From Neoechinorhynchus agilis (taxonomy: Eukaryota; Animalia; Acanthocephala), in contig CM121341.1 of assembly GCA_051530055.1 (NCBI GenBank), forward strand, positions 310,001 to 374,000: a stretch of 64,000 nucleotides of DNA, written 5' to 3'. Positions 1-64,000 of this stretch are shown piece by piece. The translations under genes were made by a program, and so were the position numbers. The notes below the pieces were generated by a model. That model made no database searches, had not been told where the DNA came from, and saw nothing but the letters and a program-made list of their open reading frames with translations. Numbering within the stretch: the stretch's first letter is position 1; the number at the start of each line of letters is the position of its first letter.

Positions 1-918
1 AACTATGCTATCCAGCTTTATTTATTGATCTGGATAACTCGCGCATTTGTTGAACTCCTTAGCCCGTGTTTCAAGACGGTTCAAATGATGCCGCCGTTTT
101 ACCCGCATTATCTTCTCGAACATCCGACTATCGATGAACAAGCCTAACAGTGAGTGAAACAACACCGAAAGAATCCAACGATGCTGGCGATTACGTCATT
201 GGAATGCTCAATTTTAGTTTAAAAACTCAACCTCAACCGACCGTTGCCTGCAAAGGCAATTTGACCACCACATAGATATGTGCTCTTGCAAACTCATCCA
301 ATGTCAATTCACCAATATCGACAAAGTCAGCAGGTGAAGTTCAACGCGTCTGCGGCAGAGGCAAAGTCATGCAGAGCGTCAGCCAACAAATTGCGATGTA
401 CGCTGCAGTACACATACACGAGTGTGTGTATGTACCAGCAGATAACACATCTGAATTGCCAAGACCGAACCTTATGCGTACCCATTTGCTTTTCAATGTG
501 CAGTTTCACGTACTATTTAACTTGCTTTTCAAAGTCCTTTTCAACTTTCCCTCACGGTACTTCTTCGCTATCGGCACCGCCGTCATATTTAGTTTTGTAT
601 GGAGTTTACCACACATATTTGAATTGCAATCTCAAACAATTCGACTCACAAATCAGTTCTAGGGAACAGTAGTCAAGGCGTAGAAAATACGGGACTATCA
701 CCCTCTTCGGCCAAAGCCGTATTCAACCTGGACTTATTACCACGCAACTGAACCCACAAACTGATCGTACACCACAATTCGCAGCTGACAAGTCAGCGCG
801 ATTCAGTTATGAACTATTCCCTGTTCATTCGCCATTACTATGGGAATACCTGTTGGTTTCTTTTCTTCCGCTTATTGATATGCTTAAGTTCAGCGGATTC
901 TCCCATCCGAACTGAGAA
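1..918 (-). rRNA. 28S: 28S (LSU) rRNA, 5' part (D1-D2 region), runs off the window start
   Basis: Reverse complements of conserved LSU motifs: CTCCTTAGCCCGTGTTTCAAGACGG (55-79) and CCGCTTATTGATATGCTTAAGTTCAGCGG (~868-896, ITS4 primer site). Confidence 0.97.
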
Positions 919-1262
919 CGTGACTTTCATGCCAATTCTGCCAATAAAAGTATGATGCAACAACGTGTACTCTCCTCATCTTACACAACTCATCATCATC
1001 TACTCGAAAGTAGAACGCACGATCAATATTTAACCGACTCAAATACCTTCACAATTATTGAACCCTTTCACCGTCAACAGTATTGATTCACGTGTTGCAT
1101 AACTATATTAGCAGTGGCATCTCTGCAATAATTTTTTCTCGTTTACCTTATCTTAGTTTCCTGCGCGTCACCCAGAGGCAAACGCAGTAACCGTAAAGTC
1201 AATGGCAACGATCAGAAGATCAATTTCCATTGACATTCACCCACACTTGCTCACTTTAGCAT
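919..1262 (-). other. ITS2
   Basis: Lies between the 28S 5' end and the 5.8S 3' end; boundaries approximate. Confidence 0.85.
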
Positions 1263-1421
1263 TAAACGTTACTCAGTCGGATGTGGCTGCGAATATTGTA
1301 TTCACAGTCGCCATTTGCGTTCGAACATTTTCCGTTCCAGGAGATCTGTATTTCGCGGAACTTATCGCACTTTGCGGCGTTCTTCATCGAACGACGGTCC
1401 AAGTGATCCACCGCACACTGT
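1263..1421 (-). rRNA. 5.8S: 5.8S rRNA
   Basis: Minus strand reads GCGGTGGATCACTTGGACCGTCGTTCGATGAAGAACGCCGC, the 5.8S core, and has the expected ~155 nt length. Confidence 0.95.
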
Positions 1422-1776
1422 GTGTATTTATATATATTAACATCATGCCTTCGAACGTGCGCATCTTGTGCACACGTACGCGACCACACCATCATGACCT
1501 TTGGTTTACAAAGACTCACGATGACGACGACCACCACGACCACAACTGTCTCTACGTCACTACCAAGATCCCACTGTTTTTTGAATATAGTCACAACTGT
1601 GACGATTACAAGCGCGTATTCAACCACGTTGCCAGCTCATGACGATAGTCAACGACCACCTTTTTCAATTTAACTTGTCTACGTTGATACCACCACCACC
1701 ACGCTCCTCTTAAAAGAAACGTGGCACGCGTGTTATGTGTGTGGCAACACTTTTGAAGGTGCTACCTATCTCTCTG

Positions 1777-1777
<1 letters not shown>
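1422..1777 (-). other. ITS1
   Basis: Lies between 5.8S and the 18S 3' end; contains short GAC/CAC runs. Confidence 0.85.
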
Positions 1778-1824
<47 letters not shown>

Positions 1825-1918
1825 GTCCTCTAAATGGTTAAGTTCGGTAAACTTTTAGATTTCGCAGTGGCACTTGTGGCACCATGCAATCTATCCGAAA
1901 ACCTCACTAAACCATTCG

Positions 1919-1962
<44 letters not shown>

Positions 1963-3410
1963 GTCAACGCGAAATAATGATTCACGCTTACTAGGAATTC
2001 CTCTTTCACGAAGAATAATTACAATCTCCGATCCCAATCGTGAGGGCCATTTATGATTCCCTGTTCCTTTCGAAACAGGAATGCCTTTTGAAGTCTCCAT
2101 TGTAGCGCGCGTGCAGCCCCGAACATCTAAGGGCATCACAGACCTGTTATTGCTCAACTTCGATTGCCTCACGACACTTGTCCCTCTAAGAAGCGTTTTG
2201 ACGGCGTTACCACTCAATAACAAGAATGATATGAGGGCTTGCTCGTCACATCAATTAATAGGCTAGAGTCTCGTTCGTTATCGGAATAAACCAGACAAAT
2301 CACTCCACCAACTACGAACGGCCATGCACCACCACCCACCGAATCAAGAAAGAGCTGTCAACCTGTCAATCCTCACGGTCTTCGGACCGAGTAAGTTTTC
2401 GTGCGTTGAGTCAAATTGAGCCGCAGGCTCCACTTCTGGTGTGCCCCTCCGTCAATTCCTTTAAGTTTCGATTTTGCAACCATACTCCCCCCGGAACCCA
2501 ATAACTTTGGTTTCCCGCGGGGTGCCTGGCGATGTTTTGTTGTTGCAAGCGCCAGATGCCCAGTTGGCATAGTTTATAGTTAGAACTAGGACGGTATCTA
2601 ATCGTCTTCGGAACTCTAACTTTCGTTCTTGATTAAAGAAAACATTCTTGGCAAATGCTTTCGCAGTTGTACGTCCTGCGGTGATCATCGAATTTCACCT
2701 CTAACACCACAATACGAATGCCCACGTTTATCCCTATCAATCATTAACTCGGCTTCCGGAAACCAACGAAACAGAACCAAGGTCCTATCTCATTATTCCA
2801 TGCAACAGTATTCAAGCAAGTCGCTTGCGTTAAGCACGCTAATTTTCTCAAAGTAGTTAATCGCCTTCCCTTTAAAGTGCACCTCCCAAACTTAATTGGG
2901 TCTTCGACGACGCAGGAGCAGCGAAATTAAAGAAGTGAATCTGGTGCAATGCTATACACGTCATTTTGTGACATGACAGCGCACAGTTCATCTCCTGACT
3001 CCCAACTACGAGCTTTTTAACCGCAGCAAATTTAACCTACGCTATTCGAGCTGGAATTACCGCGGCTGCTGGCACCAGAACTTGCCCTCCAATCGATCCT
3101 CGATAAAGGATTTTGATTGTTCTCATTCCAATTGCCGAATCCGAAGATTACGGCATCGTTATTTTTCGTCACTACCTCCCAAATCTGGGATTGGGTAATT
3201 TGCGCGGATGCTGCCTTCCTTGGATGTGACAGACGTTTCTCATACTCTCTATCTGCAATCGAACCCTGATTCCCCGTTTCCCGTTACGACCATGGAAGTC
3301 GTGTAAACTACCAACGATAGCTGTTAGGGAAGACACTTGAAAGACACGTCACCTGCCTAATAAGGCAATGCAATCAGCATACTTTAGCCAGTCAGCTCAA
3401 TCTGACGTCC
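1778..3410 (-). rRNA. 18S: 18S (SSU) rRNA, highly divergent, lacking roughly the first 250 nt
   Basis: TGATCCTTCCGCAGGTTCACCTACGGAAACCTTGTTACGACTT at 1778, GACGGGCGGTGTGTACAAAGGGCAGGGAC (~1932), GAATTACCGCGGCTGCTGGCACC (~3055); similarity ends near 3410. Confidence 0.97.
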
Positions 3411-3429
3411 TAAGACGTCATTGGCTCGA

Positions 3430-4320
3430 CTCATCACCAGAATCATTCCACCACTCCGATCTCTTTCCTCCCGTTTCACCCGTCACAACACTTCCCACTC
3501 AACTGAGTATATCCCCAAACCACAACCAAACTATTGTCAAGGATCCCTTACCAGCTCCCAGCAGCCCGTTAATTTCACATCTAATTAATGACAAAAAGCG
3601 TGACCTGGTTCCGTATAAGGCCAACCAATTTTTTTGTGACAACCCAAACATGTCATCCACACCAGGAAATGATAAATCGTCTCTGGACCCTCGACCTAAC
3701 TCAATCCCGATTATCAAACCTCCAGTTCAGACTCATATTACCTCTATCACATCCACTCTCCATGCAGCGCCTTCTTATTCCGCTCGTCGACTTCCGTCCT
3801 TTCAAGACTAAGCTCGCTTCTCAACCACGTCTACCCTTCAGCCTCCCTCTCAGCAGATTTTACCGGAGATAACACCTCCCTCACCGAAATCTTTTCGCGC
3901 ACCACAAAATCGTCCGCTTAACAAATCGAGGGTTGTTCCTAACACGTCCGGCCTTCTCCCTGGCCACGCCCAACACAAACATAAGAAATATTATCCATCT
4001 CACGATCTCTTCATCTCCGGTATTCCTGAAGTTCCTGAATGTCCAATTTCTAGCCGTTTCAATGCGTTGAAACACAATCTGCTACATCTCAACGAAATTA
4101 CGAGTACGCTCTTCCCTTATAACAACATTCCGGCACCTGCATCTGTTCACCGTATCCCATCAAATAATCCAGCGGACTCTCGTCCACACCTTCTAAAAGT
4201 TAGCTCTCACCTTCGTGACACTGCCTCTGCCTACATCTCCAACCGCTTTCTTTTACTAAAATCACCCCTCCCATACCGGATATTTCCAGCCCGAAAGTCA
4301 ATAAATAAGTTATCGTCCGT
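3430..4320 (+). mobile_element. CR1/L2-like LINE ORF1 fragment abutting the truncated 18S
   Basis: LFISGIPE motif (~4010-4035) matches the ORF1 region of the LINE at 32460-32530; similar C-rich composition. Confidence 0.55.
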
Positions 4321-4324
4321 TCAA

Positions 4325-5509
4325 CACACGCCTTCTCCTGCAATGTCAACAATGCGAGCCTTCCATGGTGTTGACTGGAAAATCCAAAATCAAATTGATT
4401 AGTGATCATATGAATAAGAAGCACAAGCAAGCTGTAGGACGGGTGTGGCATCCGTGGTTTAAGAAACGATTCGATCGGCTCAATCGGACTTCATTTTAAG
4501 ATATGCTCTATTCGACAACCTGCAAAGACGAAGGCCTAAATTGATGAAAACACAATTGTCAAAGTCGCGCCCATTTCAGGAAAACACGGACTTGTCATTG
4601 CAACGAAGGAAACAGATGGGCCGCTTGAGTGCAAGCAATGCCGTGTGAGCAAGTGGAGAGCCAAATAATGTGGAACATGTTGAACATGTTGAGATCAGCC
4701 AACCTCAGTCTATGGAGGATAACGCAATTGAACTAATCAATGATCAAGACCGATGCCTCCCCTTTGACCAAGAATCAGTTGGCTTTGCAGGTGACGTGGA
4801 ACCGGCCGGCCATGAAAGCTCCATGATGAGTACGCTACAATCTTGTGCTACGAGTGAATGCGATACTTATGCACTTGACTGTTTTGTCGAGCCAACAGTT
4901 TTTACTGTTGCCGAGGCGTATCCTCGATGCCGCAGTTACCTCGAGAATGAGCGACGTGTCTTAAGACACAATGAAGGTCCACCGAATGGTGATTTTGTGG
5001 ATGCGGCAGCGTCGTGGTAGCACTCAAGTGCCTACTACCTCCAGGGCGAGGGAGATGGGCCGGAGGAACATTAAGCTAAGCAGAGGTCCTCGTCAGGCAC
5101 TTTGTGCGATCACTTACCATGTACTGGGCAACCCTTCGTTATGGAAAAAGGTATCTACGAAGGCCTTGACGGAGGTACAGAGCAACATGGAGTACTATCA
5201 AAAGGTCGCACTTAGCATCTCGGACGCGAATGTACCACTAGAAGTTCACCTCGGTGGATTCCAAAAAGGAACGGTAGTATCTACATTGTTTGTAATGTTC
5301 GCTGCTGCCGCAGCATACTCCTGCGATTTCACGGTCCACTCAGCCTTCGATAAGAATGAACGTCGAATTTTTTGCCCTGGATCTGAGGATAAAATGCATG
5401 GAACACAATTCAAATAAATGAAGAATCAGCTATAAAGAAATATGGAAAAAAATTGATCAAAGGTATTAAACCCGTGTGAAACAACATATCTCCAAAATAA
5501 ATGCATGCC
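4325..5509 (+). mobile_element. Internally deleted R2-family element (copy A): zinc-finger remnants, OTU-like region, 3'UTR; no RT
   Basis: CQQCEPSMVLTGKSKIKLISDHMNKKH and IVKVAPISGKHGLVIATKETDGPLECKQC match 35890-36000 and 38620-38710; ORF 4971-5417 is homologous to 42119-42495; immediately followed by the 28S R2 target TAGCCAAATGCC at 5510. Confidence 0.85.
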
Positions 5510-5541
<32 letters not shown>

Positions 5542-5972
5542 TGTTGAATCATACGCCACAGTCAAAACGCAGGTGTGAAGGGGCATCTGCGTATGAGATC
5601 GTGGTGGATGAGCTAATCATCAATAATCTCCATCCAAGATACAGAAGTTTTCTTGAGATTTAGGGAGATTTTCTCGGCCGATCGCAAAGCTCCATTGACA
5701 GGGAAAAATACGTTTGCAATTATTTTCAAAAAATTACTCACGTTCATTGAGGCTCCAAGGTGCCATCACGGGTCCTCGGTACAAAGGTTAAAACAAACCA
5801 TCAGCTCCACAATCGCTCAATTCATCAGCGAACAAAACAGAGCGATGCGCGGAATGTACAAGCAGCAATAAGAAACAGACGGCGATTTGCAATGTACAAA
5901 AAACGGAAGAAATATAGTCCGTGAAATTATTTGGCGCACGTTTAAATTTTAATCTTCATTTTTTAATTGAAA
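5393..5972 (+). repeat. 580-bp segment duplicated in inverted orientation at 16709-17288
   Basis: Reads as the reverse complement of 16709-17288 with no differences spotted by eye. Confidence 0.92.
5510..5570 (+). rRNA. 28S: 28S fragment downstream of the R2 site, internally deleted
   Basis: TAGCCAAATGCCTCGTCATCTAATTAGTGACGTG (5510-5543), then CCACAGTCAA, which lies further downstream in the intact copy at 45178-45322. Confidence 0.85.
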
Positions 5973-7404
5973 AAAAACATATCTTTGAACTTTTCTCTCA
6001 CTTGGGAGGTTGTTCTTTTCAGTAATGTTGGCTTTCGTCTCTGTTCTTCTTTCCGAGCGTCATGAGAAAAACAATTTGTTAAGAGAAGCCATGTAGTCTG
6101 CTTTCTCGAAGTGCTTTCAAATTAAGAACGATTTTATTCGTTTTCTAAAGTGTTTTTTAATGTTCATTATTGAATTGACGGACAGTTTTAAGTCTCTTCA
6201 AATGAAAATTTACAATCGATTTTTAAAGCTGTTGGCATAAAAAATTCAATCAGATGGATTAGTTGGTTCTGTAATTAGAAACGTTAAAAACCACCGCGCT
6301 TTAAAAAGAATACAGCATCAAAAAATTTGCAACCTAACTTATCCACGGAGAATGACAAACGACCACCTTATCTTATAAACGTTCACTAACGAACTTTCAT
6401 TGCGAAAAAGCTACATAACTTTATTATCTCTCACTACTTTAACAACACCCGCCGTCAACGATTCCACCACCGCCGTCAACGATGCCACCACCGCCGACAA
6501 CGATGCCACCACCGCTGTCCCCTCGCTTCGCTCCGGCCGAAATCGATCAGACGACCAATCCCACATCAATCACCAGCACCGCTTCCTCTACGCAAGGCGA
6601 CGAAGTACCGACCACCCCGAAGTCACCGCCCAAAGCCAAGCAATCAGACGATGAATATTGCGAAGAATCAGATTCACCTCCCAGCCCTATACCTCCAAGA
6701 AGGCTCAGGACGATCTCAGCATCGGATAGGTTTTGTCGAAATTCCAAATTTCATCATAATGTGTTCAAATCGCCTACAATCGACGCTGGTGACGCAGATA
6801 ATTTAAACGCGCCACTTATCGATCACGTTCAACCTGAGAAGACCAACGCCGCCGGGCTCCCACGCGTCTCTACTGGTTTGTGTCCGGTTTGCGGTAAGTC
6901 TTTTAAATTAACCAATCTGGGGTTTTTTTGTCCATGGTCCCCAGGATCTCCGCTGTAGTGGGTCTGGTTCTCCACCACAATTAACCGAACCTTTTGTGCC
7001 TGAGACCCCTCAGATCACCACTGATTCTATTTCGATAGCTGATATCGTGCGGTTTCTGCCCAGGAACGTCCTGAAACGGATCCCTAAAGGCGCGCGATAT
7101 CTGGTCGCCAAAGCATTTACGTGATTGCTCAACGATTGCCTGCAAACGAGCTGTGCGCCTTCATGGACACGGCTCTTCGCTTTCCCGCGCTTTGTCCTCT
7201 GCACCAGCGATGATTCTGGGATGTCTTTGACATCAACAATCAAGGAAAGGTTTGCCTCCTATGAACAAATATTTAACAATTTTGAAAGGAATCTCCGCGA
7301 GGTTCGTAAGGGACGCACGAAGGAAGAGTTTCGCTGCCGTTTTCCAAAACGATCACTGACTGAGCGTGTCTCTTCGAAGCTTGCGGACGGGGATGTTCGG
7401 GGGC

Positions 7405-8395
7405 TCCTGACCAGGCCCAGCTGCCAGTACCACGCCGTCATCACACCGAGGTTCAACTCGGTTGCTCGACATCAGGCCCAGGGCAGCATCGTGACACGCG
7501 GACCTCCTTGCTCAACGCAACAAGGAAGCAGCGTTCGCCAATGTCACCGATGCCTCAGCACTGGCAGTCGGCGCAGCCCACAAGCAACGGACCAAAGACG
7601 GCACCTGGAAGTTCTATCCTTCAGCAGGAAGCTTTACGATGCTGAGACGCGATAAAGCACCTAGGACAAGGTGCTTCAAACATGTCCTGGCACTTGAATC
7701 ACCGATCCGGTGACGCCCCCGGTACCTCCTCTCAAGCAACAGACGACTCGCTGCGGTCGTCAGGTCAAAAGACCGGCACGTCTCCAGGACGAAACGGATT
7801 AGTGCGGCGACACTGGAGGGGAGGTATGTGGCGGCGACTTCTTTCACATGAATGGCGAGCAGCCGTAAGAAGTTTCCTTTCGCCGAAAGAAGCAAGGACG
7901 ACACACATTTGACCAATGTAGAGAATAATAATAAAATACTTCGTCCGTACAACGTGACGCCGCTAAATTGTTGACCTCGACGAGACCGGCCTGGTCAGCG
8001 TCCTGACCAGGCTCAGCTGCCAGTAACACGCCGTCATCACACCGAGGTTCAACTCGGTTGCTCGACATCGGGTCCAGCGCAGCGTCGTGACACGCGGACC
8101 TCCTTGCTCAACCCAACAAGGAAGCAGCGTTCGCCAATGTCACCGATGCCTCAGCACTGGCAGTCGACGCAGCCCACAAACAACGGACCAAAGACGGCAC
8201 CTGGTAGTTCTATCCTTCAGCAGGATGTTTTACGATGCGGAGACGCGATAAAGCACCTTCGACAAGGTGCTTCAAACATGTCCTGTACCACAAATCACTG
8301 ATTCGGTGCTGCCCCCGGTACCGCCTCTCAAGCGACAGACGACTAGCTGCGGTCGTCAAATCAAAAGACCGGCACGTTTCCAGGACGGAACGGAA
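7405..8395 (+). mobile_element. Ty3/gypsy 3' remnants inserted into the CRE RT: two ~390-bp direct copies flanking a PPT and partial LTR
   Basis: 7405-7797 repeats at 8000-8393; encodes TRCGRQVKRPARLQD, typical of pol C-termini; purine tract GGAGGGGAGG followed by TGTGG at ~7828. Confidence 0.65.
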
Positions 8396-9401
8396 ACTTT
8401 TGCAAATGGTTCGGGTCACGGACTTGTCCTTTTCAACTGGTGAAGCAGCTCTCTCTAGAAAGTGCGCTTTCTCGAATAGTCGACCGCCTGACTGGAGAGG
8501 ACCTGAACCCCGTTGCAAAGGACCTATTTTTCGGAGCCTCATTGTGTGCGCTCACAAAAAAAGAAGGTGGGATCCGTCGCGGACTTGCAGGAAAATTCTC
8601 TGTAAACGTATCACAGATAAAAGCGGGCAGCAATTTCGCCCAGTCCAACTGGACTGCTGCACATCCTGCGGGCGGAAGCTATTGTCCACTCGCTCCGAAA
8701 CTTTGCTACGAGAAGCTCAAAGCCGTGCGTGATTCTTAAGTGCGATTTTCGGAACGCCTTTAACTCTCTCAATAGAGAAAGCATGTTCTGCGCAATTAGG
8801 GATCACGCACCAGAAGCTTTCCAGTATTTTCTCAATGCCTACGGGACGGCGACTCCTTTGCTTTTCGAAGACCACCTCATTTGGTCCGAAAGAGGAGTGC
8901 AGCAAGGAGATCCCCTCGGTCCAATCGCATTCTCCCTAACAGTAAATCCAATAGCGCATTCTCTCCATTCCAGCTTCAACGCTTGGTACTTGGATTACGC
9001 TACGCTCGGAGGTGATCCCTCCATTGTACTGCGCGATTTGGAGACGCTGATTAGGGAGACCTCGAAGATGGGCATTGAGCTTAATGCTGGAAAATGTTAG
9101 CTCCTTGTACTGAATATTGGAGACGCCGCTAAAGTCAAAGAACTAATGGCTGGGTTCGAGGCCGTAGCTCCAGGCCTGAAACTCGTGACTCGGGAACAAC
9201 TCAACCTCCTGGGCAGTTGCGTCTTCGATTCAAATGTGGAAGATGAGATCGGCCATATCATACCGAAACTTTCGTTGCTGTGCCATAGGGTGTGCGCTCT
9301 CTCGGCTCATGAAGCCTTGTTTCTCATAAAGAACGCGCTCTTCATCCCCAAATTATTGTACAAGGTTCGCACAGCAACATTTTTCAAACACAAAAAAAGG
9401 A

Positions 9402-10450
9402 TTGGCAAAGCTGGACGATAAGGTGAGGGCATGCCTCGAGCGTATTTTAAATGTCCAGCTCTCAGATGAGACGTGGCGACAAGCTTCTTTGCCTGTGTCA
9501 TCCGGGGGATTGGGAATTCGGGCACTAGTCGACCTTGCTTTGCCGGCCTTTCTTGGATCGTTTGAGGGGAGCCTACCAGTCTCGAAGAACATTTTGAAGG
9601 AAAAGTTCTGTCTTGACCGGGATTTCGTGGTGTCGGTGGTTGAGGAATGGTGCCAGCAGACAGGCGCTAACCATGTTCCCGTGAATGGCTTCAGACAGTC
9701 GATCTGGGACGGACCTCTTTTCGCGAGAGCTCACAGCACTCTACTTTCCGGTTCTCGCGATGGGGTCGTCCGAGCTAGACTGTTGGCAGTTTCAACACGA
9801 GAATCTGGGGCGTGGTTGGAGGCTGTTCCTCTGGCATCAGTGGGAACTCTTCTTACTGACGAGGTAACAAGGATCGCAGTATCCTTAAGACTTGGTCTCC
9901 CGATATGCACGCCCCATCGCTGTCGATGTGGGTCTTTGGTTGATGCTTTCGGGCGACACGGTCTCGTCTGCAGAAGGTCAGCAGGAAGGTTCTCACGCCA
10001 TTCTGAAATCAATAACGCAATTTCTCGGGCGTTGAGAACGGCGAACTTTCCGAACATCCTGGATTCCGCACACCTCTGTAGACTAGACGGCCGTAGGCCC
10101 GATGCCACGTGTGTGGATACCCTCGCAGCCAGCAACATCCCCTACTCCCTCGAAATCGCCGGTGGTGCCGCCAGTGCAGCGGAAGGGAGGAAAATACGGA
10201 AATATCTTCGCTTATCGACGGCTCACTATTTTGTCCCCTTTGGGGTAGAGACGTATGGAGCACTCGGCAGCTCGGCACTCTCTCTCTGTTCCAGGATCTC
10301 TCGAAGAAATTGAGAAAGGCAACCGGAGACTCAAGAGCAGGCGTATTCCTTCGACAAAATATCTCGCTAGCAGTACAACGGGGCAATGCTGCCAGCGTGA
10401 TGGCGACGGTCGAGGAAGGACAAAAGCTGGAATTCGGCGGGAGGTGGTGA
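9402..10450 (+). pseudogene. CRE RT thumb and zinc knuckle/restriction-like endonuclease (frameshifted)
   Basis: ORFs 9402-10313 and 10109-10450: QASLPVSSGGLGIR, CCHC knuckle, RPD, AVQRGNAASV. Confidence 0.85.
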
Positions 10451-10504
10451 GTGTGTTAATTGTCGAGAAATGAAGATTGATTGAATACATTTACAAGATT
10501 AAAA

Positions 10505-10835
10505 AAGTCACGGAAAAAAGATCATAGTAAGGGCCAGGCATAGCATAAAAGCAATGACGCGAGTGAGTGCTTGTAAAGTTTGTCAGTCAAGGCACTCGGA
10601 ACAGCAAGAGAAGCTGAGGATTGAGCAGTGGGGAAGAAAGGGCGGAGGTACAGATTTGTGGGAGGAACTGAAGGATGAAAAATGTTGGGGTGACGAGTAT
10701 TGTAAGTGTGAGTAAAAGGAGAAATGTGTGGTAGAAAATGAGAAGGAGGAAGAGAGTAAAGGTGCTTTGAATGCTTTTAAAAGATTAGAGAGAGGTGTAT
10801 TTAAGGGCGCACCTCTTGTAAAAATTATTACGTTT
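10505..10835 (-). mobile_element. 3' fragment of the CR1/L2-like LINE
   Basis: Minus-strand translation THFSFYSHLQYSSPQHFSSFSSSHK matches 34013-34246 on the plus strand. Confidence 0.7.
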
Positions 10836-10837
10836 TT

Positions 10838-10965
10838 GGAATTATTGTTTAGGTCTACACCCGGTAAATGATTATTTATTAAAGACGTTTCAAACTTCAT
10901 CGGTATCATCATCAAACGTCTTAATAAATAATCATTTACCGGGTGTAGACCTAATCAATAATTCC
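10838..10965. repeat. Near-perfect ~52-bp inverted repeat (hairpin, 23-nt loop)
   Basis: 10838-10890 GGAATTATTGTTTAGGTCTACACCCGGTAAATGATTATTTATTAAAGACGTTT is the reverse complement of 10914-10965 with one mismatch and one indel. Confidence 0.92.
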
Positions 10966-11182
10966 AATGACATTCCCCGATACCTCAAATATCGACATTA
11001 AGTTTTTTGAATAGTTTAGAAGAAAAATTGCAGAAGGTTGGATATGCGTAGGTGAGCGTTGGTAGGAAGGGCGATTTATAAGCACTTGGTCAATAAAACG
11101 TTTCACCACCTAAGGGAAAAGTTTTTCACGGTTTCCAAAAAAAGCAATTTCATGTCTTTGTTGCTACCGGTCATTAAATATT

Positions 11183-11236
11183 TTATTTATTCGAAATATT
11201 TCGCGAAGTACCCTCGCCTCTTCAGTCATCTAAAAA
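11183..11236 (-). ncRNA. Candidate minimal type I hammerhead ribozyme in the Penelope 3' pseudo-LTR
   Basis: Minus strand: CTGAAGA-G-GCGAGG-GTA-CTTCGC-GAAA-TAT-T, i.e. CUGANGA core, 6-bp stem II, GAAA and a palindromic AUAU stem III. Confidence 0.6.
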
Positions 11237-11350
11237 TAGGTTTTCCATATTACGATTTTTGCTCGAGTGCGCGGGATCGCCAAACCCGAAGTTCAGGGAC
11301 CAATTATCCGCTCGAACCCCCTGCGCTGTGTTTCGTTTTTTGTTTTTCCA

Positions 11351-11923
11351 TTAATTTTTTATTTTGATTTTTATCACGTCGCTGGCTGGAAGTTTCAAAC
11401 TAAAATTAGCTTTATTTCCTTCCATTGTGTTTGACGCAGCGATGTGCAAAGCCTCTAAAACCAGGCGTCTTTTTAAGATTTGTTCCTTTTCCAGGAAGTA
11501 GGTGCCATTAAAATCAGCGCGATGCTTAAAAGTCTCTTGATGATTTGAGATTGCCGAAGAATGCTCAAATCCAATGCAAGCTTGCTTGTGTTGCGAGACC
11601 CTATTCTTAATGCCCTGCATCGTTTGTCCGATGTAGACTTTATCACACTGTTCACAGTGCATTCTGTATATCCAATGCATCGGCTCAGTTTTACTCCTCC
11701 TCTTGAATGTGCATCTGAGGGCGATTCCTTTATTGTTATAGAGACGAGTTCCAGCCTTCTTACTCATAATGGAGTAGATCATTTGATTTGTTTCATCATC
11801 AATGAAATTCATTTTTTCAAAACATATAGGCTCTGCGGGCGATTTTTGGTTGTGGTTGTTGTGTGGATGGTACATCCTGCGTTTGATTCCACGGTCAACA
11901 ATCCATTTGGGATATCCCCTCAT
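11351..11923 (-). CDS. Penelope GIY-YIG endonuclease domain
   Basis: WIYRMHCEQCDKVYIGQT...RVSQHK...H...KRRLVLEALHI. Confidence 0.9.
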   Translation of the reverse strand: MRGYPKWIVDRGIKRRMYHPHNNHNQKSPAEPICFEKMNFIDDETNQMIYSIMSKKAGTRLYNNKGIALRCTFKRRSKTEPMHWIYRMHCEQCDKVYIGQTMQGIKNRVSQHKQACIGFEHSSAISNHQETFKHRADFNGTYFLEKEQILKRRLVLEALHIAASNTMEGNKANFSLKLPASDVIKIKIKN

Positions 11924-11937
11924 TTTTAGCTCCTGGA

Positions 11938-12774
11938 CTATCCTCTCTCTTTCTTTACTTCACGCCAATCGAGTGATGAGATAAGAGAGGCTCTTCGGAA
12001 GTATGGAGAGACCGCCGAGATTTTATGCCTTATCGGTTGGTGGTTTGACCAGTGTGGTGGTCCCCATGGTAGGTTCGCCTTACGAAAAAGTGAGGTGCTA
12101 ACTTTGCCTTGTGATGAGCGCTTGACGAGGACGTCCAGGAAGGAGACCTCACCGTCGATGCCCTCTTCATTGACTGTCCACTGTATGTGTGAATCTTGAA
12201 TATTCAGATCAGCATTTAGTGAATCTTTGTTGTGGTTTGAATCAGTCAGAATGAATGCATCGTCTACATTACGCCACCATCGATTTACATAACTATGAAA
12301 CTCCAAGAAAGTGGACTCCCAATCCCGCATGTAAATGTCGCACAAAGTCGGAGCTAGTGGAGATCCCATGGCTACACCATCTTTTTGATCGTAAAAATAA
12401 CCCTCGAATTCAAAGGCAGTCATACTCGTGCACCATTGAATCAGGGAATACCACGTACCACGTTCCAAACGTGGTTCACTGCAATTCTTCGATAGTAAAT
12501 CAGCCGATAGTTCGATCGTTTTTGTCAACGGGACATTGGTGAAAAGAGCATTAACATCGGCCGTAAGCATTCTGTGGAGCTTAACGTTTATTTTCCTGAT
12601 CTCAATCGCAAATGTAGGTCCATCCTTGATGTGCGAGGCGGAAGTTGCTACAATCGATCTTAATAAAACATTAATCCTTTTGGATAGGCGATGGTTGAGC
12701 GACATGTAACCGGTTATAAATGGACGGTACTGCATGATTGGCTTGTGAATCTTCGGAAGGAGATAGAAACACAC
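11938..12774 (-). CDS. Penelope-type reverse transcriptase domain
   Basis: YLLPKIHKP..YRP, ADVNALFTNVP, QKDGVAMGSPLAP, RNVDD (YVDD degenerated to NVDD). Confidence 0.92.
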   Translation of the reverse strand: MCFYLLPKIHKPIMQYRPFITGYMSLNHRLSKRINVLLRSIVATSASHIKDGPTFAIEIRKINVKLHRMLTADVNALFTNVPLTKTIELSADLLSKNCSEPRLERGTWYSLIQWCTSMTAFEFEGYFYDQKDGVAMGSPLAPTLCDIYMRDWESTFLEFHSYVNRWWRNVDDAFILTDSNHNKDSLNADLNIQDSHIQWTVNEEGIDGEVSFLDVLVKRSSQGKVSTSLFRKANLPWGPPHWSNHQPIRHKISAVSPYFRRASLISSLDWREVKKERG

Positions 12775-12815
12775 ACTTAGCCGATGTTGAACGCGTCCCG
12801 TTGTAAAATTGAAGA

Positions 12816-13757
12816 CTAACCGTTAAATTTAGTTTCTCTGCTTCGCGTGGGATCTTTCGCCAGCCTCCCGAATTTGTCAGAGTTAAGAAGATCCATAGCC
12901 CCCTTTTGATAACATCCCATGTCCACAGCTACTAAAGCGCGTCCTTTGTCAGATTTGCAAATCATTATTGATGCCACATCCTTCACGGACTTCGCGATTG
13001 CCATTTCATCATTATCGTTGCGAACGTTCCGACTACGAGCTTTCCCGTCATAGGCCACAATTGAACTCATCAGATCTGGATGTGAGTTTATGAGCAGCTC
13101 TGTATCACATCGGATTTTAGTCGATCGAATCTTATTCTTAATAATATAGTCGGGTCCCTTGTTCAGCAAATTCAGTTGCCTTGAGGAGAAGGTGTGTTTT
13201 GATTTATTTACGAAGTAGCCGTGCTCTTCCCATGTTTTCGGTCTTAATTGTTCCAGCTTCCATAAGTGGCTCGTGGCTGTATGATGTTCCTCGATTGATA
13301 CTCGTAAATTGACATACTCATTGACTCCAATGCTGTCTTCACCTTGCAAGGTGCGTAACATCAATTCCCAAAGTAAATCCGACCGTCTTTTAAGCTTATC
13401 CATGCGGTTCCTCATTTCATGAATCCCAAATAAGATCAATTTCTTAGAGAAGAACTTCTGCAATTGAGAACCCTGGAACCCGATGATACTGGACTTGATT
13501 ATGGCACACTTGGGAATTAGGCTTTCATCTCTACATGTTTTTAGGAATCTTATGCCATGTTTCACATTCATCGCCTTAGTCTCTATTTTTACAAGTTGAA
13601 AGATAACTCTTAAGCAGTTATCACCATACTGCTGCATAACCATCGATAGAAAGTCCTTCGGGATAATAAAATTACACTTTCGGTGAGAATAATCCCGGTC
13701 ATTACATATTTTATTTATTCGAAATATTTCGCGAGGTATCCTCGCCTCTTCACTCAT
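12816..13757 (-). CDS. Penelope N-terminal region
   Basis: LLNKGPDY and ICKSDKGRALV (DKG motif) upstream of the RT. Confidence 0.8.
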   Translation of the reverse strand: MSEEARIPREIFRINKICNDRDYSHRKCNFIIPKDFLSMVMQQYGDNCLRVIFQLVKIETKAMNVKHGIRFLKTCRDESLIPKCAIIKSSIIGFQGSQLQKFFSKKLILFGIHEMRNRMDKLKRRSDLLWELMLRTLQGEDSIGVNEYVNLRVSIEEHHTATSHLWKLEQLRPKTWEEHGYFVNKSKHTFSSRQLNLLNKGPDYIIKNKIRSTKIRCDTELLINSHPDLMSSIVAYDGKARSRNVRNDNDEMAIAKSVKDVASIMICKSDKGRALVAVDMGCYQKGAMDLLNSDKFGRLAKDPTRSRETKFNG

Positions 13758-13819
13758 CTAAAAATAGGTTTTCCATATTACGATTTTTGCTCGAGATCGC
13801 GGGATCGCCAAACCCGTGC

Positions 13820-14169
<350 letters not shown>

Positions 14170-14179
14170 GCGATGAAGC

Positions 14180-15200
14180 TGGTAATACCTGGTAAGCTTT
14201 TTGGTATCTCTAATGCCGCGATTTCATTGATGCTATCCAATTTTGTTGACGTTTTCAAATTTAATCATGTTTGTTGTTTATGTCCTTGTACGAATTGAAC
14301 AAATACGATTTGCGATGTTAATACGAGTGCTACTTATATACAGTATTGTCCGTTTAGTAGCTCTCGATTGGCGTATTCGAAATCCGATTTCAGATTTGCG
14401 ATAGCCTCAATAGTTCTTCAGTTAGTCGTCTTTCAATTTTTTTGCAAACAATCGTGATGATTGATATCAAAACATCAAATAATTTATAATTACAAAAACT
14501 TTTTCTCTATCAACTTTCAACGCTGATTACATCTGCATATACTGTTTTTAGTTTCTATGCTCATCTATGTCTTTAGTTTACCTATCTAAGTTCACAAAAG
14601 ACACTAGAAATAAAAAATAACGGCGATTAAGCGGGTAAGACATGAGAAGCTTTTTTATGTACTTCTGATGCGGTGATTTAATTGATGTTATTTAATTTTG
14701 TTGACGTTATCAAATTGTATGATCTTTAACGTTTATGACTTTACACTAATTTAACAAATGTTATTTGATTCATAAGTACCAAAGGTAGCCATTATACGGT
14801 ATTGTCCGTTGAGTACTCCTCGGCGCGCTAATTCCAAATATGTTTTCAGATTTGCGCTGGCTGCAACATTTCTTGAATTATTCGTCTTTCCTATTGTGAA
14901 AAAACCCGTGATTTTTGATATCAAAACATAAATTAATTTAAAATTAAATAACTTTTCCTTGATAAAATTTTAACTCGGATTTCACTTGCATGTACCGGTT
15001 TTCGTTGCTACGCCCATCTTTGTCTTAAGTTTACCTATTGAAGTCTATAAAAGACACGACAAATTAATAATAAGAGCGATTGAGCGGGTAAGAATTTGTA
15101 ATTTTTTTTGGGTATTTCTGATGCGGTTATTTCATTGATGTTATCCATTTTTTTGACGTTATCAAATTTGGTGATCTTTCACGTTTATGACTATTTGGGT
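14180..15200. repeat. Degenerate ~460-bp AT-rich tandem repeat (about 2.3 copies); related sequence at ~30390-30490 and 55640-56100
   Basis: TATTGTCCGTT..TTTCAGATTTGCG at 14344 and 14800; TTTGTTGACGTTATCAAATT-like motif at ~14243, 14697 and 15150. Confidence 0.7.
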
Positions 15201-15299
15201 TGTTTCTTGGCGTAGAAATAAAAATGACTTTAATTTTTTCATTTTTTAAATCCGATATTTGGGATCAATCTTGTGCCATTATCAAGGTCTACAAATTAC

Positions 15300-15625
15300 G
15301 TCGGGAATTGATGAATATTCACTGTCCTAAGATTGAGCCTAAAGTCCGCCTTATTCGCTTCGACCGTTTTCACTAGGCAGATGGATAGAGCCTCCAAATT
15401 AGACGATCCCATTTTGTTTCACTGCGTGCCCAAATGGTGGCGTTGTCAATGTTCATGACGTGGCCTTGTTGTGCGAAATGATTGAGCATTGCGGAACTGG
15501 CATCGGTACCTACTTCCGATTATACTTATGTTTTTTACACATCTGAAGAGGAATAAGCACGCGTCCCCAGCGGAAGGGGAATAACTATGGACTTTGAAAG
15601 TTCAAGGAAGTTCTTCGTAGATTTT
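15300..15625 (-). mobile_element. 5' end of an R2-family element joined to a 28S flank (copy D-5')
   Basis: Follows 28S-like sequence; PKST..IVIPLPLGTRAYSSSD matches PKST..IVISPPPGTRASSASD at 20060-20140. Confidence 0.7.
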
Positions 15626-15663
15626 GGGAAAGTCATAGTTAAGTCTGCCATTTACCCGCGCTT
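15626..15663 (-). rRNA. 28S: Diverged 28S fragment immediately upstream of the R2 site
   Basis: Minus strand AAGCGCGGGTAAATGGCAGACTTAACTATGACTTTCCC versus eukaryotic consensus AAGCGCGGGTAAACGGCGGGAGTAACTATGACTCTC. Confidence 0.8.
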
Positions 15664-15679
15664 AGCTTTGATTCCCTTC

Positions 15680-16520
15680 TTTCAGAATTCCTGATACCTC
15701 GAGAATATTTCGTTTTTCTTCACTTGCCAGCTACGCGTTTAGTTGTCTCGACAAACCATTCGAATAATTTGCGATAGTTATCCACTGTTGTCTTAATGTT
15801 CAAGGGACACTCTTTGTTCTCCATCCTTGAGATCATCGGCCGAAAGCTTTAAGATGTTCGCGAAGTACAGGGTTCTGTTGCGTCGTCTCTGGCTCCCGAT
15901 CTTGAAATATATATAGGCCTCGACGCCTTACACATGGGTAGGCACCTGATTCATCAGAACGGTTATTATATACGTATCTTCCGAAAACCGGGGCAAAGGA
16001 TTCGGCTTTCTTACTTATCAAAAGGTAGTGGACCGTAAAATCACACCAGTATGCTTCGGCAGCTGCGAATATCACAAACATTGGAGATACTACGGTACCT
16101 TCTTGGAGTCCACCGAGGTGAATTTACAGTGCTAAGTTCGCGCCGGCGAAGCTTAGTGCAACCTTTTGGTAGTTCTCCAAGTTGCTATGTACCTCTATTG
16201 CGGTTTTCGTAGTTAACTTTTTCCACAATAAAGGGCATCCCACCACGTGATAGGCGATCGTACCTAACATTTTTGAGGACCATCTTAAACCCCAATTGTT
16301 AGGACTAGAAATCTTAAATTTTGTTAAAAGGGGTGATTCTTTACCATTAGAAAAGTTTCCTTTCACCTTTTTTCGCCAATTTATTAACATCAAAGTCGAT
16401 TCTATATCATGCTTCTGGAAAAACTTCTTCCCTCGCTCTGGAGGTAGCAGGTACTTCAGTGCTACGCCCGCAAGGCATCTACTGTTCATATCGCTTTGCT
16501 ACTTCATCAATCGTTCCATC
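15680..16520 (-). mobile_element. R2-family fragment (OTU-like region to pre-RT region; copy D)
   Basis: ORFs 16124-16489 and 15833-16081: GTIAYHVVGCPLLWKK, FAAAEAYWCDFTVH, DESGAYPC. Confidence 0.85.
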
Positions 16521-16708
16521 TAGTTGAAAACATATATTATATGCTGCCAGCTTTACAAATCGGTTATAAATTTTCATTCTGGGACACTTAAAACTGCACT
16601 TTAATTCAGCAATGAACATCTTTCATGGAATACCTAAAAAAAGAATAAAATCCATGATAATTTAAAGACTTCGAGCAAGCAGACTACATTACTAATTGTC
16701 ACAAATTA

Positions 16709-17139
16709 TTTCAATTAAAAAATGAAGATTAAAATTTAAACGTGCGCCAAATAATTTCACGGACTATATTTCTTCCGTTTTTTGTACATTGCAAATCGCC
16801 GTCTGTTTCTTATTGCTGCTTGTACATTCCGCGCATCGCTCTGTTTTGTTCGCTGATGAATTGAGCGATTGTGGAGCTGATGGTTTGTTTTAACCTTTGT
16901 ACCGAGGACCCGTGATGGCACCTTGGAGCCTCAATGAACGTGAGTAATTTTTTGAAAATAATTGCAAACGTATTTTTCCCTGTCAATGGAGCTTTGCGAT
17001 CGGCCGAGAAAATCTCCCTAAATCTCAAGAAAACTTCTGTATCTTGGATGGAGATTATTGATGATTAGCTCATCCACCACGATCTCATACGCAGATGCCC
17101 CTTCACACCTGCGTTTTGACTGTGGCGTATGATTCAACA

Positions 17140-17171
<32 letters not shown>

Positions 17172-17288
17172 GGCATGCATTTATTTTGGAGATATGTTGT
17201 TTCACACGGGTTTAATACCTTTGATCAATTTTTTTCCATATTTCTTTATAGCTGATTCTTCATTTATTTGAATTGTGTTCCATGCATT
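16709..17288 (-). repeat. Inverted copy of 5393-5972
   Basis: Reverse-complement match. Confidence 0.92.
17111..17171 (-). rRNA. 28S: 28S fragment downstream of the R2 site
   Basis: Reverse complement of TAGCCAAATGCCTCGTCATCTAATTAGTGACGTG at 17138-17171. Confidence 0.85.
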
Positions 17289-17463
17289 GTTATTTAAAGA
17301 TTATTGATTCTTCTGCTTTGTGTCATGAAAAGATAGAACGCCTTTAAGCTCTGCTCTGCTGTTGTAGCCATATTCAAAGCGGTTTTAATTGACAAATTGA
17401 ATTTTTTTAGCCGCTCGATCAATTCATTTGACTCTATCTCACGAGTTTAATACTCTTGATCCG
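17172..17463 (-). mobile_element. Severely 5'-truncated R2 copy (C-terminal ~45 aa plus 3'UTR) at the canonical R2 site
   Basis: Minus translation NELIERLKKFNLSIKTALNMATTAEQSLKAFYLFMTQSRRINNL*, then UTR, then TAGCCAAA. Confidence 0.8.
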
Positions 17464-20229
17464 TTTTCGTTAGGTTTCTTTATAGTTGCTTCCTCCTCGT
17501 TTTTTTTGAAATGTATTCAGTGTGTTGTTATTTTAAAGGTGATTCATCCTTCTTCCTCTGTTCATAAAAACATGGAACGTTTTTAGGCTTTTTTCTGCTG
17601 GCGTGGAAGCCATGTTTAATGCGGTCCCTGTAGAAAGACCAATGGTTTTAAGCCGTCTTGTTATTTCCTTTGAATACGTGTCCCTTGAGCCGACGTCGAA
17701 CCCCATGGTCGAAATGCGGTTAGGAGGAAATCCAAGCTTCATTGCTACTTCTTTTATCGCATTGTATTTCTCCTCTTTTGCACTCATAATTTCCTCTGCC
17801 CGTTCAGTTGTATTCTCGTATTAGACGGCGAGGTGAATTATGTGCGCCTCTTGCGCATTCCTATCGACAATTATTGCGTCCGGTTTGTACAGCTGCCCTC
17901 CATGATCGTGGATACGATGCTCATTTGGAACCTCATACCGAGAACCCCATCTCTTGTTAAGAGTCCACAGGAATCGTTTTTGGACTACATCATGGCGCTC
18001 TATCATCATAAACACGAGAGTTGCCCTCTATTAAATACGACTGGTTGTCGCCTTCGAAGAGAGCGCTGTGATGCTTTATCGCCGTCCTTAGATGAATATT
18101 CGGCATTGATGATTTCGCATCTTTAAAAATTTCGTTTGCGAGACGTGCAGTATTATTGAAATATAGGGCGCGGTTACGCTACCTCTCATTATTCTTCGAT
18201 TGCCGTTTATTCAGTGCGCGCATTCGAACGCATTGGTATAGACCCGATTCATCAATCCAAATATTGAATGACGATTTCGCAATTGTTCTTGAGCGAATCC
18301 TTTGAGGAGGATCAATATTTCGGCCATTGATTACAAAATCGCATTCATATGCTGAAGCGGCTTTATAAAATTAAATGTTGCGAGAGCACTTGACAATTCT
18401 TCAATGCCTCAATCGCAGCCTCAATTGTAATGTTAGCATCCGGTAATCTTTCGCAAAGGATCTCAAACGTTTCACGTTTCGCCCCGACTTCTTCAAGAAG
18501 ACGAATTTGTACTTTTTGGTGCAGGGATGGGTTGTCAAAGACATGAAAAGCCACTGCAGATAGTGCAATTGTTGGTGATTTCCTCAGTTTTATAATTCGA
18601 ATCCACAGCTTTTCGACTTTTGAAATCGTGTTTGATTCAAATGTATTTGTCTTTCCATAGCTCAAGTAGTTGCTATATCTTGCTTCAAAATCATCAACAA
18701 ATTCTCTAGAAATTGATCCTGAATGATTTCACATAATTTCTTGTTCCTTTTCTATAGTTTCTATACCGAGGGTGCATCCTATCATTGACTGGGGAGCTAA
18801 GTAAGATCTCGAATAATTCCTCCGAAGTAAAATTGCTTTGCTGAAGATTCGATGAGGTAATATTGGGCCGAAGATAATGTATAGGAGGAAAATATGTAGC
18901 TTTTAGGTTTGCCTGAGGTAGAATGCGGTTGAGTACGATCTTTGGTTCTTTGGTTTCTGATATACTCGTGTAAGCCTTAATATGGGGCACCCTTAGAAAT
19001 CCACAGGATCCATTTTCATTCTCTGATTGTAATGAGGTAGATATAATCTCCGCTGTCGCAAGCTTAACAGGTAGAGTTGAGGTAGGCACATAAGTTGAGG
19101 TAGGTATCGCGGCTGAGGATTTCCCGGGAAGTTGAAGTACACGACGTAGATTCACGTCATGGCATTGGCTATTAAAGGTGTCAGGAGCACAAAAATCAAT
19201 GTTTGTACTTGCATGGATCGAATTTTTGGCCACCATTTCGGGTTCACGTATAACATCATTTCCTCCTCTGCAAATCTTTGTCAGTGATGGTTGCTCAAGT
19301 CGAGGTATGCACGATGAATCCGACAATCGTTTGCGACATGAAATGCCATCGACTTTGCATGGCATCTTTTGGTCTTCTTCTGTAGGGGTAATAACAGATA
19401 CATTGTTCGTAACAGGAATTTCAGCAGTCTAAGGCCTTCTAAAACCCTCTTTTTTGCATTGACTGAAGTGATTGCGCGAACATATATAGGAGAACGAGCG
19501 ATGATTTTGAAAATTGTGGCCGCGAAATTCGATTTCCGTGCAATCGTGATCGTCCTTAAGGTGCTCAATGACGCAATTATACTGTCTTAGTCCAACGATT
19601 TTCAATGGACACGTCGGGCATGAAACTGGGCTACCAGCACCAAAGTATTCAACAGTTACCGAACTTTTCTTTTCGTGGTCGCTTTTGTGCGGACTTTTGC
19701 CGTAAGCTCGCCTTGTGTTGTCCGGGAAACGTTCCTCACACCTCTTGAGATGAGGCCCATTGGTTGTACCTCCGGGCATTCATACGCACAGCAGATTGGG
19801 CAAATCCACATAGTAACATTGTGCTTGTGTGCTGTGACCTGGTGTTCATTGAAGAGTTTAACTCTCGATTTGCCAACCGCCATAAGATCACAATCCCCAC
19901 ATTTCAATCCATACTCTTGAGAAATGGGGTATATCATTTTGTGGTGTCTTTCAAATCGTCAGTCACTTGTCTTGTATCAGAGTCGATAGCTGTCGAGGTT
20001 TGTTGAGCTTCAGCCAGCTGTTGAGACCGCTGTTGGATTGCGTGGTAATTATGTTGAGGAGTATCTGAAGCGGAGGAAGCACGTGTCCCCGGTGGAGGGG
20101 ATATAACTATGAACTTCAAATGTTCAGTTGATTTTGGAGGGAGTCCCTCATGTATACTCAGGTTTTGAACCCCGCTCAACACATTTACATTGCTTACGTC
20201 ATAATACAGTGAAGTATCTTCACTCTTCA
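17464..20229 (-). mobile_element. R2-family element lacking the RT (copy B): 5' region, one zinc-finger cassette, OTU-like region, joined to the endonuclease C-terminus
   Basis: CGDC..H....H/CPIC/CPTC..H...H fingers (19400-19937); LRKSPTIALSAVAFHVF (18363-18665); ERHDVVQKRF..KPD and TALNMA (17533-18015); no RT motifs in between. Confidence 0.85.
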
Positions 20230-20363
20230 TGATAAGTTTTATTAACGTTTTTTCAAAACTTGACCAACTGCAAAAACAAAAACAAACGCACACACCCCCA
20301 AACATCGTTTGGTCATTATCGATCGGACGCGCAGTGCGTGTCACGATCGCTCAATATATAACA
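20230..20363 (-). repeat. 3' LTR (~134 bp, TG...CA)
   Basis: Starts TGTTATA right after the PPT, contains AATAAA and ends TATCA. Confidence 0.7.
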
Positions 20364-20375
20364 TTTCTCCCCTCC

Positions 20376-21269
20376 TTAATTGAGGCCGGAGGTGTCGTAA
20401 TCGTTTAACCACTCAGGTCGACGTCGTATTCTCGTACTCCTTCGCAATGGGTCCGTGACATTGGATCCCCTTTCCGTCTCTTTCGTTGCTTCATCATTGA
20501 TGGGCTCATTGGGCGTTTGTTCCCCGTGCGGCAATTCCCCTGCCTCTGCTATGGCTACTACTTGTCTCAGGTGATCGGTGCGTTTTCTCTCTATCCCTCT
20601 TTCGGTCCTAACTTCATAGGAGACGGGACCATTTCGATTCTCCACTCGCCTTGAACACCATCGTCGATCATGTTGCGTCTTGCACCACACCTGCTCGTCC
20701 TTCTCGAACTCCCTCCATTTTGAGCCTCGGTCGTGCTTATCCTTCCATTTTTCTTTGTTTTCCACTCTAGTGTCGTGGTCGTCCTTGTGAAGGTTATCGA
20801 ATAGTACTCGAATCGGGCGTCCGAACATCGCCACCACAGGACTTATTCCGGTCGTCGCATTTGGACAGTTTCGGTAGCTTAATAGAAAGCTTTGTAATGG
20901 TTTTTCGTACGCGCATCGAGGGAAACATCTGAAAACCCTCTCTTTTACTGTTCGAACAAATCGCTCGGCTTGACCGTTAGTACGAGGGTGGTATGGTGTC
21001 AAATAAATAGGTTTAATTCCATTACTCATTAGGAAATCTTGAAACGTTTCGGATCGGAAGCTTGAATCGTTATCCATGACCACCTTTTTTGGCAAACCGA
21101 AATGGCAGAATAATCGGCGCATATGAGTGAAGAGGGTCGTCGCATCAGTCGAGCGCACTTCGATTACCTCTGGCCACTTCGTGAACGCATCGACCACGAT
21201 GAGCCACATTGTGTTCTGCACTGGACCAGCGTAATCTATGTGGATCCGCTCCCAGGGAGTCCTCGGCAC
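20376..21269 (-). CDS. Gypsy integrase
   Basis: rve core: HIDYAGP, VVMDND, YHPRTNGQAERFV. Confidence 0.9.
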   Translation of the reverse strand: MPRTPWERIHIDYAGPVQNTMWLIVVDAFTKWPEVIEVRSTDATTLFTHMRRLFCHFGLPKKVVMDNDSSFRSETFQDFLMSNGIKPIYLTPYHPRTNGQAERFVRTVKERVFRCFPRCAYEKPLQSFLLSYRNCPNATTGISPVVAMFGRPIRVLFDNLHKDDHDTRVENKEKWKDKHDRGSKWREFEKDEQVWCKTQHDRRWCSRRVENRNGPVSYEVRTERGIERKRTDHLRQVVAIAEAGELPHGEQTPNEPINDEATKETERGSNVTDPLRRSTRIRRRPEWLNDYDTSGLN

Positions 21270-22256
21270 ATCAAAAAGGTATCACATCCACCGCTGGTTG
21301 CTTCGGTTGCCCTTCTTTGCACACCTGACATGGACACACATAGTCTTCGATTACTTTATCCAATCGTGGCCACCAGACGTACATTCTGGCCAGACTTCAT
21401 CGACGTACATCCGGGATGGCTTTGATGTAGCATTTTGAGAACCCCATATCGCAACGCCTCTGGGATAATCATCCTACCCAGCCAAAATAGGATGTTGTTT
21501 TCGACCGATAGTTCTCATCTCTTTTCGTAATATGTCCGTAAATCATTCGGAATCACTTCGGGCCATTGTGTCTTGATATACTTACACACCCTGGCCAGCA
21601 CAATATCGTTTCTTAAACTCCGTTTCAACATCTCTGCGTTTATGAGTTTTGAATCGTCACAATCTATTAGATCAATTTCATTGACAAAACTCTCCACTGG
21701 TTCATTTGAAACTTCTGGTATTCTTGATAGTGCATCGGCATATACATTCTCTTTGCCTTTCACATATTCGATGGTGTAATCATATTCGGCCAACACAATC
21801 GCCCATCTTCGCAAACGATTACCATGTATCTGATTCAATTCTTTTTTATGTCCGAATATGTGAATCAAAGGTTTGTGATCGGTCATCAGTCGAAAACTAC
21901 GTCCGAATAAGAAGTGCTGAAATTTCTTTATTCCAAACAATATCGCCCCGGCTTCTTTATCTATTGTTGAATAATTTTTTTCCGCAGGTGATAAAGTTCT
22001 TGACGCATACGCGATCGCTCTCCAGTTTCTCTTATTCCTGCTGCAAGACTACCGCACAAACCCCACTTCACTCGCATCACACGACAGGATTACCTCTTTT
22101 TCAACAGCATACGGCATCAACACTTTCGGATGTTGCGTCAACTTTTTCGCTGCCATGAAACTATCTTGTTCTATTTTCCCCCATCTCCATGGAATCTTCG
22201 AACTGGTCAGTCTATGAAGCGGACTACACACAGCGTGCAAATGTGGCAAAAATCGT

Positions 22257-23276
22257 TCATGTTATCCTGCTGCTCCGAGGAAGGCTCTCAATTGCGTTCG
22301 TTTTTTCGGAGGTGGACAATTGATCATTGGCCGCAATTTTCCTTGTGGTGCTCTTATTGTCCCCGATTTCCCAGATCATTCCTAAAATTTCAACCTTTTC
22401 CTGGAGAAAACAGCATTTTCCTAACTTCAGTGTTAATCCTGTGTCTTCCAATCTCTGCAGAACTCGACGTAGGTTGTCTATGTGTTGCTCATCGTCGTTT
22501 CCGCTTATCACGATATCATCTAAGCATACTGCGACATTCGGAATATCTTCTAATCGCTGAAATATGAAAGGCGCTGAATAGATCCCAAATGGCAATCTCG
22601 TATATTGATAATAACCCATAGGCGTTGTAATCGTCAATAGTTTTTGCGATTTTTGTGATACCGGTAACTGTAGGTAGGCATCATTCAGATCGAGTTTGCT
22701 ACATTTCCGTCCGGAACCGATCTTGCTTAATATATCCTCGATTTTCGGAATTATACAACTGTCTCTTCTAAGATATTCGTTTATAGTGACTCGAAAATCA
22801 CAACATACTCTGATCCTGTTATTCGCTTTCTTCATGAGAACGATCGGTGTGGCCCATTCCAGCGGTTCTCTCGTCGGATCCACTTTCCTTTGAACGCCGA
22901 TTGCTTGAAGCCTGTTCATCTCCTCCTGTAAACATTCAACCATCGGAAGAGGAAATCTCCGTGCCGGAAAGAATTTTGGACCCGCATAATCTCTCACTAA
23001 GAATTCCACTTGATATCCCTTGATTTTCCCCAATTCATTCGAAAACAGTTTAGCATATTCCTTCTCTGGTTTCATCTCCATCTGATTTATTGGGGATACC
23101 ACACCGATCCCCATCACTTGGTTTCCTCTCCAGATCGCATCTAACTGCACCGGAACTATACCAACAGCACATATCCAATTTAGTCCACACAATGCTCTAT
23201 CCATGGTTCGCACCACGGTAACTTCGACCATGGCTCGACGTCCCTCGAATTCCACCTCCACTTGACCAGTTCCCAC
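22257..23276 (-). CDS. Gypsy reverse transcriptase (degenerate)
   Basis: WATPIV..K...RVCCDFR, KLDLNDAYLQ, LPFG, CLDDIVI. Confidence 0.9.
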   Translation of the reverse strand: MGTGQVEVEFEGRRAMVEVTVVRTMDRALCGLNWICAVGIVPVQLDAIWRGNQVMGIGVVSPINQMEMKPEKEYAKLFSNELGKIKGYQVEFLVRDYAGPKFFPARRFPLPMVECLQEEMNRLQAIGVQRKVDPTREPLEWATPIVLMKKANNRIRVCCDFRVTINEYLRRDSCIIPKIEDILSKIGSGRKCSKLDLNDAYLQLPVSQKSQKLLTITTPMGYYQYTRLPFGIYSAPFIFQRLEDIPNVAVCLDDIVISGNDDEQHIDNLRRVLQRLEDTGLTLKLGKCCFLQEKVEILGMIWEIGDNKSTTRKIAANDQLSTSEKTNAIESLPRSSRIT

Positions 23277-23459
23277 AGTGTCGAGTGCCTGTCCACCATA
23301 TGCTTTTAGGCGAAGACCTCTCTAAGCGGTTTAGATCCTAATTGTGTCCAAATCCGCATCGGGATCACCGAGACACCGGCACCCGTGTCATATTCCATCT
23401 CCACTGATCTTGTTGTAGAACCGAAAACGTGGTTTTATTTAGCTAACGGAACCGCGAAA

Positions 23460-24605
23460 ACGTTTCATGGTACAACGAACGATAACGGTTAGTAATCGAT
23501 AATATAATTACATTTATGATGTTGTCGAAACTAATCGATATCACAATCTTCCATCGTGTTCGATTGTTTCCCTGGTCGCCGGCAAGACCGTCTGACTTCT
23601 CGCCCGTCTTCCATTATATACTTCGAGCCCATTCGACTAGAATCCGAATCCAATCCAGTATAGCCATCCTGAGTGCCGCGTTCCGGTATTTCAGTACTAT
23701 TGTGCTTAGATCTTGATTCAGTAGTTTGAGATTGAAGCACGTCATCACCAGTCGTTTGAGCGATATCCGACCCATACGGGGCTAGACGTTGGGTTGAAAC
23801 GACGCCTTGTCGTCCATCAGCGTATTGGATCAACGAATGCTTTTCGCCTCCACTTATTAGAGTTACTTCATCCACTTCATTCTCGTACTTGGACTTTCTG
23901 TTCAGATTCTTGAGGTATGCCTTATCACTTGATACAATCCAACTTGGTGGTGGCATGGATGTCATACTCCTTCTTGGATAATTGAATATTCGTTCATGAG
24001 GCGTTTGCCCCGTACTAGTGCAGAGAAGTGTTCGTATTTCCGAAAGTGCCTCATGGAGGACCTGGGGCCATTTATTTAAAGGAAGATCTTGATCTGCAAG
24101 CAAGAGCTGGATGGTTTTCCACACTGTTCCATTGTAGCGTTCACACTGACCGTTGCCTTGCGCGTGGAATGCAGTCGTGTGACTGAGGCAAACGTTCTGT
24201 GCATTTAGCCATTCTCGAATATCCTTGCAGTTGAAAGAAGCTCCGCGGTCAGAGTGAACGTAATCAGGACATCCGAAAAGTGCAAAGATTCGTGATATAC
24301 ATAATTTAGGGGTTTCAGTTGAGCAGTCTGTGCAAGCAAATGCGATTGGGAACCGCGAATATTCGTCTACGGCGACTAAAAAATACCGCGGACCGCTTGC
24401 TGTGGACGGTAATGGACCTTTGAAATCCACAGATATTCGTTCGAATGGTTTGGTGGCTTTGATCAAATGTAGACCAGAAGATTTGAAAAATCTTGGTTTT
24501 ATTCGGCAGCATACCGAACAAGATGCCGTTACTTTTCTTATTTCCTCCGTAGAATAAGGAAGATTATTTTGTTTGATGTAGTGAGCATCCTGGTGACACG
24601 TGGAT
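23460..24605 (-). mobile_element. Second gypsy-type integrase fragment from a different family
   Basis: H..C..C finger, PFERISVDFKGPLP, VHSDRG, GNGQCER. Confidence 0.88.
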
Positions 24606-26230
24606 GTCCGATGAACAATACGGAGGAGAATGGATGATATTGTGATCGGTCTCCAGCCGGACATTGACTTCAAAGCTTCATTTCCCATCCCATTTTTCAG
24701 TAGTGAAATAGTCTTGTTTTCTAGTCAAGATTTTGGAGGAGAGCCAACTTGCATTTCAGAGTTGTCCAATACTGTAAGCTCTACAATGTGCTTATCGAAG
24801 GCCCGAATTTCGCGAAGTGATATCTTATCGGGACCGACGGAACTGCTTGACTTTATGCCGTGAATCGCAACTTGTATTTCCTCTACGGTTACAGCAGGCG
24901 ATAATTCCTCCAACGAAAGCAAATCACGCGAACCAGAATTGAGAGGAGAGATACGATTCGTCACTTGGGAATCCTCGAATAGTGAACGTAAGTGTTTGAC
25001 ACATTCTGGTTGTAGCATAGTAGGCTGGCGGTTTTCGCACCACCTAAATATCAAGTTGGCATTTGAGTATACACCACAAAATCACATTGAAAGGCAGTCG
25101 CTGCGGCCTACAAGATGTAGTGAGCTGAAGGTTCGTTATCCTGTTTAAGAGAATCCAGTATGTCGCTTAGTGTGACATTTGCGTCAGGAAGCCTTTTAAC
25201 AGCATGCTCATAGTATTGGCGTTCAAGTGAAACAGAGTCATAGATGCGGTCCCTTACTCTCCTCCATTGTGTAGGGTTCTCGAGGACGAGAAAGGCGGCG
25301 GTCACCAGTGTCATTGTTGAATTTTTCTTTAGCTTCATAATTTTGAAGTCGAGACTGCACGCGCGGGACATCGACGGGCATTCGGGAGAACCTTGCCGCC
25401 CACATTTCAAGTACGACAGATATCGCGCACTCTTTAATTCGATGAATTCCTGATTCACTGGACCAGCTTGATTGCGTAGCACTTCAGATTCATCGCTTAG
25501 AAATGACGCTAGCGCGGATGAATATCCCGTCGTTGAAGACAGTTTAGAATAAGTTCGTGTCCCTCCTGTGCTGAAAACGCATATGGCCCAATATAGGGTG
25601 TAGGCACCTGATACAGGTTTGCGCGGAGGTATATACTAGATTTAAGGTAGACATCATTGTTGAGGTAGGAATACAAGTTGGGGCAGGTCTGACTGTGGCA
25701 ATTTCAGAGGTTGATGCATCGCCATTGCATTGGGTGTCATTGTACGCAGGATTTAGAGAAAGATGAGAAGATTTAACACCTGAGTCGTCACTGCTTTCTG
25801 TAGTAACCCTTACTTCCTGCTGAACAAAATCGTTGAAATCATCATCCATTCGACATGCCTTGTTGGGCGAGTGTTGTAAAAGATTTCCTCCTTGATCTGA
25901 TAGCCTTGGCAATCGTTTTAGAGAAAAGTCTTTAAAAGCTTCTGAGGCTGCGGGATTTGAATTAAGGCAGTTTTCTGAGTCTTCTGGTTTGCATGCTGAT
26001 TTCAAGTTTTTATCTTTGGAAGCGGTCTGACAATGCCCCTAAACTTGATGATTTTAAAACCAAGCTGTCGCGCCCGACTTCAACACTACGGCCACAACGA
26101 AAATACTGCGCATATCGCGTAGCAGCGTTAACATATCCCCATTACTTGATCCTTCCGGTCAACGGAGGATCCTTGGATGGAGGCGTTTCTTGTACAGCAC
26201 AACCAGTACGCTCAAATACGCCTCGACCAC
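24606..26230 (-). mobile_element. R2-family fragments (copy C: linker, OTU-like region, RT start; plus a second small fragment at ~26080-26230)
   Basis: LKCGR..LKKNSTMTLVTAAFLVL, VGPDKISLREIRAFD, WRPITISSILLRI. Confidence 0.85.
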
Positions 26231-26539
26231 TGTAAAAAAATGACACGACTTTACAGTCTGCCTTTATTGTGTCCCTTCACACTGGCATAATGACTGTGGC
26301 GTATGATGAACATAGCAAACCTGGCTTTGCACTTTTGTACCACCCACCAGTGAAGATGACCGGACAGAGGCAGGGGATTGATTTCCGTATGCAATTACTT
26401 CTTGATCATAAGGCTTCTCATTCCTCGAGAATCAGTTCAGCCTCGATTGCAGACTCTGGTTTTGCCATTTCGGGTGTTGAGCTCCTCTCGTCTGGCAATG
26501 TGCATCAGGCAAACCGCCTCCAGGTAAAGAGAAGTGGTG

Positions 26540-27670
26540 GTGAAACCCAAGGGTTAAAAGAAGCGATGCGGCGAATGCGAGATACTAAGAAGATATGGAA
26601 CCAGGCTCGAGCAGTTGCATCTCATTAGGGTTTAAAACAGGGAAAGAAAAATGCGAGAAGGGAATGCGCGGTGGCAAAGAGAGGCGGATAGAGAGATCTA
26701 TGAGGCACTAGAAAAAAACCATGGGAGTGGAAAGATCTTCAAGATCGCACAAATTCACGACAAAAGTCAAAGGATATTTCCGGTATCAAAAGGATCAAGG
26801 ATTCGCCGAGAAGTTCGTTGTGAAACGAAAAAGAGGTTCTTCTAAGATGGCGAGAGTATTTCAATAAACTCCTGAGCGCGAATGCAGTGCGACCGTTCTC
26901 CTACAATGAAGTTGCGAGACAGCTTGGACGCATGAAATTCGGGAAAAGCGTTGGACCGGATGGTATCCCGATCGAAATATGGAAAGCGTTGTGTCATTTT
27001 GGTATCCAAGTGTTGACAAATCTATATCGAAGTAATCACAAATTGGGAAATGCCCGAAGCTTTCCGATCTACGAAAAGGGGATATTGAACAATGTAGTAA
27101 CTATAGGGGCATAAAGGTTATGAGTCACACAATGAAACTGTATTAACGGCTTCTATAGAGTAGACCGAGAGAAGACATCCGCATCGAAAAACATCAGAGA
27201 AGTTTTGTGCCAGGACGGAGAACAACAGAATTGATCTTTCTAATCGGACAATTCTACGAGAGATACAATGAAAAACAGAAGCCCCTATACAATGTATTCG
27301 TGGACCTTGAGAGCCTATGATACAGTGCCAAGAGACTTAATATGGACGTGCCTCAGAAAAAAGAACTGTTCGAGGAATACATAAGAGCAATCATGATCAT
27401 GTACGAAGGATCCTGCACATGTGTCAGATGCAGTCTGGGAGAGACAAACTGTTTTGAGGTTACAGATGGATTGCATGAGGGATCAGTTCTCAGTTCGTTC
27501 CTATTCGTCACGATCATGGATGTGTTGGGTTCTAAGCAAATCGCCCGAAAGCCTCCATGGACACTATTGTTCGCTGATTACTCGATTGTGGCAGCTGAAA
27601 CACGTGAAGATGCTTAGCAAAGTCTGGAAGGGTGGCGTGAGGCACTGGAAGCCAACGGTCTTAAAGTGAG
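26540..27670 (+). mobile_element. RTE-clade LINE fragment, decayed
   Basis: MKFGKSVGPDGIPIEIWK, GLHEGSVLSSFLF..MDVL, PWTLLFADY. Confidence 0.8.
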
Positions 27671-27799
27671 CTGTTCGGCACTTGCACCTGTTCAGAGTTG
27701 ATCGTCCAAAGAAGGTTGCGCTGGTACGACAAAGTTTCGAAGTGCGAAGCAGATCGCATACAGCGCAGCACGGAGAAACTGGAGCGTTTTCTTTCTCCC

Positions 27800-28230
27800 G
27801 TCAACGTACTCTAATCAATGAACGGTAAATGAGAATAGGCCAAGTATTTCGCTCCTGTTGATGTTCCACTAAATAAGTGCTTTGAATGAGCTACTGAAAC
27901 TCAAAAGGGTTCATAAATTGAAGGGATGAGCACAGTAAAAAATATATTAGCGGAGGCTATTCAGTTCGAAATTGAAGCCCGTAACGATCGGATCGTGAAG
28001 CGGCCACAAAGGAGAATACATACGGCTTTGGTAAAGACCGCGAATATTTCGTCAATTGCTAGGGACTTGATACTAGCCCTAGAGGATATTCAGCATGTAG
28101 TACCTGATTCTGAGCGAGTAGAAACAAGAGCAAAAGGAGGAACACCATCAAAATACATCAACCCTCCGGTTCATTTCGGCATTGATACGATTCTATCTCC
28201 CGTCGCTCTGAATTCGCCATCGAAAATATG
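27800..28230 (+). mobile_element. CR1/L2-like LINE 5'/ORF1 fragment
   Basis: Clear similarity to 31820-32400 (AAATAAGTGCTTTGAA...CAGTTCGAAATTGAAGC). Confidence 0.7.
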
Positions 28231-28980
28231 ACGTCGTGAGCCTAAAAGTTAGAACACGTGCTCGTGCAATATCTTCTGATTTTGAGGAAATAAAATACAG
28301 TAAAATAGAAATCGACTGCTTTGTTTTATTGCCGCTTTATTTTCGTCGTTGTTTATATCGAAAACATGTTAAATCCATAACGCGTTAATCATTGAGAAAG
28401 TTATAGTTACGCCCGGCGTTTACCCGTTGCAAAAAACCTTACAGGAAAACAGAAATCTACTGCAGTGTTTTATTTGTGCTTTAGTTTATTCGTTTCTTAT
28501 ATCGATAACATTACGTCGTGAGCTTAATAATTAAAACAAATACTCATGCAATGTCTTCGGATTTCGAGCAAATAACATACATGAAAACAAAAATTTACTG
28601 CAGTGTTTTATTGGTGCTTGGGTTTCCTCGTTTTTTGCATCGCAAAAAAGACGTCATCGGCTTGAAAATTAGAACACGTTCTCATGCAAAATCTTCTGAT
28701 TTTGACCAAATAACATAGTGGAAACCTGAAATAGACTTAGGTGCTTTATTGCTGCTTTATTTTTCGTTCTTTATATCGAAAATATGACGTTATCTACTTC
28801 AAAATTAGAACACGTGCTAGAGCAACATCTTCAGATTATGAGCAAATAACATACAGGAAGACAGAAATCTACTCCGGTGTTTTATTGCATCTCTATTTTT
28901 TCTTTCGTTTATATCGATCAAAAAAGTTAAAAATTTAAACACGTGCTCATGGAATATCTTCTGATTGTGAGCCATATAAA
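28230..28980. repeat. Degenerate ~135-140-bp tandem repeat (about 5 copies)
   Basis: AAAATTAGAACACGTGCT..ATCTTCTGATT recurs at ~28245, 28665, 28801 and 28932. Confidence 0.7.
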
Positions 28981-28982
28981 CC

Positions 28983-30190
28983 AAATAAAAACCGAGATTT
29001 GAAAACGCATTCGTTTACTCACCCTTTGATCTTCGCTTTAATTTTGACGCGCTTTGGAAAAACATTAACAATAAAATAAAAACTCGAGATTTGAAAACGC
29101 ATTCGTGTACTCACTCTTAGTTCTTCACTTTAATTTAGACGCGCTCTTAAGAAACATTACCAATCAAATAAAAACTCGAGATTTGAAAACACATTCGTCT
29201 ACTCACTCCTAGATCTTCGCTTAAATTTAGACGCGCTTTGGAAAAACATTAACAATAAAATAAAAAATCGAGATTTGAAAACGCATTCGTGTACTCATTC
29301 TTACTCCTTCACTTTAATTTAGACGCGCTCTTAAGAAACATTACCAATCAAATAAAAACTCGAGATTTGAAAACACATTCGTCTACTCACTCTTAGATCT
29401 TCGCTTAAATTTAGACGCGCTTTTGGAAAACATTACCAATCAAATAAAAACTCGAGATTTGAAAACGCATTCGAGTGCAGACTCTTAGAGCATTACTTTG
29501 ATTTAGATGCGCTTTTGGAAAACATTATCAATCAAATAAAAACTCGAGATTTGAAAACACATTCGTTTACTCACTCTTAGTGTTTCACTTTAATTTAGAC
29601 GCGCTTTTGGAAGGCATTACCAATTAAATAAAAACTCGAGATTTAAAAACGCCTTCGTGTACTCACGCCTAGTTCTTCGCTTTAATTTAGACGCGCTCTT
29701 GGAAAACATTACCAATCAAATAAGAACTCCAGATTTGAAAACGCATTCGAGTGCTAACTCTTATAGATTCAATTTAATTTATATGGGCTTTTCAAAAACA
29801 CTATCAATCAAATAAAAACTCGAGATTTGAAAACGCATTCGTTTACTCACTCTTAGTGCTTCACTTTAACCTAGACGCGCTTTTGGAAAATATTATCAAT
29901 CAAATAATAACTCGAGATTTGAAAACGCATTGGTGTACCCACTCTTAGTTCTTCGCTTTAATTTAGACGCGCTTATGAAAAATATTATCGATCAAATAAA
30001 AACTCGAGATTTGAAAACGCACTCGTTTACTCACTCTTAGTACTTCACTTTAATTTAGACGAGCTTTTGGAAAATATTATCAATCAAATAAAAACTCGAG
30101 ATTTGGAAACGCATTCGTGTACTCGCTCTTTGATCTTCACTTTAATTTAGAGGAGCTTTTGGAAAACATTATCAATCAAATAAAAACTTT
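28983..30190. repeat. 92-bp tandem array, about 13 copies
   Basis: Unit AAATAAAAACTCGAGATTTGAAAACGCATTCG...TTTAATTTAGACGCGCTTTTGGAAAACATTA recurs every ~92 bp. Confidence 0.95.
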
Positions 30191-30499
30191 TGGTCAATAG
30201 TCACAAAAGTTAAAGATAACTAAATTTGCAAGATTCATTAAAATTGGATAACACCATTAAAATCAGCGCGTCAGATATGCTCAAACTGATATATCATTTT
30301 GTTGCCAATTTTAAGAACCATGGAAATAATTCAGGTATCTTATATGAACTAGAATCATAAAACTTAGTGTCAAAATTTAACACGCAACAAGACGCCGTTA
30401 TTGCAGGTGTATTCAGCATCAAAAGTATATCTAGAAAAGTTAATTTGATCTTAAATTTATTGATGTTTTAATATCACTAATCAAGGTTATAAGTCTCAG

Positions 30500-31372
30500 A
30501 ATTGAACAGCGAATAACTCAAGAACCATATAAGACGATCCTAAGAAAACGTGCAAATTCGTTATTAAGCGTGTTGCATTGCGCAATACAATCGAAAGGGA
30601 ACCGGGTTAATATTCCCGAGCCAGGAAGCGGTTTATGCTTGATCTTTTCAGATGTTCTTCTTGGGCAGATGATGTTCAGCATAAGTGGTGACACTAGCAA
30701 TCCCAGAGAATAACTATACGAGGTCTAGGGAAGAGTTTTCTCTTCTTTGTTAGGAACTTTATCCCTGGAATTAGATCGTCTGTTGATATTGTACACGTTC
30801 CGTAATGCAGCGCGATTCCTGCGATGTATCGAGCGCTTTGTATTGTCCTTGAAAATCTGGTTACGAGAATATTCAGACCGTACCAGTTCGTACGTATTTC
30901 CGCAGCAGGTCTCCAAGGTGAGTAGCCTCTAGTCGACAGGGAAACGTAGGCAAGGGAAGTCGGCAAATTAGATCTGTAACTTCGGAAAAAGGATTGGCTC
31001 TACAAGCTGAGATGGCCGGGCTTTCGCGAGAAGCGGTATGTTGTCGACTATTGGATCTGTCCCAGTTATTTGCTCTTGCGAAAGAGTCGATTTCGAGGAC
31101 GGAACTTGGTGCTGCGTACTGTGGACAGCGATAGTTATGCTCCGCGTTTGTTCGGCGTATCCAAAAGGGCACGCTTGCTTCTTGCGCGGGGAACCGATCA
31201 GCGTTAAACAGCTGGCCTTGAACTGGTATGGACAAGGCTAATCCAACTGTTGAATTAAAACAAAGCATTGCGATAGCTGTAATCGTTGTTGACGCAATGT
31301 GATTTCTACCCAGTGCTCTGAATGTTAAAGTGACGAAATTAATTTAAGCGGGGGTAAACGGTGGACGTAACT
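30500..31372 (+). rRNA. 28S: 28S rRNA internal fragment ending ~20 nt before the R2 site
   Basis: GAAAGGGAACCGGGTTAATATTCCCG, CCGCAGCAGGTCTCCAAGGTGA, GGGAAGTCGGCAAATTAGATC, GTGATTTCTACCCAGTGCTCTGAATG, ends GGTAAACGGTGGACGTAAC. Confidence 0.93.
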
Positions 31373-31729
31373 GGCCTGGAACACAGGCAGGAGTTTTAAT
31401 CACTTTTCACGATTGAAATCATGTTTTTCTAGATTCTCGGAAATCGGGCAAGTGATTTCAATCGCTATGGTGGTAGCCTCCAGACACTTTCGAGATGACT
31501 AGTGTTCGCATCCTTAGAACTTTGATTTTGTTATTACAAGAAACGAAAATAATTCATTAAATATCTGAATTTTATAATCGACTACCACATTTCAACTCCA
31601 CCGAGCATGATTCTTTTATTACTGTTCCTTTTGGACATGCCAAAACTGGTGCTCAATTGCTCTCCCTTTGCTTGGAGGGAATGAAATACATCGAGACCGA
31701 TTTTTCTGGTTAAAAACGATAGAAGATCT

Positions 31730-34330
31730 GTTTCTCTCTCGACAATGTTCTCTCTCGTCAGCGTCCTATAAACGTCACCGTTAACGTTTTCTTTCTTTTT
31801 TCGTCAACGTTCTCTCCTGGATGTGGCCCAAATAAGTGCTTTGAACGAGTTACTGAAACTCTAAAGGGTTCACTAATTGAAGCGATGAGCACAGTTATAA
31901 ATATATTAGCGGACTCTATTCAGTTCGAAATTGAAGCTCGTAACAGTAAACAGTTGGTCGAAGTCAAAAAATGTAAAGGCAAAAAGGTAACGACTCAAAG
32001 AGGCAGGCAAGGGATTCATAGGTGAATTCTAAGAAACAGATTAAAGGTTTACTGAAATCGGATAGTGAAGCGGTCACTGCGAATATTTCGACAATTACTT
32101 GGGATTTGGTACCAACCAGCCTTAGAGGATATTCAGCATGTAGTACTTGATCCTAAAATTGCTGTGGAGTATGATATTGTGAATTGAATAAAAGGTAACG
32201 ATAGGAAAAGCGAAAGCGAAAGCGATTCACCTTCAGTAACTACTAAGATAGCTACGGTCAAACAAAAGATCGAAGAAACGTCTGAACGACTGGAAACAAG
32301 AACAACAGGAGGAATACTCTCAAAAACAATCAACCCTGTGATTCATTTCGGTAATGATACACCATCTCCACCCCTGCTATCATCTCCCGTTGCTCTGAAT
32401 TCGCCCCACCTTCCTCAACAAACACCAGAACAGGCCTCTAGCAACAAACACTATCATAATATATCATTCAACTACGGACCTACACATAACATCTTCCTCT
32501 CCAGTATCCCCGAAATCACAACATTATCCAAATTAGACCTTCAGAAACACTACATTCATCACCTTAATACTGTCTGTCGACAACTCTTTCCTGAATTCTT
32601 TTTTATTTTTCTTCCCCGGTCTCCTTTCAGCGCATCCCCAACAAAAACTCCAGAAACTCCGTTAATCGTCAATTCAAAATCATTTTCCATCTTCCAAGCA
32701 CCGACTCCTTCCTTCAAAAGCGCTTCTTACTTGTCAATTCCTCCCTACCGTACCGAATATACCAAGACCGCTAACTTCAAACTGTAAATTCCATCCATCA
32801 TTCGCATATGCATAACCGTCTTCTCTCCCCTTCCACTAACTTATTACAATCCAAAACATACTCTCAAAACTCACATGTAAATTTTTGGACATCTCCAAAA
32901 ATCACAACTGTACGTTGGCAAAATCAAACATTGTCACTCGCTCAAAATCCGCTCAGAAACATGCCCACCCAACTCTCCCAACAGTCAACTCTCGCAAACT
33001 ACATCCTCCTTCAAGCTTTTTCAAACTGCCATTTCCCTCCATTTTTTTCACTAACATAAGATCTTTGTTATCAAAAATAGATCATCCTTCACTTTCAGCC
33101 ACTACCACCAACGCAGACATTCTAGTCATTGTGGAAACATGGCTACACTCCTCCAATTCCGTCACCGCCTTGATCCTTGGCTACACGTCTTTCCACGTTA
33201 CCATTTTCATTTTGTCCGACCTTCCCTTACTCCCTCTCTCCCTCAACTCCTTACCAATCACCACACTCAGAATACATCAACATAACGCTTTCTCGCAAAC
33301 TCCGCCCAGGCAGCCGAAATTTAACCATTATCGGCATCTACCATCCTACCTCAGCCAATCTACAAATGGCATCACAGGAGATTGATGCAATGATAGCAAA
33401 TCTTCACTCTCTTGGTCTTGAACATCTAAGCATTCTAAACAACAGATTACAATTTATCGAAATAGTGAGCATCGCCTCGAACACCTTAGCAATCAAGAAG
33501 GGAGTTTTCCAAGGGGCTGTTCTCTCCCTCATTCTTTTCAACAGTTTTCTGAACGATCTTATTCCATCCTCTTTTTATTCTAAATACTTCATGCATGCTG
33601 ATGATCTTAGAATCATTACACATTCATCGACTCTAACTCTCAATCACTTCTAAGGAAATTTCTCACATTCAAGCGTTTTGCTCCTCTAGATGTCTTACCC
33701 TTAACTTAACCAAGTGCTTTGAAATCGTCCCCTCAATCTCAAATAGCCCTTCCGATCAGCCGCTTCGTTTTTCTATCAATCGTGTCTCCTCTGTTCGTGT
33801 ACTTCGTCTTCATTTTCAGAAAAATTGAAAGTGGGCATGCGCAAATCAATCTTGTTGCACAAAGGGTCTATTAAACTCTATCTTCTTAGACGCCTAAGAA
33901 TCCTTGCTTTACCATCAAAAGACCTTAAGTACTTCTTTATGGCCGCCATCCTACAAACGTTCTGCATTTTTTCTTCTAAACTATTCAAAAAACTTAATAC
34001 ATTTCAAAAGGGGTGCGCTCTAACCAGCTCCTCCGAACTCCTGGCGTTAGGAGAACATATTTCTCTAAACCTTCAAAAGCGCTAAGAGCGCCTTCACTCT
34101 TTTCTGCCTCAATTTCTGCCACACATTTCTCTTTTTACTCACACTTACAACACTCGTCGCCACAACATTTTCCATCCTTCAGTTCTTCGTACAAATATGT
34201 ACCTCCGTTCTTTCTCCCCTGCTGCTCGATCCCAAATGCGAATTGATTCGAAGGAAAGAACGGAAAAATACCGCAAATTAAACCAATCAAAATAAAATAA
34301 ATTAAAATCCTCCTGCGCATTAGTATTAGG
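31730..34330 (+). mobile_element. CR1/L2-like LINE, internally deleted (5'UTR, ORF1, APE start, RT C-half, 3' region)
   Basis: APE N-terminus FFTNIRSLLSK..DILVIVETWL; RT GVFQGAVLSLILF..HADDL; CTCT-rich 5'UTR. Confidence 0.8.
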
Positions 34331-34429
34331 AATACCCAAAGATACAATGGTCCTTTGTTTTGTTAACTCACAAATAGATAAACGTGTTATTAAAAAACCT
34401 TCGTCCTGTGTTTGAGACAATTGCCATGA

Positions 34430-35040
34430 TGCCAGAAAGAGAAATCAGTTCATTTGGTACTAACCTATATTTATTCCAGTTTTAGTAACTCACGCACAAC
34501 ACACTGGTGTATTTTTGCCGTGGGGTTGCCTCAGGAATTTGGCAAAATAGCTCTTCATTTTATTAGGGAAATTCTAGAATTTTTTTAGCATTCCTCACAA
34601 TGTAATCTCCAGAACCTACAATATCATATTCACGAAATCTTTCTCTTATGATGATTGCTCCTCAAATACCCTACTTTATCCTCTGACTGGTGTACCGCAG
34701 CCTCATTGACGTGTTATGCTGATGACATAACCTTTGTAATTAAAATCTACAGGGTGGCTAAGAAGAAGCTCTTAATAGAACAATGTATTGATTATCTGAT
34801 TTTATTTTTATCTAAAATGAGCTTATACATAAGTCTATCCAAAGCACAGTGCATTTTAGTCCTTTCCAGTCGGCTTCATGAAGATCTTAAATATTTCTTT
34901 GATGATTTTGTCCGCAATTCCAATTTCATAAACATTATTACTAACACCTCACACAATTTACGCATTCTCAGGCACCTTATCAATGTTAATCCCTCACCCA
35001 AAATCAATGTTAACAAAAGAGTAAAAATCCAAAAATAGAA
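34430..35040 (+). pseudogene. Decayed non-LTR RT fragment
   Basis: LTCYADDITF motif in ORF 34655-35038; GLPQE upstream. Confidence 0.45.
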
Positions 35041-35099
35041 AAATATAAGGCGATTTATGCCAGTAAACGTGGATTGAATGTTAGAAACATACAATCATT

Positions 35100-35490
35100 A
35101 CCGAAAGCATGGGTTTTTTCTTAAGAGTTCAACATCCCCGAACATAAGCCACAGTTCATAAGAGCTTCTATGAAGCATTTAGACTCATTACCTTGTACCA
35201 AGACCGGTGAACTGAAGGATTTTTGCGTGCAAAAATTTGACTTAGTAAAATCCAAGATATAGTGATTGGCCGCACAGGTTTTGGATCCGTATATGCCCGA
35301 GAGCTTGAGTTGTTCTTTGGTAGGAGATTTGTTTTGTTCTCCAGCCATGCTTTTAGACGATGTCCTAGTTGCAATATAGAATTAAAAAGAAAGGTTAATC
35401 CAATAAGATCGCGATCGAATGCCTTTATATTCCGCAACGATATTTTATACGGATCGAGTGCGCTTAATGGTTTTATTCCTCGGATAGCAA
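35100..35490 (-). mobile_element. R2-family RT-start fragment
   Basis: IKAFDRDLIGLT..PVRPITISWIL, matching 48333-48638. Confidence 0.8.
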
Positions 35491-35499
35491 TTTCAATTT

Positions 35500-35778
35500 C
35501 CTCTTTTGAAGTAGATAGCTATGTTCCGCGTTTGTTCGGCGTATCCAAACGGGCACGCTCGCCTCTCGCTCGGGGATCCGATCAACGTTAAACTGCTGGC
35601 CTAGAACTGGTATGGACAAGGGGAATTTAACTGTTGAATTAAAACAAAGCATTGCGATAGCTGTAATCGTTGTTGACGCAATGTGATTTCTACCCAGTGC
35701 TCTGAATGTTAAAGTGACGAAATTAATTTAAGCGGGGGTAAACGGTGGACGTAACCATGACTTTTCCAAGTAGCCAAA
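35500..35778 (+). rRNA. 28S: 28S fragment forming the 5' flank of R2 copy E
   Basis: AGAACTGGTATGGACAAGGGGAAT...GGTAAACGGTGGACGTAACCATGACTTTTCCAAGTAGCCAAA. Confidence 0.92.
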
Positions 35779-36009
35779 ATTTAGATGATAGGTCATCAGG
35801 TACACCCTCTTCCACCGGGGGCTTGGCGCTTCTTTTAGATTGTGTCAATCAACAACTAACGCGTTAGAGTTCCATCGTGTCCTTCAGGAATTTATAAAGT
35901 GCCCAGTTTGCAAGCCAGATGTGATATGTACCGGAAAAACTAAGGTGAAGCTGATTAACGATCACATTGTATCATCCCACAAGCAGGTTGTGGAATGGAT
36001 GTGTGGCAT

Positions 36010-38535
36010 ACATAAACACGTTTTATTTAAGAAAAGCACAATCCACACACTTGCCAGCATCTATCTTTGCTGAAGGCGCCTGGATGTCGGATGTTGGGGC
36101 AAGAGAGGTGGGACTTGTCTTTGAAGGAGTTTTAATGTGCGATCGGAAGTTTAGTACAGGAGATGATCGTTTCAGAGTCTTTCATTGTTCTCCGATTATT
36201 AAGGAAAGATTGGGCTTGGAGGAGAAAAGATTTTTGGTAGAGAGTGGTACGAGCGAGGGGGATGAAAAAGGTTTGGGTTACGGGTGTTTACGAGGAAAGA
36301 GTATTTAGAGATAAGGGAAGAAAATTGTGGAGGGCGTCGAAGAAGACGAAGGGCGTTTTTGGAGAAAATCGAGTGGAGGTGGGCGTCGAGGGGAGGGAGT
36401 GAAGTCCGGCAAATTCTCGCCGCTCTCCTGTGGTAGGTTTCGAGGGAATGGAGAGCATTGACGGAAAGGGCGAGGAAAGTTGGGAAACCGTATGTAAGGA
36501 TAGGAGGGATGGCAGAAAGATAAAAGTGGGCAAGGTGTTTAGGGGATACGCCACGACGGCCTTAGAGAGTGTAAATGAAATGTGCTCATCCCATTTAAGG
36601 TTCTCTTGTAAAATCAGGCCCAGTATTCGGAGAGAAGAGGAGCGTTGGATGGGGGAGTGAGAGGCGCGGGGATAAGATTGCGTTTGGAAATGTGGTGGAC
36701 AAGCTCAAAAGATTTGGATAAGTTTAAGGAGAGGTTTAGGGTGGAGAGCGAGGAAATGAGATGGTTGAGCTCGTCGATGGTTGTGGAGAGAAAGAGAGGG
36801 AGATGCGATGGTAATGACTGTGAGGTCATCGGTATAGAGAAAATATTTGGTAGGGGGAGATAGGGGATGAAGGTCATGTAGAAAAATGTCAAAGACGAGA
36901 GGGGAAAGTACGGCGCATTGGGGCACCCCTTCAAATATGGGTAGAGAAGAGGAGCAAGAAGTTCCACATTGAATATATTGTTTGCGGTTGGAGAGGAAAC
37001 AGGAATTCCAAGCGAGTTGCCAGGTTGGGAAGCACATGCTTGGAAGAGAAGGGAGTGATCTACCGACTCAAACGCCCTGGAAATATCTAGTTGCACGAGA
37101 CGGACTGTTGATGCTGGACTGGAATCTTAGCTGCGCACAAGCGTATCGTAGATGCAGAGGAGGGCATCAGAACAAGAGTAATTGGGACGGAAAGCGAATT
37201 GGGAAGGGGAGATGTTTTTGAGGAATAAATGAAGTAGGCGGGTTTTAAAACATTTTTCTAAGATTTTAGAGAAAGGTGAGAGGATAGAGATAGATCGAAA
37301 GGATGTGGGGGAAATCGGTTTATCGTTTTTGGTTGGTGGGACGACACGGGCTTCCTTAAGAGATGATTGGAAAGAGCCCAGTAGAAAGCTATGGTTCGTT
37401 ATGTGCGTTAGAGGATCTATAAGTTCCGGGATGATGAAACGAATGGCCCAATATGGGATAGTCGAATTACTGGAAAATTAGCGGGCAGGCGTTTAACGAT
37501 CTCTAGCATTTCGACAGGGCTTAACTAAGAAAGGGCATTTATGAATGGGCGGGTCAGAAATTGAGAAAGGAGGTTGGGATAATGCATTGGAGGTTTCGGT
37601 AGGACAGAGGCTTTTATTCATGGAGTTAGGGATTGAGAGGATATCGGATTTGGGGAGAGATGCGCGGACGGTGCATCTACCAAGACCAGTGACATTTTTT
37701 ATTTCACGCCACCAGTTTCGATTGGGAACGGTCGAGAGACGAGATGAGAGGAATAATTTGTGGGCTATACGGATGCGTTTTGTCTTTGTGGAGTGGAGGG
37801 GTAAGCAGGATTAAATGACCGGAAAGCTTTGGTGACCTGCATTTGAGGGTTTTTTTAGAAAAGGCGAGAACCATGGAGGGTCGCGGTTCGAGATTCGTAT
37901 TGTTTTGCGGGGAAAGGAGGCCTTAATCGCAGATTCTATTAGAATTAACAAAGAGCCCATTGCAATCGAGAGGTCGGTGCAAACGATCGTAGAGCGGTTT
38001 TGCGTTATAAGAAAATTGACACGTACAGCAAAGGATTGGATATGATGATCACGTTTATCCCAGACAACGCCGGGGTCGGAAAAGGAACCCTTTTCTGAAG
38101 TGATGAGGGGGAGAGAAGGATGGAACAATGGTCAGATGAGGCGATCGGGGGGAGTTTGGTAGTGCACGAGTATTGCCTGATGTTTGAGAGAATTTTATCA
38201 AGGCGGGGGGCGCTTTGGGCTCGGCATTGTTTGCAAGTGTTTATGACTTTAGGTCCTGCGACGACGTTGATACTAACAGATTTGATTGCAATTGTTTACG
38301 ACGTTAGATCTTGTTACGGCGTTGATCGTCTGACAAGGAAAGTATTCGATGATGTGTGACGACGACGAGAGAGAGAACGTTGACGAGAGAACGAACGTTG
38401 AACGTTGACGATTGGCGAGAGAGAGAGAACGTTGAACGTTGACGATTGAGAGAACGATGATGATTGACGAGAGAGAACGTTGTCGAGAGAGAGAACGTTG
38501 AACGAGAGAGAGAACATTGACGAGAGAGAGAACGA
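36010..38535 (-). mobile_element. CR1/L2-like LINE nested in R2 copy E
   Basis: QLDISRAFESVDH, GVPQCAVLSPLVF..YTDDL, PRKTIRISNRDPPWF; CGTTCTCTCTC-repeat 5'UTR at 38360-38535 resembling 31730-31820. Confidence 0.82.
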
Positions 38536-39145
38536 TAGAGTGCATTTTTTCTATTGACCTTCACTACAAGACATGCTCCAGAAAAAATCCGTGAAAGGCA
38601 ACAGCTCTATATGTTGAGGAGACAATCGTAAAGGTGGCCCCTTTAGCAGGAGAAATCGGCTGGGTCATTGCAAACATAGAGCCAGAGGGACCCGTGGTAT
38701 GCCCAGAATGTTACGCCACATTCCACGGGAGTAATCGAACAAAAGTTGTGAAGGACCACCTTATGTACGAACATGGAACAACCTCCGAGTTGTTTCAATG
38801 CCCGGCGTGTTCGGCATACAAGGCAGAAAATTATGCATCAGTGCGTAGCTACATGAACGCCTGCAAGCGGCGGGGAGAAATGGCTTTATCCACGTCTAAA
38901 AACGAAGGAAATGAAAGAAAGGAAAGAAATGAAATAAAGTATTCGTAAGCCGAGCAATCTGTCATCGAGCTGGTTAGCGAGGAGGAATGCGAACCTCCAG
39001 AGTTCCCAACAGAAAAAAGCCCATATTCTGTCCGTTCACTTACCCTTGTAGGAAGCATGGAAGCGCAAGGCCACTTCTTGCCAGAAAATCGTACGCCACA
39101 GTCGAGACGTTGGTGTGAAGGGTGCACCACAATGGCAGACTGTTC

Positions 39146-39296
39146 TGTGACAGGTACTGATGTGGTTGCCATGACGCAACCAATCAATGTTACACACACA
39201 TTGGATAACGGTGTGTTTGGTTGTGTTTGGGCGGGGGTGTGCTGTGTGCAATAAAAAGGTCGTAGATAGTTTGCAGGCATGTCACGAGACGTTACA
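39146..39296 (+). repeat. 5' LTR
   Basis: Differs from 41729-41878 by two substitutions and one indel. Confidence 0.95.
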
Positions 39297-41728
39297 TCTG
39301 GCGACGAGGGTGGGATACCCTTGTTTGTCCAACTCATGCAGCAACAAACGATATTGATGGAAAATATACAAAAGCGCTCCGACGAGTTCATGAAAATAAT
39401 TCGCACGAAATTCGACGGTCAGGCGGCGCTTAGCAGAGAAGCAGACGGAAAATCGAGATCTGGAATATCGATTGTTCCTTTCAGGAGTTTTGAGAAAGGA
39501 GAAGAAAGCTGGACCAATTACCACAAAGAACTAAAGGCCTATTTCTGCTCGGTTGCCGTTTCGGACGAAGAACAAAAAAAGTCACGTATGCTCTCATGGG
39601 TGGGCCCGAGTAGCTTTGATATTATCTCGAAAGCGACACCAACAAGTGTGGAAGAGTTGTCGTACGACGAGGTCGTGAACACATTGGACACTCACAATAG
39701 TGACAAAGTCCACGTGATAACAGCACGATTTCGATTCGTGAACACACGGAGCAGCCAATGGTTGCAATTTTCATGAAAAGGAAATCACCTATGATTCTCA
39801 GGCAATAAAGGAACGGATTCGAGACATGGTCGCAATGTATTCTCCGGACGCGTTTGTGCGTAGAACTGGTCTCTCGGATGGAAATATTGATCTGGACAAA
39901 CTTCTGAGTATAGCTTACAACTTTGAAGAAATGAACGTGGCTCCGACTTTACATATCGAAGCGCCCATCACGAATGTTTGAGAGGAAACGATGGAGAAGG
40001 CGAGCGATACCGTGTCCTGAAAACGAAAAAGCGATTCGTTGCCTTCTCGCCGGATTCCATTTTCACTTCAACCGGCAGTGAAAGCGCAGTTAGAAGAATT
40101 GTGTGATACCGGTGTGTTGGTGAAGGTGGACACAAACGATGATGGAATCGATTGGGCTACCCCGATGGTGATCGTAAGGAAGCCTGCCGGGAAACTGTGA
40201 ATTTGCGCAGATTTCAAGGTTACTATCAATCGATACTTGAGCCCAGAATCGTATCAGATGCCCAGTATCGAAGATATGCTGAATAATATTTCGAACGGTA
40301 AGATATTTTCTAAGCTAGACCTAACAAACGCTTACCTGCAAATCCCAGTAAGTCAATCCTATCAACACTTATTAACAATATCGACGCCGTGGGGATATTT
40401 CCGATACATCAGGTTACCATTCGGCATCTCCAACGCTCCAGCGATTTTTCAGAGTTACATCGATTCCACAATCAAGGACATTAACGGAATCCATGCATAC
40501 ATAGATGACCTGATAATCGTTTCGGATACCGAAGAAGACCATATAAAAAGCTTGAGGCGATTGTTGGAGAGATTTCGTGAAGTTGGACTTACAGTTTCTA
40601 AACAAAAATGCTCGTTTTATACAGATAAGATAGAGTACCTGGGCTTCGTTATAAAGGAAAATTCTATCCGACCATACGAAGAGCGGAAACGAGCCATAAG
40701 AGATGCTCCACGACCAACTACAAAACACAATCTTATATCATGGCACGGGTTGGCAACATACCACTCACGATTTACGCCGCATCTTCAGGACATCTGTAAG
40801 CCTTTACATTATCTAACACGGAAATAGAAGCGATTTGTGTGGACAGAAAAAGAGGAAGATGCGATCCGTAAAGCCAAAGAGATCCTATCAATACCGCAGA
40901 CGCTAGTTCCATATTCACAAGCCAAAGCCCTCGTTTCACCGAAGCAAATTGTTAGCGACAACGGTCCATAATTTATAGCTCCTGCCTTTCGGAAGTTCTG
41001 CATGGACGAATGCATAACACACATCAAGGCAAGTCCGTACCACCGGCAGACAAACGGTTTGGCAAAAAGATTCGTCCAAACATTAAAGGACCGAGTACTG
41101 AAAAGAGGACCGGACCATAGGAATACCAATCTCTGGCGATTCCTGGAAGTCAACCGCAATACACCGCATTCGACCACCGGTAAAAGTCCCTCAGAAGCTA
41201 TAATTCGTCGACGAATACCGACAATTTTCGATATTGGAGGCATGGTCTAAAAAAGTTGGCACGAAGATAGGTCGGACAAATCCAAGGCGCACCACGATCA
41301 AGCTTCCGCGAAGGAAACAAGTTTTGGCATAGGAGTTCCCGTATGGTGAAGGAATATGCAAACTGGAAAATATCAGGAGGCGACAATCGCAAAACGAAAT
41401 GGTCCACTATCCTATGAAGTGGACACCCATATGGGAACGCGTCGAACACATGCAAACAAGATAAGAAAGCGGGAAGAGGCAATCGTAAAGACCGAGCCGA
41501 GAAACCAAGTAGAAAGAACTGCTGAAGAGAAGCATTCGGGGCAAGAAGCAGGGCCAGACGAGAATGAAGAAAGCAAAGAAGCAATCGCCGTAAAAGTAGA
41601 ACAGTAAATTGATGATCAGGAAGTTGAAGCATCTCAAGAATCCAAAGCGCCGATTCTGCGCAGAAGTGTAGGGACGAGAAAACGCCCCACCCTACCGTAT
41701 GATGTCTATTTGCGGAGGGGGTAGAGAA

Positions 41729-41878
41729 TGTGACAGGTACTGATGTGGTTGCCATGACGCAACCAATCGATGTTACACACACATTGGATAACGGTGTGTT
41801 GGTTGTGTTTGGGCGGAGGTGTGCTGTGTGCAATAAAAAGGTCGTAGATAGTTTGCAGGCATGTCACGAGACGTTACA
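41729..41878 (+). repeat. 3' LTR
   Basis: Follows the PPT and is followed by the TSD. Confidence 0.95.
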
Positions 41879-42295
41879 TGTTCAATCGAGTCTACTGTTT
41901 TTACAGTGGTCGAGGCGTATGAAAGCGTTGAAGATGTTCTAAACAAGAGTAACCTCCATCCAAGATACAGAGGTTTTCTTGAGACGGAGCGAGATATCCT
42001 CCGTAAATCGTTAGGTCCCATTAATGGTGAATTTGTCGATGCGGCGGCTATGCGATATGCTCAGTACTTGCGATGTGGTCGGAGTAACGAAGTGCCTCGA
42101 GTCTCTAACGCGAGAGAAGTAGGGCTTAAGATCATTAAACTGAGGAAAGGCCCGACTCAGGCTCTCTCCGCTATTGCCTACCACGTACTGGGTAATCCTT
42201 CATTGTGGAAGAAGGTAGCTACGAAAGTAACAATGGAGGTTCAAAACAACAAGGAATAATATGCGCAAGTTGCACAGAACGTCTCTGACGCCAAT

Positions 42296-43891
42296 GTGCC
42301 TCTGGAAGTCCACCTTGGAGGTCTTCTAAAGAATAGTGTAGTATCTCCTTTGTTTGTTTTGTTCGCTGCTGCCGCAGCATACTCAAGTGATTTCTCGGTC
42401 CATTCGCCTTTCGAACGACAAGTGCGTCGAATCTTTTGTCCCGGAATTGGAACACACGCTTACAACGTGTGGATCGACGAATCCGGCATCTATCCATGTG
42501 TTAGATGTCGCGGTATTACGAGATACCAAGACCGTGAGCTTAAGAAGAGACGAAATCGTGCCCTGTATTTTGCCAACACCTCGAAGCTTGCAGCTGAGGT
42601 GTTTAAAAATGCAGAGAGGAGAGAATGTCATCTGAATCCGAAAGAAACAGTTGAACATTATCGTCGTTTATTTGAAGGAAACGTCCAACCTGCGAGTCTG
42701 CCAAAAAGTACTGTTGCAAATGAACAGCAGTCTCCAGAGGAACGTTGGCCGGTCATCACAACGGTGGAAGCCGAAGATGCCCTCAAAAGCATCAAGCCTT
42801 CAAGCGCATCGGGTCCGGATAAGATAACGGTTCGAGATGTTCGAGCCTTCGATCCGTTACTTCTGGGTATGACGTTGCTCTTTAACTTCGTCATGCAACA
42901 CGGAGGGCCGCCACAATTGTGGAATGAGTCCAAAACTATCTTGTTGCCCAAATCAAGCGCGTCACCGGAGAAGCTGCAAACTCAGGGCGGTTGGAGACCG
43001 ATTACGATCTCCTCCATTTTGATGCGTGTCTTGCACCGCATCATTCTAAAGCGGCTTCGAAGAGTATGCTTTCTGGACGCTGGACAAACGGCGTTTGACC
43101 CGTCGGCCTGTATGGCTAACCTACTCACTCTTCGGAGTGTTGTTAGAGAAAAGCGGGCAAACAGGAAACCTCTTGCAGTAGCTGTGCTCGACATAAAGAG
43201 TGCCTTCGACACTGTTTCACATGCTGCAATAGAGGAGTCACTTCGTAAAATAGGGTGTCCTCACTATCTGCAAAGATACGTGATGAGCTCTTACTGCGAC
43301 AGCAGTACGAAGATCCGTATGCCCAACGCCAGACCGTCAGACCCTATTAGCTTCCGGAGAGGAGTAAAGCAAGGGGATCCCCTCTCCCCCCTGCTATTCG
43401 CGCTGTGTGTAGACGAGGCACTGCAGGAAGTTCGAAGACTTGATTTAGGTGTTCAGCTTAAAGGGAACGTTCGTCTGTCGCATCTTGTATACGCAGATGA
43501 CGTTCTCCTGATGGCTGATAACTACGATAATCTACAAAAAATGATTGACACACTGCGGGGCAAGCTCAGAGAGAAGGACCTTATACTGAGTGCAGAAAAG
43601 TGTCAGACATATAGGCATGCCTATAGGTGCAACAAAATGATTATCGATAGAGAATCGTCGGTAGAGATCGAAGGGGTGTTGCTGACAGCAATTAAGGAAG
43701 GGGACCCGGTGAAATACCTAGGTGGTACTCCCTGGAAAGAGACCACTCTAGATGAAGGACTGGCGTTGTTAGGCACCCTATTTGAAGCGACAAAACGGGT
43801 ACAACTCTCACCGACTCAGGCCGCCCACCTGCTGAACGACTATGCAGTGCCATCCCTGGTGGCTAGACTCGAAGCCTCCTGGGACATATAG
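42296..43891 (+). pseudogene. R2 copy E reverse transcriptase; reading frame broken by stops at ~42257 and 43889
   Basis: SGPDKI, WRPITISSILMRVLHRI, LDIKSAFDTVSH, GVKQGDPLSPLLF, YADD, KYLG. Confidence 0.92.
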
Positions 43892-43948
43892 TCTACCAAT
43901 CTTAGGCGTATCGACGAGCAGTGGAGGTCAAAGCTGAAGAAGCTCCTT

Positions 43949-44947
43949 ATGCTGCCAAGGAATCTCAGCGAAGGTGCATTCAATCTACCGCTTTCAAAAG
44001 GTGGACTAGGGTTCCGATCTCTTGTCCACGAAGTAGAAACTACGAGGCTCCGAGCCGTGAGAGCGGTCATTGACAAGTTTGGCTGCGCCATTGACCTTCA
44101 CAAAGAGATCGGCCAATTAACGGACTACTTCGGCAAAATGGGTGATAAGCGTGAGCTGCATCAAATCTCTCCAAAGAAAGCCTTTATTGACCATCGCATA
44201 AAAACATGGAGAGAGGCGATAACGCAATCGCAAGGGTTTGAATGTTTCACGAATGGTTTGGTGGATCGCAGTCTGATAAAGTTTCGTTATCGCCAAGACC
44301 GTCACCATTCGTACGTGGAGCATGTTAAACTAAGATTCCAATTGCTGGAGGTCGGTTCTGTTTTGAGCCGAATGGACCATCAGCGCGGTAGAGCATGTAG
44401 GCATTGTACTGCACCGGTTGAATCATGTGCTCACGTACTCAATGGATGTGATTACACTTCTTCCGCAATGACCCGACGCCATGACAAGGTGCAGTCGCGC
44501 CTTGTGTGGACGTTAGCGAAGAGACCTGGAGCGCATTATGAGTGTAGGGAACAGAACCGATTTCATAACGAAAAAGGTGACTTGTTCAAACCCGACCTCA
44601 TTTTGAGCGACAGGAACTCAGGGAAGGTGTATATTGCGGACGTTGCAGTCTACTACGAGACAGGTGAAGACCGCGCGGAAGCCGTCATGAAGGGTAAAGA
44701 GGATAAATACGCATCCATTGTTCCGATAGTTGCGAGAGAACTGAATGTACATGAGCATAAAGTCTCCACTATCGGTCTTGCAGTGGGATCGCGTGGTACT
44801 TATAGCAACTCTTTACTTCGCCGCCTGAAGCTTCTCTCAATAGGTCAGCGAACAGCGCTGAACATGGCTAGAACTGCTGCCGAGCAATCCCTTATGGTTT
44901 TCCATGTTTTTTCGGGCAGACGGTGGTGCCAGAGGCAACAGCTCTGA
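43949..44947 (+). CDS. R2 copy E C-terminal zinc knuckle and restriction-like endonuclease
   Basis: LPLSKGGLG, CRHC..ESCAHVLNGC, RHD, KPDLI..D, K..KY. Confidence 0.92.
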   Translation: MLPRNLSEGAFNLPLSKGGLGFRSLVHEVETTRLRAVRAVIDKFGCAIDLHKEIGQLTDYFGKMGDKRELHQISPKKAFIDHRIKTWREAITQSQGFECFTNGLVDRSLIKFRYRQDRHHSYVEHVKLRFQLLEVGSVLSRMDHQRGRACRHCTAPVESCAHVLNGCDYTSSAMTRRHDKVQSRLVWTLAKRPGAHYECREQNRFHNEKGDLFKPDLILSDRNSGKVYIADVAVYYETGEDRAEAVMKGKEDKYASIVPIVARELNVHEHKVSTIGLAVGSRGTYSNSLLRRLKLLSIGQRTALNMARTAAEQSLMVFHVFSGRRWCQRQQL

Positions 44948-45177
44948 AAACGTGGAGACTGTATGGATAGTTGCTTCCAGTGGAACTGCAACAATGAAGG
45001 GTTCCAAAACGAATAAATGGACAACAGCTAAAACAATTGAAAGGAAAACAACAGAAGGGCACCTTTAATAAAAAGAGGGGTGTATCGACACTTGAAGAAG
45101 TGAAGAAAAAGGAAAGACTTATCGTGAAATTAAGTAACATTATATTGTAACTGTTATTTGCGTAATAAATACGTCTC

Positions 45178-45209
<32 letters not shown>

Positions 45210-45322
45210 TGCATGAATGGATTATTGAGATTCCTACTGTCCCTGTCTGCAGCCTAGCGAAACCACAGTCAAGGGAACGGGCTTGGAGAGTAACAGCGGG
45301 GAAAGAAGACCCTGTTGAGCTT
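45178..45322 (+). rRNA. 28S: 28S segment, +1 to +145 downstream of the R2 site
   Basis: TAGCCAAATGCCTCGTCATCTAATTAGTGACGTGCATGAATGG...GGGGAAAGAAGACCCTGTTGAGCTT. Confidence 0.95.
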
Positions 45323-45405
45323 AGCCTTTTGCATCAACAGCTGCTATAACCACTACAACAACAATAATATACAATGTCGATCCAGATGGGGCCCTTAAGT
45401 GTTCT

Positions 45406-48390
45406 ATGTGCAAAATTGCGGCCATTGGAAAGACAAAATTTCGCTTATTTAACGAACATCTGGCAAAAGTTCACGGAATTACTGGTCTTGTATGGCGGTG
45501 CCCGATATGTACAAAGTATGAACACTGTGAACATCGTAGCATGTCCGTTCATCTGAGAAAGTGCCAATCGAATTATCCTGACAAGTACCGATTTCTACTC
45601 GATGATATATGCAAATCAAGTGTTCACATTAATGTTTTTGCTAGTCAATCGTCCGTGTTGTACATACCCGGCGATGACAAACCAATTGAATGTTTGCTTT
45701 GCGACTACTCTGTGATTGGAACTGGGAAGTTCAATTCGATGGAACATCACTTAACCTCGATTCACAGAGTGACGGACTGCCGATTTCGATGCGGATTGTG
45801 TCTCGCAAATTTTGGAACTCTACCTCAAGTACGTAGTCATTACAATCATTGCCGAACGAATATGGGGAATAGCAGCTCTAATGGTCCTATGGAGTCAAAA
45901 GAAAAGCTCGATGGCACTAGTACTGATATTCATCACTCAATGATTGACAAAGCGGATTACAGTAGCAAGTCAAATGGTGCATCCGATTTTCCTAGCGAGC
46001 CAAAAACAAATTATAACGACGCGAGCGATATCGAATCTGTTTATTCTACTCAAACACGAGATGAGAATTTATGTCTCAATAATCCGAATCGTAAAAGTCG
46101 GAACAGCGTTCTGCAAAATGAATACAGAACCGATGCAAGTGCTACAGCTACATTCGTTAATGGGCATATTGAATTACCTACCTCGTCGTTCCGGCCTACA
46201 AACGATCACACCGAACGAAATGAATTGCCTACCTCAACGCTCCGGTCTACGTACGACCATGTTGAACGGATGGTATTGTGTACCCCTTCGCAACGTCGTG
46301 CGGACGACCATGTTATAAATATCGAATTGTCTACCTCATCACACCAGCCTACGTATGATTACGTTGAGCAAACGGATAGGTCTACCTCATATAACCGGCC
46401 TTCAACTGCAGAATATTCTCAGAATGTAAACGATATCACAGATAAATTGGAAACGCATCATGGTATCAACCCTAATGATTTAAATGATAATGCCCAAAAC
46501 TGTTCTCAAATCGAAGTCGCCTACCCTCTTGAATCGGAAAAGCCCCTCGAATGTCCAATTTGTTCTTTGAATGTTGTTGGAAAGACAAGACACCGGATTT
46601 TTCTTAATCATTTGGAAAAAGTTCACAATAAGTTATCAGTCTCCTGGATATGCCAACTTTGTAAATCCTTTAGTAGTGAAGTTCCGGGGAGTGTCGGCTC
46701 TCATTATCGACGGTGCAAGGCTGTAAAGGTTAAAGAGTACAAGGAATTACTAGCGAGCAGTACAAAAGATGCTGTTCTTAAGAAAACAAATTCCACAGTT
46801 GAAATCGTGTATACCGGAAACGAATTTCCAGCACTTTGTTCGCTCTGCCAGATTTGCTATCTTGGTCAAGGACAGTGGAACGAGATCGAGCGGCACATTC
46901 GTTCTGATCATGGCAGCACGCGCGTTTTGTTTCTATGTGGCAATTGCAAAGTTGAATCCTCGGAAAACTCATTTAGCGCCCGATCGCATCTCACGCAATG
47001 CACGAAAAGGCTTCGGTTTTCAGAGAATACACAACATGCTAAAAAGGAAGATTCTCGTACACCTATTGACGAAAACTCATTTGCCTCGGATCACCTGCGA
47101 AACAACCTCAATATTAACTTCCCTATCACCGAACCAGACATCCCTACTTCTACAATAGCTGTGAACGAGGTTGAATATGGTACGTGCACTACCGCGAGTC
47201 AAATCAGTGTACCCCGCGAAGTACTATACGAAGCATGCAACAACGAACATCAGCCCTTATCTTCATTCGACGGTCTTGACAATATACAGGAAACCATCAC
47301 AAACTATCTTCCCTCGGAACCTCTGTGCGCAAGTCACGAGCCTCTTCAAGCTGTGGAAAAGGACAACGAGGAACTTCAGCATACACGCGCAATCTCAGAA
47401 GCTCCAGTTTCTACCCCACAGTTTTTTTTCGAAACCCCTGGGGACTGTCCTAGTAACAACAACCTTCACGCGCGACGGTCTATTGAACACTTTTCAACAA
47501 CAGAAGGACTGAGTGCAGGAGAATTCTCGACGCAAGAAGCCTTCGAATTCTTCAGCCAACCGCTTCAAAGACAAGATCTTCATCCTCGGTATCGGGAATT
47601 TCTAGAACAGGCGAGCTCAGCAATGCGTGAAATTGACGGACCTATTTCAAAAGACGTAATCGACGATATGTTAAATCGATACGTCACGTATCTTAAATGC
47701 GGACGGATTTCTAACAAAGAGGCTGCGCCGATGTCAATCGCACGATACCGTGGTCTCAAAATCATTAAGCTCAGAAAGTCCTCAACGATGACTATGGCTA
47801 CTGTCGCATTCCATGTTTTTAAAAATCCAACAATGTGGCGGAAAGTACAATCCACAATGGCCAACGAAATGAACTATCAGAGCATGCTATTTGAGCGAAT
47901 CGCAACAAACGTCGATGATGCAAACGCCAGTCTTTTTGACTTGATGAGCGCACTCAAACAAAATCGTGAGTTATCATCTGAGTTTATACTGTATAGTGCA
48001 GCTTCAGCGTTCAAATGCGACTTTGTTGTACACAAGCCAACATCTGACAAACCAAAACGAATACGCTCCCACCTGGTTACTAACAAATCTTATAATGTCT
48101 GGATAGACGAATCGGGCTGCTATCCATGCGAGAGGTCACGAGCGCTCAATGTTCAGCAATCCCGCCAATTAACTCGCCGACGATACCGCGCGATGTATTT
48201 CAATAATACGAGTCGACTTGCGAACTTAGTATTTAATGACAATACTGCCAATCAGATGAATACTTTCGCAAAACTTTTCAAGGCAACTCGGAACTTGCTG
48301 CTACCCCAAATGACTATAGAGAATCAAGTAACGTGCCCAAATCGGAACTATGGCCAGCGGCTACGGTCGAAGAAATCAGAGCAGCAATAA
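45406..48390 (+). CDS. R2 copy F N-terminal region: 2 x (CCHH-CCHC-CCHH-CCHC) fingers, S/T-rich linkers, OTU-like domain, pre-RT region
   Basis: Finger cassettes at ~45400-45852 and ~46552-47001; the frame is open from 45325 with no upstream ATG. Confidence 0.85.
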   Translation: MCKIAAIGKTKFRLFNEHLAKVHGITGLVWRCPICTKYEHCEHRSMSVHLRKCQSNYPDKYRFLLDDICKSSVHINVFASQSSVLYIPGDDKPIECLLCDYSVIGTGKFNSMEHHLTSIHRVTDCRFRCGLCLANFGTLPQVRSHYNHCRTNMGNSSSNGPMESKEKLDGTSTDIHHSMIDKADYSSKSNGASDFPSEPKTNYNDASDIESVYSTQTRDENLCLNNPNRKSRNSVLQNEYRTDASATATFVNGHIELPTSSFRPTNDHTERNELPTSTLRSTYDHVERMVLCTPSQRRADDHVINIELSTSSHQPTYDYVEQTDRSTSYNRPSTAEYSQNVNDITDKLETHHGINPNDLNDNAQNCSQIEVAYPLESEKPLECPICSLNVVGKTRHRIFLNHLEKVHNKLSVSWICQLCKSFSSEVPGSVGSHYRRCKAVKVKEYKELLASSTKDAVLKKTNSTVEIVYTGNEFPALCSLCQICYLGQGQWNEIERHIRSDHGSTRVLFLCGNCKVESSENSFSARSHLTQCTKRLRFSENTQHAKKEDSRTPIDENSFASDHLRNNLNINFPITEPDIPTSTIAVNEVEYGTCTTASQISVPREVLYEACNNEHQPLSSFDGLDNIQETITNYLPSEPLCASHEPLQAVEKDNEELQHTRAISEAPVSTPQFFFETPGDCPSNNNLHARRSIEHFSTTEGLSAGEFSTQEAFEFFSQPLQRQDLHPRYREFLEQASSAMREIDGPISKDVIDDMLNRYVTYLKCGRISNKEAAPMSIARYRGLKIIKLRKSSTMTMATVAFHVFKNPTMWRKVQSTMANEMNYQSMLFERIATNVDDANASLFDLMSALKQNRELSSEFILYSAASAFKCDFVVHKPTSDKPKRIRSHLVTNKSYNVWIDESGCYPCERSRALNVQQSRQLTRRRYRAMYFNNTSRLANLVFNDNTANQMNTFAKLFKATRNLLLPQMTIENQVTCPNRNYGQRLRSKKSEQQ

Positions 48391-48887
48391 AGGGTATAAA
48401 GTCGAACAGCGCATTGGGTCCAGATAAAGTATCTATTCGAGAAATTCTCGCGTTCGACAGAGATCTTATTGGATTGACGACCTTGATAAATTCAATCATC
48501 AGTGTTGGAATACCACCAACTGAGTTGCTCGAGTATAAGACAATTCTTCTGCCCAAAAATGGTAAAGATAGCACAGCCCTAAAATCAGTCGTAAATTGGA
48601 GGCCAATAACAATCTCCTCAGTTATTTTGAGGATCTAACACCGTCTTATTTTAGCAAGGCTTCGAAAGGAAATGAAACTACATAGCAGTCAAACAGCGTT
48701 CGAAAGCGCCGCCTGCAATTCTAATCTCCTCCTACTAAGGACGCTCATTAAGCAAAAGCGACAAGATAAGAAACCCCTCGCACTGGCCGTCCTGGACATC
48801 AAATCAGCATTTGACACGGTTAGTCACAAAACCATAAGCTAAGCGCTAATCGAACATGGTTGTCCACAATACTTACGGCAGTATCTG

Positions 48888-50543
48888 ATGGACGTGTTCT
48901 CGTCTTCACATACCCGGCTCCATCTTCCCAACTCAAGACCATCAGAACCTATCCACTTTCGTCGAGGAGTGAAACAAGGTGACCCACTGTCGCCGTTCAT
49001 CTTTGCTTTGTGCATCGATAAAGCGCTACAAAAAGTCAGCGATTTAGGCCTCGGGACCTCAATAAGAACCTGCCGTTTAAGTCAGCTGGTGTACGCGGAC
49101 GACATCCTACTAACGTCTGACAGTACCGACGACCTTCAAATTATGCTAGATTGTATCAACACGGAGCTGAACGATATTGGCCTATCGCTCTCCGCCGGAA
49201 AATGCCGAACGTACAATCACACATTCAAAAACAGCAAATTAGAAATCAATACTCGGCCAAAAGTACAGATAAAAGAACAACTAATTGAGATAATAGTCGA
49301 CGGTGACCCTGTTACGTACTTAGGCGGAACACCTTGGAAAGAGACAGACATGCAGCTTGTTACAAATGAATTGGATAAGCTCTTCAAGTGCACTAAAGAT
49401 GCAGGATTGAGCCCGACACAAGCTGCACACCTCATAAACGATTACGGGCTTCCGCGCCTTGTTTCGCGAATTCAAGCCGCTCATGATATATCGATTACAA
49501 CGCTCGACGCGATAGAACAGCAGTGGAGAACAAAACTAAAGAAACTTCTATATCTTCCCCTTTCGTTAAACGACGGAGTAATTTTCCTTCCCCTGAGTAA
49601 AGGCGGACTTGGATTCAATTCAATAAAACAATCCGTCATGGCATCGAGAATGAAGAGCTTCCGTGAGGCCAAATTGAGAATCCCCGAACTGGAGCTATTG
49701 GACAAAAATTTTGGAAAAGTTATAAAATACTGCACGGAAATCGGGGCTGCAAACCTAAGCGAAAGGAAGTGCGACATCCACAAAGCGCATGAGATTGACA
49801 ATATCTTAAAATGGCGAAAAGCGGTGACCCAATCACAAGGGATCGAGTGCTTCACCGCTGGCACAATTGATCGAAGTCTCATTTCATTTCGGTACAGAAA
49901 AGATCACCATAAAAATTACACCGAAAAAGTCAAAATGCGACTTCAACTACTAGAGGTTGGAGCGACTTTAGCGAAGTATGACCAAGAAAGAACAAAACGG
50001 TGTCGCCACTGTTCAGCTCCGGTCGAATCACAACTTCATGTCTTAAATGACTGCCCACACAATACGGGCATGATGACAGAACGCCATGATGCCGTTCAAA
50101 AACGTTTCATCTGGGCTCTACAGAAACGAGGAGGCTCTCGGTGGGAACTGCACACCGATAACCGTATCCACGATCCAGGTGGTCAGCTGTACAAACCCGA
50201 CCTTATCATAATAGATAAGCAGAAAAACGAAGCCCTCATTACAGACTTTGCTGTCTATTATGAAACCGATAGGGATCGCCCAGAAGCAGTGATGCAACAC
50301 AAGGAAATAAAGTACGCAACAATCAAAGGAAAGGTAGCTGAGCAACACGCAATCCCGATATATAACGTCAAAACAATAGGCATTGCGGTTGGATCAAGAG
50401 GTTCATACTCTAACGAGCTGCTCAAACGATTGCGAACTTTCGGACTATCATACAAAACAGCGATCAACATGGCAAGAACAGCGCACGACAAGTCGATCAA
50501 ATTGTTTCATACATTCATGGGTCGTCGATGGACGCTGCGATAG
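48888..50543 (+). CDS. R2 copy F RT C-half, zinc knuckle and endonuclease
   Basis: GVKQGDPLSPFIF, YADDILL, YLGG, CRHCSAPVESQLHVLNDC, ERHD, YKPDLII. Confidence 0.92.
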   Translation: MDVFSSSHTRLHLPNSRPSEPIHFRRGVKQGDPLSPFIFALCIDKALQKVSDLGLGTSIRTCRLSQLVYADDILLTSDSTDDLQIMLDCINTELNDIGLSLSAGKCRTYNHTFKNSKLEINTRPKVQIKEQLIEIIVDGDPVTYLGGTPWKETDMQLVTNELDKLFKCTKDAGLSPTQAAHLINDYGLPRLVSRIQAAHDISITTLDAIEQQWRTKLKKLLYLPLSLNDGVIFLPLSKGGLGFNSIKQSVMASRMKSFREAKLRIPELELLDKNFGKVIKYCTEIGAANLSERKCDIHKAHEIDNILKWRKAVTQSQGIECFTAGTIDRSLISFRYRKDHHKNYTEKVKMRLQLLEVGATLAKYDQERTKRCRHCSAPVESQLHVLNDCPHNTGMMTERHDAVQKRFIWALQKRGGSRWELHTDNRIHDPGGQLYKPDLIIIDKQKNEALITDFAVYYETDRDRPEAVMQHKEIKYATIKGKVAEQHAIPIYNVKTIGIAVGSRGSYSNELLKRLRTFGLSYKTAINMARTAHDKSIKLFHTFMGRRWTLR

Positions 50544-50632
50544 CTGAATTCCAAAGACCAATAGAAAAGATTAACATTGCAAACATACAGAAAAACGATT
50601 GAAAACGAATACGAACGGAAGATATTATCTAA

Positions 50633-51062
50633 ACTATTGTAAAACTAAGTTTAAGACAAAGATTCCCAGGACACAAAGAAACTATTGAAACTAAAGAAAG
50701 CTTATCAGTTTACCCCCATCCGCCGGGTACGAAGCGCTTCTTCGCTTTAGATGGCGATCTTCCAAACAATCAACCAACTGTTTCAACTGCTGATTCGACT
50801 TATTTTTTCACCCAAAAGACAGAAAAGTCGAGTGTTAACCCCACATCGACCGGAAGCGAAGCGCATTTTTCAGATGACGCTTTTCCCGATGATATGGAAG
50901 CCGAACCGCGTTTGAGTGTGACAATAGCAATAACATCATCACATTTTTCAACTTCTGATCGCCCAAACTTGTCCGATGAACTAACTTCGCCGGTGCAAAG
51001 CGGTCAAAGTGGATTTATACAGAAACTTACTAGCAAACCGCAAGAAGGACGTCTTACTTGAG
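50633..51062 (+). mobile_element. Probable 5' region of another R2-family copy (H), head-to-tail behind copy F
   Basis: VYPHPPGTKRFFALD matches the 5' motif in copies B, D and E; open S/T-rich frame to ~51062. Confidence 0.5.
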
Positions 51063-51094
51063 CAAACAATTTTAATCGTTCAGATCGTGTATTG

Positions 51095-51520
51095 CACGTT
51101 CATTGAGGCTCCTAGGTACCATCACAGGTCCTCGGTACAAAGGTTAAAACAAACCATCAGCTCCAAAATCGCTCAATTCATCAGCGAACAAAACAGAGCG
51201 ATGCGCGGAATGTACAAGCAGCAATAAGAAACAGACGGCGATTTGCAATGTACAAAAAACGGAAGAAATATAGTCCGTGAAATTATTTGGCGCACGTTTA
51301 AATTTTAATCTTCATTTTTTAATCGAAATAATTTGTGACATGCTCGAAGTCTTGAAATAATCATGGATTTTATTCTTTTTTAAGGTATTCCATGAAAAAT
51401 ATTCATTATTGAATTAAAGTGCAGTTTTAAGTTTCTCCGAATGAAAATTTATAATCGATTTGTAAAGCTGGCAGCATATAAAATATGTTTTCAGCCAGAT
51501 GGAACGATTGGTGAAAAAGG
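51095..51520 (+). repeat. Third copy of an unclassified dispersed repeat (also at 5738-6240 and 16530-16943)
   Basis: CACGTTCATTGAGGCTCC...GAAATTATTTGGCGCACGTTTAAATTTTAATC is shared. Confidence 0.85.
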
Positions 51521-51819
51521 ACTTAGTTTCAAAAAACTTGCAAGCTTACTTTGCAGCGGAGGATGACAAACGGACGCCTTATCTTAAAAAGGTTCACTTA
51601 ATCCCGGAGTAAGAATGCAATTGCTCGCTCTCCTTAATTCGAATACAGAAATCAGCTCCTTGAAAAAGATGCCCAACTCGAAGGACCTCCTACCCAATAG
51701 ACATTTTCGAACGTAAATCGGAAGGCCTATTTTTTCTGATTCCGCCGATCAATCTTCTCCTTGACACATGCTTTAAATTTGGTCGTGGCGCCTGGCAAAT
51801 CAAATGCTTGAAATTCTTT

Positions 51820-52078
51820 GCTAAACAATAGATTACAAGTTATCGAAATAGGGAGCATCACCCGAACACCTTAGCAATCAACAAGAGAGTTCTCGAAGAG
51901 CTGTTTTCTCCCCCATTCTTTTCAACGTTTTTTTGAACGATCTTATTCCACCCTCTTCTTATTCTAAATACTTCTTGTATGCTGATGATCTTACAATCAT
52001 TACGTATGCACCGGGTCCCCTCTCACTCTCAATTACTTCTAGCGAGATTTCTCACGTTCAAGCATTTTGCCCCTCTAA
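51820..52078 (+). mobile_element. CR1/L2-like RT fragment
   Basis: LNDLIPPSSYSKYFLYADDLTII matches 33177-33653. Confidence 0.75.
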
Positions 52079-55000
52079 ATTGTATTGTATTGTATGCAAC
52101 GGTACCTTCCTACGTTGCACCGTAGGTATAAGCCCGTCAAATAGAATTAGACTCCGCGAGGGATCTAAAATACACGACAGCAGTCCTGTTATGCGGGCAA
52201 TTCGCGTCTCTTAAAATCAGGTCATCATATGTACGACAGTTTCCTTTGCCTTTACGATACAATGTCGTTGGCTTCCAGAAAAGGAACTGTTGCACGACCT
52301 GTGGGCAAGATGCCTCGGGCCGAATTATATTGCCCGGCAACTGCAGTCGTCTGCGGCGCAAATATTCACTGCGCGGTTGGACTCCGGCTCTCATATACAG
52401 TGCTTTGTTGGTCACTTTATCTGACCATCTGACCTTGAACGCCGCACGTAAGAGAAATGAATGATTTTAGTCCAACTGCCTCGTCGCCGTTGGTAACAGT
52501 GTCCAGGTCTCTGCAATGTAGTAGACAATGCTCTCAATTAGAGTCCTGAACAGCTGCGAACGGAGTTCATCTGGCAAAGACTCACTGTCAAACAGTGGCT
52601 TAAGTTGCCCCATCGCTCTCCAAGCTATAGCTCTCCGTCGGCTGACATCCGCACTCACCGCAGGAACGACAGTTCCCAGATAGACATACCGCTCTATCTG
52701 TTTTAATTGCTCAACGCCATTCGGCCCTTCGCCAGAGACTGCATGCGCGACATGCGGAATCGTCAAGAATTCCGTCTTTTTCGAGTTGATCGTCATACCA
52801 ATCATACTCGCCCTCTCGCACAGTCTATTTAGCATGCGTTGAGCTCCTTCGACTGTTGAGGACATCAATACGGTGTCGTCGGCATATGCCATGTAGGAGG
52901 CGCGTATCTCAGGATACCTGCGACCTCTTTCCCTCAACAGAAGAAATCCATCTTCATCATTCGGTAGTGCCCATCTCATTACCCAATCAAGCACCAAGAT
53001 GAAGAGGAAAGGAGCCAATGTGTCGCCCTGCAAAACACTTGAATTGGTGGAAAAGTATTCCGTCAAACCATCAGCTGTCTTGACGGCGGACCTTGTGTTA
53101 TTTTATAATGCCATAGCGGATGTGACAATGATCGGCGGCACTCCATACTCCTTTAAGATACCGCCAATCATCGTTCGATTTGCCGAATCGAAAGCTCGAC
53201 GGAAATCAACAAATACCAGCGTTACATCCGTTTGATGAATTCGTGCCTCCTCGAGGATCCTCCTCAAAGCCAATATGTGCTCTGTGGTGCCTCGCCCTTT
53301 CCTGAAGCCGTTCTGTTCAATTCTTAGAAACGGTTCGAGGATTGGCTGAATTCGGCGTCTCAAAATGCTGCCGAAAAGTTTTGCCGTGTTGGACATCAAA
53401 GATATATCTCTGTAGTCCTCCACCTTTGTCGAACAGCATTTCTTGGGGATCATTGTTAAATGCGCCTTTTGCCAGATTTGAGGTACTGAGCCACCATTCA
53501 TTATGCCATTCATTATCGGTATGATCTTTCCGGCAATAGATTCAAACCTCAGTACCTCTGCCATTATCCCACCTGGGCCTGATGCACGTCCCGCACGCAT
53601 CATTTTCGCCGCAGCGATCGCTTCCTTCACGGAAATCGGTCCAGTGAAGTATGCCTCAGTGCAAGGGACGATTGTGCCTTTTGGAAGTGCAGGATTCACT
53701 TCCAAAGACGATAATGGCGAATTGAGAATTTCCGCAAAATAATTTGCGATTCTCTTTTTTTCTGATTTCCGGGGAGGGACGTTCAATCAAAGTTGGCTGT
53801 CTTTGGGGTCTTCCTGTGATAATGTTTATCGCTCTCCATGCCAAGGAGGTACGAACAAAACCTTCCTTATATGCGATCCCACGAACTGCATCCTCTGTCG
53901 AAGCCTTTTGCTTTTCATTATAGAGGTTGGCAAGTTCAAGACTTGTAATGGGAGCCTCAGATCGTTTTCCTCTTTTTCTTAGAGTTTTGATCTGCTCAGC
54001 CATTGCCATAAATTCACAGTCCTCCTGCCATCTTTTATACGCCTCATTTTTGGGAGGGTTTTCTCGGCCGCTTCGGTCACTGCGTCGCGGATTGACTTGT
54101 AATAAAAATCAATATCCGTTTCAGCAGCTGGCATCGAGCTCAGTTGATTCTCTAGTTCGATATCGACCTCTTTCCTCTTCTCCTCATTAGCGAGGGCGCC
54201 ATAGAACGGACGTGGAGGATGTTGAGGCGTACGGAACAACGAGTCTCTCATGCTCAAATGACACATCACCAACTTGTGGTCAGTTGGCAGCCCATCAACT
54301 GTGAATGTGTCAGCGTTTTTGACCCGACATTTTTCCCTACGTCTCAACAATATATGGTCAAGCTGAGCTAAGCGTCTCATGGGATTTTTTCCCATGACAT
54401 GTTTGGACCGATTCTTTTAACCCATAAACGACGCAAAAACGCCACGGACGCTTCCGGAATAAAGTGTTAGCAGACACGAGATCATGTCGCTCCAGCGCCT
54501 CAACGAAGTACCGGCTGTTCCGATTCTCGCCTTTCAACACATATTGCGATCTTTCGGAATGCGGTAAAATTGCGTTGAAGTCACCGGCTATTAGGAGGGT
54601 GTCTCTGTTCGGTACATTATCTAATGCTTCGGCTAGATTTCCATAAAATCCTTCAACCGCCTCTTCATCCGACGAGAAGGTCAGTGAATATACGCCAAAA
54701 GCATAGAGATTTCTCGACCGAAGCTTTATGCTGACACGAAGGATTCGGTCAGTTATAGTACTGCATAGTGCCGAGTTTCGGAGGCGGGGTGATAAACAAA
54801 CGCCTACACCTCTATTTCCTCGACTGCCCGCAGATAGGTAAGATAATGAACAGCCTCCTCCTAAACCCTCCTGGTTTACGTCTGTGTCTGACTGGCCGCT
54901 TATGCGCAATTCTTGTAAAAACACAAGATCCATTCTGGCGTCCCTTGCCAATTTGGCCAGGGTTTCCCTACACCATTGCGCTCGCAGACTCCTACAATTC

Positions 55001-55320
55001 AAGGATCCGATTCGTAATTCTCTCCTATCTAAAATAGCTGGGTCAAAGGGCTTACGGCTGTCAGCACCACCTGAACAGTCCGTACCCAACACGGTGATGA
55101 GCTTCAACTGACGCTTTCGTTGCCTCCGGCGACAGTTTCGCTCATTTCGACGCTCAAGTCGTCGGCGAGAGCTACGACGCCCTCGCTTTTTCCGTTGCAC
55201 TGGAATATTTAGTTGCTCCCGTTCGCTGCCGCATCGCCAAGTGGAGCGGCACACCGACCCCGCACAGCTGTCTGGCCGCCGGAGTTGCTTCTTTGACGTG
55301 ACCGACAAGAATCAGTAACA
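52079..55320 (-). mobile_element. RTE-clade LINE, near full length but frameshifted
   Basis: APE GSLNCRSL..LQE..GVG..AGDFNA; RT QNGFRKGRGT, VDFRRAFDS, VLQGDTLAPFLF, YADD, YLG; (CAATA)3 tail at ~52080-52095. Confidence 0.9.
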
Positions 55321-55344
55321 TCGAGTCCGATCATCGTAAAAGGT

Positions 55345-55490
55345 GCTTCACTTTAATTTAGACGCGCTTTTGGAAAACATTATCAATCAAATAATAACTC
55401 GAGATTTGAAAACGCATTCGTGTACTCGCTCTTAGTGCTTCGCTTTAATTTAGACGCGCTATTATAAAACATTATCAATACAATAAAAAC
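55345..55490. repeat. About 1.5 copies of the 92-bp unit
   Basis: CTTCACTTTAATTTAGACGCGCTTTTGGAAAACATTATCAATCAAATAATAACTCGAGATTTGAAAACGC. Confidence 0.9.
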
Positions 55491-56099
55491 TAATCAAGTG
55501 CTCTGAAATCGCCCCTCAATCTCAAATAGTCCTTCCGATCAAACGTCAACAAAATTCGATAACATTATTGAAAGCACCGCATCAGAAATACCCAAAAAAC
55601 CTTATTTGGTCTTACCAGCTTAATCCTTATTATTACTATTTGATTCTTGTGTCTTTTATGAAGTTCAACAGGTAAAGAAAAAAAGATGAACGTAGAAACA
55701 AAAAACAGTGTATGCACGTGTATTTAGCGTTAAAAGTTGATAGAGAAAAAGTTATTTAATTATAAATTATTTGATGTTTTGATATCAATAATCACGGTTG
55801 TTTGCCAAACAAACAACCGTTATTATCAATATCAAAACCAGCAATTAATTTGTAGTTAATAAACCTTTCCTTGATCAACATTTAATGCTGATTTAACCCT
55901 CATAGAAAGGGTTTTGTCGCTATGGTCATCTTTCTTTTAGTTTAATTATTGACGTTCATAAAAACATCAGAAATAAATAATTTAAGCGATTAAGCATGTT
56001 TGACCTGGTATGCTTTTTAACGTATATCCGGTGCCGTGATTGCACCGATGTTCTCAAATTTTGTTGACGACTTTTTACGAATCAAACAAATGCGATTTG

Positions 56100-57290
56100 C
56101 GACGTCGCGTTATCAAAACGTCCAAAAAAAGATCGCATTATGATTCTCCGTCTACTGTCCATTGAATGTTGCTGTGCTTTTAATTCCGTACGTGGGCGAA
56201 CTTTTCCGGTTCTGTGATTTCATCGAGTAAGATAAAAGTGCCATCTACGTTTCTCGACCGGAACTTCACACCAGGTAGGCTTGAAACGTTCCTAGCCTCC
56301 CATTCGCGCATGAACAATTCGGTTAGAACTGGGGCAAGTGGACTCCCCATGGACAGTCCATCTACTTGATCATAGCTCTCGCCTTCGAAGTTTGACATCA
56401 GCAAAAATCATTCTATATTCTGCACATGCGAGCGCCTTCAATCTCCCTGTGAACACCACACCTGATGACACGGTGTGCTCATCCGGAGGCACTAAGCTTC
56501 TTAACATGGTAGCAAATATCAAGCTGTTTACGTATCATATGCAGAATGCGATGCAATAATTGGCCGAGCCTTTAGTGGGGATTTATGTACTTTTGCCAAT
56601 AAGTACATGTTAGGTGTAAGTCCGTTGTTGGAACGATGTTTTTTGTATATTTGTTCGTCTATACTTCCATGCTTCTTTAGTGCAAGTACATATTGGTCGA
56701 ACATATTTTCTCGTTTTGTAGTGGGGCATATATTATTAGATCGAAACTCTGGAACCGATAAGATATGCGCGGCAATTCTATGGTAGTGTTCTTCATCTTA
56801 ATTATGATGGTGAACTGAAGGAAAAAATTATGAATATATTAATCAGAATTTTCGACCAATGCGTTGGTCTTCTTCAGTACAGTTAGTGTAAAACTTACAA
56901 ACAATTATTGAAGAAGACCAATGCATTGGTCGAAAATTCTGATTAATATATTTATAATTTTTTCCTTCAGTTCACCATCATAATTAATTCCTAAATGAAT
57001 ATCTACACAATGTTCTTCATCTACAATACAGAAACCTCTGCCTTTGTCCAACTTCATGATACGTATCTCCTCAATTCGATTAAGATTATTCATCGCTAAG
57101 ATCAGTCGTTGGGGCAAGTTAGTACGTTTAATTCTGTTTCCTTTATGTAGCAATGCTTCTACTTTCCATAATGGAATTGTGATTCCGGTAAATTTGGCCT
57201 TGGATATCATCTTCTCCATTTCTAGGGTTAATCCCATGTTGTTGAGTTTGCTACGAATAAAATAAATTCGATTTGCGACACGAGCAGACT
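56100..57290 (-). mobile_element. Second Penelope-like element, decayed and rearranged with a fold-back; partial repeat at 58290-58790
   Basis: YDQVDGLSMGSPLAP..RNVDG (56180-56404) and IMKLDKGRGF (56905-57237). Confidence 0.75.
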
Positions 57291-57299
57291 AAGCCATAA

Positions 57300-60210
57300 T
57301 ATGTCGGGCGATAAATCTCATTGTGTTTTGGGTTTTAACCTAAAAAAATCTCGTATGCGAACTGTGCCAGATCCCAATTAATTCGAAGAAACGACGTTTT
57401 AACGTATTTTCAACAATTAAGCAAAAATTTTGTAATTCTACGCTAATTTTCTTTTTATAACAACTTCACAACGCCTTGAAAGTCCTTCGATATTTGCAAT
57501 CGAGCTTAAAAACTTGATAAATCACATTGCGTTTTTGATTTTAACAAAAAAAATCTCGTATGCGAATTGTGCCAGATCCCAATTAATTCGAAGAAACGGC
57601 GTTTTAATGTATTTTCAACAATTAAGCAAAAATTTTGTAATTCTACCCTAATTTTCTTTTTATAACAACTTCCCAGCGCATTGAAAGATCTTCGGTATTT
57701 GCAATCGAGCTTAAAAACTTGATAAATCACACTGTGTTTTGGGTTTTAACCTAAAAAAATCTCGTATGCGAACTGTGCCAGATCCCAATTAATTCGAAGA
57801 TACGACGTTTTAACGTATTTTCAACAATTAAGCAAAAATTTTGTAATTCTAAGCTAATTTTCTTTTTATAACAACTTCACAACGCCTTGAAAGTCCTTCG
57901 ATATTTGCAATCGAGCTTAAAAACTTGATAAATCACATTGCGTTTTTGATTTTAACAAAAAAAATCTCGTATGCGAATTGTGCCAGATCCCAATTAATTC
58001 GAAGAAACGGCGTTTTAATGTATTTTCAACAATTAAGCAAAAATTTTGTAATTCTACCCTAATTTTCTTTTTATAACAACTTCCCAACGCATTGCAAAAA
58101 ACCTTCGGTATTTGCAATCGAGCTTAAAAACTTGATAAATCACATTGTATTTTTGGTTTTAACCACAACAACATCTCATATGCGAACGCGATCCAATAAT
58201 TCGTAGAGACGTTTTAATGTTTTTTCCAATAAGTAAAAATTTTGTAATTCTAACAATTTTCTTTTTATACACAACTTCCACGCCATGAAAGTACATATTT
58301 GTCGAACATAATTCTCTTTTGTATTTGGGCAATATTATACAACGAAACTCTAACGATAAGAAATCGCCAATTCTATCGTAGTATTCTTCATTTTAATTAT
58401 GTGGTCAACTTAAGAAAAAATTTTGATATATTAATCAGAATTTTCGACCAATGCTTGTCTTCTTCAGAACAGTTAGTGTAAAACTTACAACAATTTTTGA
58501 AGAAGACCAATGCATTGGTCGAAAATTCTGATTAATATATTTATAATTTTTTCCCAGCACCATCATAATTAATTCCTAAATGAATATCTTATACAATGTT
58601 CTTCATCTATAATACAGAAACTTCGCTTCGTCCAACTTCATGATACGTATCTCCTCAATTCGATTAAGAACCCAAATCCCAAATACGTTAACGTTATACC
58701 ATAAGAATATTGTAAATTTGCTTAGATATATCTTCTCCATTTCAACTAATCTCATGTTATTGAGTTCGCCACGAATAAAATTCCTTCGATTTGCAATCGA
58801 GCTTAAAAACTTCGATAAATCACATTGTGTTTTGGGTTCTAACCAAAAAAAATCTCGTATGCGAATTGTGCCAGATCTCAATTAATTCGAAGAAACGACG
58901 TTTTAATGTATTTTCAACAATAAAGCTAAAATTTTGTAATTCTACGCTAATTTTCTTTTTATAACAACTTCACAACGCCTTGAAAGTCCTTCGATATTTG
59001 CAATCGAGCTTAAAAACTTGATAAATCACATTGCGTTTTTGGATTTTAATTACAAAAAATATATCGTATGCGAATTGTGCCAGATCCCAATTAATTCGTA
59101 AAAACGACGTTTTAATGTATTTTCAACAATAAAGCTAAAATTTTGTAATTCTACGCCAATTTTTTTTATAACAACTTCACAACGCCTAGAAAGTCCTTCG
59201 ATATTTGCAATCGAGCTTAAAAACTTGATAAATCACATTGTGTTTTGGGTTCTAACCAAAAAAAATCTCGTATGCGAATTGTGCCAGATCCCAATTAATT
59301 CGAAGAAACGACGTTTTAATGTATTTTCAACAATTAAGCAAAAATTTTGTAATTCTACACCAATTTTCTTTTTATAACAACTTCCCAACGCCATGAAAGT
59401 CCTTCGATATTTGCAATCGAGCTTAAAAACTTGATAAATCACATTGTTTTTTGGATTTTAATTACAAAAAATATATCGTATGCGAATTGTGCCAGATCCC
59501 AATTAATTCGTAAAAACGACGTTTTAATGTATTTTCAACAATAAAGCAAAAATTTTGTAATTCTACGCCAATTTCTTTTTATAACAACTTCACAACGCCT
59601 AGAAAGTCCTTCGATATTTGCAATCGAGCTTAAAAACTTGATAAATCACATTGCGTTTTGGGTTCTAACCAAAAAAAATCTCGTATGCGAATTGTGCCAG
59701 ATCCCAATTGCCGTAGGCCCGATGGAATTTCGGTCTTCCCGTGGCGGCAGGGCAAATGCCTTCTCTGGGACGCCACGTCCCTCGCAGCCAGTAACATCCG
59801 CTACTCCCTCGAAATCGCCGGTGGTGCCGCCAGTGCAGCGGAAGGGAGGAAAATTCCCCTTTGGGGTAGAGACGTATGGAGCGCTCGGCACTCTGCTCCA
59901 GGATCTCTCGAAGAAATTGAGAAAGGCAACCGGAGACTCAAGAGCAGGCGTATTCCTTCGACAAAATATCTCGCTGGCAGTACAACGAGGCAATGCTGCC
60001 AGCGTGATGGCGACGGTCGAGGAAGGACAAAAGCTGGAATTTGGCGGGAGGTGGTGTTTTAATTGTCGAGAGATGAAGATTGATTGAAATAAAAACTAAT
60101 CAAGATTTTCAACAATTAAGCAAAAATTTTGTAATTCTACGCTAATTTTGTTTTTATAACAACTTCCCCACGAATGTAAAGACCATTGAAATTTGCAGTC
60201 GAGCTTAAGA
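57300..60210. repeat. ~206-bp satellite with alternating A/B units, interrupted at 58290-58790 and 59710-60088
   Basis: ATCACATT recurs at 57521, 57726, 57932 and 58139 (spacing 205-207); alternate units share diagnostic bases. Confidence 0.95.
59710..60088 (+). mobile_element. 5'-truncated CRE-clade copy inserted in the satellite
   Basis: Very similar to 10090-10485; RRPDGISVFPWRQGKCLLWDAT; same 3' end GAAGATTGATTGAA. Confidence 0.9.
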
Positions 60211-60690
60211 ACCAATAATCCACTGTTTCAAACGTGTGCTAGAAATAGTGAAAACCCTTTGGGCAAGACGTTAATTGTGATATCGTAAATCGAAATGGGA
60301 TTGGTTCGAAAGACACTCGATTTAAATGTGTCATCAATCGTTTGTGCAAAAAATTTTCCTTGCTATTTGTGAATTCTCTTATTTCGTGTAAAAAGAGAGT
60401 GGAAGATTAGAAAGGGAAATTTTGCAAGATTTTATGTTGAATTTGAAAAAGGAGTGGCATTGCCGTCAACGGAAATACTATTGCTAATAGTATATCAACA
60501 TATTTTCAATAACCGATGAATATTGATCGATAAACGCAATATTTAAGCAATTGTCTCTTAGTCGTTCTTCCGGTCGCGAATCCAAGTAAAAGGAGTGACG
60601 AGAAACGGGTTCAATCTCTGGATTTTTGAGTTGCGAGTTAATTTTTAATATTGTAGTCATAGAATCGCGTGTTAATTTAGGTTGTTTAAG

Positions 60691-63600
60691 ATGTCTTTTC
60701 GGTTCCTCCTATTGATTTGTACTCTATCGATGATTTCATATCAATCAGCAGAGGAGGTACTATCGGCCGATGAGCTCTACTCGCGCGGCATCAACCTGGT
60801 TACAGGAATTTACCGTAAATATAAATCGTAAGCTCATTGGTGCCGATAAGATTTAGTCAGTTCCGTTTATGAAGAGGGTACCAACTGTTAACAAGGGCAG
60901 CGACAATGGGTCACCAAGGAGCTGTTGTTCAATTGGGAGTTGCTCATCTATTCGGAGACTATTATCCATTCAATTTTTCATATGCTAGAGAACTTCTTGA
61001 AAGCGTAGCTCATAACCGAACGGACGCCCAATTCGTATGAATGCATTCGAGGAGAATATCGACGAATCTTCTTTTTTTAGTATCTTGGATTCGTGCATTC
61101 ACTTGGACTTGGTGTGGAATCCAGTCAAGCAAAAGTACGGTTTATTGGTTTTTTCCCTTATGACTGCTTTTGCATCACCACTTATGCGTTCTATCAATAT
61201 TTTCTCATCAACTTTAACCAATATCATGCTTCCGTCTAATAGCCCGATACCATTTTATCCTCTTATTCCTGCATTTTGTTGTACTCTTCCTAGCTTAAAA
61301 TCGAAACATTCCCTTTATTTTATCTCGATTTTATCCGTTTTTAGCCCGACACCTAATCACCTCCTTTCGTCTTTACGGCGGGCTAAAGTGCATTCGCTCT
61401 CATAGGGCCCCTCGCAAATAATGACCTTTAACACCAATCACTCAATTTCGATTTTCACTATTCCCACATTCACAGAAATGCATCATTAGCTCTCAGAACG
61501 TTGGCAAGCATCTTACTGCCTTTTACACTTTCGACTATGTTTCATTGATTTTCAACTGTAATATTTAAGCCGGTTCTATTGATTCAGATTTTTTTGCATC
61601 CCTTCCTCGGCTTTTTAGTTTTCTTTTTTGGCATGAAGCCACACCGATCTCTTACATCAGAGAAGTGATTGAATCACTTAGATTAGTCCCGCCTCCTCGG
61701 GAAAAAGCTCTGAGAATCCAAAAGGATGAGTACAAACTCGTATACAGTATGCACTTCAGAGTCTCAGTGATTCAATCACTTCTCTGATGTAAGAGATCGG
61801 TGTGGCTTCATGCCAAAAAGGAAAACTAAAAAGCCGAGGAAGATATGTCCTAAATCTGAATGTAATATTTACTCATCTCGGTTTCACTTGAATTATTTAG
61901 CACCCGTTACGTTCATTTTTCACTTTTAAATTGAATCGTTTTACTTTAATATTGTTTTTTCGTCTTCCCCTATTACCTAGAGCATTTATGTTACTATGTC
62001 CATCAGAAGACAAATCAGTCGCTTTCCGATTCAAATACAAAATCTATTTTTATCAAGATCGCAATCATAATCGCAGAATTTCTTTTTAGGCATTGACGTA
62101 CTACACATTCGCAGCACTTGGCGACAATACTATGGCCCAAATGAGTTTGGTTAGCACCGTAACCTGTGCACTTCGGTTGAGAAATATCCTAAGAATCGTT
62201 TAGGCATATAGACTTCTCTATCAAATCAATACACCGCTTGATTGTGAGCAATCACTGGCATTGTACTCGAAAGTGGCAGGCAAAGGTTGTTGCTTAAGAT
62301 TCTTTATCTTTGCGTGTGGTATCCATGTTTGAATAGTTGCTTCCCAAATAACGCTTTCGTCCGGTCCCCTGATACAACGAATCACACTCAACAATGATGC
62401 CACTGGTCCGGATCAATCAAGTTTTGTGCTGGGTACAAATAGGGGAAGTGTGATAATTGACCAAGATACACTCGCTTATTATGAACTGATGGCTGAACGT
62501 GGAGAAACTCACGCTCAAGTTGGGCTGGGTTCTTTGTATTACACCGGTGGGCGTGGGATAAAACCAAACTTTAAGGTAGTTAGGATTGGAATTTAACTAG
62601 TTTATTTTTAATAATTCAATGCTTATAGAAAGCTCTTTACCATTTGTCAAAAGCGGCCCAAAAAGGTAGTCATAGCTCTCAAGCGATTATTGGGAAAATC
62701 TATGCACAAGGCGATGAAACTCTTGCGCCTGATCCGAAACTCGCAATTCAACATCTGAGACGAGCTGGAGATAAGAATGAGCCTGTAGCATTTGCGGCGC
62801 TTGGCACCATGTACTATCACGGCATCGGAGTTGAAAAAGACGAGAAACTAGCTTACGGCTATTTAAAGATGGCCGCTGATGCCAATCAAGTCGATGCGAT
62901 GGTTTGGTTGGGAGCAATGCATTTCTACGGTCATTACGTTAAAAAGGACACGAGAGTTGCCATTCAATACTTTACTCACGCTACACAAGCCGGCCATGTC
63001 CTTGGACCTTACTATCTCGCACTCGTCCACGAGATTGGAGTTGGCGTTATCCGAAACTGTGAGACCTCTGCTCGTCTGTTTAAAACTGTAGCTGAACGTG
63101 GACGGTGGTCAATGGCTTTTATGGATGCCTACTACGATTTCCAACATAAGCGATTTAACCAGGCCGTTATGAAGTATCTTTTACTTTCGGAACTCGGATA
63201 CGAGATCGCTCAGAATAACGCTGCTGTCCTTCTTGAACACGGCAAAACTAATCTCTTCGGAGTCAGAGCTAACTTGAGCGTTAAAGCATCAAAGGATGCA
63301 CTCGCAATGGCATTTGCTCAGCATTCTCGTGCTGCAGAACAAGGGCACTCAGCCAGCCGAGTTCGGGTACTACGACGAATTATCGCTTATAGGGAAAGAT
63401 CACTTTTTATTCCATCTATCAGGAATCCGTTGGGTTTGCGCTAAAGTATCTGTTTCATTTAAATCAATCAAAGGGGACTGCTGCAATTATACCTATTTTA
63501 CATTATTAGAGTAAAAATCTAACATCTTAAGATGTTGTACTGTGAACAGTGTCTATTTGTCGAATCCACGTATTCGTGTGCTAATCAAAATATTCCCGGC

Positions 63601-64000
63601 GTTCACTTTTTGTTTGAATATAAATCCTGAGCTGGCTAATTTTTTTAATGTGTTCGTCTTCATTGCGTAACATTTTCAATATGAATTTTCCGAACCCTTT
63701 CGGTCCACATTCCAATAGCCGATCGGTGATTACAACCACTATAAATTCCTCTTCGTGCTCCAATTGATTCGTCGTCAATTAGGAGATTACTATTATTACG
63801 GTCTCGGAGTATGCGATGTAGATATGATAACAGCTTGCACTCATTACCAAATTGCGGCAGATTCCAGCAACGACGCACATGCAATGTTCAATCTTGGGTA
63901 CATGCATGAGAATGGACTTGGTTACAAAAGGGATTTTCATTTGGCCAAACGGTGGTACGATCAGGCTAAGAACGCCAATGCGGATGCAATTCTACCAGTG
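60691..64000 (+). CDS. SEL1L: SEL1L/Hrd3-like ERAD adaptor (Sel1 repeats), multi-exon, continues past the window end; exon boundaries not all resolved
   Basis: Signal-peptide-like start [10 protein letters not shown]; exons [98 protein letters not shown]; short GT-AG introns. Confidence 0.9.
61582..61860. mobile_element. MITE-like fold-back element in a SEL1L intron
   Basis: ~76-bp arms at 61603-61678 and 61766-61841 are near-perfect reverse complements; outer TTCAGATTT/AAATCTGAA pair. Confidence 0.65.

Follow-up and report, generated by a model that had tools for sequence, protein, structure and literature searches.

Ribosomal DNA and R2-type elements in the window

The window analysed here is a 64,000-nt stretch of the Neoechinorhynchus agilis genome (contig CM121341.1, positions 310,001 to 374,000). 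Its first part is an incomplete rDNA unit on the minus strand, and the remainder is occupied, on both strands, by R2-type elements, transposons of other kinds and short pieces of 28S. The features of main concern are listed in Table 1. On the plus strand they form a head-to-tail arrangement in which an upstream stretch of 28S is followed by element E, a 145-nt piece of 28S, element F and the 5' part of element G. A second Neoechinorhynchus agilis locus, L001, contains a complete rDNA unit whose 18S and 28S are 97–98% identical to those of the window; its R2-type copies are referred to as #0, #1 and #2.

Table 1. Features of the 64,000-nt window. Coordinates are window positions; 28S positions are counted from the R2 site, and a slash in the text marks a junction or cleavage point. 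The rightmost column gives the basis of the assignment or a remark.
Feature	Position	Strand	Basis or remark
rDNA unit: 18S, 5.8S and first 920 nt of 28S	1–3631	-	
Inverted duplicate of C2 3' end plus 28S +1..+36	5389–5545	+	part of inverted repeat with 17293–16706
Second stack: decayed 28S upstream, C1, C2, 28S +1..+36, X2	15747–20210	-	
Decayed 28S upstream of C1	~20210–20116	-	
C1, F-like, first element of minus-strand stack		-	
C2, last 45 codons and 3' UTR only	17446–17172	-	
28S +1..+36 (TAGCC...) between C2 and X2	17171–17136	-	
28S upstream flank of stack, ~-257..-1, ending ...GACTTTTCCAAG	35514–35770	+	Rfam LSU model 2157–2279
TAGCC at E 5' junction (TAGCCAAA counting the next three A)	35771–35775	+	Rfam alignment extends through GUAGCCAAA
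Element E, R2-type by sequence, full-length 5' end	35776–45177	+	conserved N-terminal block; CCHC and KPD..D motifs
RT fragment of unrelated non-LTR element, nested in E 5' part	36614–37096	-	RVT_1, E = 8e-6
Deleted LTR retrotransposon nested in E	39146–41879	+	rve_3, E = 1.5e-5, integrase remnant
28S +1..+145 spacer	45178–45322	+	direct reading, Rfam, probe identity
TAGCC pentamer at spacer/F joint	45322–45326	+	direct reading; AGCC 0.0023 per site
TTTTGCAT, eight bases, origin uncertain	45327–45334	+	F homology to relatives begins later
Element F, R2-type by sequence, 5'-truncated and probably 3'-truncated pseudogene	45323–50670 (3' limit approximate)	+	ORFs, domain and motif matches
Element G, 5' part of another R2-type copy	50670–51094	+	conserved 5' block ~50690–50760

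Element E and the 28S piece that follows it

Element E occupies the canonical R2 site as a full-length insertion. On its 5' side the 28S gene reads through to -1, and a TAGCC(AAA) repeat (35771–35778) leads into a 5' block that is conserved among several copies. The upstream flank is 94% identical to the 28S fragment at window positions 31130–31371 and 89% identical to L001 28S. On the 3' side, direct reading shows E closing with ...AATAAATACGTCTC and 28S beginning at the next base with TAGCCAAATGCC..., so that AATAAATACGTCTC/TAGCC is an exact R2 3' junction. The sequence of E proper comes to about 4.2 kb and is split by two nested transposons, a non-LTR insert spanning about 36.1–38.6 kb (limits approximate) and an LTR insert whose 152-nt LTRs are 98% identical and flanked by GTTC. 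The RT/endonuclease frame (41885–44947) carries in-frame stops at 42257 and 43889. Position 41885 was considered as a 5' truncation point of E and rejected, as it is the edge of the nested LTR element. Rfam gave no match to an HDV-like ribozyme at the E 5' end, and RNAalifold predicted only a 4-bp hairpin in the conserved 5' block, which also codes for a peptide motif.

The 28S piece behind E closes with ...CCCTGTTGAGCTT (also read as ...GTTGAGCTT) at 45322. The Rfam model LSU_rRNA_eukarya aligns the whole piece to model positions 2280–2424 with near-maximal posterior probability (123 bits, E = 2.9e-31), and the alignment falls apart right past GAGCUU. Identity is 88% to a generic 28S probe and 96% to one Neoechinorhynchus agilis 28S copy, and only 1 of the 145 positions differs from a consensus of five Neoechinorhynchus agilis copies. 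Directly after 45322 comes AGCCTTTTGCATCAACAGC, with the result that TAGCC reappears at the joint, its T being 28S +145. Given an empirical background of 0.0023 AGCC per site in this window, the recurrence is unlikely to be chance, a statement that holds for one pre-specified site and allows for some post-hoc selection. Downstream, 28S does not resume: probes for 28S +146..+750 found zero matches anywhere in the 64,000-nt window, and shuffle tests gave no significant 28S similarity 3' of the F stop codon. An earlier sequence-only reading of the window had claimed that a second R2-like element starts 145 nt past the R2 site, that TAGCC recurs where it starts and that no 28S follows it, and these three observations are borne out.

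Two motifs in the spacer, GACGTGC and ATTATTGAG, were examined as signs of CpG decay in a pseudogene and rejected as such, being present in all five 28S copies including the complete L001 unit. All 28S copies seen (window 45205–45230; L001 1028–1052, 13771–13795 and 18618–18642) read GACGTGCATG and GGATTATTGAG. Eukaryotes almost universally have GACGCGCATG and GGATTAACGAG at those 28S positions; either the variants are genuine acanthocephalan 28S, or else all of the sampled copies are pseudogenes.

Elements F and G

Element F is a pseudogene: a single frameshift and two in-frame stops disrupt it. Its first open frame (45325–48390) contains eight zinc-finger-like motifs, the frameshift lies within 48258–48351, and the RT/endonuclease frame (48243–50543) is interrupted at 48636 and 48840. 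The conserved 5' block, which codes for ..SPPPGTRASS.. and is found in E, C1, B, G and L001 #1, is missing from F, and homology between F and its relatives starts only at CAACAGCTG, at 45335. F is therefore 5'-truncated by roughly 40–140 nt, and since it lacks the block, its 5' junction says nothing about target specificity. At the other end the F 3' UTR has no AATAAA(T) and runs into the 5' part of element G; alignment of this 3' UTR with related copies could not define a true 3' end. G adjoins it with no detectable 28S between the two. A hidden 28S remnant at this joint was considered and rejected, as local alignments were no better than shuffles.

The eight motifs of the F N-terminus (45325–47000) have CCHH or CCHC spacing and form a tandem duplication of a four-finger block (amino acids 1–150 vs. 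373–514, 31% identical); L001 #1 has four finger-like motifs. Described R2 clades have one to three fingers. No Pfam zinc-finger or Myb model was significant for the N-terminal regions that contain these motifs (four per block, eight in F).

Relationship to R2 elements

Judged by their sequences, E and F are R2-type elements. Both contain an RVT_1 domain (1.1e-36 for element E; 2.7e-16 for element F, where a single ORF requires reading through the frameshift and two stops) and, at the motif level, CRHC..H...C and KPD..D. In a protein comparison with PDB entries the best matches were R2 proteins: R2Tg and other R2 proteins reached 1e-48 with F and 3e-77 with L001 #2, R2Bm gave 6e-11 to 7e-32, and LINE-1 ORF2 was far weaker. 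Both E and F are nearer to avian R2Tg than to Bombyx R2. The 28S 3' junction ...AAGG/TAGCC is present for E, C2/X1 and L001 #0, #1 and #2, with the 3' flank of F being G instead. In all five intact 3' ends AATAAA(T/C) lies 8–10 nt ahead of the junction, and a poly(A) tail is absent (intact ends were read at window positions 45177, 5509 and 17172, and at L001 positions 1001, 13744 and 18591).

E and F share only about 49% identity across the RT/endonuclease region and 38% in the part before it, and both are 40–50% identical to other copies in the window and L001. Among the long copies in the window, C1 is closest to F (about 55% at the amino acid level). C1 and B are preceded by a decayed yet recognisable 28S -1, and L001 #1 likewise has 28S -1. 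A database search with the F RT/endonuclease region returned matches of at most 28% identity and no close copies, and a search with the F N-terminal frame returned a single relative, a Neoechinorhynchus agilis hypothetical protein from L001. The rDNA units within L001 are 94–98% identical (982–3113 vs. 18573–20712; 3897–4985 vs. 21807–22898), and a difference of 2–6% between neighbouring units indicates that concerted evolution is weak in this array. The locus documents many deeply diverged R2-type lineages (40–50% protein identity) together in one acanthocephalan genome whose rDNA units are not homogenised. We found no description of R2 in acanthocephalans in the literature searched.

Similar stacks on the minus strand and at L001

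The E-F-G arrangement has parallels. On the minus strand of the window, decayed 28S is followed by C1, the remnant of C2, 28S +1..+36 and X2, which is 5'-truncated and begins 3.3 kb from the element start. The sequence ACGCCACAGTC past this 36-nt spacer was considered as further 28S and rejected, since it is element sequence homologous to E 39090–39100. In L001, #1 is followed by 28S +1..+97, by #2 and then by 28S that restarts at +1 and continues through the end of the gene. As this is the sole case with a surviving downstream flank, the 28S +1 behind #2 is what places a downstream element at the normal R2 site.

There are five head-to-tail joints in all (E to F, F to G, C1 to C2, C2 to X2, and L001 #1 to #2), each known from one copy; the region of the stack is old and mosaic. 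Relative to its own 3' end, the left partner breaks off at about +145, below 0, -35, +36 and +97, respectively, and truncation of the right partners ranges from 0 to 3.3 kb. Target-primed reverse transcription (TPRT) characteristically leaves near-complete 3' ends and varied 5' truncation, and the position of the left breaks near 3' ends together with the varied truncation on the right accordingly points to reverse transcription, not random deletion. The two joints without a 28S stub (C1 to C2 and F to G) have left partners that lack the terminal AATAAA(T), and the joints with 36 and 97 nt lack TAGCC.

The three spacers carry fewer changes from consensus than contiguous 28S copies do (1/276 vs. 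10/290 nt; Fisher p = 0.011), and the E upstream flank is more diverged than the E spacer (7/122 vs. 1/145; p = 0.025), both being comparisons over few sites against a consensus of five copies.

Origin of the stack

We consider it very likely that E, the 145-nt 28S piece, F and G are a head-to-tail stack of R2-type elements built by TPRT at one canonical R2 site (...AAG/TAGCC...) in a non-homogenised, decaying acanthocephalan rDNA copy, and that F defines no new site. How the 28S piece came to lie between E and F is less clear, and we favour, tentatively, an entry of E into an R2 site already occupied by F, with 145 nt of read-through 28S copied along with it. R2 RNA is a co-transcript with 28S. 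A 5'-truncated F would have occupied the site first, preceded by the TAGCC of a 5-bp target duplication. The E ribonucleoprotein, reading 28S upstream of the nick like other R2 proteins, would then have nicked the same position again. With only TAGCC and F downstream of this nick, the 28S tail of the E/28S co-transcript could not have annealed for a precise start, and reverse transcription would have begun at the RNA 3' end, 145 nt into the read-through, with the terminal U pairing. A renewed top-strand cut after TAGCC would have left the pentamer on both sides of E and its tail. One rule might serve for the other joints as well: if the 3' end of the newcomer RNA can lie anywhere from inside the 3' UTR to +145, tails of about -35, below 0, +36, +97 and +145 would be produced.

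Several observations lead us to favour this account. TAGCC brackets E plus spacer (35771–35775 and 45322–45326) in sequence where AGCC is as rare as given above, 28S +1 abuts the last base of E without a gap, as in a 3' transduction, and the 5-bp bracketing lends the read-through copy modest support. Tail lengths grade from positive to negative values, and a duplication could not leave a negative tail. The spacers carry fewer changes than contiguous 28S, and the E spacer fewer than the E upstream flank, as expected if such pieces were copied from transcripts of conserved units. Finally, R2 proteins recognise rDNA upstream of the nick (PMC11204384). Some points weigh against it. F would have to be the older element, and E is not visibly younger: E has about 4–5 disabling changes plus the two nested transposons in 4.2 kb, F has 3 in 5.3 kb, and the difference is not significant, but a copy may already be defective when it inserts. 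At the E 5' end, the AAA behind TAGCC also fits an 8-bp duplication of intact 28S, in which case the target of E still had its downstream 28S, a situation that favours a long duplication or template jumps (see below). The 36- and 97-nt joints, where TAGCC is lacking, are compatible with the read-through account and give it no support, and the literature yielded no demonstration, for any R2 enzyme, that an occupied R2 site is nicked again. The sequence-only reading had included this possibility (F at the normal site with a regenerated TAGCC, E in front of it with read-through 28S) as the last of three models; it is the one that we prefer, with the unexplained eight bases TTTTGCAT and the apparent age of E counting against it.

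Another of the three models, a target duplication of about 145 bp made by F, is unlikely but not without precedent. A truncated F would have inserted at the normal site with its cDNA joined to a top-strand break 145 bp downstream; 28S +1..+145 would thereby have been duplicated and a full R2 site regenerated upstream, into which E inserted later. Acanthocephalans are close relatives of rotifers. R9 of bdelloid rotifers has a 126-bp duplication (PMC5035012, ref. 22), engineered R2 insertions showed variable rDNA join positions (PMC11204384), and tandem R1 arrays form via insertion into a 5' duplication (PMC2718515). L001 matches the predicted end structure exactly, down to the 28S +1 that follows its downstream element, the 36- and 97-nt joints show microhomologies, and TAGCCAAA at the E 5' end fits a target with intact downstream 28S. 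A duplication cannot, however, yield the joints C1 to C2 and F to G, where no stub is present and the left partner is 3'-truncated, it makes TAGCC at the F joint a 0.2% coincidence, and it predicts a spacer as diverged as the E upstream flank, contrary to what was observed (p = 0.025). It also requires three such events among the four truncated copies with readable 28S 5' junctions, and the 3' flank of F is not 28S. A single event with template jumps, which we regard as quite unlikely, would account for the stub-less joints: reverse transcription primed at an empty R2 site would have copied G RNA, then F RNA and then an E/28S co-transcript ending at +145, finishing at the E 5' end. In vitro, the R2 reverse transcriptase passes from one RNA end to another, and jumps to U12 snRNA and tRNA have been found in vivo at R2 5' junctions (PMC3414825, PMC12203849). 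One activity would thus explain stubs and stub-less joints alike, as well as the full-length upstream-most members with normal 5' junctions (E, C1 and L001 #1) as opposed to the truncated inner ones; clean spacers and an E that is not younger than F would also fit, and mosaic copies are common here (X1, X2-M, and the internally deleted C1 and #1). Against it, each of the two stacks would call for two jumps and a cDNA exceeding 10 kb that draws on three lineages only 40–50% identical; moreover, TAGCC at the joint is left unexplained, and the E/spacer boundary shows no sign of extra non-templated runs.

Explanations other than reverse transcription at the R2 site fare worse. Deletion, non-homologous repair or unequal exchange between neighbouring R2-occupied units, or a join made by the assembler, could have removed the stretch from +146 of the E unit up to the start of F. 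Rearrangements abound in the window: X2 breaks off at codon 268, with 28S -42..-1 and B coming next, a 588-nt inverted repeat is near-perfect, and a 28S/element junction has been amplified in tandem. In Drosophila, R2 activity is associated with large rDNA deletions (cited in PMC3414825). A rearrangement or misassembly is nevertheless very unlikely, as three independent left breakpoints fall within 145 nt of 3' ends (p ~4e-6 for three random breakpoints in a 9.3-kb unit), the right breakpoint coincides exactly with the R2 nick position (TAGCC), and the same architecture recurs in the otherwise complete L001 rDNA unit. The remaining model of the sequence-only reading, that F uses a new site at +145 (GAGCTT/GACTC), we regard as highly improbable. 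The 5' flank of F is indeed 28S +145, its eight-finger N-terminus is unusual, and the specificity shifts of R8 and R9 are known from the R2 superclade (PMC5035012). In R2-type elements, however, it is the 3' junction that marks the primed nick and so defines the target, the 5' junction being variable, especially in truncated copies (PMC2718515). F is a single, dead, 5'-truncated copy, which makes its 5' flank uninformative, and its own 3' junction is missing. Its relatives C1, B and L001 #1 occupy the R2 site, all 3' junctions that can be read are /TAGCC, comparable spacers measure 36 and 97 nt, and the downstream element of L001 is followed by 28S +1. A new lineage would be expected to show several copies with a 3' junction at +146 and full-length 5' ends at +145, and what we found is one 5'-truncated copy with a non-28S 3' flank. 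The locus is a natural experiment on R2 target use, and it fails as evidence for a new target site. The statement in the sequence-only reading that any of its three models would be mechanistically notable was too strong.

Should E have entered an F-occupied site as we favour, the stacks would be a natural record of the R2 enzyme at a target that lacks the downstream half-site: nicking would go ahead regardless, with reverse transcription then starting from the end of a read-through RNA. This would bear on R2 target choice and processing, which are relevant to gene-insertion tools, and on the build-up of insertions in dead rDNA copies. The broader proposition, that the R2-type enzymes of this acanthocephalan routinely re-nick occupied R2 sites, so that stacks of several lineages grow and 28S read-through of differing length is copied, is one that we hold more loosely still. 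If true, it would be in vivo evidence that the upstream 28S half-site suffices for target choice and that R2 can transduce 3' flanking sequence.

Comparison with known systems

A close likeness is to 5'-junction variants of Drosophila R2 (Stage and Eickbush, 2009; Eickbush and Eickbush, 2012), in which 28S +1..+N likewise precedes aberrant or truncated copies, with variable N. Here N extends up to 145, the upstream site is occupied by another lineage, stub-less joints with 3'-truncated partners occur beside stubs, and the host is an acanthocephalan. Tandem R1 arrays are also head-to-tail stacks formed by repeated insertion before a resident copy, and arise by insertion into a 14-bp duplication ahead of the resident R1 (PMC2718515). 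The R1 spacer, being a duplication, is constant, whereas spacers here range from below 0 to 145 nt and separate lineages that are 40–50% identical. The R9 elements of bdelloid rotifers resemble the present case in belonging to the R2 superclade, in coming from a related phylum and in having a long 28S duplication on the 5' side; by their description they are set apart by a 28S site of their own and a fixed duplication of 126 bp, in contrast to the R2-site 3' junctions and variable spacers seen here. Instead of the same long duplication at a non-R2 site, as in R9, we observed spacers of 36, 97 and 145 nt, and 0–8 bp for the full-length E and #1. Only R8 and R9 are listed as R2-superclade lineages with changed targets, and some fish R2 families have shifted 5' boundaries (PMC5035012).

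As regards the copied 28S, LINE-1 3' transduction and in vitro R2 TPRT with RNA that includes downstream 28S are alike in that donor flank is copied from beyond the element end. In the usual R2 reaction, by contrast, the downstream 28S anneals and is not added; adding it would need a target without that sequence, for example an occupied site. The template jumps to U12 snRNA and tRNA seen in vivo (PMC3414825) similarly join foreign RNA-derived sequence to an R2 5' end, with the difference that the acceptor here would be another R2/28S co-transcript, yielding whole extra elements. The stacks more likely have an ordinary explanation, as a further and more elaborate instance of known R2 junction variation, and they are not R9-like.

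Other features of the window and L001

L001 #2 still has an intact ORF of 1332 codons. The ORFs of L001 #1 (10001–10080) and of B (15650–15540, minus strand) are in frame with an ATG inside 28S, located 16 nt upstream of the R2 site (ATGACTTTCCC...), and the NCBI gene model P0032 begins there. This hints at a translation start within the 28S-derived leader of the co-transcript.

The 588-nt inverted repeat (5389–5975 and 17293–16706) has 99.7–100% identity in surroundings that are 50–80% alike, and holds an R2-type 3' end, 28S +1..+36, the start of X2 and part of a module that we call M. It may have arisen recently by gene conversion, or by inverted duplication, or be an artefact of assembly. 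Module M itself (about 440–650 nt) occurs at 5739–6387, 51095–51614 and 16942–16503 (minus strand) and at L001 13968–14444, in copies that are 76–97% identical. It is always fused to R2-type fragments, either after an E-like piece of codons 11–49, after one of the fingers of G or before half a finger, which points to mosaic elements produced by template switching or recombination.

A third 28S fragment (30499–31371) halts 17 nt upstream of the R2 site (GTAAC/) and is followed by unrelated sequence (TGGCCTGGAACACAGG...); the joint at 31371/31372 could be an insertion at another 28S position, or a rearrangement. Just upstream of this fragment lies an array of a 92-nt unit with at least 13 copies (28895–30298), and a lone copy of the unit is found at 55343–55491. 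The junction between 28S -35..-1 and a 5'-truncated element has been amplified to about four tandem copies of about 140 nt each (28219–28917). A second array has a 205-nt unit (57310–59734), and L001 has spacer repeats at 2400–3800. Sub-threshold matches to plant microRNA families at 10836–10967 and 56798–56987 coincide with short near-perfect inverted repeats and are probably MITE-like hairpins, not microRNA genes.

What the first reader, a model, noticed from the sequence alone, without database searches (positions are those of the whole stretch)
45400..47001. Eight zinc fingers in two tandem CCHH-CCHC-CCHH-CCHC cassettes; cassette number varies between subfamilies
Seen: copy F has fingers CSMC..H....H, CPIC..H...C, CLLC..HH...H and CGLC..H..C (45400-45852), then a homologous second set CPIC/CQLC/CSLC/CGNC (46552-47001). 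Copies B, E and A show at most one cassette. Established: described R2 lineages have one to three N-terminal fingers that help set target specificity. Inference: cassette duplication may compensate for the missing Myb domain or change target recognition, which is relevant to engineering R2-based gene insertion.
Basis: partly seen in the sequence, partly recalled or inferred. Interest (0 to 1): 0.75.

Follow-up and report, generated by a model that had tools for sequence, protein, structure and literature searches.

The report
Eight-finger R2-like copy is a chimera
The eight zinc fingers are really there, but they arose when the front end of one ribosomal-DNA jumping gene was recently fused in frame onto a second, related one, giving a now-dead hybrid copy; the normal state in this spiny-headed-worm family is four fingers.

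Summary
Observation confirmed. Eight fingers lie exactly at 45400-45852 and 46552-47001, as four CCHH-8aa-CCHC modules in one 1,022-codon open frame.

The tandem-duplication reading is not supported. The window is degenerate rDNA of an acanthocephalan, close to Neoechinorhynchus agilis. Window 45323-46401 (cassette 1 plus linker) is 98% identical in DNA to the start of a separate element, X, in N. agilis. X has one cassette and runs straight into its own body as an uninterrupted 1,346-codon ORF. That body is only 38-48% identical to copy F.

The F breakpoint (46401/46402) cuts a 17-residue linker repeat unit that is complete in X. So F is the derived form: X front end fused to a 5'-truncated element Y. 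F is dead, with one frameshift and two stops in the RT.

All ten relatives with a complete cassette region (N. agilis, Pomphorhynchus laevis, three unnamed contigs) have exactly four fingers and no detectable Myb. The extra cassette therefore does not compensate for a missing Myb.

The family itself is the more interesting result. It inserts at the R2 site and its RT is closest to lineage-A R2. It carries two R2 ZnF3:2-like di-fingers and a catalytically dead OTU-fold domain where R2 has ZnF1-Myb. I found no description of this layout.

The parts
45178..45321 (+). 28S rRNA gene fragment running from the canonical R2 insertion site (TAGCCAAATGCC...) to 143 bp downstream (...GACCCTGTTGAGCTT). 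It lies between the 3' end of upstream copy E and the 5' end of copy F.
   Evidence: Sequence read. Exact motif hits. Rfam LSU positions 2280-2388. In L001 the intact 28S reads straight through this point.
45322..46401 (+). X-derived segment of copy F. It holds a short leader, cassette 1 (fingers 1-4) and the Ser/Thr-rich linker with 17-residue repeats (ELPTSSFRPTNDHTERN and similar). It is 5'-truncated relative to X.
   Evidence: 97.97% nucleotide identity over 1,085 aligned columns to L002 21036-19952. There are 16 substitutions (3 synonymous, 13 non-synonymous) and one 6-nt indel. In L002 the X sequence and its open frame continue upstream of this point.
45400..45852 (+). Cassette 1: CCHH 45400-45474, CCHC 45499-45564, CCHH 45691-45765, CCHC 45790-45852.
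   Evidence: Closest one-cassette relatives are X (95.5% aa) and P0020 (39%).
46381..46422 (+). Chimera breakpoint at 46401/46402, DNA ...AACCGGCCT|TCAACTGCAG.... The last 17-residue linker unit is cut after DRSTSYNRP. X continues with IYDHADRV, F with STAEYSQNV.
46402..46551 (+). Remnant of the N-terminal leader of element Y (...NDNAQNCSQIEVAYPLESEKPLEC). It corresponds to P0001 residues about 30-81, so Y lacks roughly its first 90 nt.
   Evidence: Alignment with P0001. Leader comparison made by eye.
46552..47001 (+). Cassette 2: CCHH 46552-46626, CCHC 46651-46716, CCHH 46837-46911, CCHC 46936-47001.
   Evidence: 43% identity to the single cassette of P0001. AlphaFold2 model has pLDDT 90.9 and pTM 0.79.
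47515..48270 (+). Conserved pre-RT region. It comprises a three-helix bundle (about 47530-47695), an OTU-fold domain with no conserved catalytic Cys or His (about 47725-48135), and then the RT N-terminal extension motif RRRYRAMYF (48175-48201).
   Evidence: Alignment A3. AlphaFold2 pLDDT 79. Foldseek hits OTUD5 3tmp (E = 3e-6) and OTUD3 4bou (E = 4e-6, TM-score on target length 0.80). Motif coordinates.
48240..48260 (+). Frameshift. The reading frame changes here between the N-terminal 1,022-codon frame and the RT frame.
48255..50543 (+). Body of Y. It has an RT (WRPIT 48597-48611, RGVKQGDPLS 48963-48992, YADD 49092-49103) with in-frame stops at 48636-48638 and 48840-48842. Downstream are the CCHC motif CRHCSAPVESQLHVLNDC (50001-50054), the restriction-like endonuclease motif KPDL (50193-50204) and the stop codon at 50541-50543.
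   Evidence: PDB sequence hits to R2 proteins 9nl3, 9dou and 9nl2 at E = 1e-48 to 2e-39.
50544..50715 (+). Remaining 3' UTR of F. The true 3' end and the expected downstream 28S flank are missing. From about 51090 the sequence is a repeat shared with window about 5745 (+) and about 16940 (-).
   Evidence: No downstream 28S sequence anywhere in the window. Shared repeat.

Best explanation
Copy F is a recent, now inactive chimera of two subfamilies of an acanthocephalan R2-like retrotransposon.

SHOWN:
- Its first 1.08 kb (45322-46401: cassette 1 plus repeat linker) comes from subfamily X. X exists in N. agilis as a normal one-cassette element.
- From 46402 onwards it is a second element, Y, truncated by about 90 nt at its 5' end. 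Y brings its own four-finger cassette, OTU-like region, RT and endonuclease.
- The join is in frame, so the eight fingers read as one ORF.
- They are two heterologous DNA-binding heads stacked on one body, not a cassette that duplicated and then diverged.

INFERRED, how the join arose:
- The reverse transcriptase, copying Y RNA, may have switched near Y's 5' end onto an X transcript inside the low-complexity linker. It then ran on until the cDNA was joined to the top strand of 28S 143 bp downstream of the R2 nick.
- Alternatively, a DNA deletion fused two tandem neighbours (X - 143-bp 28S piece - Y).

INFERRED, the functional unit of the family:
- It is one four-finger cassette, that is two copies of a CCHH+CCHC di-finger related to the co-folded ZnF3:ZnF2 pair of lineage-A R2 proteins.
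- This cassette presumably anchors the protein on 28S DNA, and perhaps on template RNA, at the R2 site in place of ZnF1-Myb.
- Both cassettes of F come from lineages of this family, which uses the R2 site wherever junctions can be read. A doubled head is therefore not expected to change the target.
For: - Organism and setting: intact 18S, 5.8S and 5' 28S at 1-3631, with 28S fragments elsewhere in the window. The rDNA is 96-98% identical to N. agilis loci.
- X identity: window 45323-46401 is 97.97% identical to L002 21036-19952. After that point L002 continues with a body only 38-48% identical to F and with no second cassette.
- X is a coherent element: one 1,346-codon ORF, cassette - linker - OTU-like region - RT - endonuclease. 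Its body is 65% identical to P0001.
- Direction of the event: the 17-residue linker unit DRSTSYNRPIYDHADRV is whole in X and cut after ...NRP in F.
- Recency and lack of visible selection: 16 substitutions in 1,077 nt, 3 synonymous and 13 non-synonymous. F has a frameshift near 48250 and stops at 48636 and 48840.
- One cassette is the norm: all ten relatives in which the whole cassette region is present have exactly four fingers with the same spacing, and the shorter or broken relatives have fewer, never more.
- Uniqueness so far: no second F-type or Y-type copy in five N. agilis loci, about 107 kb.
- The 5' junction looks like a retrotransposition junction: an independent RT-truncated copy in L002 joins 28S at the same +142/+143 position.
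- Di-finger kinship with R2 ZnF3:2: the module profile hits the N-terminal finger pair of solved R2 proteins (9nl2 E = 2e-5, 9dou 2e-4, 9nl3 3.8e-4) and of a tick R2 protein. The best Foldseek PDB hit of the cassette model is R2Tg 9dou (probability 0.97, E = 0.079).
Against: - Only one X copy and one F copy were available, and the whole genome could not be searched. An F-type family with several copies cannot be excluded.
- The 1,022-codon frame is open across the junction and all 32 zinc ligands are kept, which would also fit a functional chimera. However, an in-frame join has a 1 in 3 chance, and 1.5% divergence predicts only about 1-2 disabling hits in that stretch.
- The upstream end of X in L002 is cut by the locus limit, so X's own 5' junction is unseen.
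- The template-switch and DNA-deletion routes are not distinguished.
- Assembly error in a repeat-rich rDNA region was not testable.
- The link to R2 ZnF3:2 is weak. CTCF finger pairs score as well, and the Foldseek E-value is 0.079 with TM-score 0.34.
Confidence: 0.75

Rival explanations
1. F represents a real, transposition-competent subfamily. Its N-terminus gained a second cassette by module accretion, and that architecture is, or recently was, maintained by selection.
For: - The frame is uninterrupted from 45325 to 48390 across the junction, with all ligands intact.
- The 5' end is joined to 28S at +143, a position used by another independent insertion. So the X-derived end was part of a retrotransposed cDNA.
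- Cassettes appear to be exchangeable in this family. X and P0001 are 65% identical in the body but only 34% in the cassette.
Against: - Only a single copy is known.
- The X-derived part differs from stand-alone X by changes that look neutral, 3 synonymous to 13 non-synonymous.
- The RT carries a frameshift and two stops.
- The join cuts a linker repeat.
- No relative has more than four fingers, and all ten with a complete cassette region have exactly four.
Confidence: 0.12
2. This is the first reader's model: an in-place tandem duplication of the cassette within one subfamily, followed by long divergence under selection, which compensates for loss of Myb or retargets the element.
For: The two cassettes are homologous, collinear and only 29-31% identical. 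Taken alone, that looks like an old duplication.
Against: - Cassette 1 with its linker is 98% identical in DNA to the N-terminus of a separate one-cassette element, so the join is recent while the cassette divergence is old.
- Cassette 1 is no closer to cassette 2 (31%) than to cassettes of other subfamilies (34-43%).
- One-cassette relatives also lack Myb and, where flanks can be read, use the R2 site.
Confidence: 0.03
3. The join at 46401/46402 is an assembly or chimeric-read artefact in a highly repetitive rDNA region.
For: The region is a mosaic of related elements, segmental duplications and rearrangements.
Against: - X and Y share no similar sequence at the breakpoint that could mislead an assembler.
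- The join is in frame.
- The X-derived part has its own private substitutions and a 6-nt indel relative to the L002 copy.
Confidence: 0.07

Closest known systems
R2 non-LTR retrotransposons, especially lineage A (R2Tg from zebra finch, PlaMe R2 from a turtle; PDB 9dou, 9nl2, 9nl3)
   Same: - Single ORF with RT, C-terminal CCHC motif and restriction-like endonuclease.
- Neighbouring copies have their 3' junction at the canonical 28S R2 site...|TAGCCAAATGCC, and full-length copies have their 5' junction at or within about 9 bp of it.
- The ORF is open through the 5' junction without an obligatory ATG.
- The RT is closest to lineage-A R2 among solved structures (E = 7e-55 against 1e-32 for silkworm R2).
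- The N-terminus has a CCHH+CCHC finger pair like ZnF3:ZnF2.
   Different: - No ZnF1 and no detectable Myb domain. Myb is used as the hallmark of R2 in PMC13188248.
- Instead there are two ZnF3:2-like di-fingers (four fingers) and an OTU-fold domain.
- Copy F stacks two such cassettes (eight fingers), against a published maximum of four.
- Many copies carry 34-143 bp duplications of 28S at the 5' junction.
R9 of bdelloid rotifers (Gladyshev and Arkhipova 2009, as cited in PMC5035012, PMC6895275 and PMC13486585)
   Same: - It is an R2-derived element in the rDNA of Syndermata, the group that contains acanthocephalans.
[quoted passage not shown] The family here leaves 28S pieces of 34, 95 and 143 bp between tandem copies.
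   Different: - R9 is reported at another 28S site, whereas these elements have their 3' junction at the R2 site.
- No R9 sequence was available to compare.
- The exhaustive cassette-profile search returned no protein named as coming from a rotifer.
Utopia / NeSL-clade elements
   Same: - RLE-bearing elements with 1-3 N-terminal fingers and no Myb.
- Some sponge Utopia proteins are predicted to have a co-folded finger pair like R2 ZnF3:2 (PMC13188248).
- NeSL and Utopia-1_TSP carry an N-terminal cysteine-protease domain (PMC4640811).
   Different: - Their targets are U2 snRNA or spliced-leader genes, not the 28S R2 site.
- Their protease is Ulp1-like, not OTU-fold.
OTU-family deubiquitinases (OTUD3, OTUD5)
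   Same: The predicted fold of window 47725-48135 matches them: Foldseek E = 3e-6 to 4e-6, TM-score on target length up to 0.80, rmsd 2.5 A over 137 aligned columns.
   Different: - No conserved Cys at the start of the catalytic helix and no conserved His (alignment A3).
- Pfam OTU is seen in only one member, at E = 0.15.
- It is probably a non-catalytic scaffold or binding domain.
Di19 / KCMF1-type double zinc finger (Pfam PF05605)
   Same: Nine of eleven cassettes give sub-threshold matches to this two-finger domain, best E = 3.7e-6. KCMF1 also appears in the PDB profile search.
   Different: The matches are below Pfam's gathering score. The second finger here is CCHC.

Membership tests
R2 retrotransposons | Single ORF with reverse transcriptase, then a CCHC motif and a restriction-like endonuclease | tested here: met
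   Pfam RVT_1. CRHC..H....C at 50001-50054 and KPDL at 50193-50204. PDB sequence hits to R2 proteins at E = 1e-48 to 7e-55.
R2 retrotransposons | Insertion at the conserved R2 site of the 28S gene | tested here: inconclusive
   Met for the neighbouring copies: 3' junctions ...|TAGCCAAATGCC at 5511, 17170 (-) and 45179 and three in L001, and 5' junctions at the site for P0001 and copy E. For F itself the upstream flank is 28S from the R2 site to +143, and the 3' junction is lost.
R2 retrotransposons | N-terminal ZnF1 followed by a Myb domain | tested here: not met
   - No Pfam hit at E <= 0.1 in the 994-aa N-terminal ORF.
- No Myb family among the matches of the pre-RT region at E <= 10.
- No PDB sequence match to the R2 N-terminus from the single sequence.
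- The region before the RT folds as a three-helix bundle plus an OTU domain. The bundle was not tested separately for a Myb-like fold.
R2 retrotransposons | HDV-like self-cleaving ribozyme at the 5' end | tested here: inconclusive
   An Rfam scan at E <= 10 of the 5' junction of the full-length relative (L001 9850-10450) found only 28S. R2 ribozymes are often missed by these models. F lacks the corresponding 5' region altogether.
R2 lineage-A co-folded ZnF3:ZnF2 pair | A CCHH finger followed closely by a CCHC finger | tested here: met
   Four times in F and twice in each relative with a complete cassette, with a constant 8-residue spacer.
R2 lineage-A co-folded ZnF3:ZnF2 pair | Sequence and structural correspondence to the solved ZnF3:2 pair | tested here: inconclusive
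   - Module profile against PDB: 9nl2 residues 9-65 at E = 2e-5, 9dou residues 225-283 at E = 2e-4, 9nl3 at E = 3.8e-4. CTCF finger pairs score similarly.
- Cassette model (pLDDT 90.9, pTM 0.79): the best Foldseek hit is R2Tg 9dou, probability 0.97, but E = 0.079 and TM-score 0.34.
R9 (rotifer) | Very long target-site duplication (126 bp) | tested here: inconclusive
   28S pieces that begin at the R2 site and end at +34, +95 or +143 separate tandem copies. In L001 one copy has its 5' junction at +95 and its 3' junction at 0, which is a 95-bp duplication. For F the 3' side is missing.
R9 (rotifer) | Sequence relatedness of the RT and N-terminus to R9 | not tested
   No R9 sequence was available, and the R9 paper is not held in the library.
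Utopia / NeSL clade | Placement of the RT within the NeSL/Utopia clade, and a U2 snRNA or spliced-leader target | not testable with these tools
   No reference sequences for these clades could be retrieved. The target here is 28S, not U2.
OTU cysteine proteases | OTU fold | tested here: met
   Foldseek hits 3tmp (E = 3e-6), 4bou (E = 4e-6, TM-score on target length 0.80), plus many viral and cellular OTU domains.
OTU cysteine proteases | Catalytic Cys and His | tested here: not met
   The invariant columns of alignment A3 (H23, Y56, Y59, L60, L81, V101, P105) include no Cys and no His within the OTU-fold part; H23 lies in the three-helix bundle. The residues before the first OTU helix are KSST, KSSR, PSAD, SSAY and KGSD in five of the six sequences.

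The most novel reading that the evidence does not exclude
The N-terminal finger cassettes of this family are exchangeable modules that are shuffled between subfamilies through the repetitive linker, by template switching of the reverse transcriptase. On this reading F is a captured example, or a member of a still-unsampled active lineage, in which shuffling produced a working R2-site enzyme with two stacked DNA-binding heads. Behind it stands a whole R2-site-specific family that finds the R2 target without ZnF1-Myb, using two ZnF3:2-like di-fingers and a dead OTU domain.
Probability: 0.12. Interest if true: 0.7.

Novelty: new variant of a known kind. Interest (0 to 1): 0.45.

Why it matters
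Taken at face value, an eight-finger R2 protein would double the largest N-terminal finger array reported for R2 and would suggest a route to retargeting R2-based gene-insertion tools. The evidence says this copy is a one-off, dead hybrid. It should not be used as a natural example of evolved cassette duplication.

What does matter is the family behind it. These elements sit at the canonical R2 site and have a lineage-A-like RT. Yet they lack the ZnF1-Myb pair that current work treats as the hallmark and main target reader of R2. In its place they carry two ZnF3:2-like finger pairs and an inactive OTU-fold domain.

If confirmed biochemically, this would show that the R2 target can be recognised by a different N-terminal solution. 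It would also show that N-terminal heads can be swapped between lineages. Both points are directly relevant to engineering target recognition.

The long 28S duplications (up to 143 bp) also bear on the open question of how and where second-strand nicking occurs.

Tried and rejected
- The word-indexed protein search with F's N-terminus found only one relative, and with the RT/endonuclease only distant R2-like proteins at 23-28% identity. The exhaustive profile search was needed to find the family.
- Rfam found no HDV-like ribozyme at a full-length 5' junction and no rRNA after F.
- A search for the 28S sequence expected downstream of F found nothing.
- Tandem Repeats Finder did not detect the linker repeats at DNA level. 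They are visible only at protein level.
- The idea that Y inserted into an X copy was checked. No remainder of X lies downstream of F in the window, but F's 3' flank is rearranged, so this is not excluded.
- Four further N. agilis loci and two unnamed short contigs were fetched to look for more F-type copies or 28S flanks. None was found.
- A new 28S target site for F was rejected, because an independent truncated copy uses the same +143 junction and a copy with a +95 5' junction has its 3' junction at the R2 site.
- An active protease role for the OTU-like domain was rejected, because no Cys or His is conserved in it.
- The R9 paper could not be read.
Full report
SETTING. The window is a decayed rDNA region. 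An intact 18S, 5.8S and 5' 28S lie on the minus strand at 1-3631, and 28S fragments lie at 30499-31362 and 45178-45286. Between them are many copies of a non-LTR retrotransposon with an RT and a C-terminal CCHC/restriction-like endonuclease. The only database relative of F's N-terminus in the first search was a hypothetical protein of the acanthocephalan Neoechinorhynchus agilis. Loci fetched from that genome share 96-98% identical rDNA with the window. The source is therefore N. agilis or a very close relative.

THE OBSERVATION. They form four modules, each a 25-residue CCHH finger, an 8-residue spacer and a 21-22-residue CCHC finger. Two modules make a cassette.
- Cassette 1 is 45400-45852 and cassette 2 is 46552-47001.
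- The cassettes are homologous (31% identity, E = 1.5e-19), and all 32 ligands are present.
- The frame is open from 45325, three bases after the junction with 28S, to 48390. The first Cys lies before the first ATG.
- The other copies in the window have one degenerate cassette at most.

WHAT THE ELEMENT IS.
- The upstream copy E ends at the canonical R2 site (...|TAGCCAAATGCC at 45178), as do two other copies in the window and three in locus L001.
- Full-length copies have their 5' junction at or within about 9 bp of that site.
- Among solved structures, the RT of E and F matches lineage-A R2 proteins best (E = 7e-55 and 1e-48). The silkworm R2 is next (1e-32), then LINE-1.
- The N-terminal 1,000 residues match nothing in Pfam or, as a single sequence, in the PDB.

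THE FAMILY. An exhaustive profile search with the cassette found 37 proteins.
- The named hits that are retrotransposon relatives come from N. agilis and Pomphorhynchus laevis. The one other named hit is a tick R2 protein, matched on its ZnF3:ZnF2-type pair.
- Two unnamed contigs carry full-length proteins of 1,339 and 1,492 aa.
- All ten relatives in which the whole cassette region is present have exactly four fingers with the same spacing.
- Downstream come a conserved region of about 230 residues, the RT N-terminal extension (RNRALYF), the RT, the CCHC motif and the endonuclease.

ORIGIN OF THE EIGHT FINGERS. Locus L002 (N. agilis scaffold JBMGUZ010000004.1) carries on its minus strand a sequence 97.97% identical to window 45323-46401, which is cassette 1 plus the linker.
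- There it is the start of one uninterrupted 1,346-codon ORF, element X. X runs from that linker directly into its own pre-RT region, RT and endonuclease, with no second cassette.
- X's body is 65% identical to P0001 but only 38-48% identical to F's body.
- Identity between F and X stops at 46401/46402 (...AACCGGCCT|).
- The linker consists of 17-residue units (ELPTSSFRPTNDHTERN, ELPTSSFRSTYDHVEQM, ELSTSSHQPAYDYVEQT, DRSTSYNRPIYDHADRV). The last unit is complete in X and is cut after DRSTSYNRP in F, where STAEYSQNV... follows. X therefore has the original arrangement and F the derived one.
- What follows in F resembles the N-terminal leader of P0001 from about residue 30. The second partner, Y, is thus an almost complete element lacking roughly its first 90 nt.
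- The F and X versions of the shared 1.08 kb differ by 16 substitutions (3 synonymous, 13 non-synonymous) and one 6-nt indel. That is recent and looks neutral.
- F's RT carries one frameshift near 48250 and in-frame stops at 48636 and 48840.
- No other F-type or Y-type sequence occurs in about 107 kb of N. agilis loci.

CONCLUSION ON THE CLAIM. The eight-finger ORF is a recent in-frame fusion of two divergent subfamilies' N-termini in a copy that is now dead. The 29-31% identity between the cassettes reflects the old split between subfamilies, not divergence after a duplication. Cassette 1 is no closer to cassette 2 than to other subfamilies' cassettes. One-cassette relatives also lack Myb, and where flanks can be read they use the R2 site. 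The extra cassette is therefore not a compensation for Myb.

HOW THE FUSION AROSE (INFERENCE).
- F's 5' end is joined to 28S 143 bp downstream of the R2 site. An independent copy in L002, truncated within its RT, is joined at the same position. So the X-derived end was probably the end of a retrotransposed cDNA.
- That favours a template switch from Y RNA to X RNA within the low-complexity linker.
- A later deletion between tandem neighbours (X - 28S piece - Y) remains possible, because such tandem arrays exist.
- X and P0001 are 65% identical in the body but only 34% in the cassette. This hints that the linker is a recurrent exchange point.

WHAT THE CASSETTE IS LIKE.
- An AlphaFold2 model of cassette 2, built with 11 cassettes, is confident (pLDDT 90.9, pTM 0.79).
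- Its best PDB match is the zebra-finch R2 protein (9dou, probability 0.97), but the match is weak (E = 0.079, TM-score 0.34).
- A profile of 18 single di-finger modules hits the N-terminal finger pair of solved R2 proteins (9nl2 residues 9-65, E = 2e-5; 9dou residues 225-283, E = 2e-4; 9nl3, E = 3.8e-4). It hits CTCF finger pairs about equally.
- The cassette profile also hits the ZnF3:ZnF2-type pair of a tick R2 protein.
- Pfam gives sub-threshold matches to the Di19 double finger in 9 of 11 cassettes.
- Recent literature describes a co-folded CCHH+CCHC ZnF3:2 pair as the signature of lineage-A R2, and similar pairs in Myb-less Utopia proteins (PMC13188248, PMC13580325). The modules here are best read as two copies of that kind of pair. 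This is supported but not proven.

WHAT REPLACES MYB.
- The conserved pre-RT region (47515-48270 in F) is predicted as a three-helix bundle followed by an OTU-fold domain (pLDDT 79).
- Foldseek matches OTUD5 at E = 3e-6 and OTUD3 at E = 4e-6, TM-score on target length 0.80, rmsd 2.5 A.
- No Cys or His is conserved at the catalytic positions. Pfam OTU appears once, at E = 0.15.
- I found no report of an OTU-like domain in RLE-bearing non-LTR elements. NeSL and one Utopia element carry a Ulp1-like protease instead.
- Whether the three-helix bundle is Myb-like could not be tested separately.

COMPARISON WITH THE LITERATURE.
- R2 proteins are described with 1-3 fingers plus Myb, up to 4 fingers in one ctenophore (PMC5035012, PMC13188248).
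- Acanthocephala and Rotifera do not occur in the main text of the 2026 survey.
- R9 of rotifers is an R2 derivative with a 126-bp target duplication at another 28S site (PMC5035012, PMC6895275, PMC13486585). The family here leaves 28S pieces of 34, 95 and 143 bp between tandem copies. The resemblance is suggestive, but R9 could not be compared.

VERDICT. The interpretation as an evolved cassette duplication is not supported. The underlying family is an undescribed variant of R2-like elements and is the more interesting object.

Noticed in passing
window 47515-48270 (copy F); also 41876-42600 (copy E), and P0001, P0026, P0028, P0030: The conserved region between the finger cassette and the RT is predicted to be a three-helix bundle plus an OTU-fold domain with no conserved catalytic Cys or His. 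It occupies the place of ZnF1-Myb in R2 proteins. I found no description of this in RLE-bearing retrotransposons.
   Followed up: partly
window 45178-45321; 5510-5544; 17171-17137 (-); L001 13745-13837; L002 16340-16475: Tandem elements are separated by 28S pieces that all begin at the R2 site and end 34, 95 or 143 bp downstream. The +143 end occurs in two independent insertions. In L001 a copy has its 5' junction at +95 and its 3' junction at the R2 site. This looks like long, variable target-site duplication, reminiscent of the 126 bp of rotifer R9.
   Followed up: partly
L002 21070-17033 (-) compared with P0001: Element X and P0001 are 65% identical from the end of the linker through the RT, but only 34% identical in the finger cassette. 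This suggests that cassettes are exchanged between subfamilies, or evolve much faster than the body.
   Followed up: partly
window about 4200-5510: A short copy has a degenerate cassette (4344...) and a pre-RT region (4965-5369), then directly a 3' end at an R2-site junction (5510/5511), with no RT. It may be an internally deleted, possibly non-autonomous, derivative.
   Followed up: no
window 5400-5900 (+) and 17300-16800 (-): The two stretches are nearly identical in inverted orientation. Each holds an element 3' end, 34 bp of 28S and the start of a 5'-truncated element. This is a segmental inverted duplication inside the decayed rDNA.
   Followed up: no
window about 36000-38500: A block of about 2.5 kb with very strong G-over-C skew (+0.45) interrupts the first di-finger module of copy E, between 35900 and 38550. 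Its nature is unknown.
   Followed up: no
window 39238-39297 and 41820-41879: The same 20-residue CCHH-like motif (CAVCNKKVVDSLQACHETLH) is encoded twice inside copy E. This suggests an internal duplication flanking inserted material.
   Followed up: no
window 28975-30187: A stretch of about 1.2 kb matches L002 1-2800 (N. agilis) in many registers offset by roughly 90 bp, at 82-86% identity. These look like tandem subrepeats, possibly of the rDNA intergenic spacer.
   Followed up: no
window 10836-10967: This stretch matches plant microRNA precursor models on both strands, well below their thresholds (68.7 bits against a gathering score of 150). It is probably a hairpin or inverted repeat of a small transposon, not a microRNA.
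   Followed up: no
window 35740-35830; L001 10000-10100: Full-length copies share a conserved 5' leader that reads through from 28S in frame (MTFPKAI...ISPPPGTRASS in two N. agilis proteins, P0001 and P0023). Copy E keeps the corresponding DNA in a more diverged form, and F lacks it. It may hold the 5' processing ribozyme, but Rfam did not detect one.
   Followed up: partly

Follow-up and report, generated by a model that had tools for sequence, protein, structure and literature searches.

A predicted catalytically dead OTU-fold domain in R2 retrotransposons of Acanthocephala

R2 elements in the 28S rDNA of Neoechinorhynchus agilis

The window considered here is the whole stretch of 64,000 nucleotides taken from Neoechinorhynchus agilis (assembly GCA_051530055.1, contig CM121341.1, forward-strand positions 310,001 to 374,000). 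It contains six copies (A to F) of a retroelement family in which a conserved block precedes the reverse transcriptase (RT). The six blocks had already been located in an earlier note on this DNA, and tblastn with the block of copy F as query placed all of them at the same positions (E 5e-18 to 2e-48; Table 1); the copy F peptide quoted in that note was also correct on re-reading of the sequence. The copies are no recent duplicates: amino acid identity between their blocks was 27-55 %, and only A, D and E were picked up by blastn. All six copies were inactivated by stops, frameshifts or truncation, and no intact copy of the element was found in the window. Copy F, for instance, changes frame near 48330-48390 and has stops in frame at 48636 and 48840; an exact-sequence look-up with its ORF returned no database record.

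Table 1. Features of the six element copies and of the surrounding 28S rDNA, numbered from the first letter of the window
Feature	Position	Strand	Remarks
Copy A block	5010-5369	+	tblastn E=4.7e-18
Copy A OTU-fold core	5061..5381	+	cut at C-terminus
Copy D block	16288-15893	-	tblastn E=9e-21
Copy D OTU-fold core	15914..16297	-	N-terminus degenerate, one stop
Copy B 3' junction	17152..17171	-	28S TAGCCAAATGCCTCGTCATC directly after B 3' UTR
Copy B block	18755-18158	-	one frameshift; tblastn E=6e-38
Copy B OTU-fold core	18212..18602	-	SPTI in Cys loop; frameshift and stop near 18368
Copy C block	25503-25069	-	tblastn E=1e-35
Copy C OTU-fold core	25054..25347	-	NSTM in Cys loop; cut at C-terminus
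Degenerate 28S body upstream of R2 site	30499..31372	+	Rfam LSU model positions 1493-2254
Copy E pre-OTU helical region	41900..42082	+	
Copy E block	41975-42571	+	tblastn E=2e-48
Copy E OTU-fold core	42083..42517	+	GPTQ in Cys loop; one in-frame stop
Copy E motif -1, RT, CCHC, RLE, to ORF stop	42542..44947	+	
Copy E CCHC	44396-44449	+	
Copy E RLE	44585-44611	+	
Copy E 3' UTR	44948..45177	+	end ...TAATAAATACGTCTC = canonical R2 3' junction
Copy E 3' junction	45177/45178	+	.../TAGCCAAATGCCTCGTCATC
28S rDNA, +1 to +148 past R2 site	45178..45325	+	TAGCCAAATGCCTCG ... GACCCTGTTGAGCTT
R2 copy F, putative 5' junction to ORF stop	45326..50543	+	
Copy F zinc-finger array	45400..47001	+	motif scan: four tandem C2H2 + CCHC pairs, eight fingers
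Copy F pre-OTU helical region	47518..47712	+	conserved F[ST]xxEAxE ... LHPRYRxFLE ... RYxxYLxCGR
Copy F block	47599-48201	+	tblastn query copy
Copy F OTU-fold core	47713..48147	+	145 aa; SSTM in Cys loop
Copy F Cys-loop equivalent SSTM	47779-47790	+	Met at Cys position
Copy F His-strand equivalent GCYPCER	48115-48135	+	
Copy F RT N-terminal extension motif -1	48175..48234	+	RRRYRAMYFNNTSRLANLVF
Copy F RT-CCHC-RLE	48330..50543	+	motif 0 at 48408, YADD at 49086
Copy F CCHC knuckle	50001-50054	+	
Copy F RLE	50190-50216	+	KPDLII

The elements are members of R2. Their assignment to this rDNA-targeting family, proposed in the earlier note, was borne out by the relatives of their RT, by the CCHC and RLE motifs and by canonical 3' junctions in the 28S gene. 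The homologue P0003, compared with PDB by phmmer, displayed R2 proteins as its three best matches (E 1.9e-24 to 4.6e-23), avian R2 9dou being the best solved RT relative (E 1.9e-24), and its alignment to R2Tg started at motif -1. Outside Acanthocephala, the best matches of the copy E RT were R2 elements from birds, fish and arthropods (29-34 % identity). Copies E and F both displayed a C-terminal CCHC of the form CRHC(S/T)APVES..HVLN.C and an RLE of the form (Y/F)KPDLI, recognised by motif.

The canonical 28S R2 site (...TTAAGG/TAGCCAAATGCC..., the slash marking the junction) was found at five independent 3' junctions when the window was taken together with another N. agilis locus, L002; among them were those of copies E and B and of two copies in L002. 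Copy F was the exception, being inserted in the 28S gene 148 bp downstream of the R2 site, at a position seen empty in L002. The degenerate 28S body listed in Table 1 is the host gene of the E and F insertions. Neither the 3' junction of copy F (28S sequence beyond +148) nor an uninserted intact R2 site was found in the window. Membership in NeSL/Utopia was rejected, the flanks being 28S rDNA and the fold of the block being OTU rather than Ulp1.

Proteins of this family consist, in order, of two to four tandem C2H2+CCHC zinc-finger pairs, a variable low-complexity linker, a conserved helical region of ~65 aa, an OTU-fold core of ~145 aa and, ~10 residues later (9 in copy F, counted from the modelled core), motif -1, followed by RT, CCHC and RLE.

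Fold and catalytic positions of the conserved block

The earlier note had described the block as OTU-like and had suggested structure prediction and Foldseek as a check. The block was indeed predicted to adopt an OTU fold, not an unrelated one, with homology to OTU deubiquitinases at the level of profiles. An AlphaFold2 model built from a 19-sequence alignment reached a pLDDT of 93.1 and a pTM of 0.87, and all 50 matches listed by Foldseek against PDB were OTU domains, 17 of them at E <= 0.001. OTUD3 (4bou) ranked best (E 1.9e-7, TM 0.77/0.79, 142 columns), DUBA 3tmp was found at E 7e-7, and structure matches in BFVD were likewise OTU folds. A first model from seven window-derived rows was poor (pLDDT 61) and was set aside; OTU domains topped its Foldseek list at non-significant values. 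By hhalign, the block profile matched the OTUD5-family profile with Prob 90.9 % (E 1.2e-6, 108 columns). Only one of the 19 members, P0015 from P. laevis, matched PF02338 with hmmscan, below threshold (14.4 bits against a cut-off of 23.3, E 0.054) and over profile positions 8-93 of 128, in the hhalign register. The Pfam scan of copy F displayed neither PF02338 nor anything else relevant, and hmmsearch of block profiles against PDB sequences returned coiled-coil noise only. A host OTU pseudogene was rejected because more than 20 copies, belonging to two species, have the block in frame inside their R2 ORF.

The block shares its predicted fold and the secondary-structure order β-α5-β4 with OTUD3, OTUD5/DUBA, OTUD1 and OTUD2 (TM 0.6-0.79), and Cys-loop, helix 1 and helical arm are collinear with those of the OTUD subfamily in profile-profile alignment. 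Unlike these enzymes, it sits inside a retrotransposon ORF, carries a six-residue DAN insertion, is basic where OTUD5 cores are acidic, and lacks the catalytic Cys, the catalytic His and the Asp of DGxC.

Judged from the aligned residues, the domain is predicted to be catalytically dead, Cys and His being absent in every copy. The column aligned to the catalytic Cys was occupied by M, Q, I, K or L in 20 out of 20 sequences covering it (17 aligned sequences and three from L002), and the Asp of DGxC was replaced by S, G or N. The reading of the DGxC loop as GPTQ, SSTM, SPTI or NSTM, made in the earlier note, coincides with the register given by hhalign and Pfam. The position of the His, placed by strand topology in an uncertain register, displayed C, I, L, A or T; the alternative hhalign register, forced through the C-terminal strands, gave S, A, V or C and was rejected for its zero confidence in favour of strand topology. 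In either register the catalytic His was missing, as that note had claimed, and no column of the block alignment contained a conserved His.

That the domain would still be an active protease or hydrolase, relying on non-canonical residues such as the PC-motif Cys or a Ser/Thr of the Cys-loop, is scarcely credible. The PC-motif Cys is indeed invariant (13/13) three residues past the His position, and Ser or Thr is common in the loop before the Cys position, but the nucleophile position and its neighbours were unconserved (T, R, S, K, N, H or D in the -1 column) and no His or Asp/Asn partner was conserved. Alternation along the β-strand would moreover turn the His+3 Cys away from the cleft, and transposon OTUs held to be active keep all catalytic residues.

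The block has been maintained by purifying selection. Among the three closest copies, dN/dS in the block, a comparison proposed in the earlier note, was 0.11 (A-E), 0.39 (A-D) and 0.26 (E-D). Copies E and F were 41 % identical in the block and 50 % identical in RT-RLE, and tblastn between them returned no HSP in the stretch of ~170 aa separating zinc fingers and block.

The distribution of the block was restricted to Acanthocephala among the proteins searched. An exhaustive profile search retrieved it in 13 of 1.84 billion representative proteins, all from this phylum and from two of its classes, Eoacanthocephala (N. agilis) and Palaeacanthocephala (P. laevis); rotifers and cnidarians contributed none. 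A word-index homologue search with the copy F block found nothing, being too insensitive for a task that needed the exhaustive profile search.

The segment of ZnF1, Myb and Spacer

Known R2 proteins follow the order ZnFs-Myb-Spacer-NTE-RT, with the N-terminal domains placed on the DNA upstream and NTE -1 on the RNA of the 3' UTR (PMC12180492). Myb has been called the hallmark of R2, and its presence separates R2 from Utopia (PMC13188248). Avian R2Tg (R2 lineage A; 9dou, 9nl3) and the acanthocephalan elements have in common a single ORF, an RT with NTE -1/0, CCHC and RLE, and the 28S site; the spacing pattern of the C2H2+CCHC pair is that of ZnF3:2, a weak resemblance to the R2Tg pair. Unlike lineage A, the acanthocephalan elements displayed no detectable ZnF1 or Myb, repeated the finger pair two to four times, carried the OTU-like domain and a helical region at the place of Myb and of the variable Spacer and, in copy F, were inserted at +148.

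A CCHH ZnF1 after the last CCHC was not found by motif scan. The earlier note had reported no Myb, and this held at sequence level: Pfam gave no Myb match on the 994-aa N-terminal ORF of copy F, the R2 Myb motif was encountered in none of the six frames of the window (the same regular expression finds it in three R2 proteins), and the pre-OTU region, compared with R2 Myb by hhalign, reached Prob 0.6 %, for three sequences of a domain that is divergent within R2. The block does lie at the place of Myb, as that note had it, but the replacement goes beyond Myb: according to sequence comparison, helical region and OTU core together fill the whole stretch taken up in other R2 proteins by ZnF1, Myb and Spacer.

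The pre-OTU region, conserved and modelled as low-confidence helices, may hide a DNA-binding unit of three helices. A reading in which the OTU core is an addition within the Spacer and a highly diverged Myb-like three-helix unit survives upstream of it is unlikely. Its F[ST]xEE and (L)HPR motifs loosely recall W[ST]xEE and FP.RT of R2 Myb, but they lie ~19 aa apart instead of 35-40, the hhalign probability was negligible, neither Pfam nor the six-frame scan found a Myb, and the universal ZnF1 is missing as well.

The OTU core might alternatively be a purely architectural module that stands in for the usually disordered Spacer, packs on the RT core or NTE and positions the finger array while binding no ligand. 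The Spacer of turtle R2 touches both the RT core and NTE 0, and insertion in cells suffers when Spacers are swapped (PMC12180492); this, together with the short distance of ~10 residues between block and motif -1, favours such a role. It is nevertheless improbable: surface-type motifs (LRK, NP, DAN, PC.R) were kept across two acanthocephalan classes, beyond the needs of a passive spacer, and a strong net positive charge is unexpected in a packing domain.

Full-length cores displayed a pI of 9.1-9.7 and a net charge of +5 to +9, whereas OTUD5-family cores have a median pI of 5.9 and a net charge of -4; the core of P. laevis P0015 was near neutral (pI 7.9). Counted over the 11 residues up to and including the Cys position, 14 block sequences contained 52 K/R and 2 D/E, and the OTUD5 alignment, with its 23 rows, contained 25 K/R and 36 D/E. 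In active OTUs, this cleft takes the Arg-rich tail of ubiquitin. The charge of the block is only suggestive, as a hint at nucleic-acid binding.

The same figures bear on the idea that the domain is a pseudo-deubiquitinase still reading ubiquitin or a ubiquitin-like modifier, either tethering the R2 RNP to chromatin or repair factors at the rDNA that carry ubiquitin or SUMO/ISG-like modifiers, or shielding the protein from degradation. Catalytically dead binders with a deubiquitinase fold exist; here the OTU fold was kept at high predicted confidence with its helical arm intact, and OTU or other deubiquitinase domains are also present in Ginger1, Helentrons and some ORF2p of algae or dinoflagellates, a hint that transposition and ubiquitin pathways are connected in general. 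A ubiquitin reader is still unlikely, as the cleft that should receive the basic LRLRGG tail bears a strongly basic charge too, the overall pI is high, and a six-residue insertion with the conserved DAN motif interrupts the helical region relative to OTUD5.

The explanation considered best, and a fairly probable one, is that the catalysis-dead OTU domain is an integral, selected part of the R2 ORF, kept as a putative binding module. It is probably non-catalytic and nucleic-acid-binding, to judge from residues and charge. Capture is a plausible origin: an ancestral element would have taken the OTU domain from a host gene or from a gene of another mobile element, the domain would then have lost catalysis, and it would have been kept for binding. 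The core would most likely touch nucleic acid beside NTE -1, either upstream 28S target DNA or 3' UTR RNA, and could assume some of the functions of the missing ZnF1-Myb-Spacer in target-primed reverse transcription. More tentatively, these elements may form an R2 lineage that discarded ZnF1-Myb while keeping the canonical 28S site, and that recognises target DNA, template RNA or both through multiplied ZnF3:2-like pairs and an exapted dead OTU fold.

Related architectures and significance

NeSL/Utopia elements are early-branching RLE elements whose RT is preceded by an acquired ubiquitin-like-specific protease domain of the papain-like type, clan CA/CE (PMC4640811). They belong to another clade and target spliced-leader or U2 genes, and their domain is Ulp1/C48, not OTU/C85; it is described as a protease resembling cellular Ulp1 (PMC4640811), whereas the acanthocephalan block lacks catalytic residues. 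Ginger1 transposases, Helentrons and the OTU deubiquitinase fused to a dinoflagellate ORF2p are further cases in which mobile elements captured an OTU domain independently. Their carriers are DNA transposons or APE-type or unclassified LINEs, none of them R2, and their domains match PF02338; those of Helentrons are reported to keep all residues required for function, unlike the block.

R8 from Hydra and R9 from a bdelloid rotifer are R2-derived rDNA lineages with changed insertion sites (PMC5035012). The host of R9 belongs to Syndermata, the clade that includes Acanthocephala. Unlike R8 and R9, most acanthocephalan copies use the canonical R2 site.

An R2 element with a predicted dead OTU-fold domain in place of ZnF1-Myb-Spacer appears to be an undescribed architecture: neither an R2 with OTU nor any acanthocephalan rDNA retrotransposon was encountered in the literature searched, Repbase and subscription journals lying outside its reach. 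Acanthocephala were not among the phyla of the R2 surveys of 2016 (PMC5035012) and 2026 (PMC13188248), and the range of R2 is extended here to this phylum.

R2 serves as the reference for target-primed reverse transcription, and work is under way to engineer it for inserting genes at specific sites; ZnF1-Myb is treated as its defining device for target recognition. A lineage that uses the R2 site in 28S with another kind of N-terminus would show that the ZnF1-Myb module is replaceable, and acanthocephalan R2 would provide an alternative design from nature for study or reuse. For the biology of pseudoenzymes, it would represent a clear case of a deubiquitinase fold under selection in a selfish element after complete loss of its catalytic dyad. 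If the proposed role is true, this would be the first deubiquitinase fold made into a nucleic-acid-binding module of a reverse-transcriptase machine.

Insertion in 28S and rDNA setting

The open reading frame of copy F, the reference among the six diverged R2-family elements of the window (copies A to F), displayed, in order, zinc fingers, a low-complexity linker, a helical region, the conserved block, motif -1 (RRRYRAMYFNNTSRLANLVF, starting nine residues past the block), the reverse transcriptase (RT), a CCHC knuckle and a restriction-like endonuclease (RLE) bearing KPDLII. The best solved relatives of P0003, a full-length database homologue, were avian R2 proteins (9dou, E 1.9e-24; 9nl3, 2.6e-24; 9nl2, 4.6e-23), and this alignment opened at motif -1, directly after the block. 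Outside Acanthocephala, the RT of copy E found its best database relatives among R2 elements of birds, fish, coelacanth and arthropods (29-34% identity). Copy E, the upstream neighbour of copy F in the same 28S gene, ends its 3' UTR in ...TAATAAATACGTCTC, followed by TAGCCAAATGCCTCGTCATCTAATTAGTGACG..., which is the 28S sequence immediately 3' of the canonical R2 cleavage site. This junction recurs in copy B (17171, minus strand) and in two further copies with different 3' UTR tails at L002, a separate N. agilis rDNA locus (21 kb; GCA_051530055.1, CM121341.1:109253-130308). These 3' junctions are decisive for R2 identity; together with RT homology and the C-terminal domains (CCHC and RLE), they bear out the assignment to rDNA-targeting R2 made in the earlier note.

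Zinc fingers formed tandem C2H2+CCHC pairs about 8 residues apart, with two to four repeats per protein; in a weak alignment (R2Tg residues 232-285), they matched the pattern of ZnF3:2, the pair that co-folds in lineage A R2. A degenerate block-bearing R2 copy on a Logan contig (ERR13848439; L001) adjoins a 217-aa ORF (2054-2707) with a precomputed Pfam match to Mononegavirales L polymerase and a GDNQ motif; this ORF may stem from an endogenous virus, or the contig may be chimeric.

Downstream of copy E (around 45178-45330), 28S continues for 148 bp to ...GACCCTGTTGAGCTT, where copy F starts. Both 28S copies of L002 (12983-13215 and 5255-5512) run on unbroken across +148 (GACTCTAGTC...), so that copy F is an insertion at +148 with a documented empty site. 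With this single insertion as basis, +148 may be a second target site of an F-type subfamily, in which case R9 would be its analogue, or copy F may have landed there just once. The 3' junction of copy F was searched for and not found.

The window lies at or within a decayed portion of a eukaryotic rDNA array, and the rest of it is a transposon graveyard (see the table). Its rDNA pieces were 93-98% identical to those of L002, the 5.8S/ITS stretch at 722-1417 reaching 98.3%. A seemingly intact unit start (SSU, 5.8S and LSU 5' part; 1-3631, minus) was oriented opposite to the R2-riddled 28S pseudogene (30499-31372 and 45178-45325, plus), an arrangement suggestive of the edge of an array or of a dead rDNA segment that was inverted. 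An inverted duplication of 588 bp (5389-5975 versus 17293-16706, 99.7% identity) runs from the end of the copy B 3' UTR through 33 bp of 28S into copy D, at its 5'-truncated start; it is a recent rearrangement inside the decayed array. One 28S piece was duplicated at 94% identity (31130-31371 versus 35514-35755), the second piece being followed at 35757-35800 by a heavily mutated R2-site-like stretch (catgacttttccaagtagccaaaattt) and then by the 5' region of an R2, whose zinc finger lies at 35900. The block of insertions containing copy E (window positions about 35.8-45.2 kb) greatly exceeds copy F in length and must hold nested insertions or duplications, such as the repeat of 39146-39297 at 41729-41879 (98%). 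The Sel1-repeat ORF may be part of a host gene bordering the repeat-rich region. A hairpin at 10836-10967, with related sequence at 34062-34232, resembled plant miRNA-precursor models on both strands; its score was far under gathering (68.7 versus 150 bits), and it is most probably a MITE-like palindromic repeat rather than a miRNA.

Features of the window (strand and remarks where available)
Feature	Position	Strand	Remarks
Copy F zinc fingers	45400-47001		eight, as four C2H2+CCHC pairs
Copy F pre-OTU helical region	47518-47712
Copy F block	47713-48147
Copy E pre-OTU region	41900-42082
Pre-OTU region fragment	5640-5700
Pre-OTU region fragment	17090-17030	minus
Further zinc-finger site	35900-35985
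Further zinc-finger site	38676-38924
Further zinc-finger site	19901-19450	minus
SSU	1775-3631	minus	complete
5.8S	1267-1422	minus
LSU		minus	first 920 nt
28S body	30499-31372	plus	degenerate; Rfam LSU model positions 1493-2254
28S, short further pieces	45178-45286		Rfam LSU model positions 2280-2388
Penelope-like element	11351-13757	minus	adjacent ORFs for RT (PF00078) and, after it, a GIY-YIG endonuclease domain
LTR-retrotransposon or retrovirus-like pol pieces	20376-24688	minus	two integrase-core ORFs and RT, between copies B and C
APE-type LINE	52467-55308	minus	Exo_endo_phos endonuclease ORF, then RT; unrelated to R2 copies
Satellite-like tandem array	28218-30188		period about 91-92 bp, 85-87% identity
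Satellite-like tandem array	56681-59709		period about 206 bp, 88-97% identity
ORF with Sel1 repeats	62644-63444	plus	PF08238, E 5e-22

Conservation and fold of the block

A tblastn search with the copy F block recovered exactly the six block copies located previously (E 4.7e-18 to 2.3e-48), and translations and a six-way alignment placed the block collinearly in all of them. The copies were old and diverged (27-55% amino acid identity), blastn-detectable similarity being confined to A, D and E. None in the window was intact: copy F was frameshifted near 48330-48390 and interrupted by stops at 48636 and 48840, copy E displayed a stop within the block and copy B a frameshift, while A, C and D were truncated. 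Conservation along the ORF is selective; by tblastn, copies E and F shared 41% identity in the block and 50% from RT to RLE, and the stretch of about 170 residues that links the zinc fingers to the block gave no alignment. Block dN/dS (Nei-Gojobori, about 90 codons) was 0.11 for A-E, 0.39 for A-D and 0.26 for E-D. Since these values are low despite some neutral divergence after the death of the copies, the block was under purifying selection in active elements.

For copy F and a window-only profile, neither Pfam nor phmmer and hmmsearch against PDB sequences returned anything. When 1.84 billion representative proteins were searched exhaustively with a block profile, 15 matched, of which 13 were real and displayed the same layout. 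Ten of these were looked up by exact sequence: nine, from the eoacanthocephalan Neoechinorhynchus agilis and the palaeacanthocephalan Pomphorhynchus laevis, bore NCBI names (all 'hypothetical protein'), and the tenth was an unannotated sequencing-run contig. From a 19-row core alignment of sequences from two species, AlphaFold2 produced a core model with pLDDT 93.1 and pTM 0.87 (at least 89.7 pLDDT in all five models), ordered as one β-strand, five helices and four strands. Among the 50 PDB matches listed by Foldseek, only OTU domains were found: OTUD3 was best (E 1.9e-7, TM 0.77/0.79, 142 columns), with DUBA/OTUD5 (7e-7), OTUD1, OTUD2, yeast Otu1 and Otu2 and nairovirus OTUs also present. BFVD likewise returned OTU-fold proteins. 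Independently of structure, hhalign matched the block profile to a 23-sequence OTUD5-family profile (90.9% probability, E 1.2e-6, 108 columns), whose query was 95-98% identical to database OTUD5. The P. laevis block P0015 gave a match to Pfam PF02338 below the cut-off of that family (E 0.054, profile positions 8-93). The suspected OTU relationship thus holds at fold level, and hhalign supports it at profile level.

In BFVD the model matched best to baculovirus VP80/P87 capsid proteins, in their N-terminal regions, and to a virion core protein from an iridovirus, a hint that further OTU folds may be reused in non-enzymatic, DNA-associated proteins.

Loss of catalytic residues and proposed role

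In the hhalign register, LRK-S-S-T-M of copy F corresponded to MKE-D-G-A-C of OTUD5, the register first proposed by eye for DGxC and also given by Pfam for P0015; the nucleophile Cys is accordingly Met in F and C, Gln in E and A, and Ile in B. Over the 17 alignment rows covering it, this column held M/Q/I/K/L, three more L002 copies displaying Q, M and Q, and the Asp of DGxC was replaced by S/G/N/W/V. The C-terminal strands were aligned by hhalign without confidence. A register inferred from strand order (copy F DFVVH, RIR, SYNVWID and GCYPCER against OTUD5 PVEVYQY, INTF, IRVSYH and IHYNSVV) placed C/I/L/A/T at the His column, followed by an invariant Pro-Cys; an alternative forced register placed S/A/V/C there, and no alignment column held a conserved His. 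The absence of catalytic residues is therefore upheld, and judged by its sequence the domain is a pseudoenzyme in each copy seen, in both species; residual catalysis is highly improbable.

Its strongest conservation lay outside the old active site (alignment columns 70-72 and 143-146). Conserved were DAN (F 47917-47925), within a 6-residue insertion relative to OTUD5, NP after helix 1, AA.A..DF, and the Pro-Cys at His+2/+3 followed by x-Arg (PCER, F 48127-48138), all candidates for a functional surface or for structural residues.

Full-length cores were basic (pI 9.1-9.7, net +5 to +9), as against a median pI of 5.9 and net -4 in OTUD5-family cores. Over the 11 residues up to and including the former nucleophile position, 14 sequences together held 52 K/R versus 2 D/E, and the 23 OTUD5 alignment rows 25 K/R versus 36 D/E. 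This cleft receives the Arg-rich tail at the ubiquitin C-terminus in active OTUs, so the reversed charge argues against retained binding of that tail, while it would be compatible with phosphate-backbone contacts. A role as reader of ubiquitin or ubiquitin-like proteins is rather unlikely. Folded, under selection and non-catalytic, the OTU domain sits immediately before NTE -1 in an R2 that uses the canonical site. It would be a binding module, with nucleic acid as its most probable ligand; that it does bind nucleic acid is a tentative, quite plausible reading. In known R2, the N-terminal domains lie on DNA upstream of the nick and NTE -1 on 3' UTR RNA (PMC12180492), and the position of the OTU-fold domain would predict nearness to both. 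A purely architectural role is improbable.

The Myb interval and related captures

R2 proteins are ordered (ZnF3:2)-ZnF1-Myb-Spacer-NTE-RT, with a variable Spacer (PMC12180492), and Myb is called the R2 hallmark and serves to tell R2 from Utopia (PMC13188248; PMC13580325). As the earlier note had suspected, no Myb pattern was detected: Pfam gave no match in the copy F N-terminal ORF; an R2 Myb regex, positive in three R2 proteins, had zero matches in any frame of the window; and hhalign of the pre-OTU helices against the Myb domains of these three proteins gave a probability of 0.6%. No CCHH finger followed the last CCHC in copy F or the database homologues P0003, P0007 and P0015. At the sequence level, ZnF1 and Myb are absent, and the ZnF1-Myb-Spacer interval is filled by the helical region and the OTU-fold core. 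Survival of a cryptic Myb, which would cut across the functional readings, is unlikely. The pre-OTU region (about 65 aa) displayed the motifs F[ST]xxEAxE, LHPRYRxFLE and RYxxYLxCGR, conserved in both acanthocephalan species and without detectable relatives.

Among RLE elements, protease-fold captures are known from NeSL-1 and Utopia-1_TSP (PMC4640811), where the fold is Ulp1 whereas here it is OTU. OTU domains are carried by Ginger1 transposases and Helentrons (PMC2836005, PMC4067079); in Helentrons their catalytic residues are reported as conserved, in contrast to the R2 copies here. Josephin and OTU deubiquitinases are reported as fused to algal and dinoflagellate ORF2p (2026 preprint). A search of the open literature turned up no description of R2 with an OTU domain, whether catalytically active or dead, nor any of R2 in Acanthocephala; R2 surveys of 2016 and 2026 (PMC5035012, PMC13188248) and a 2026 review mentioned neither. 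Protease-fold capture by RLE elements being already known, what appears to be new here is an R2 whose replaced N-terminal module would be built from a pseudo-deubiquitinase.
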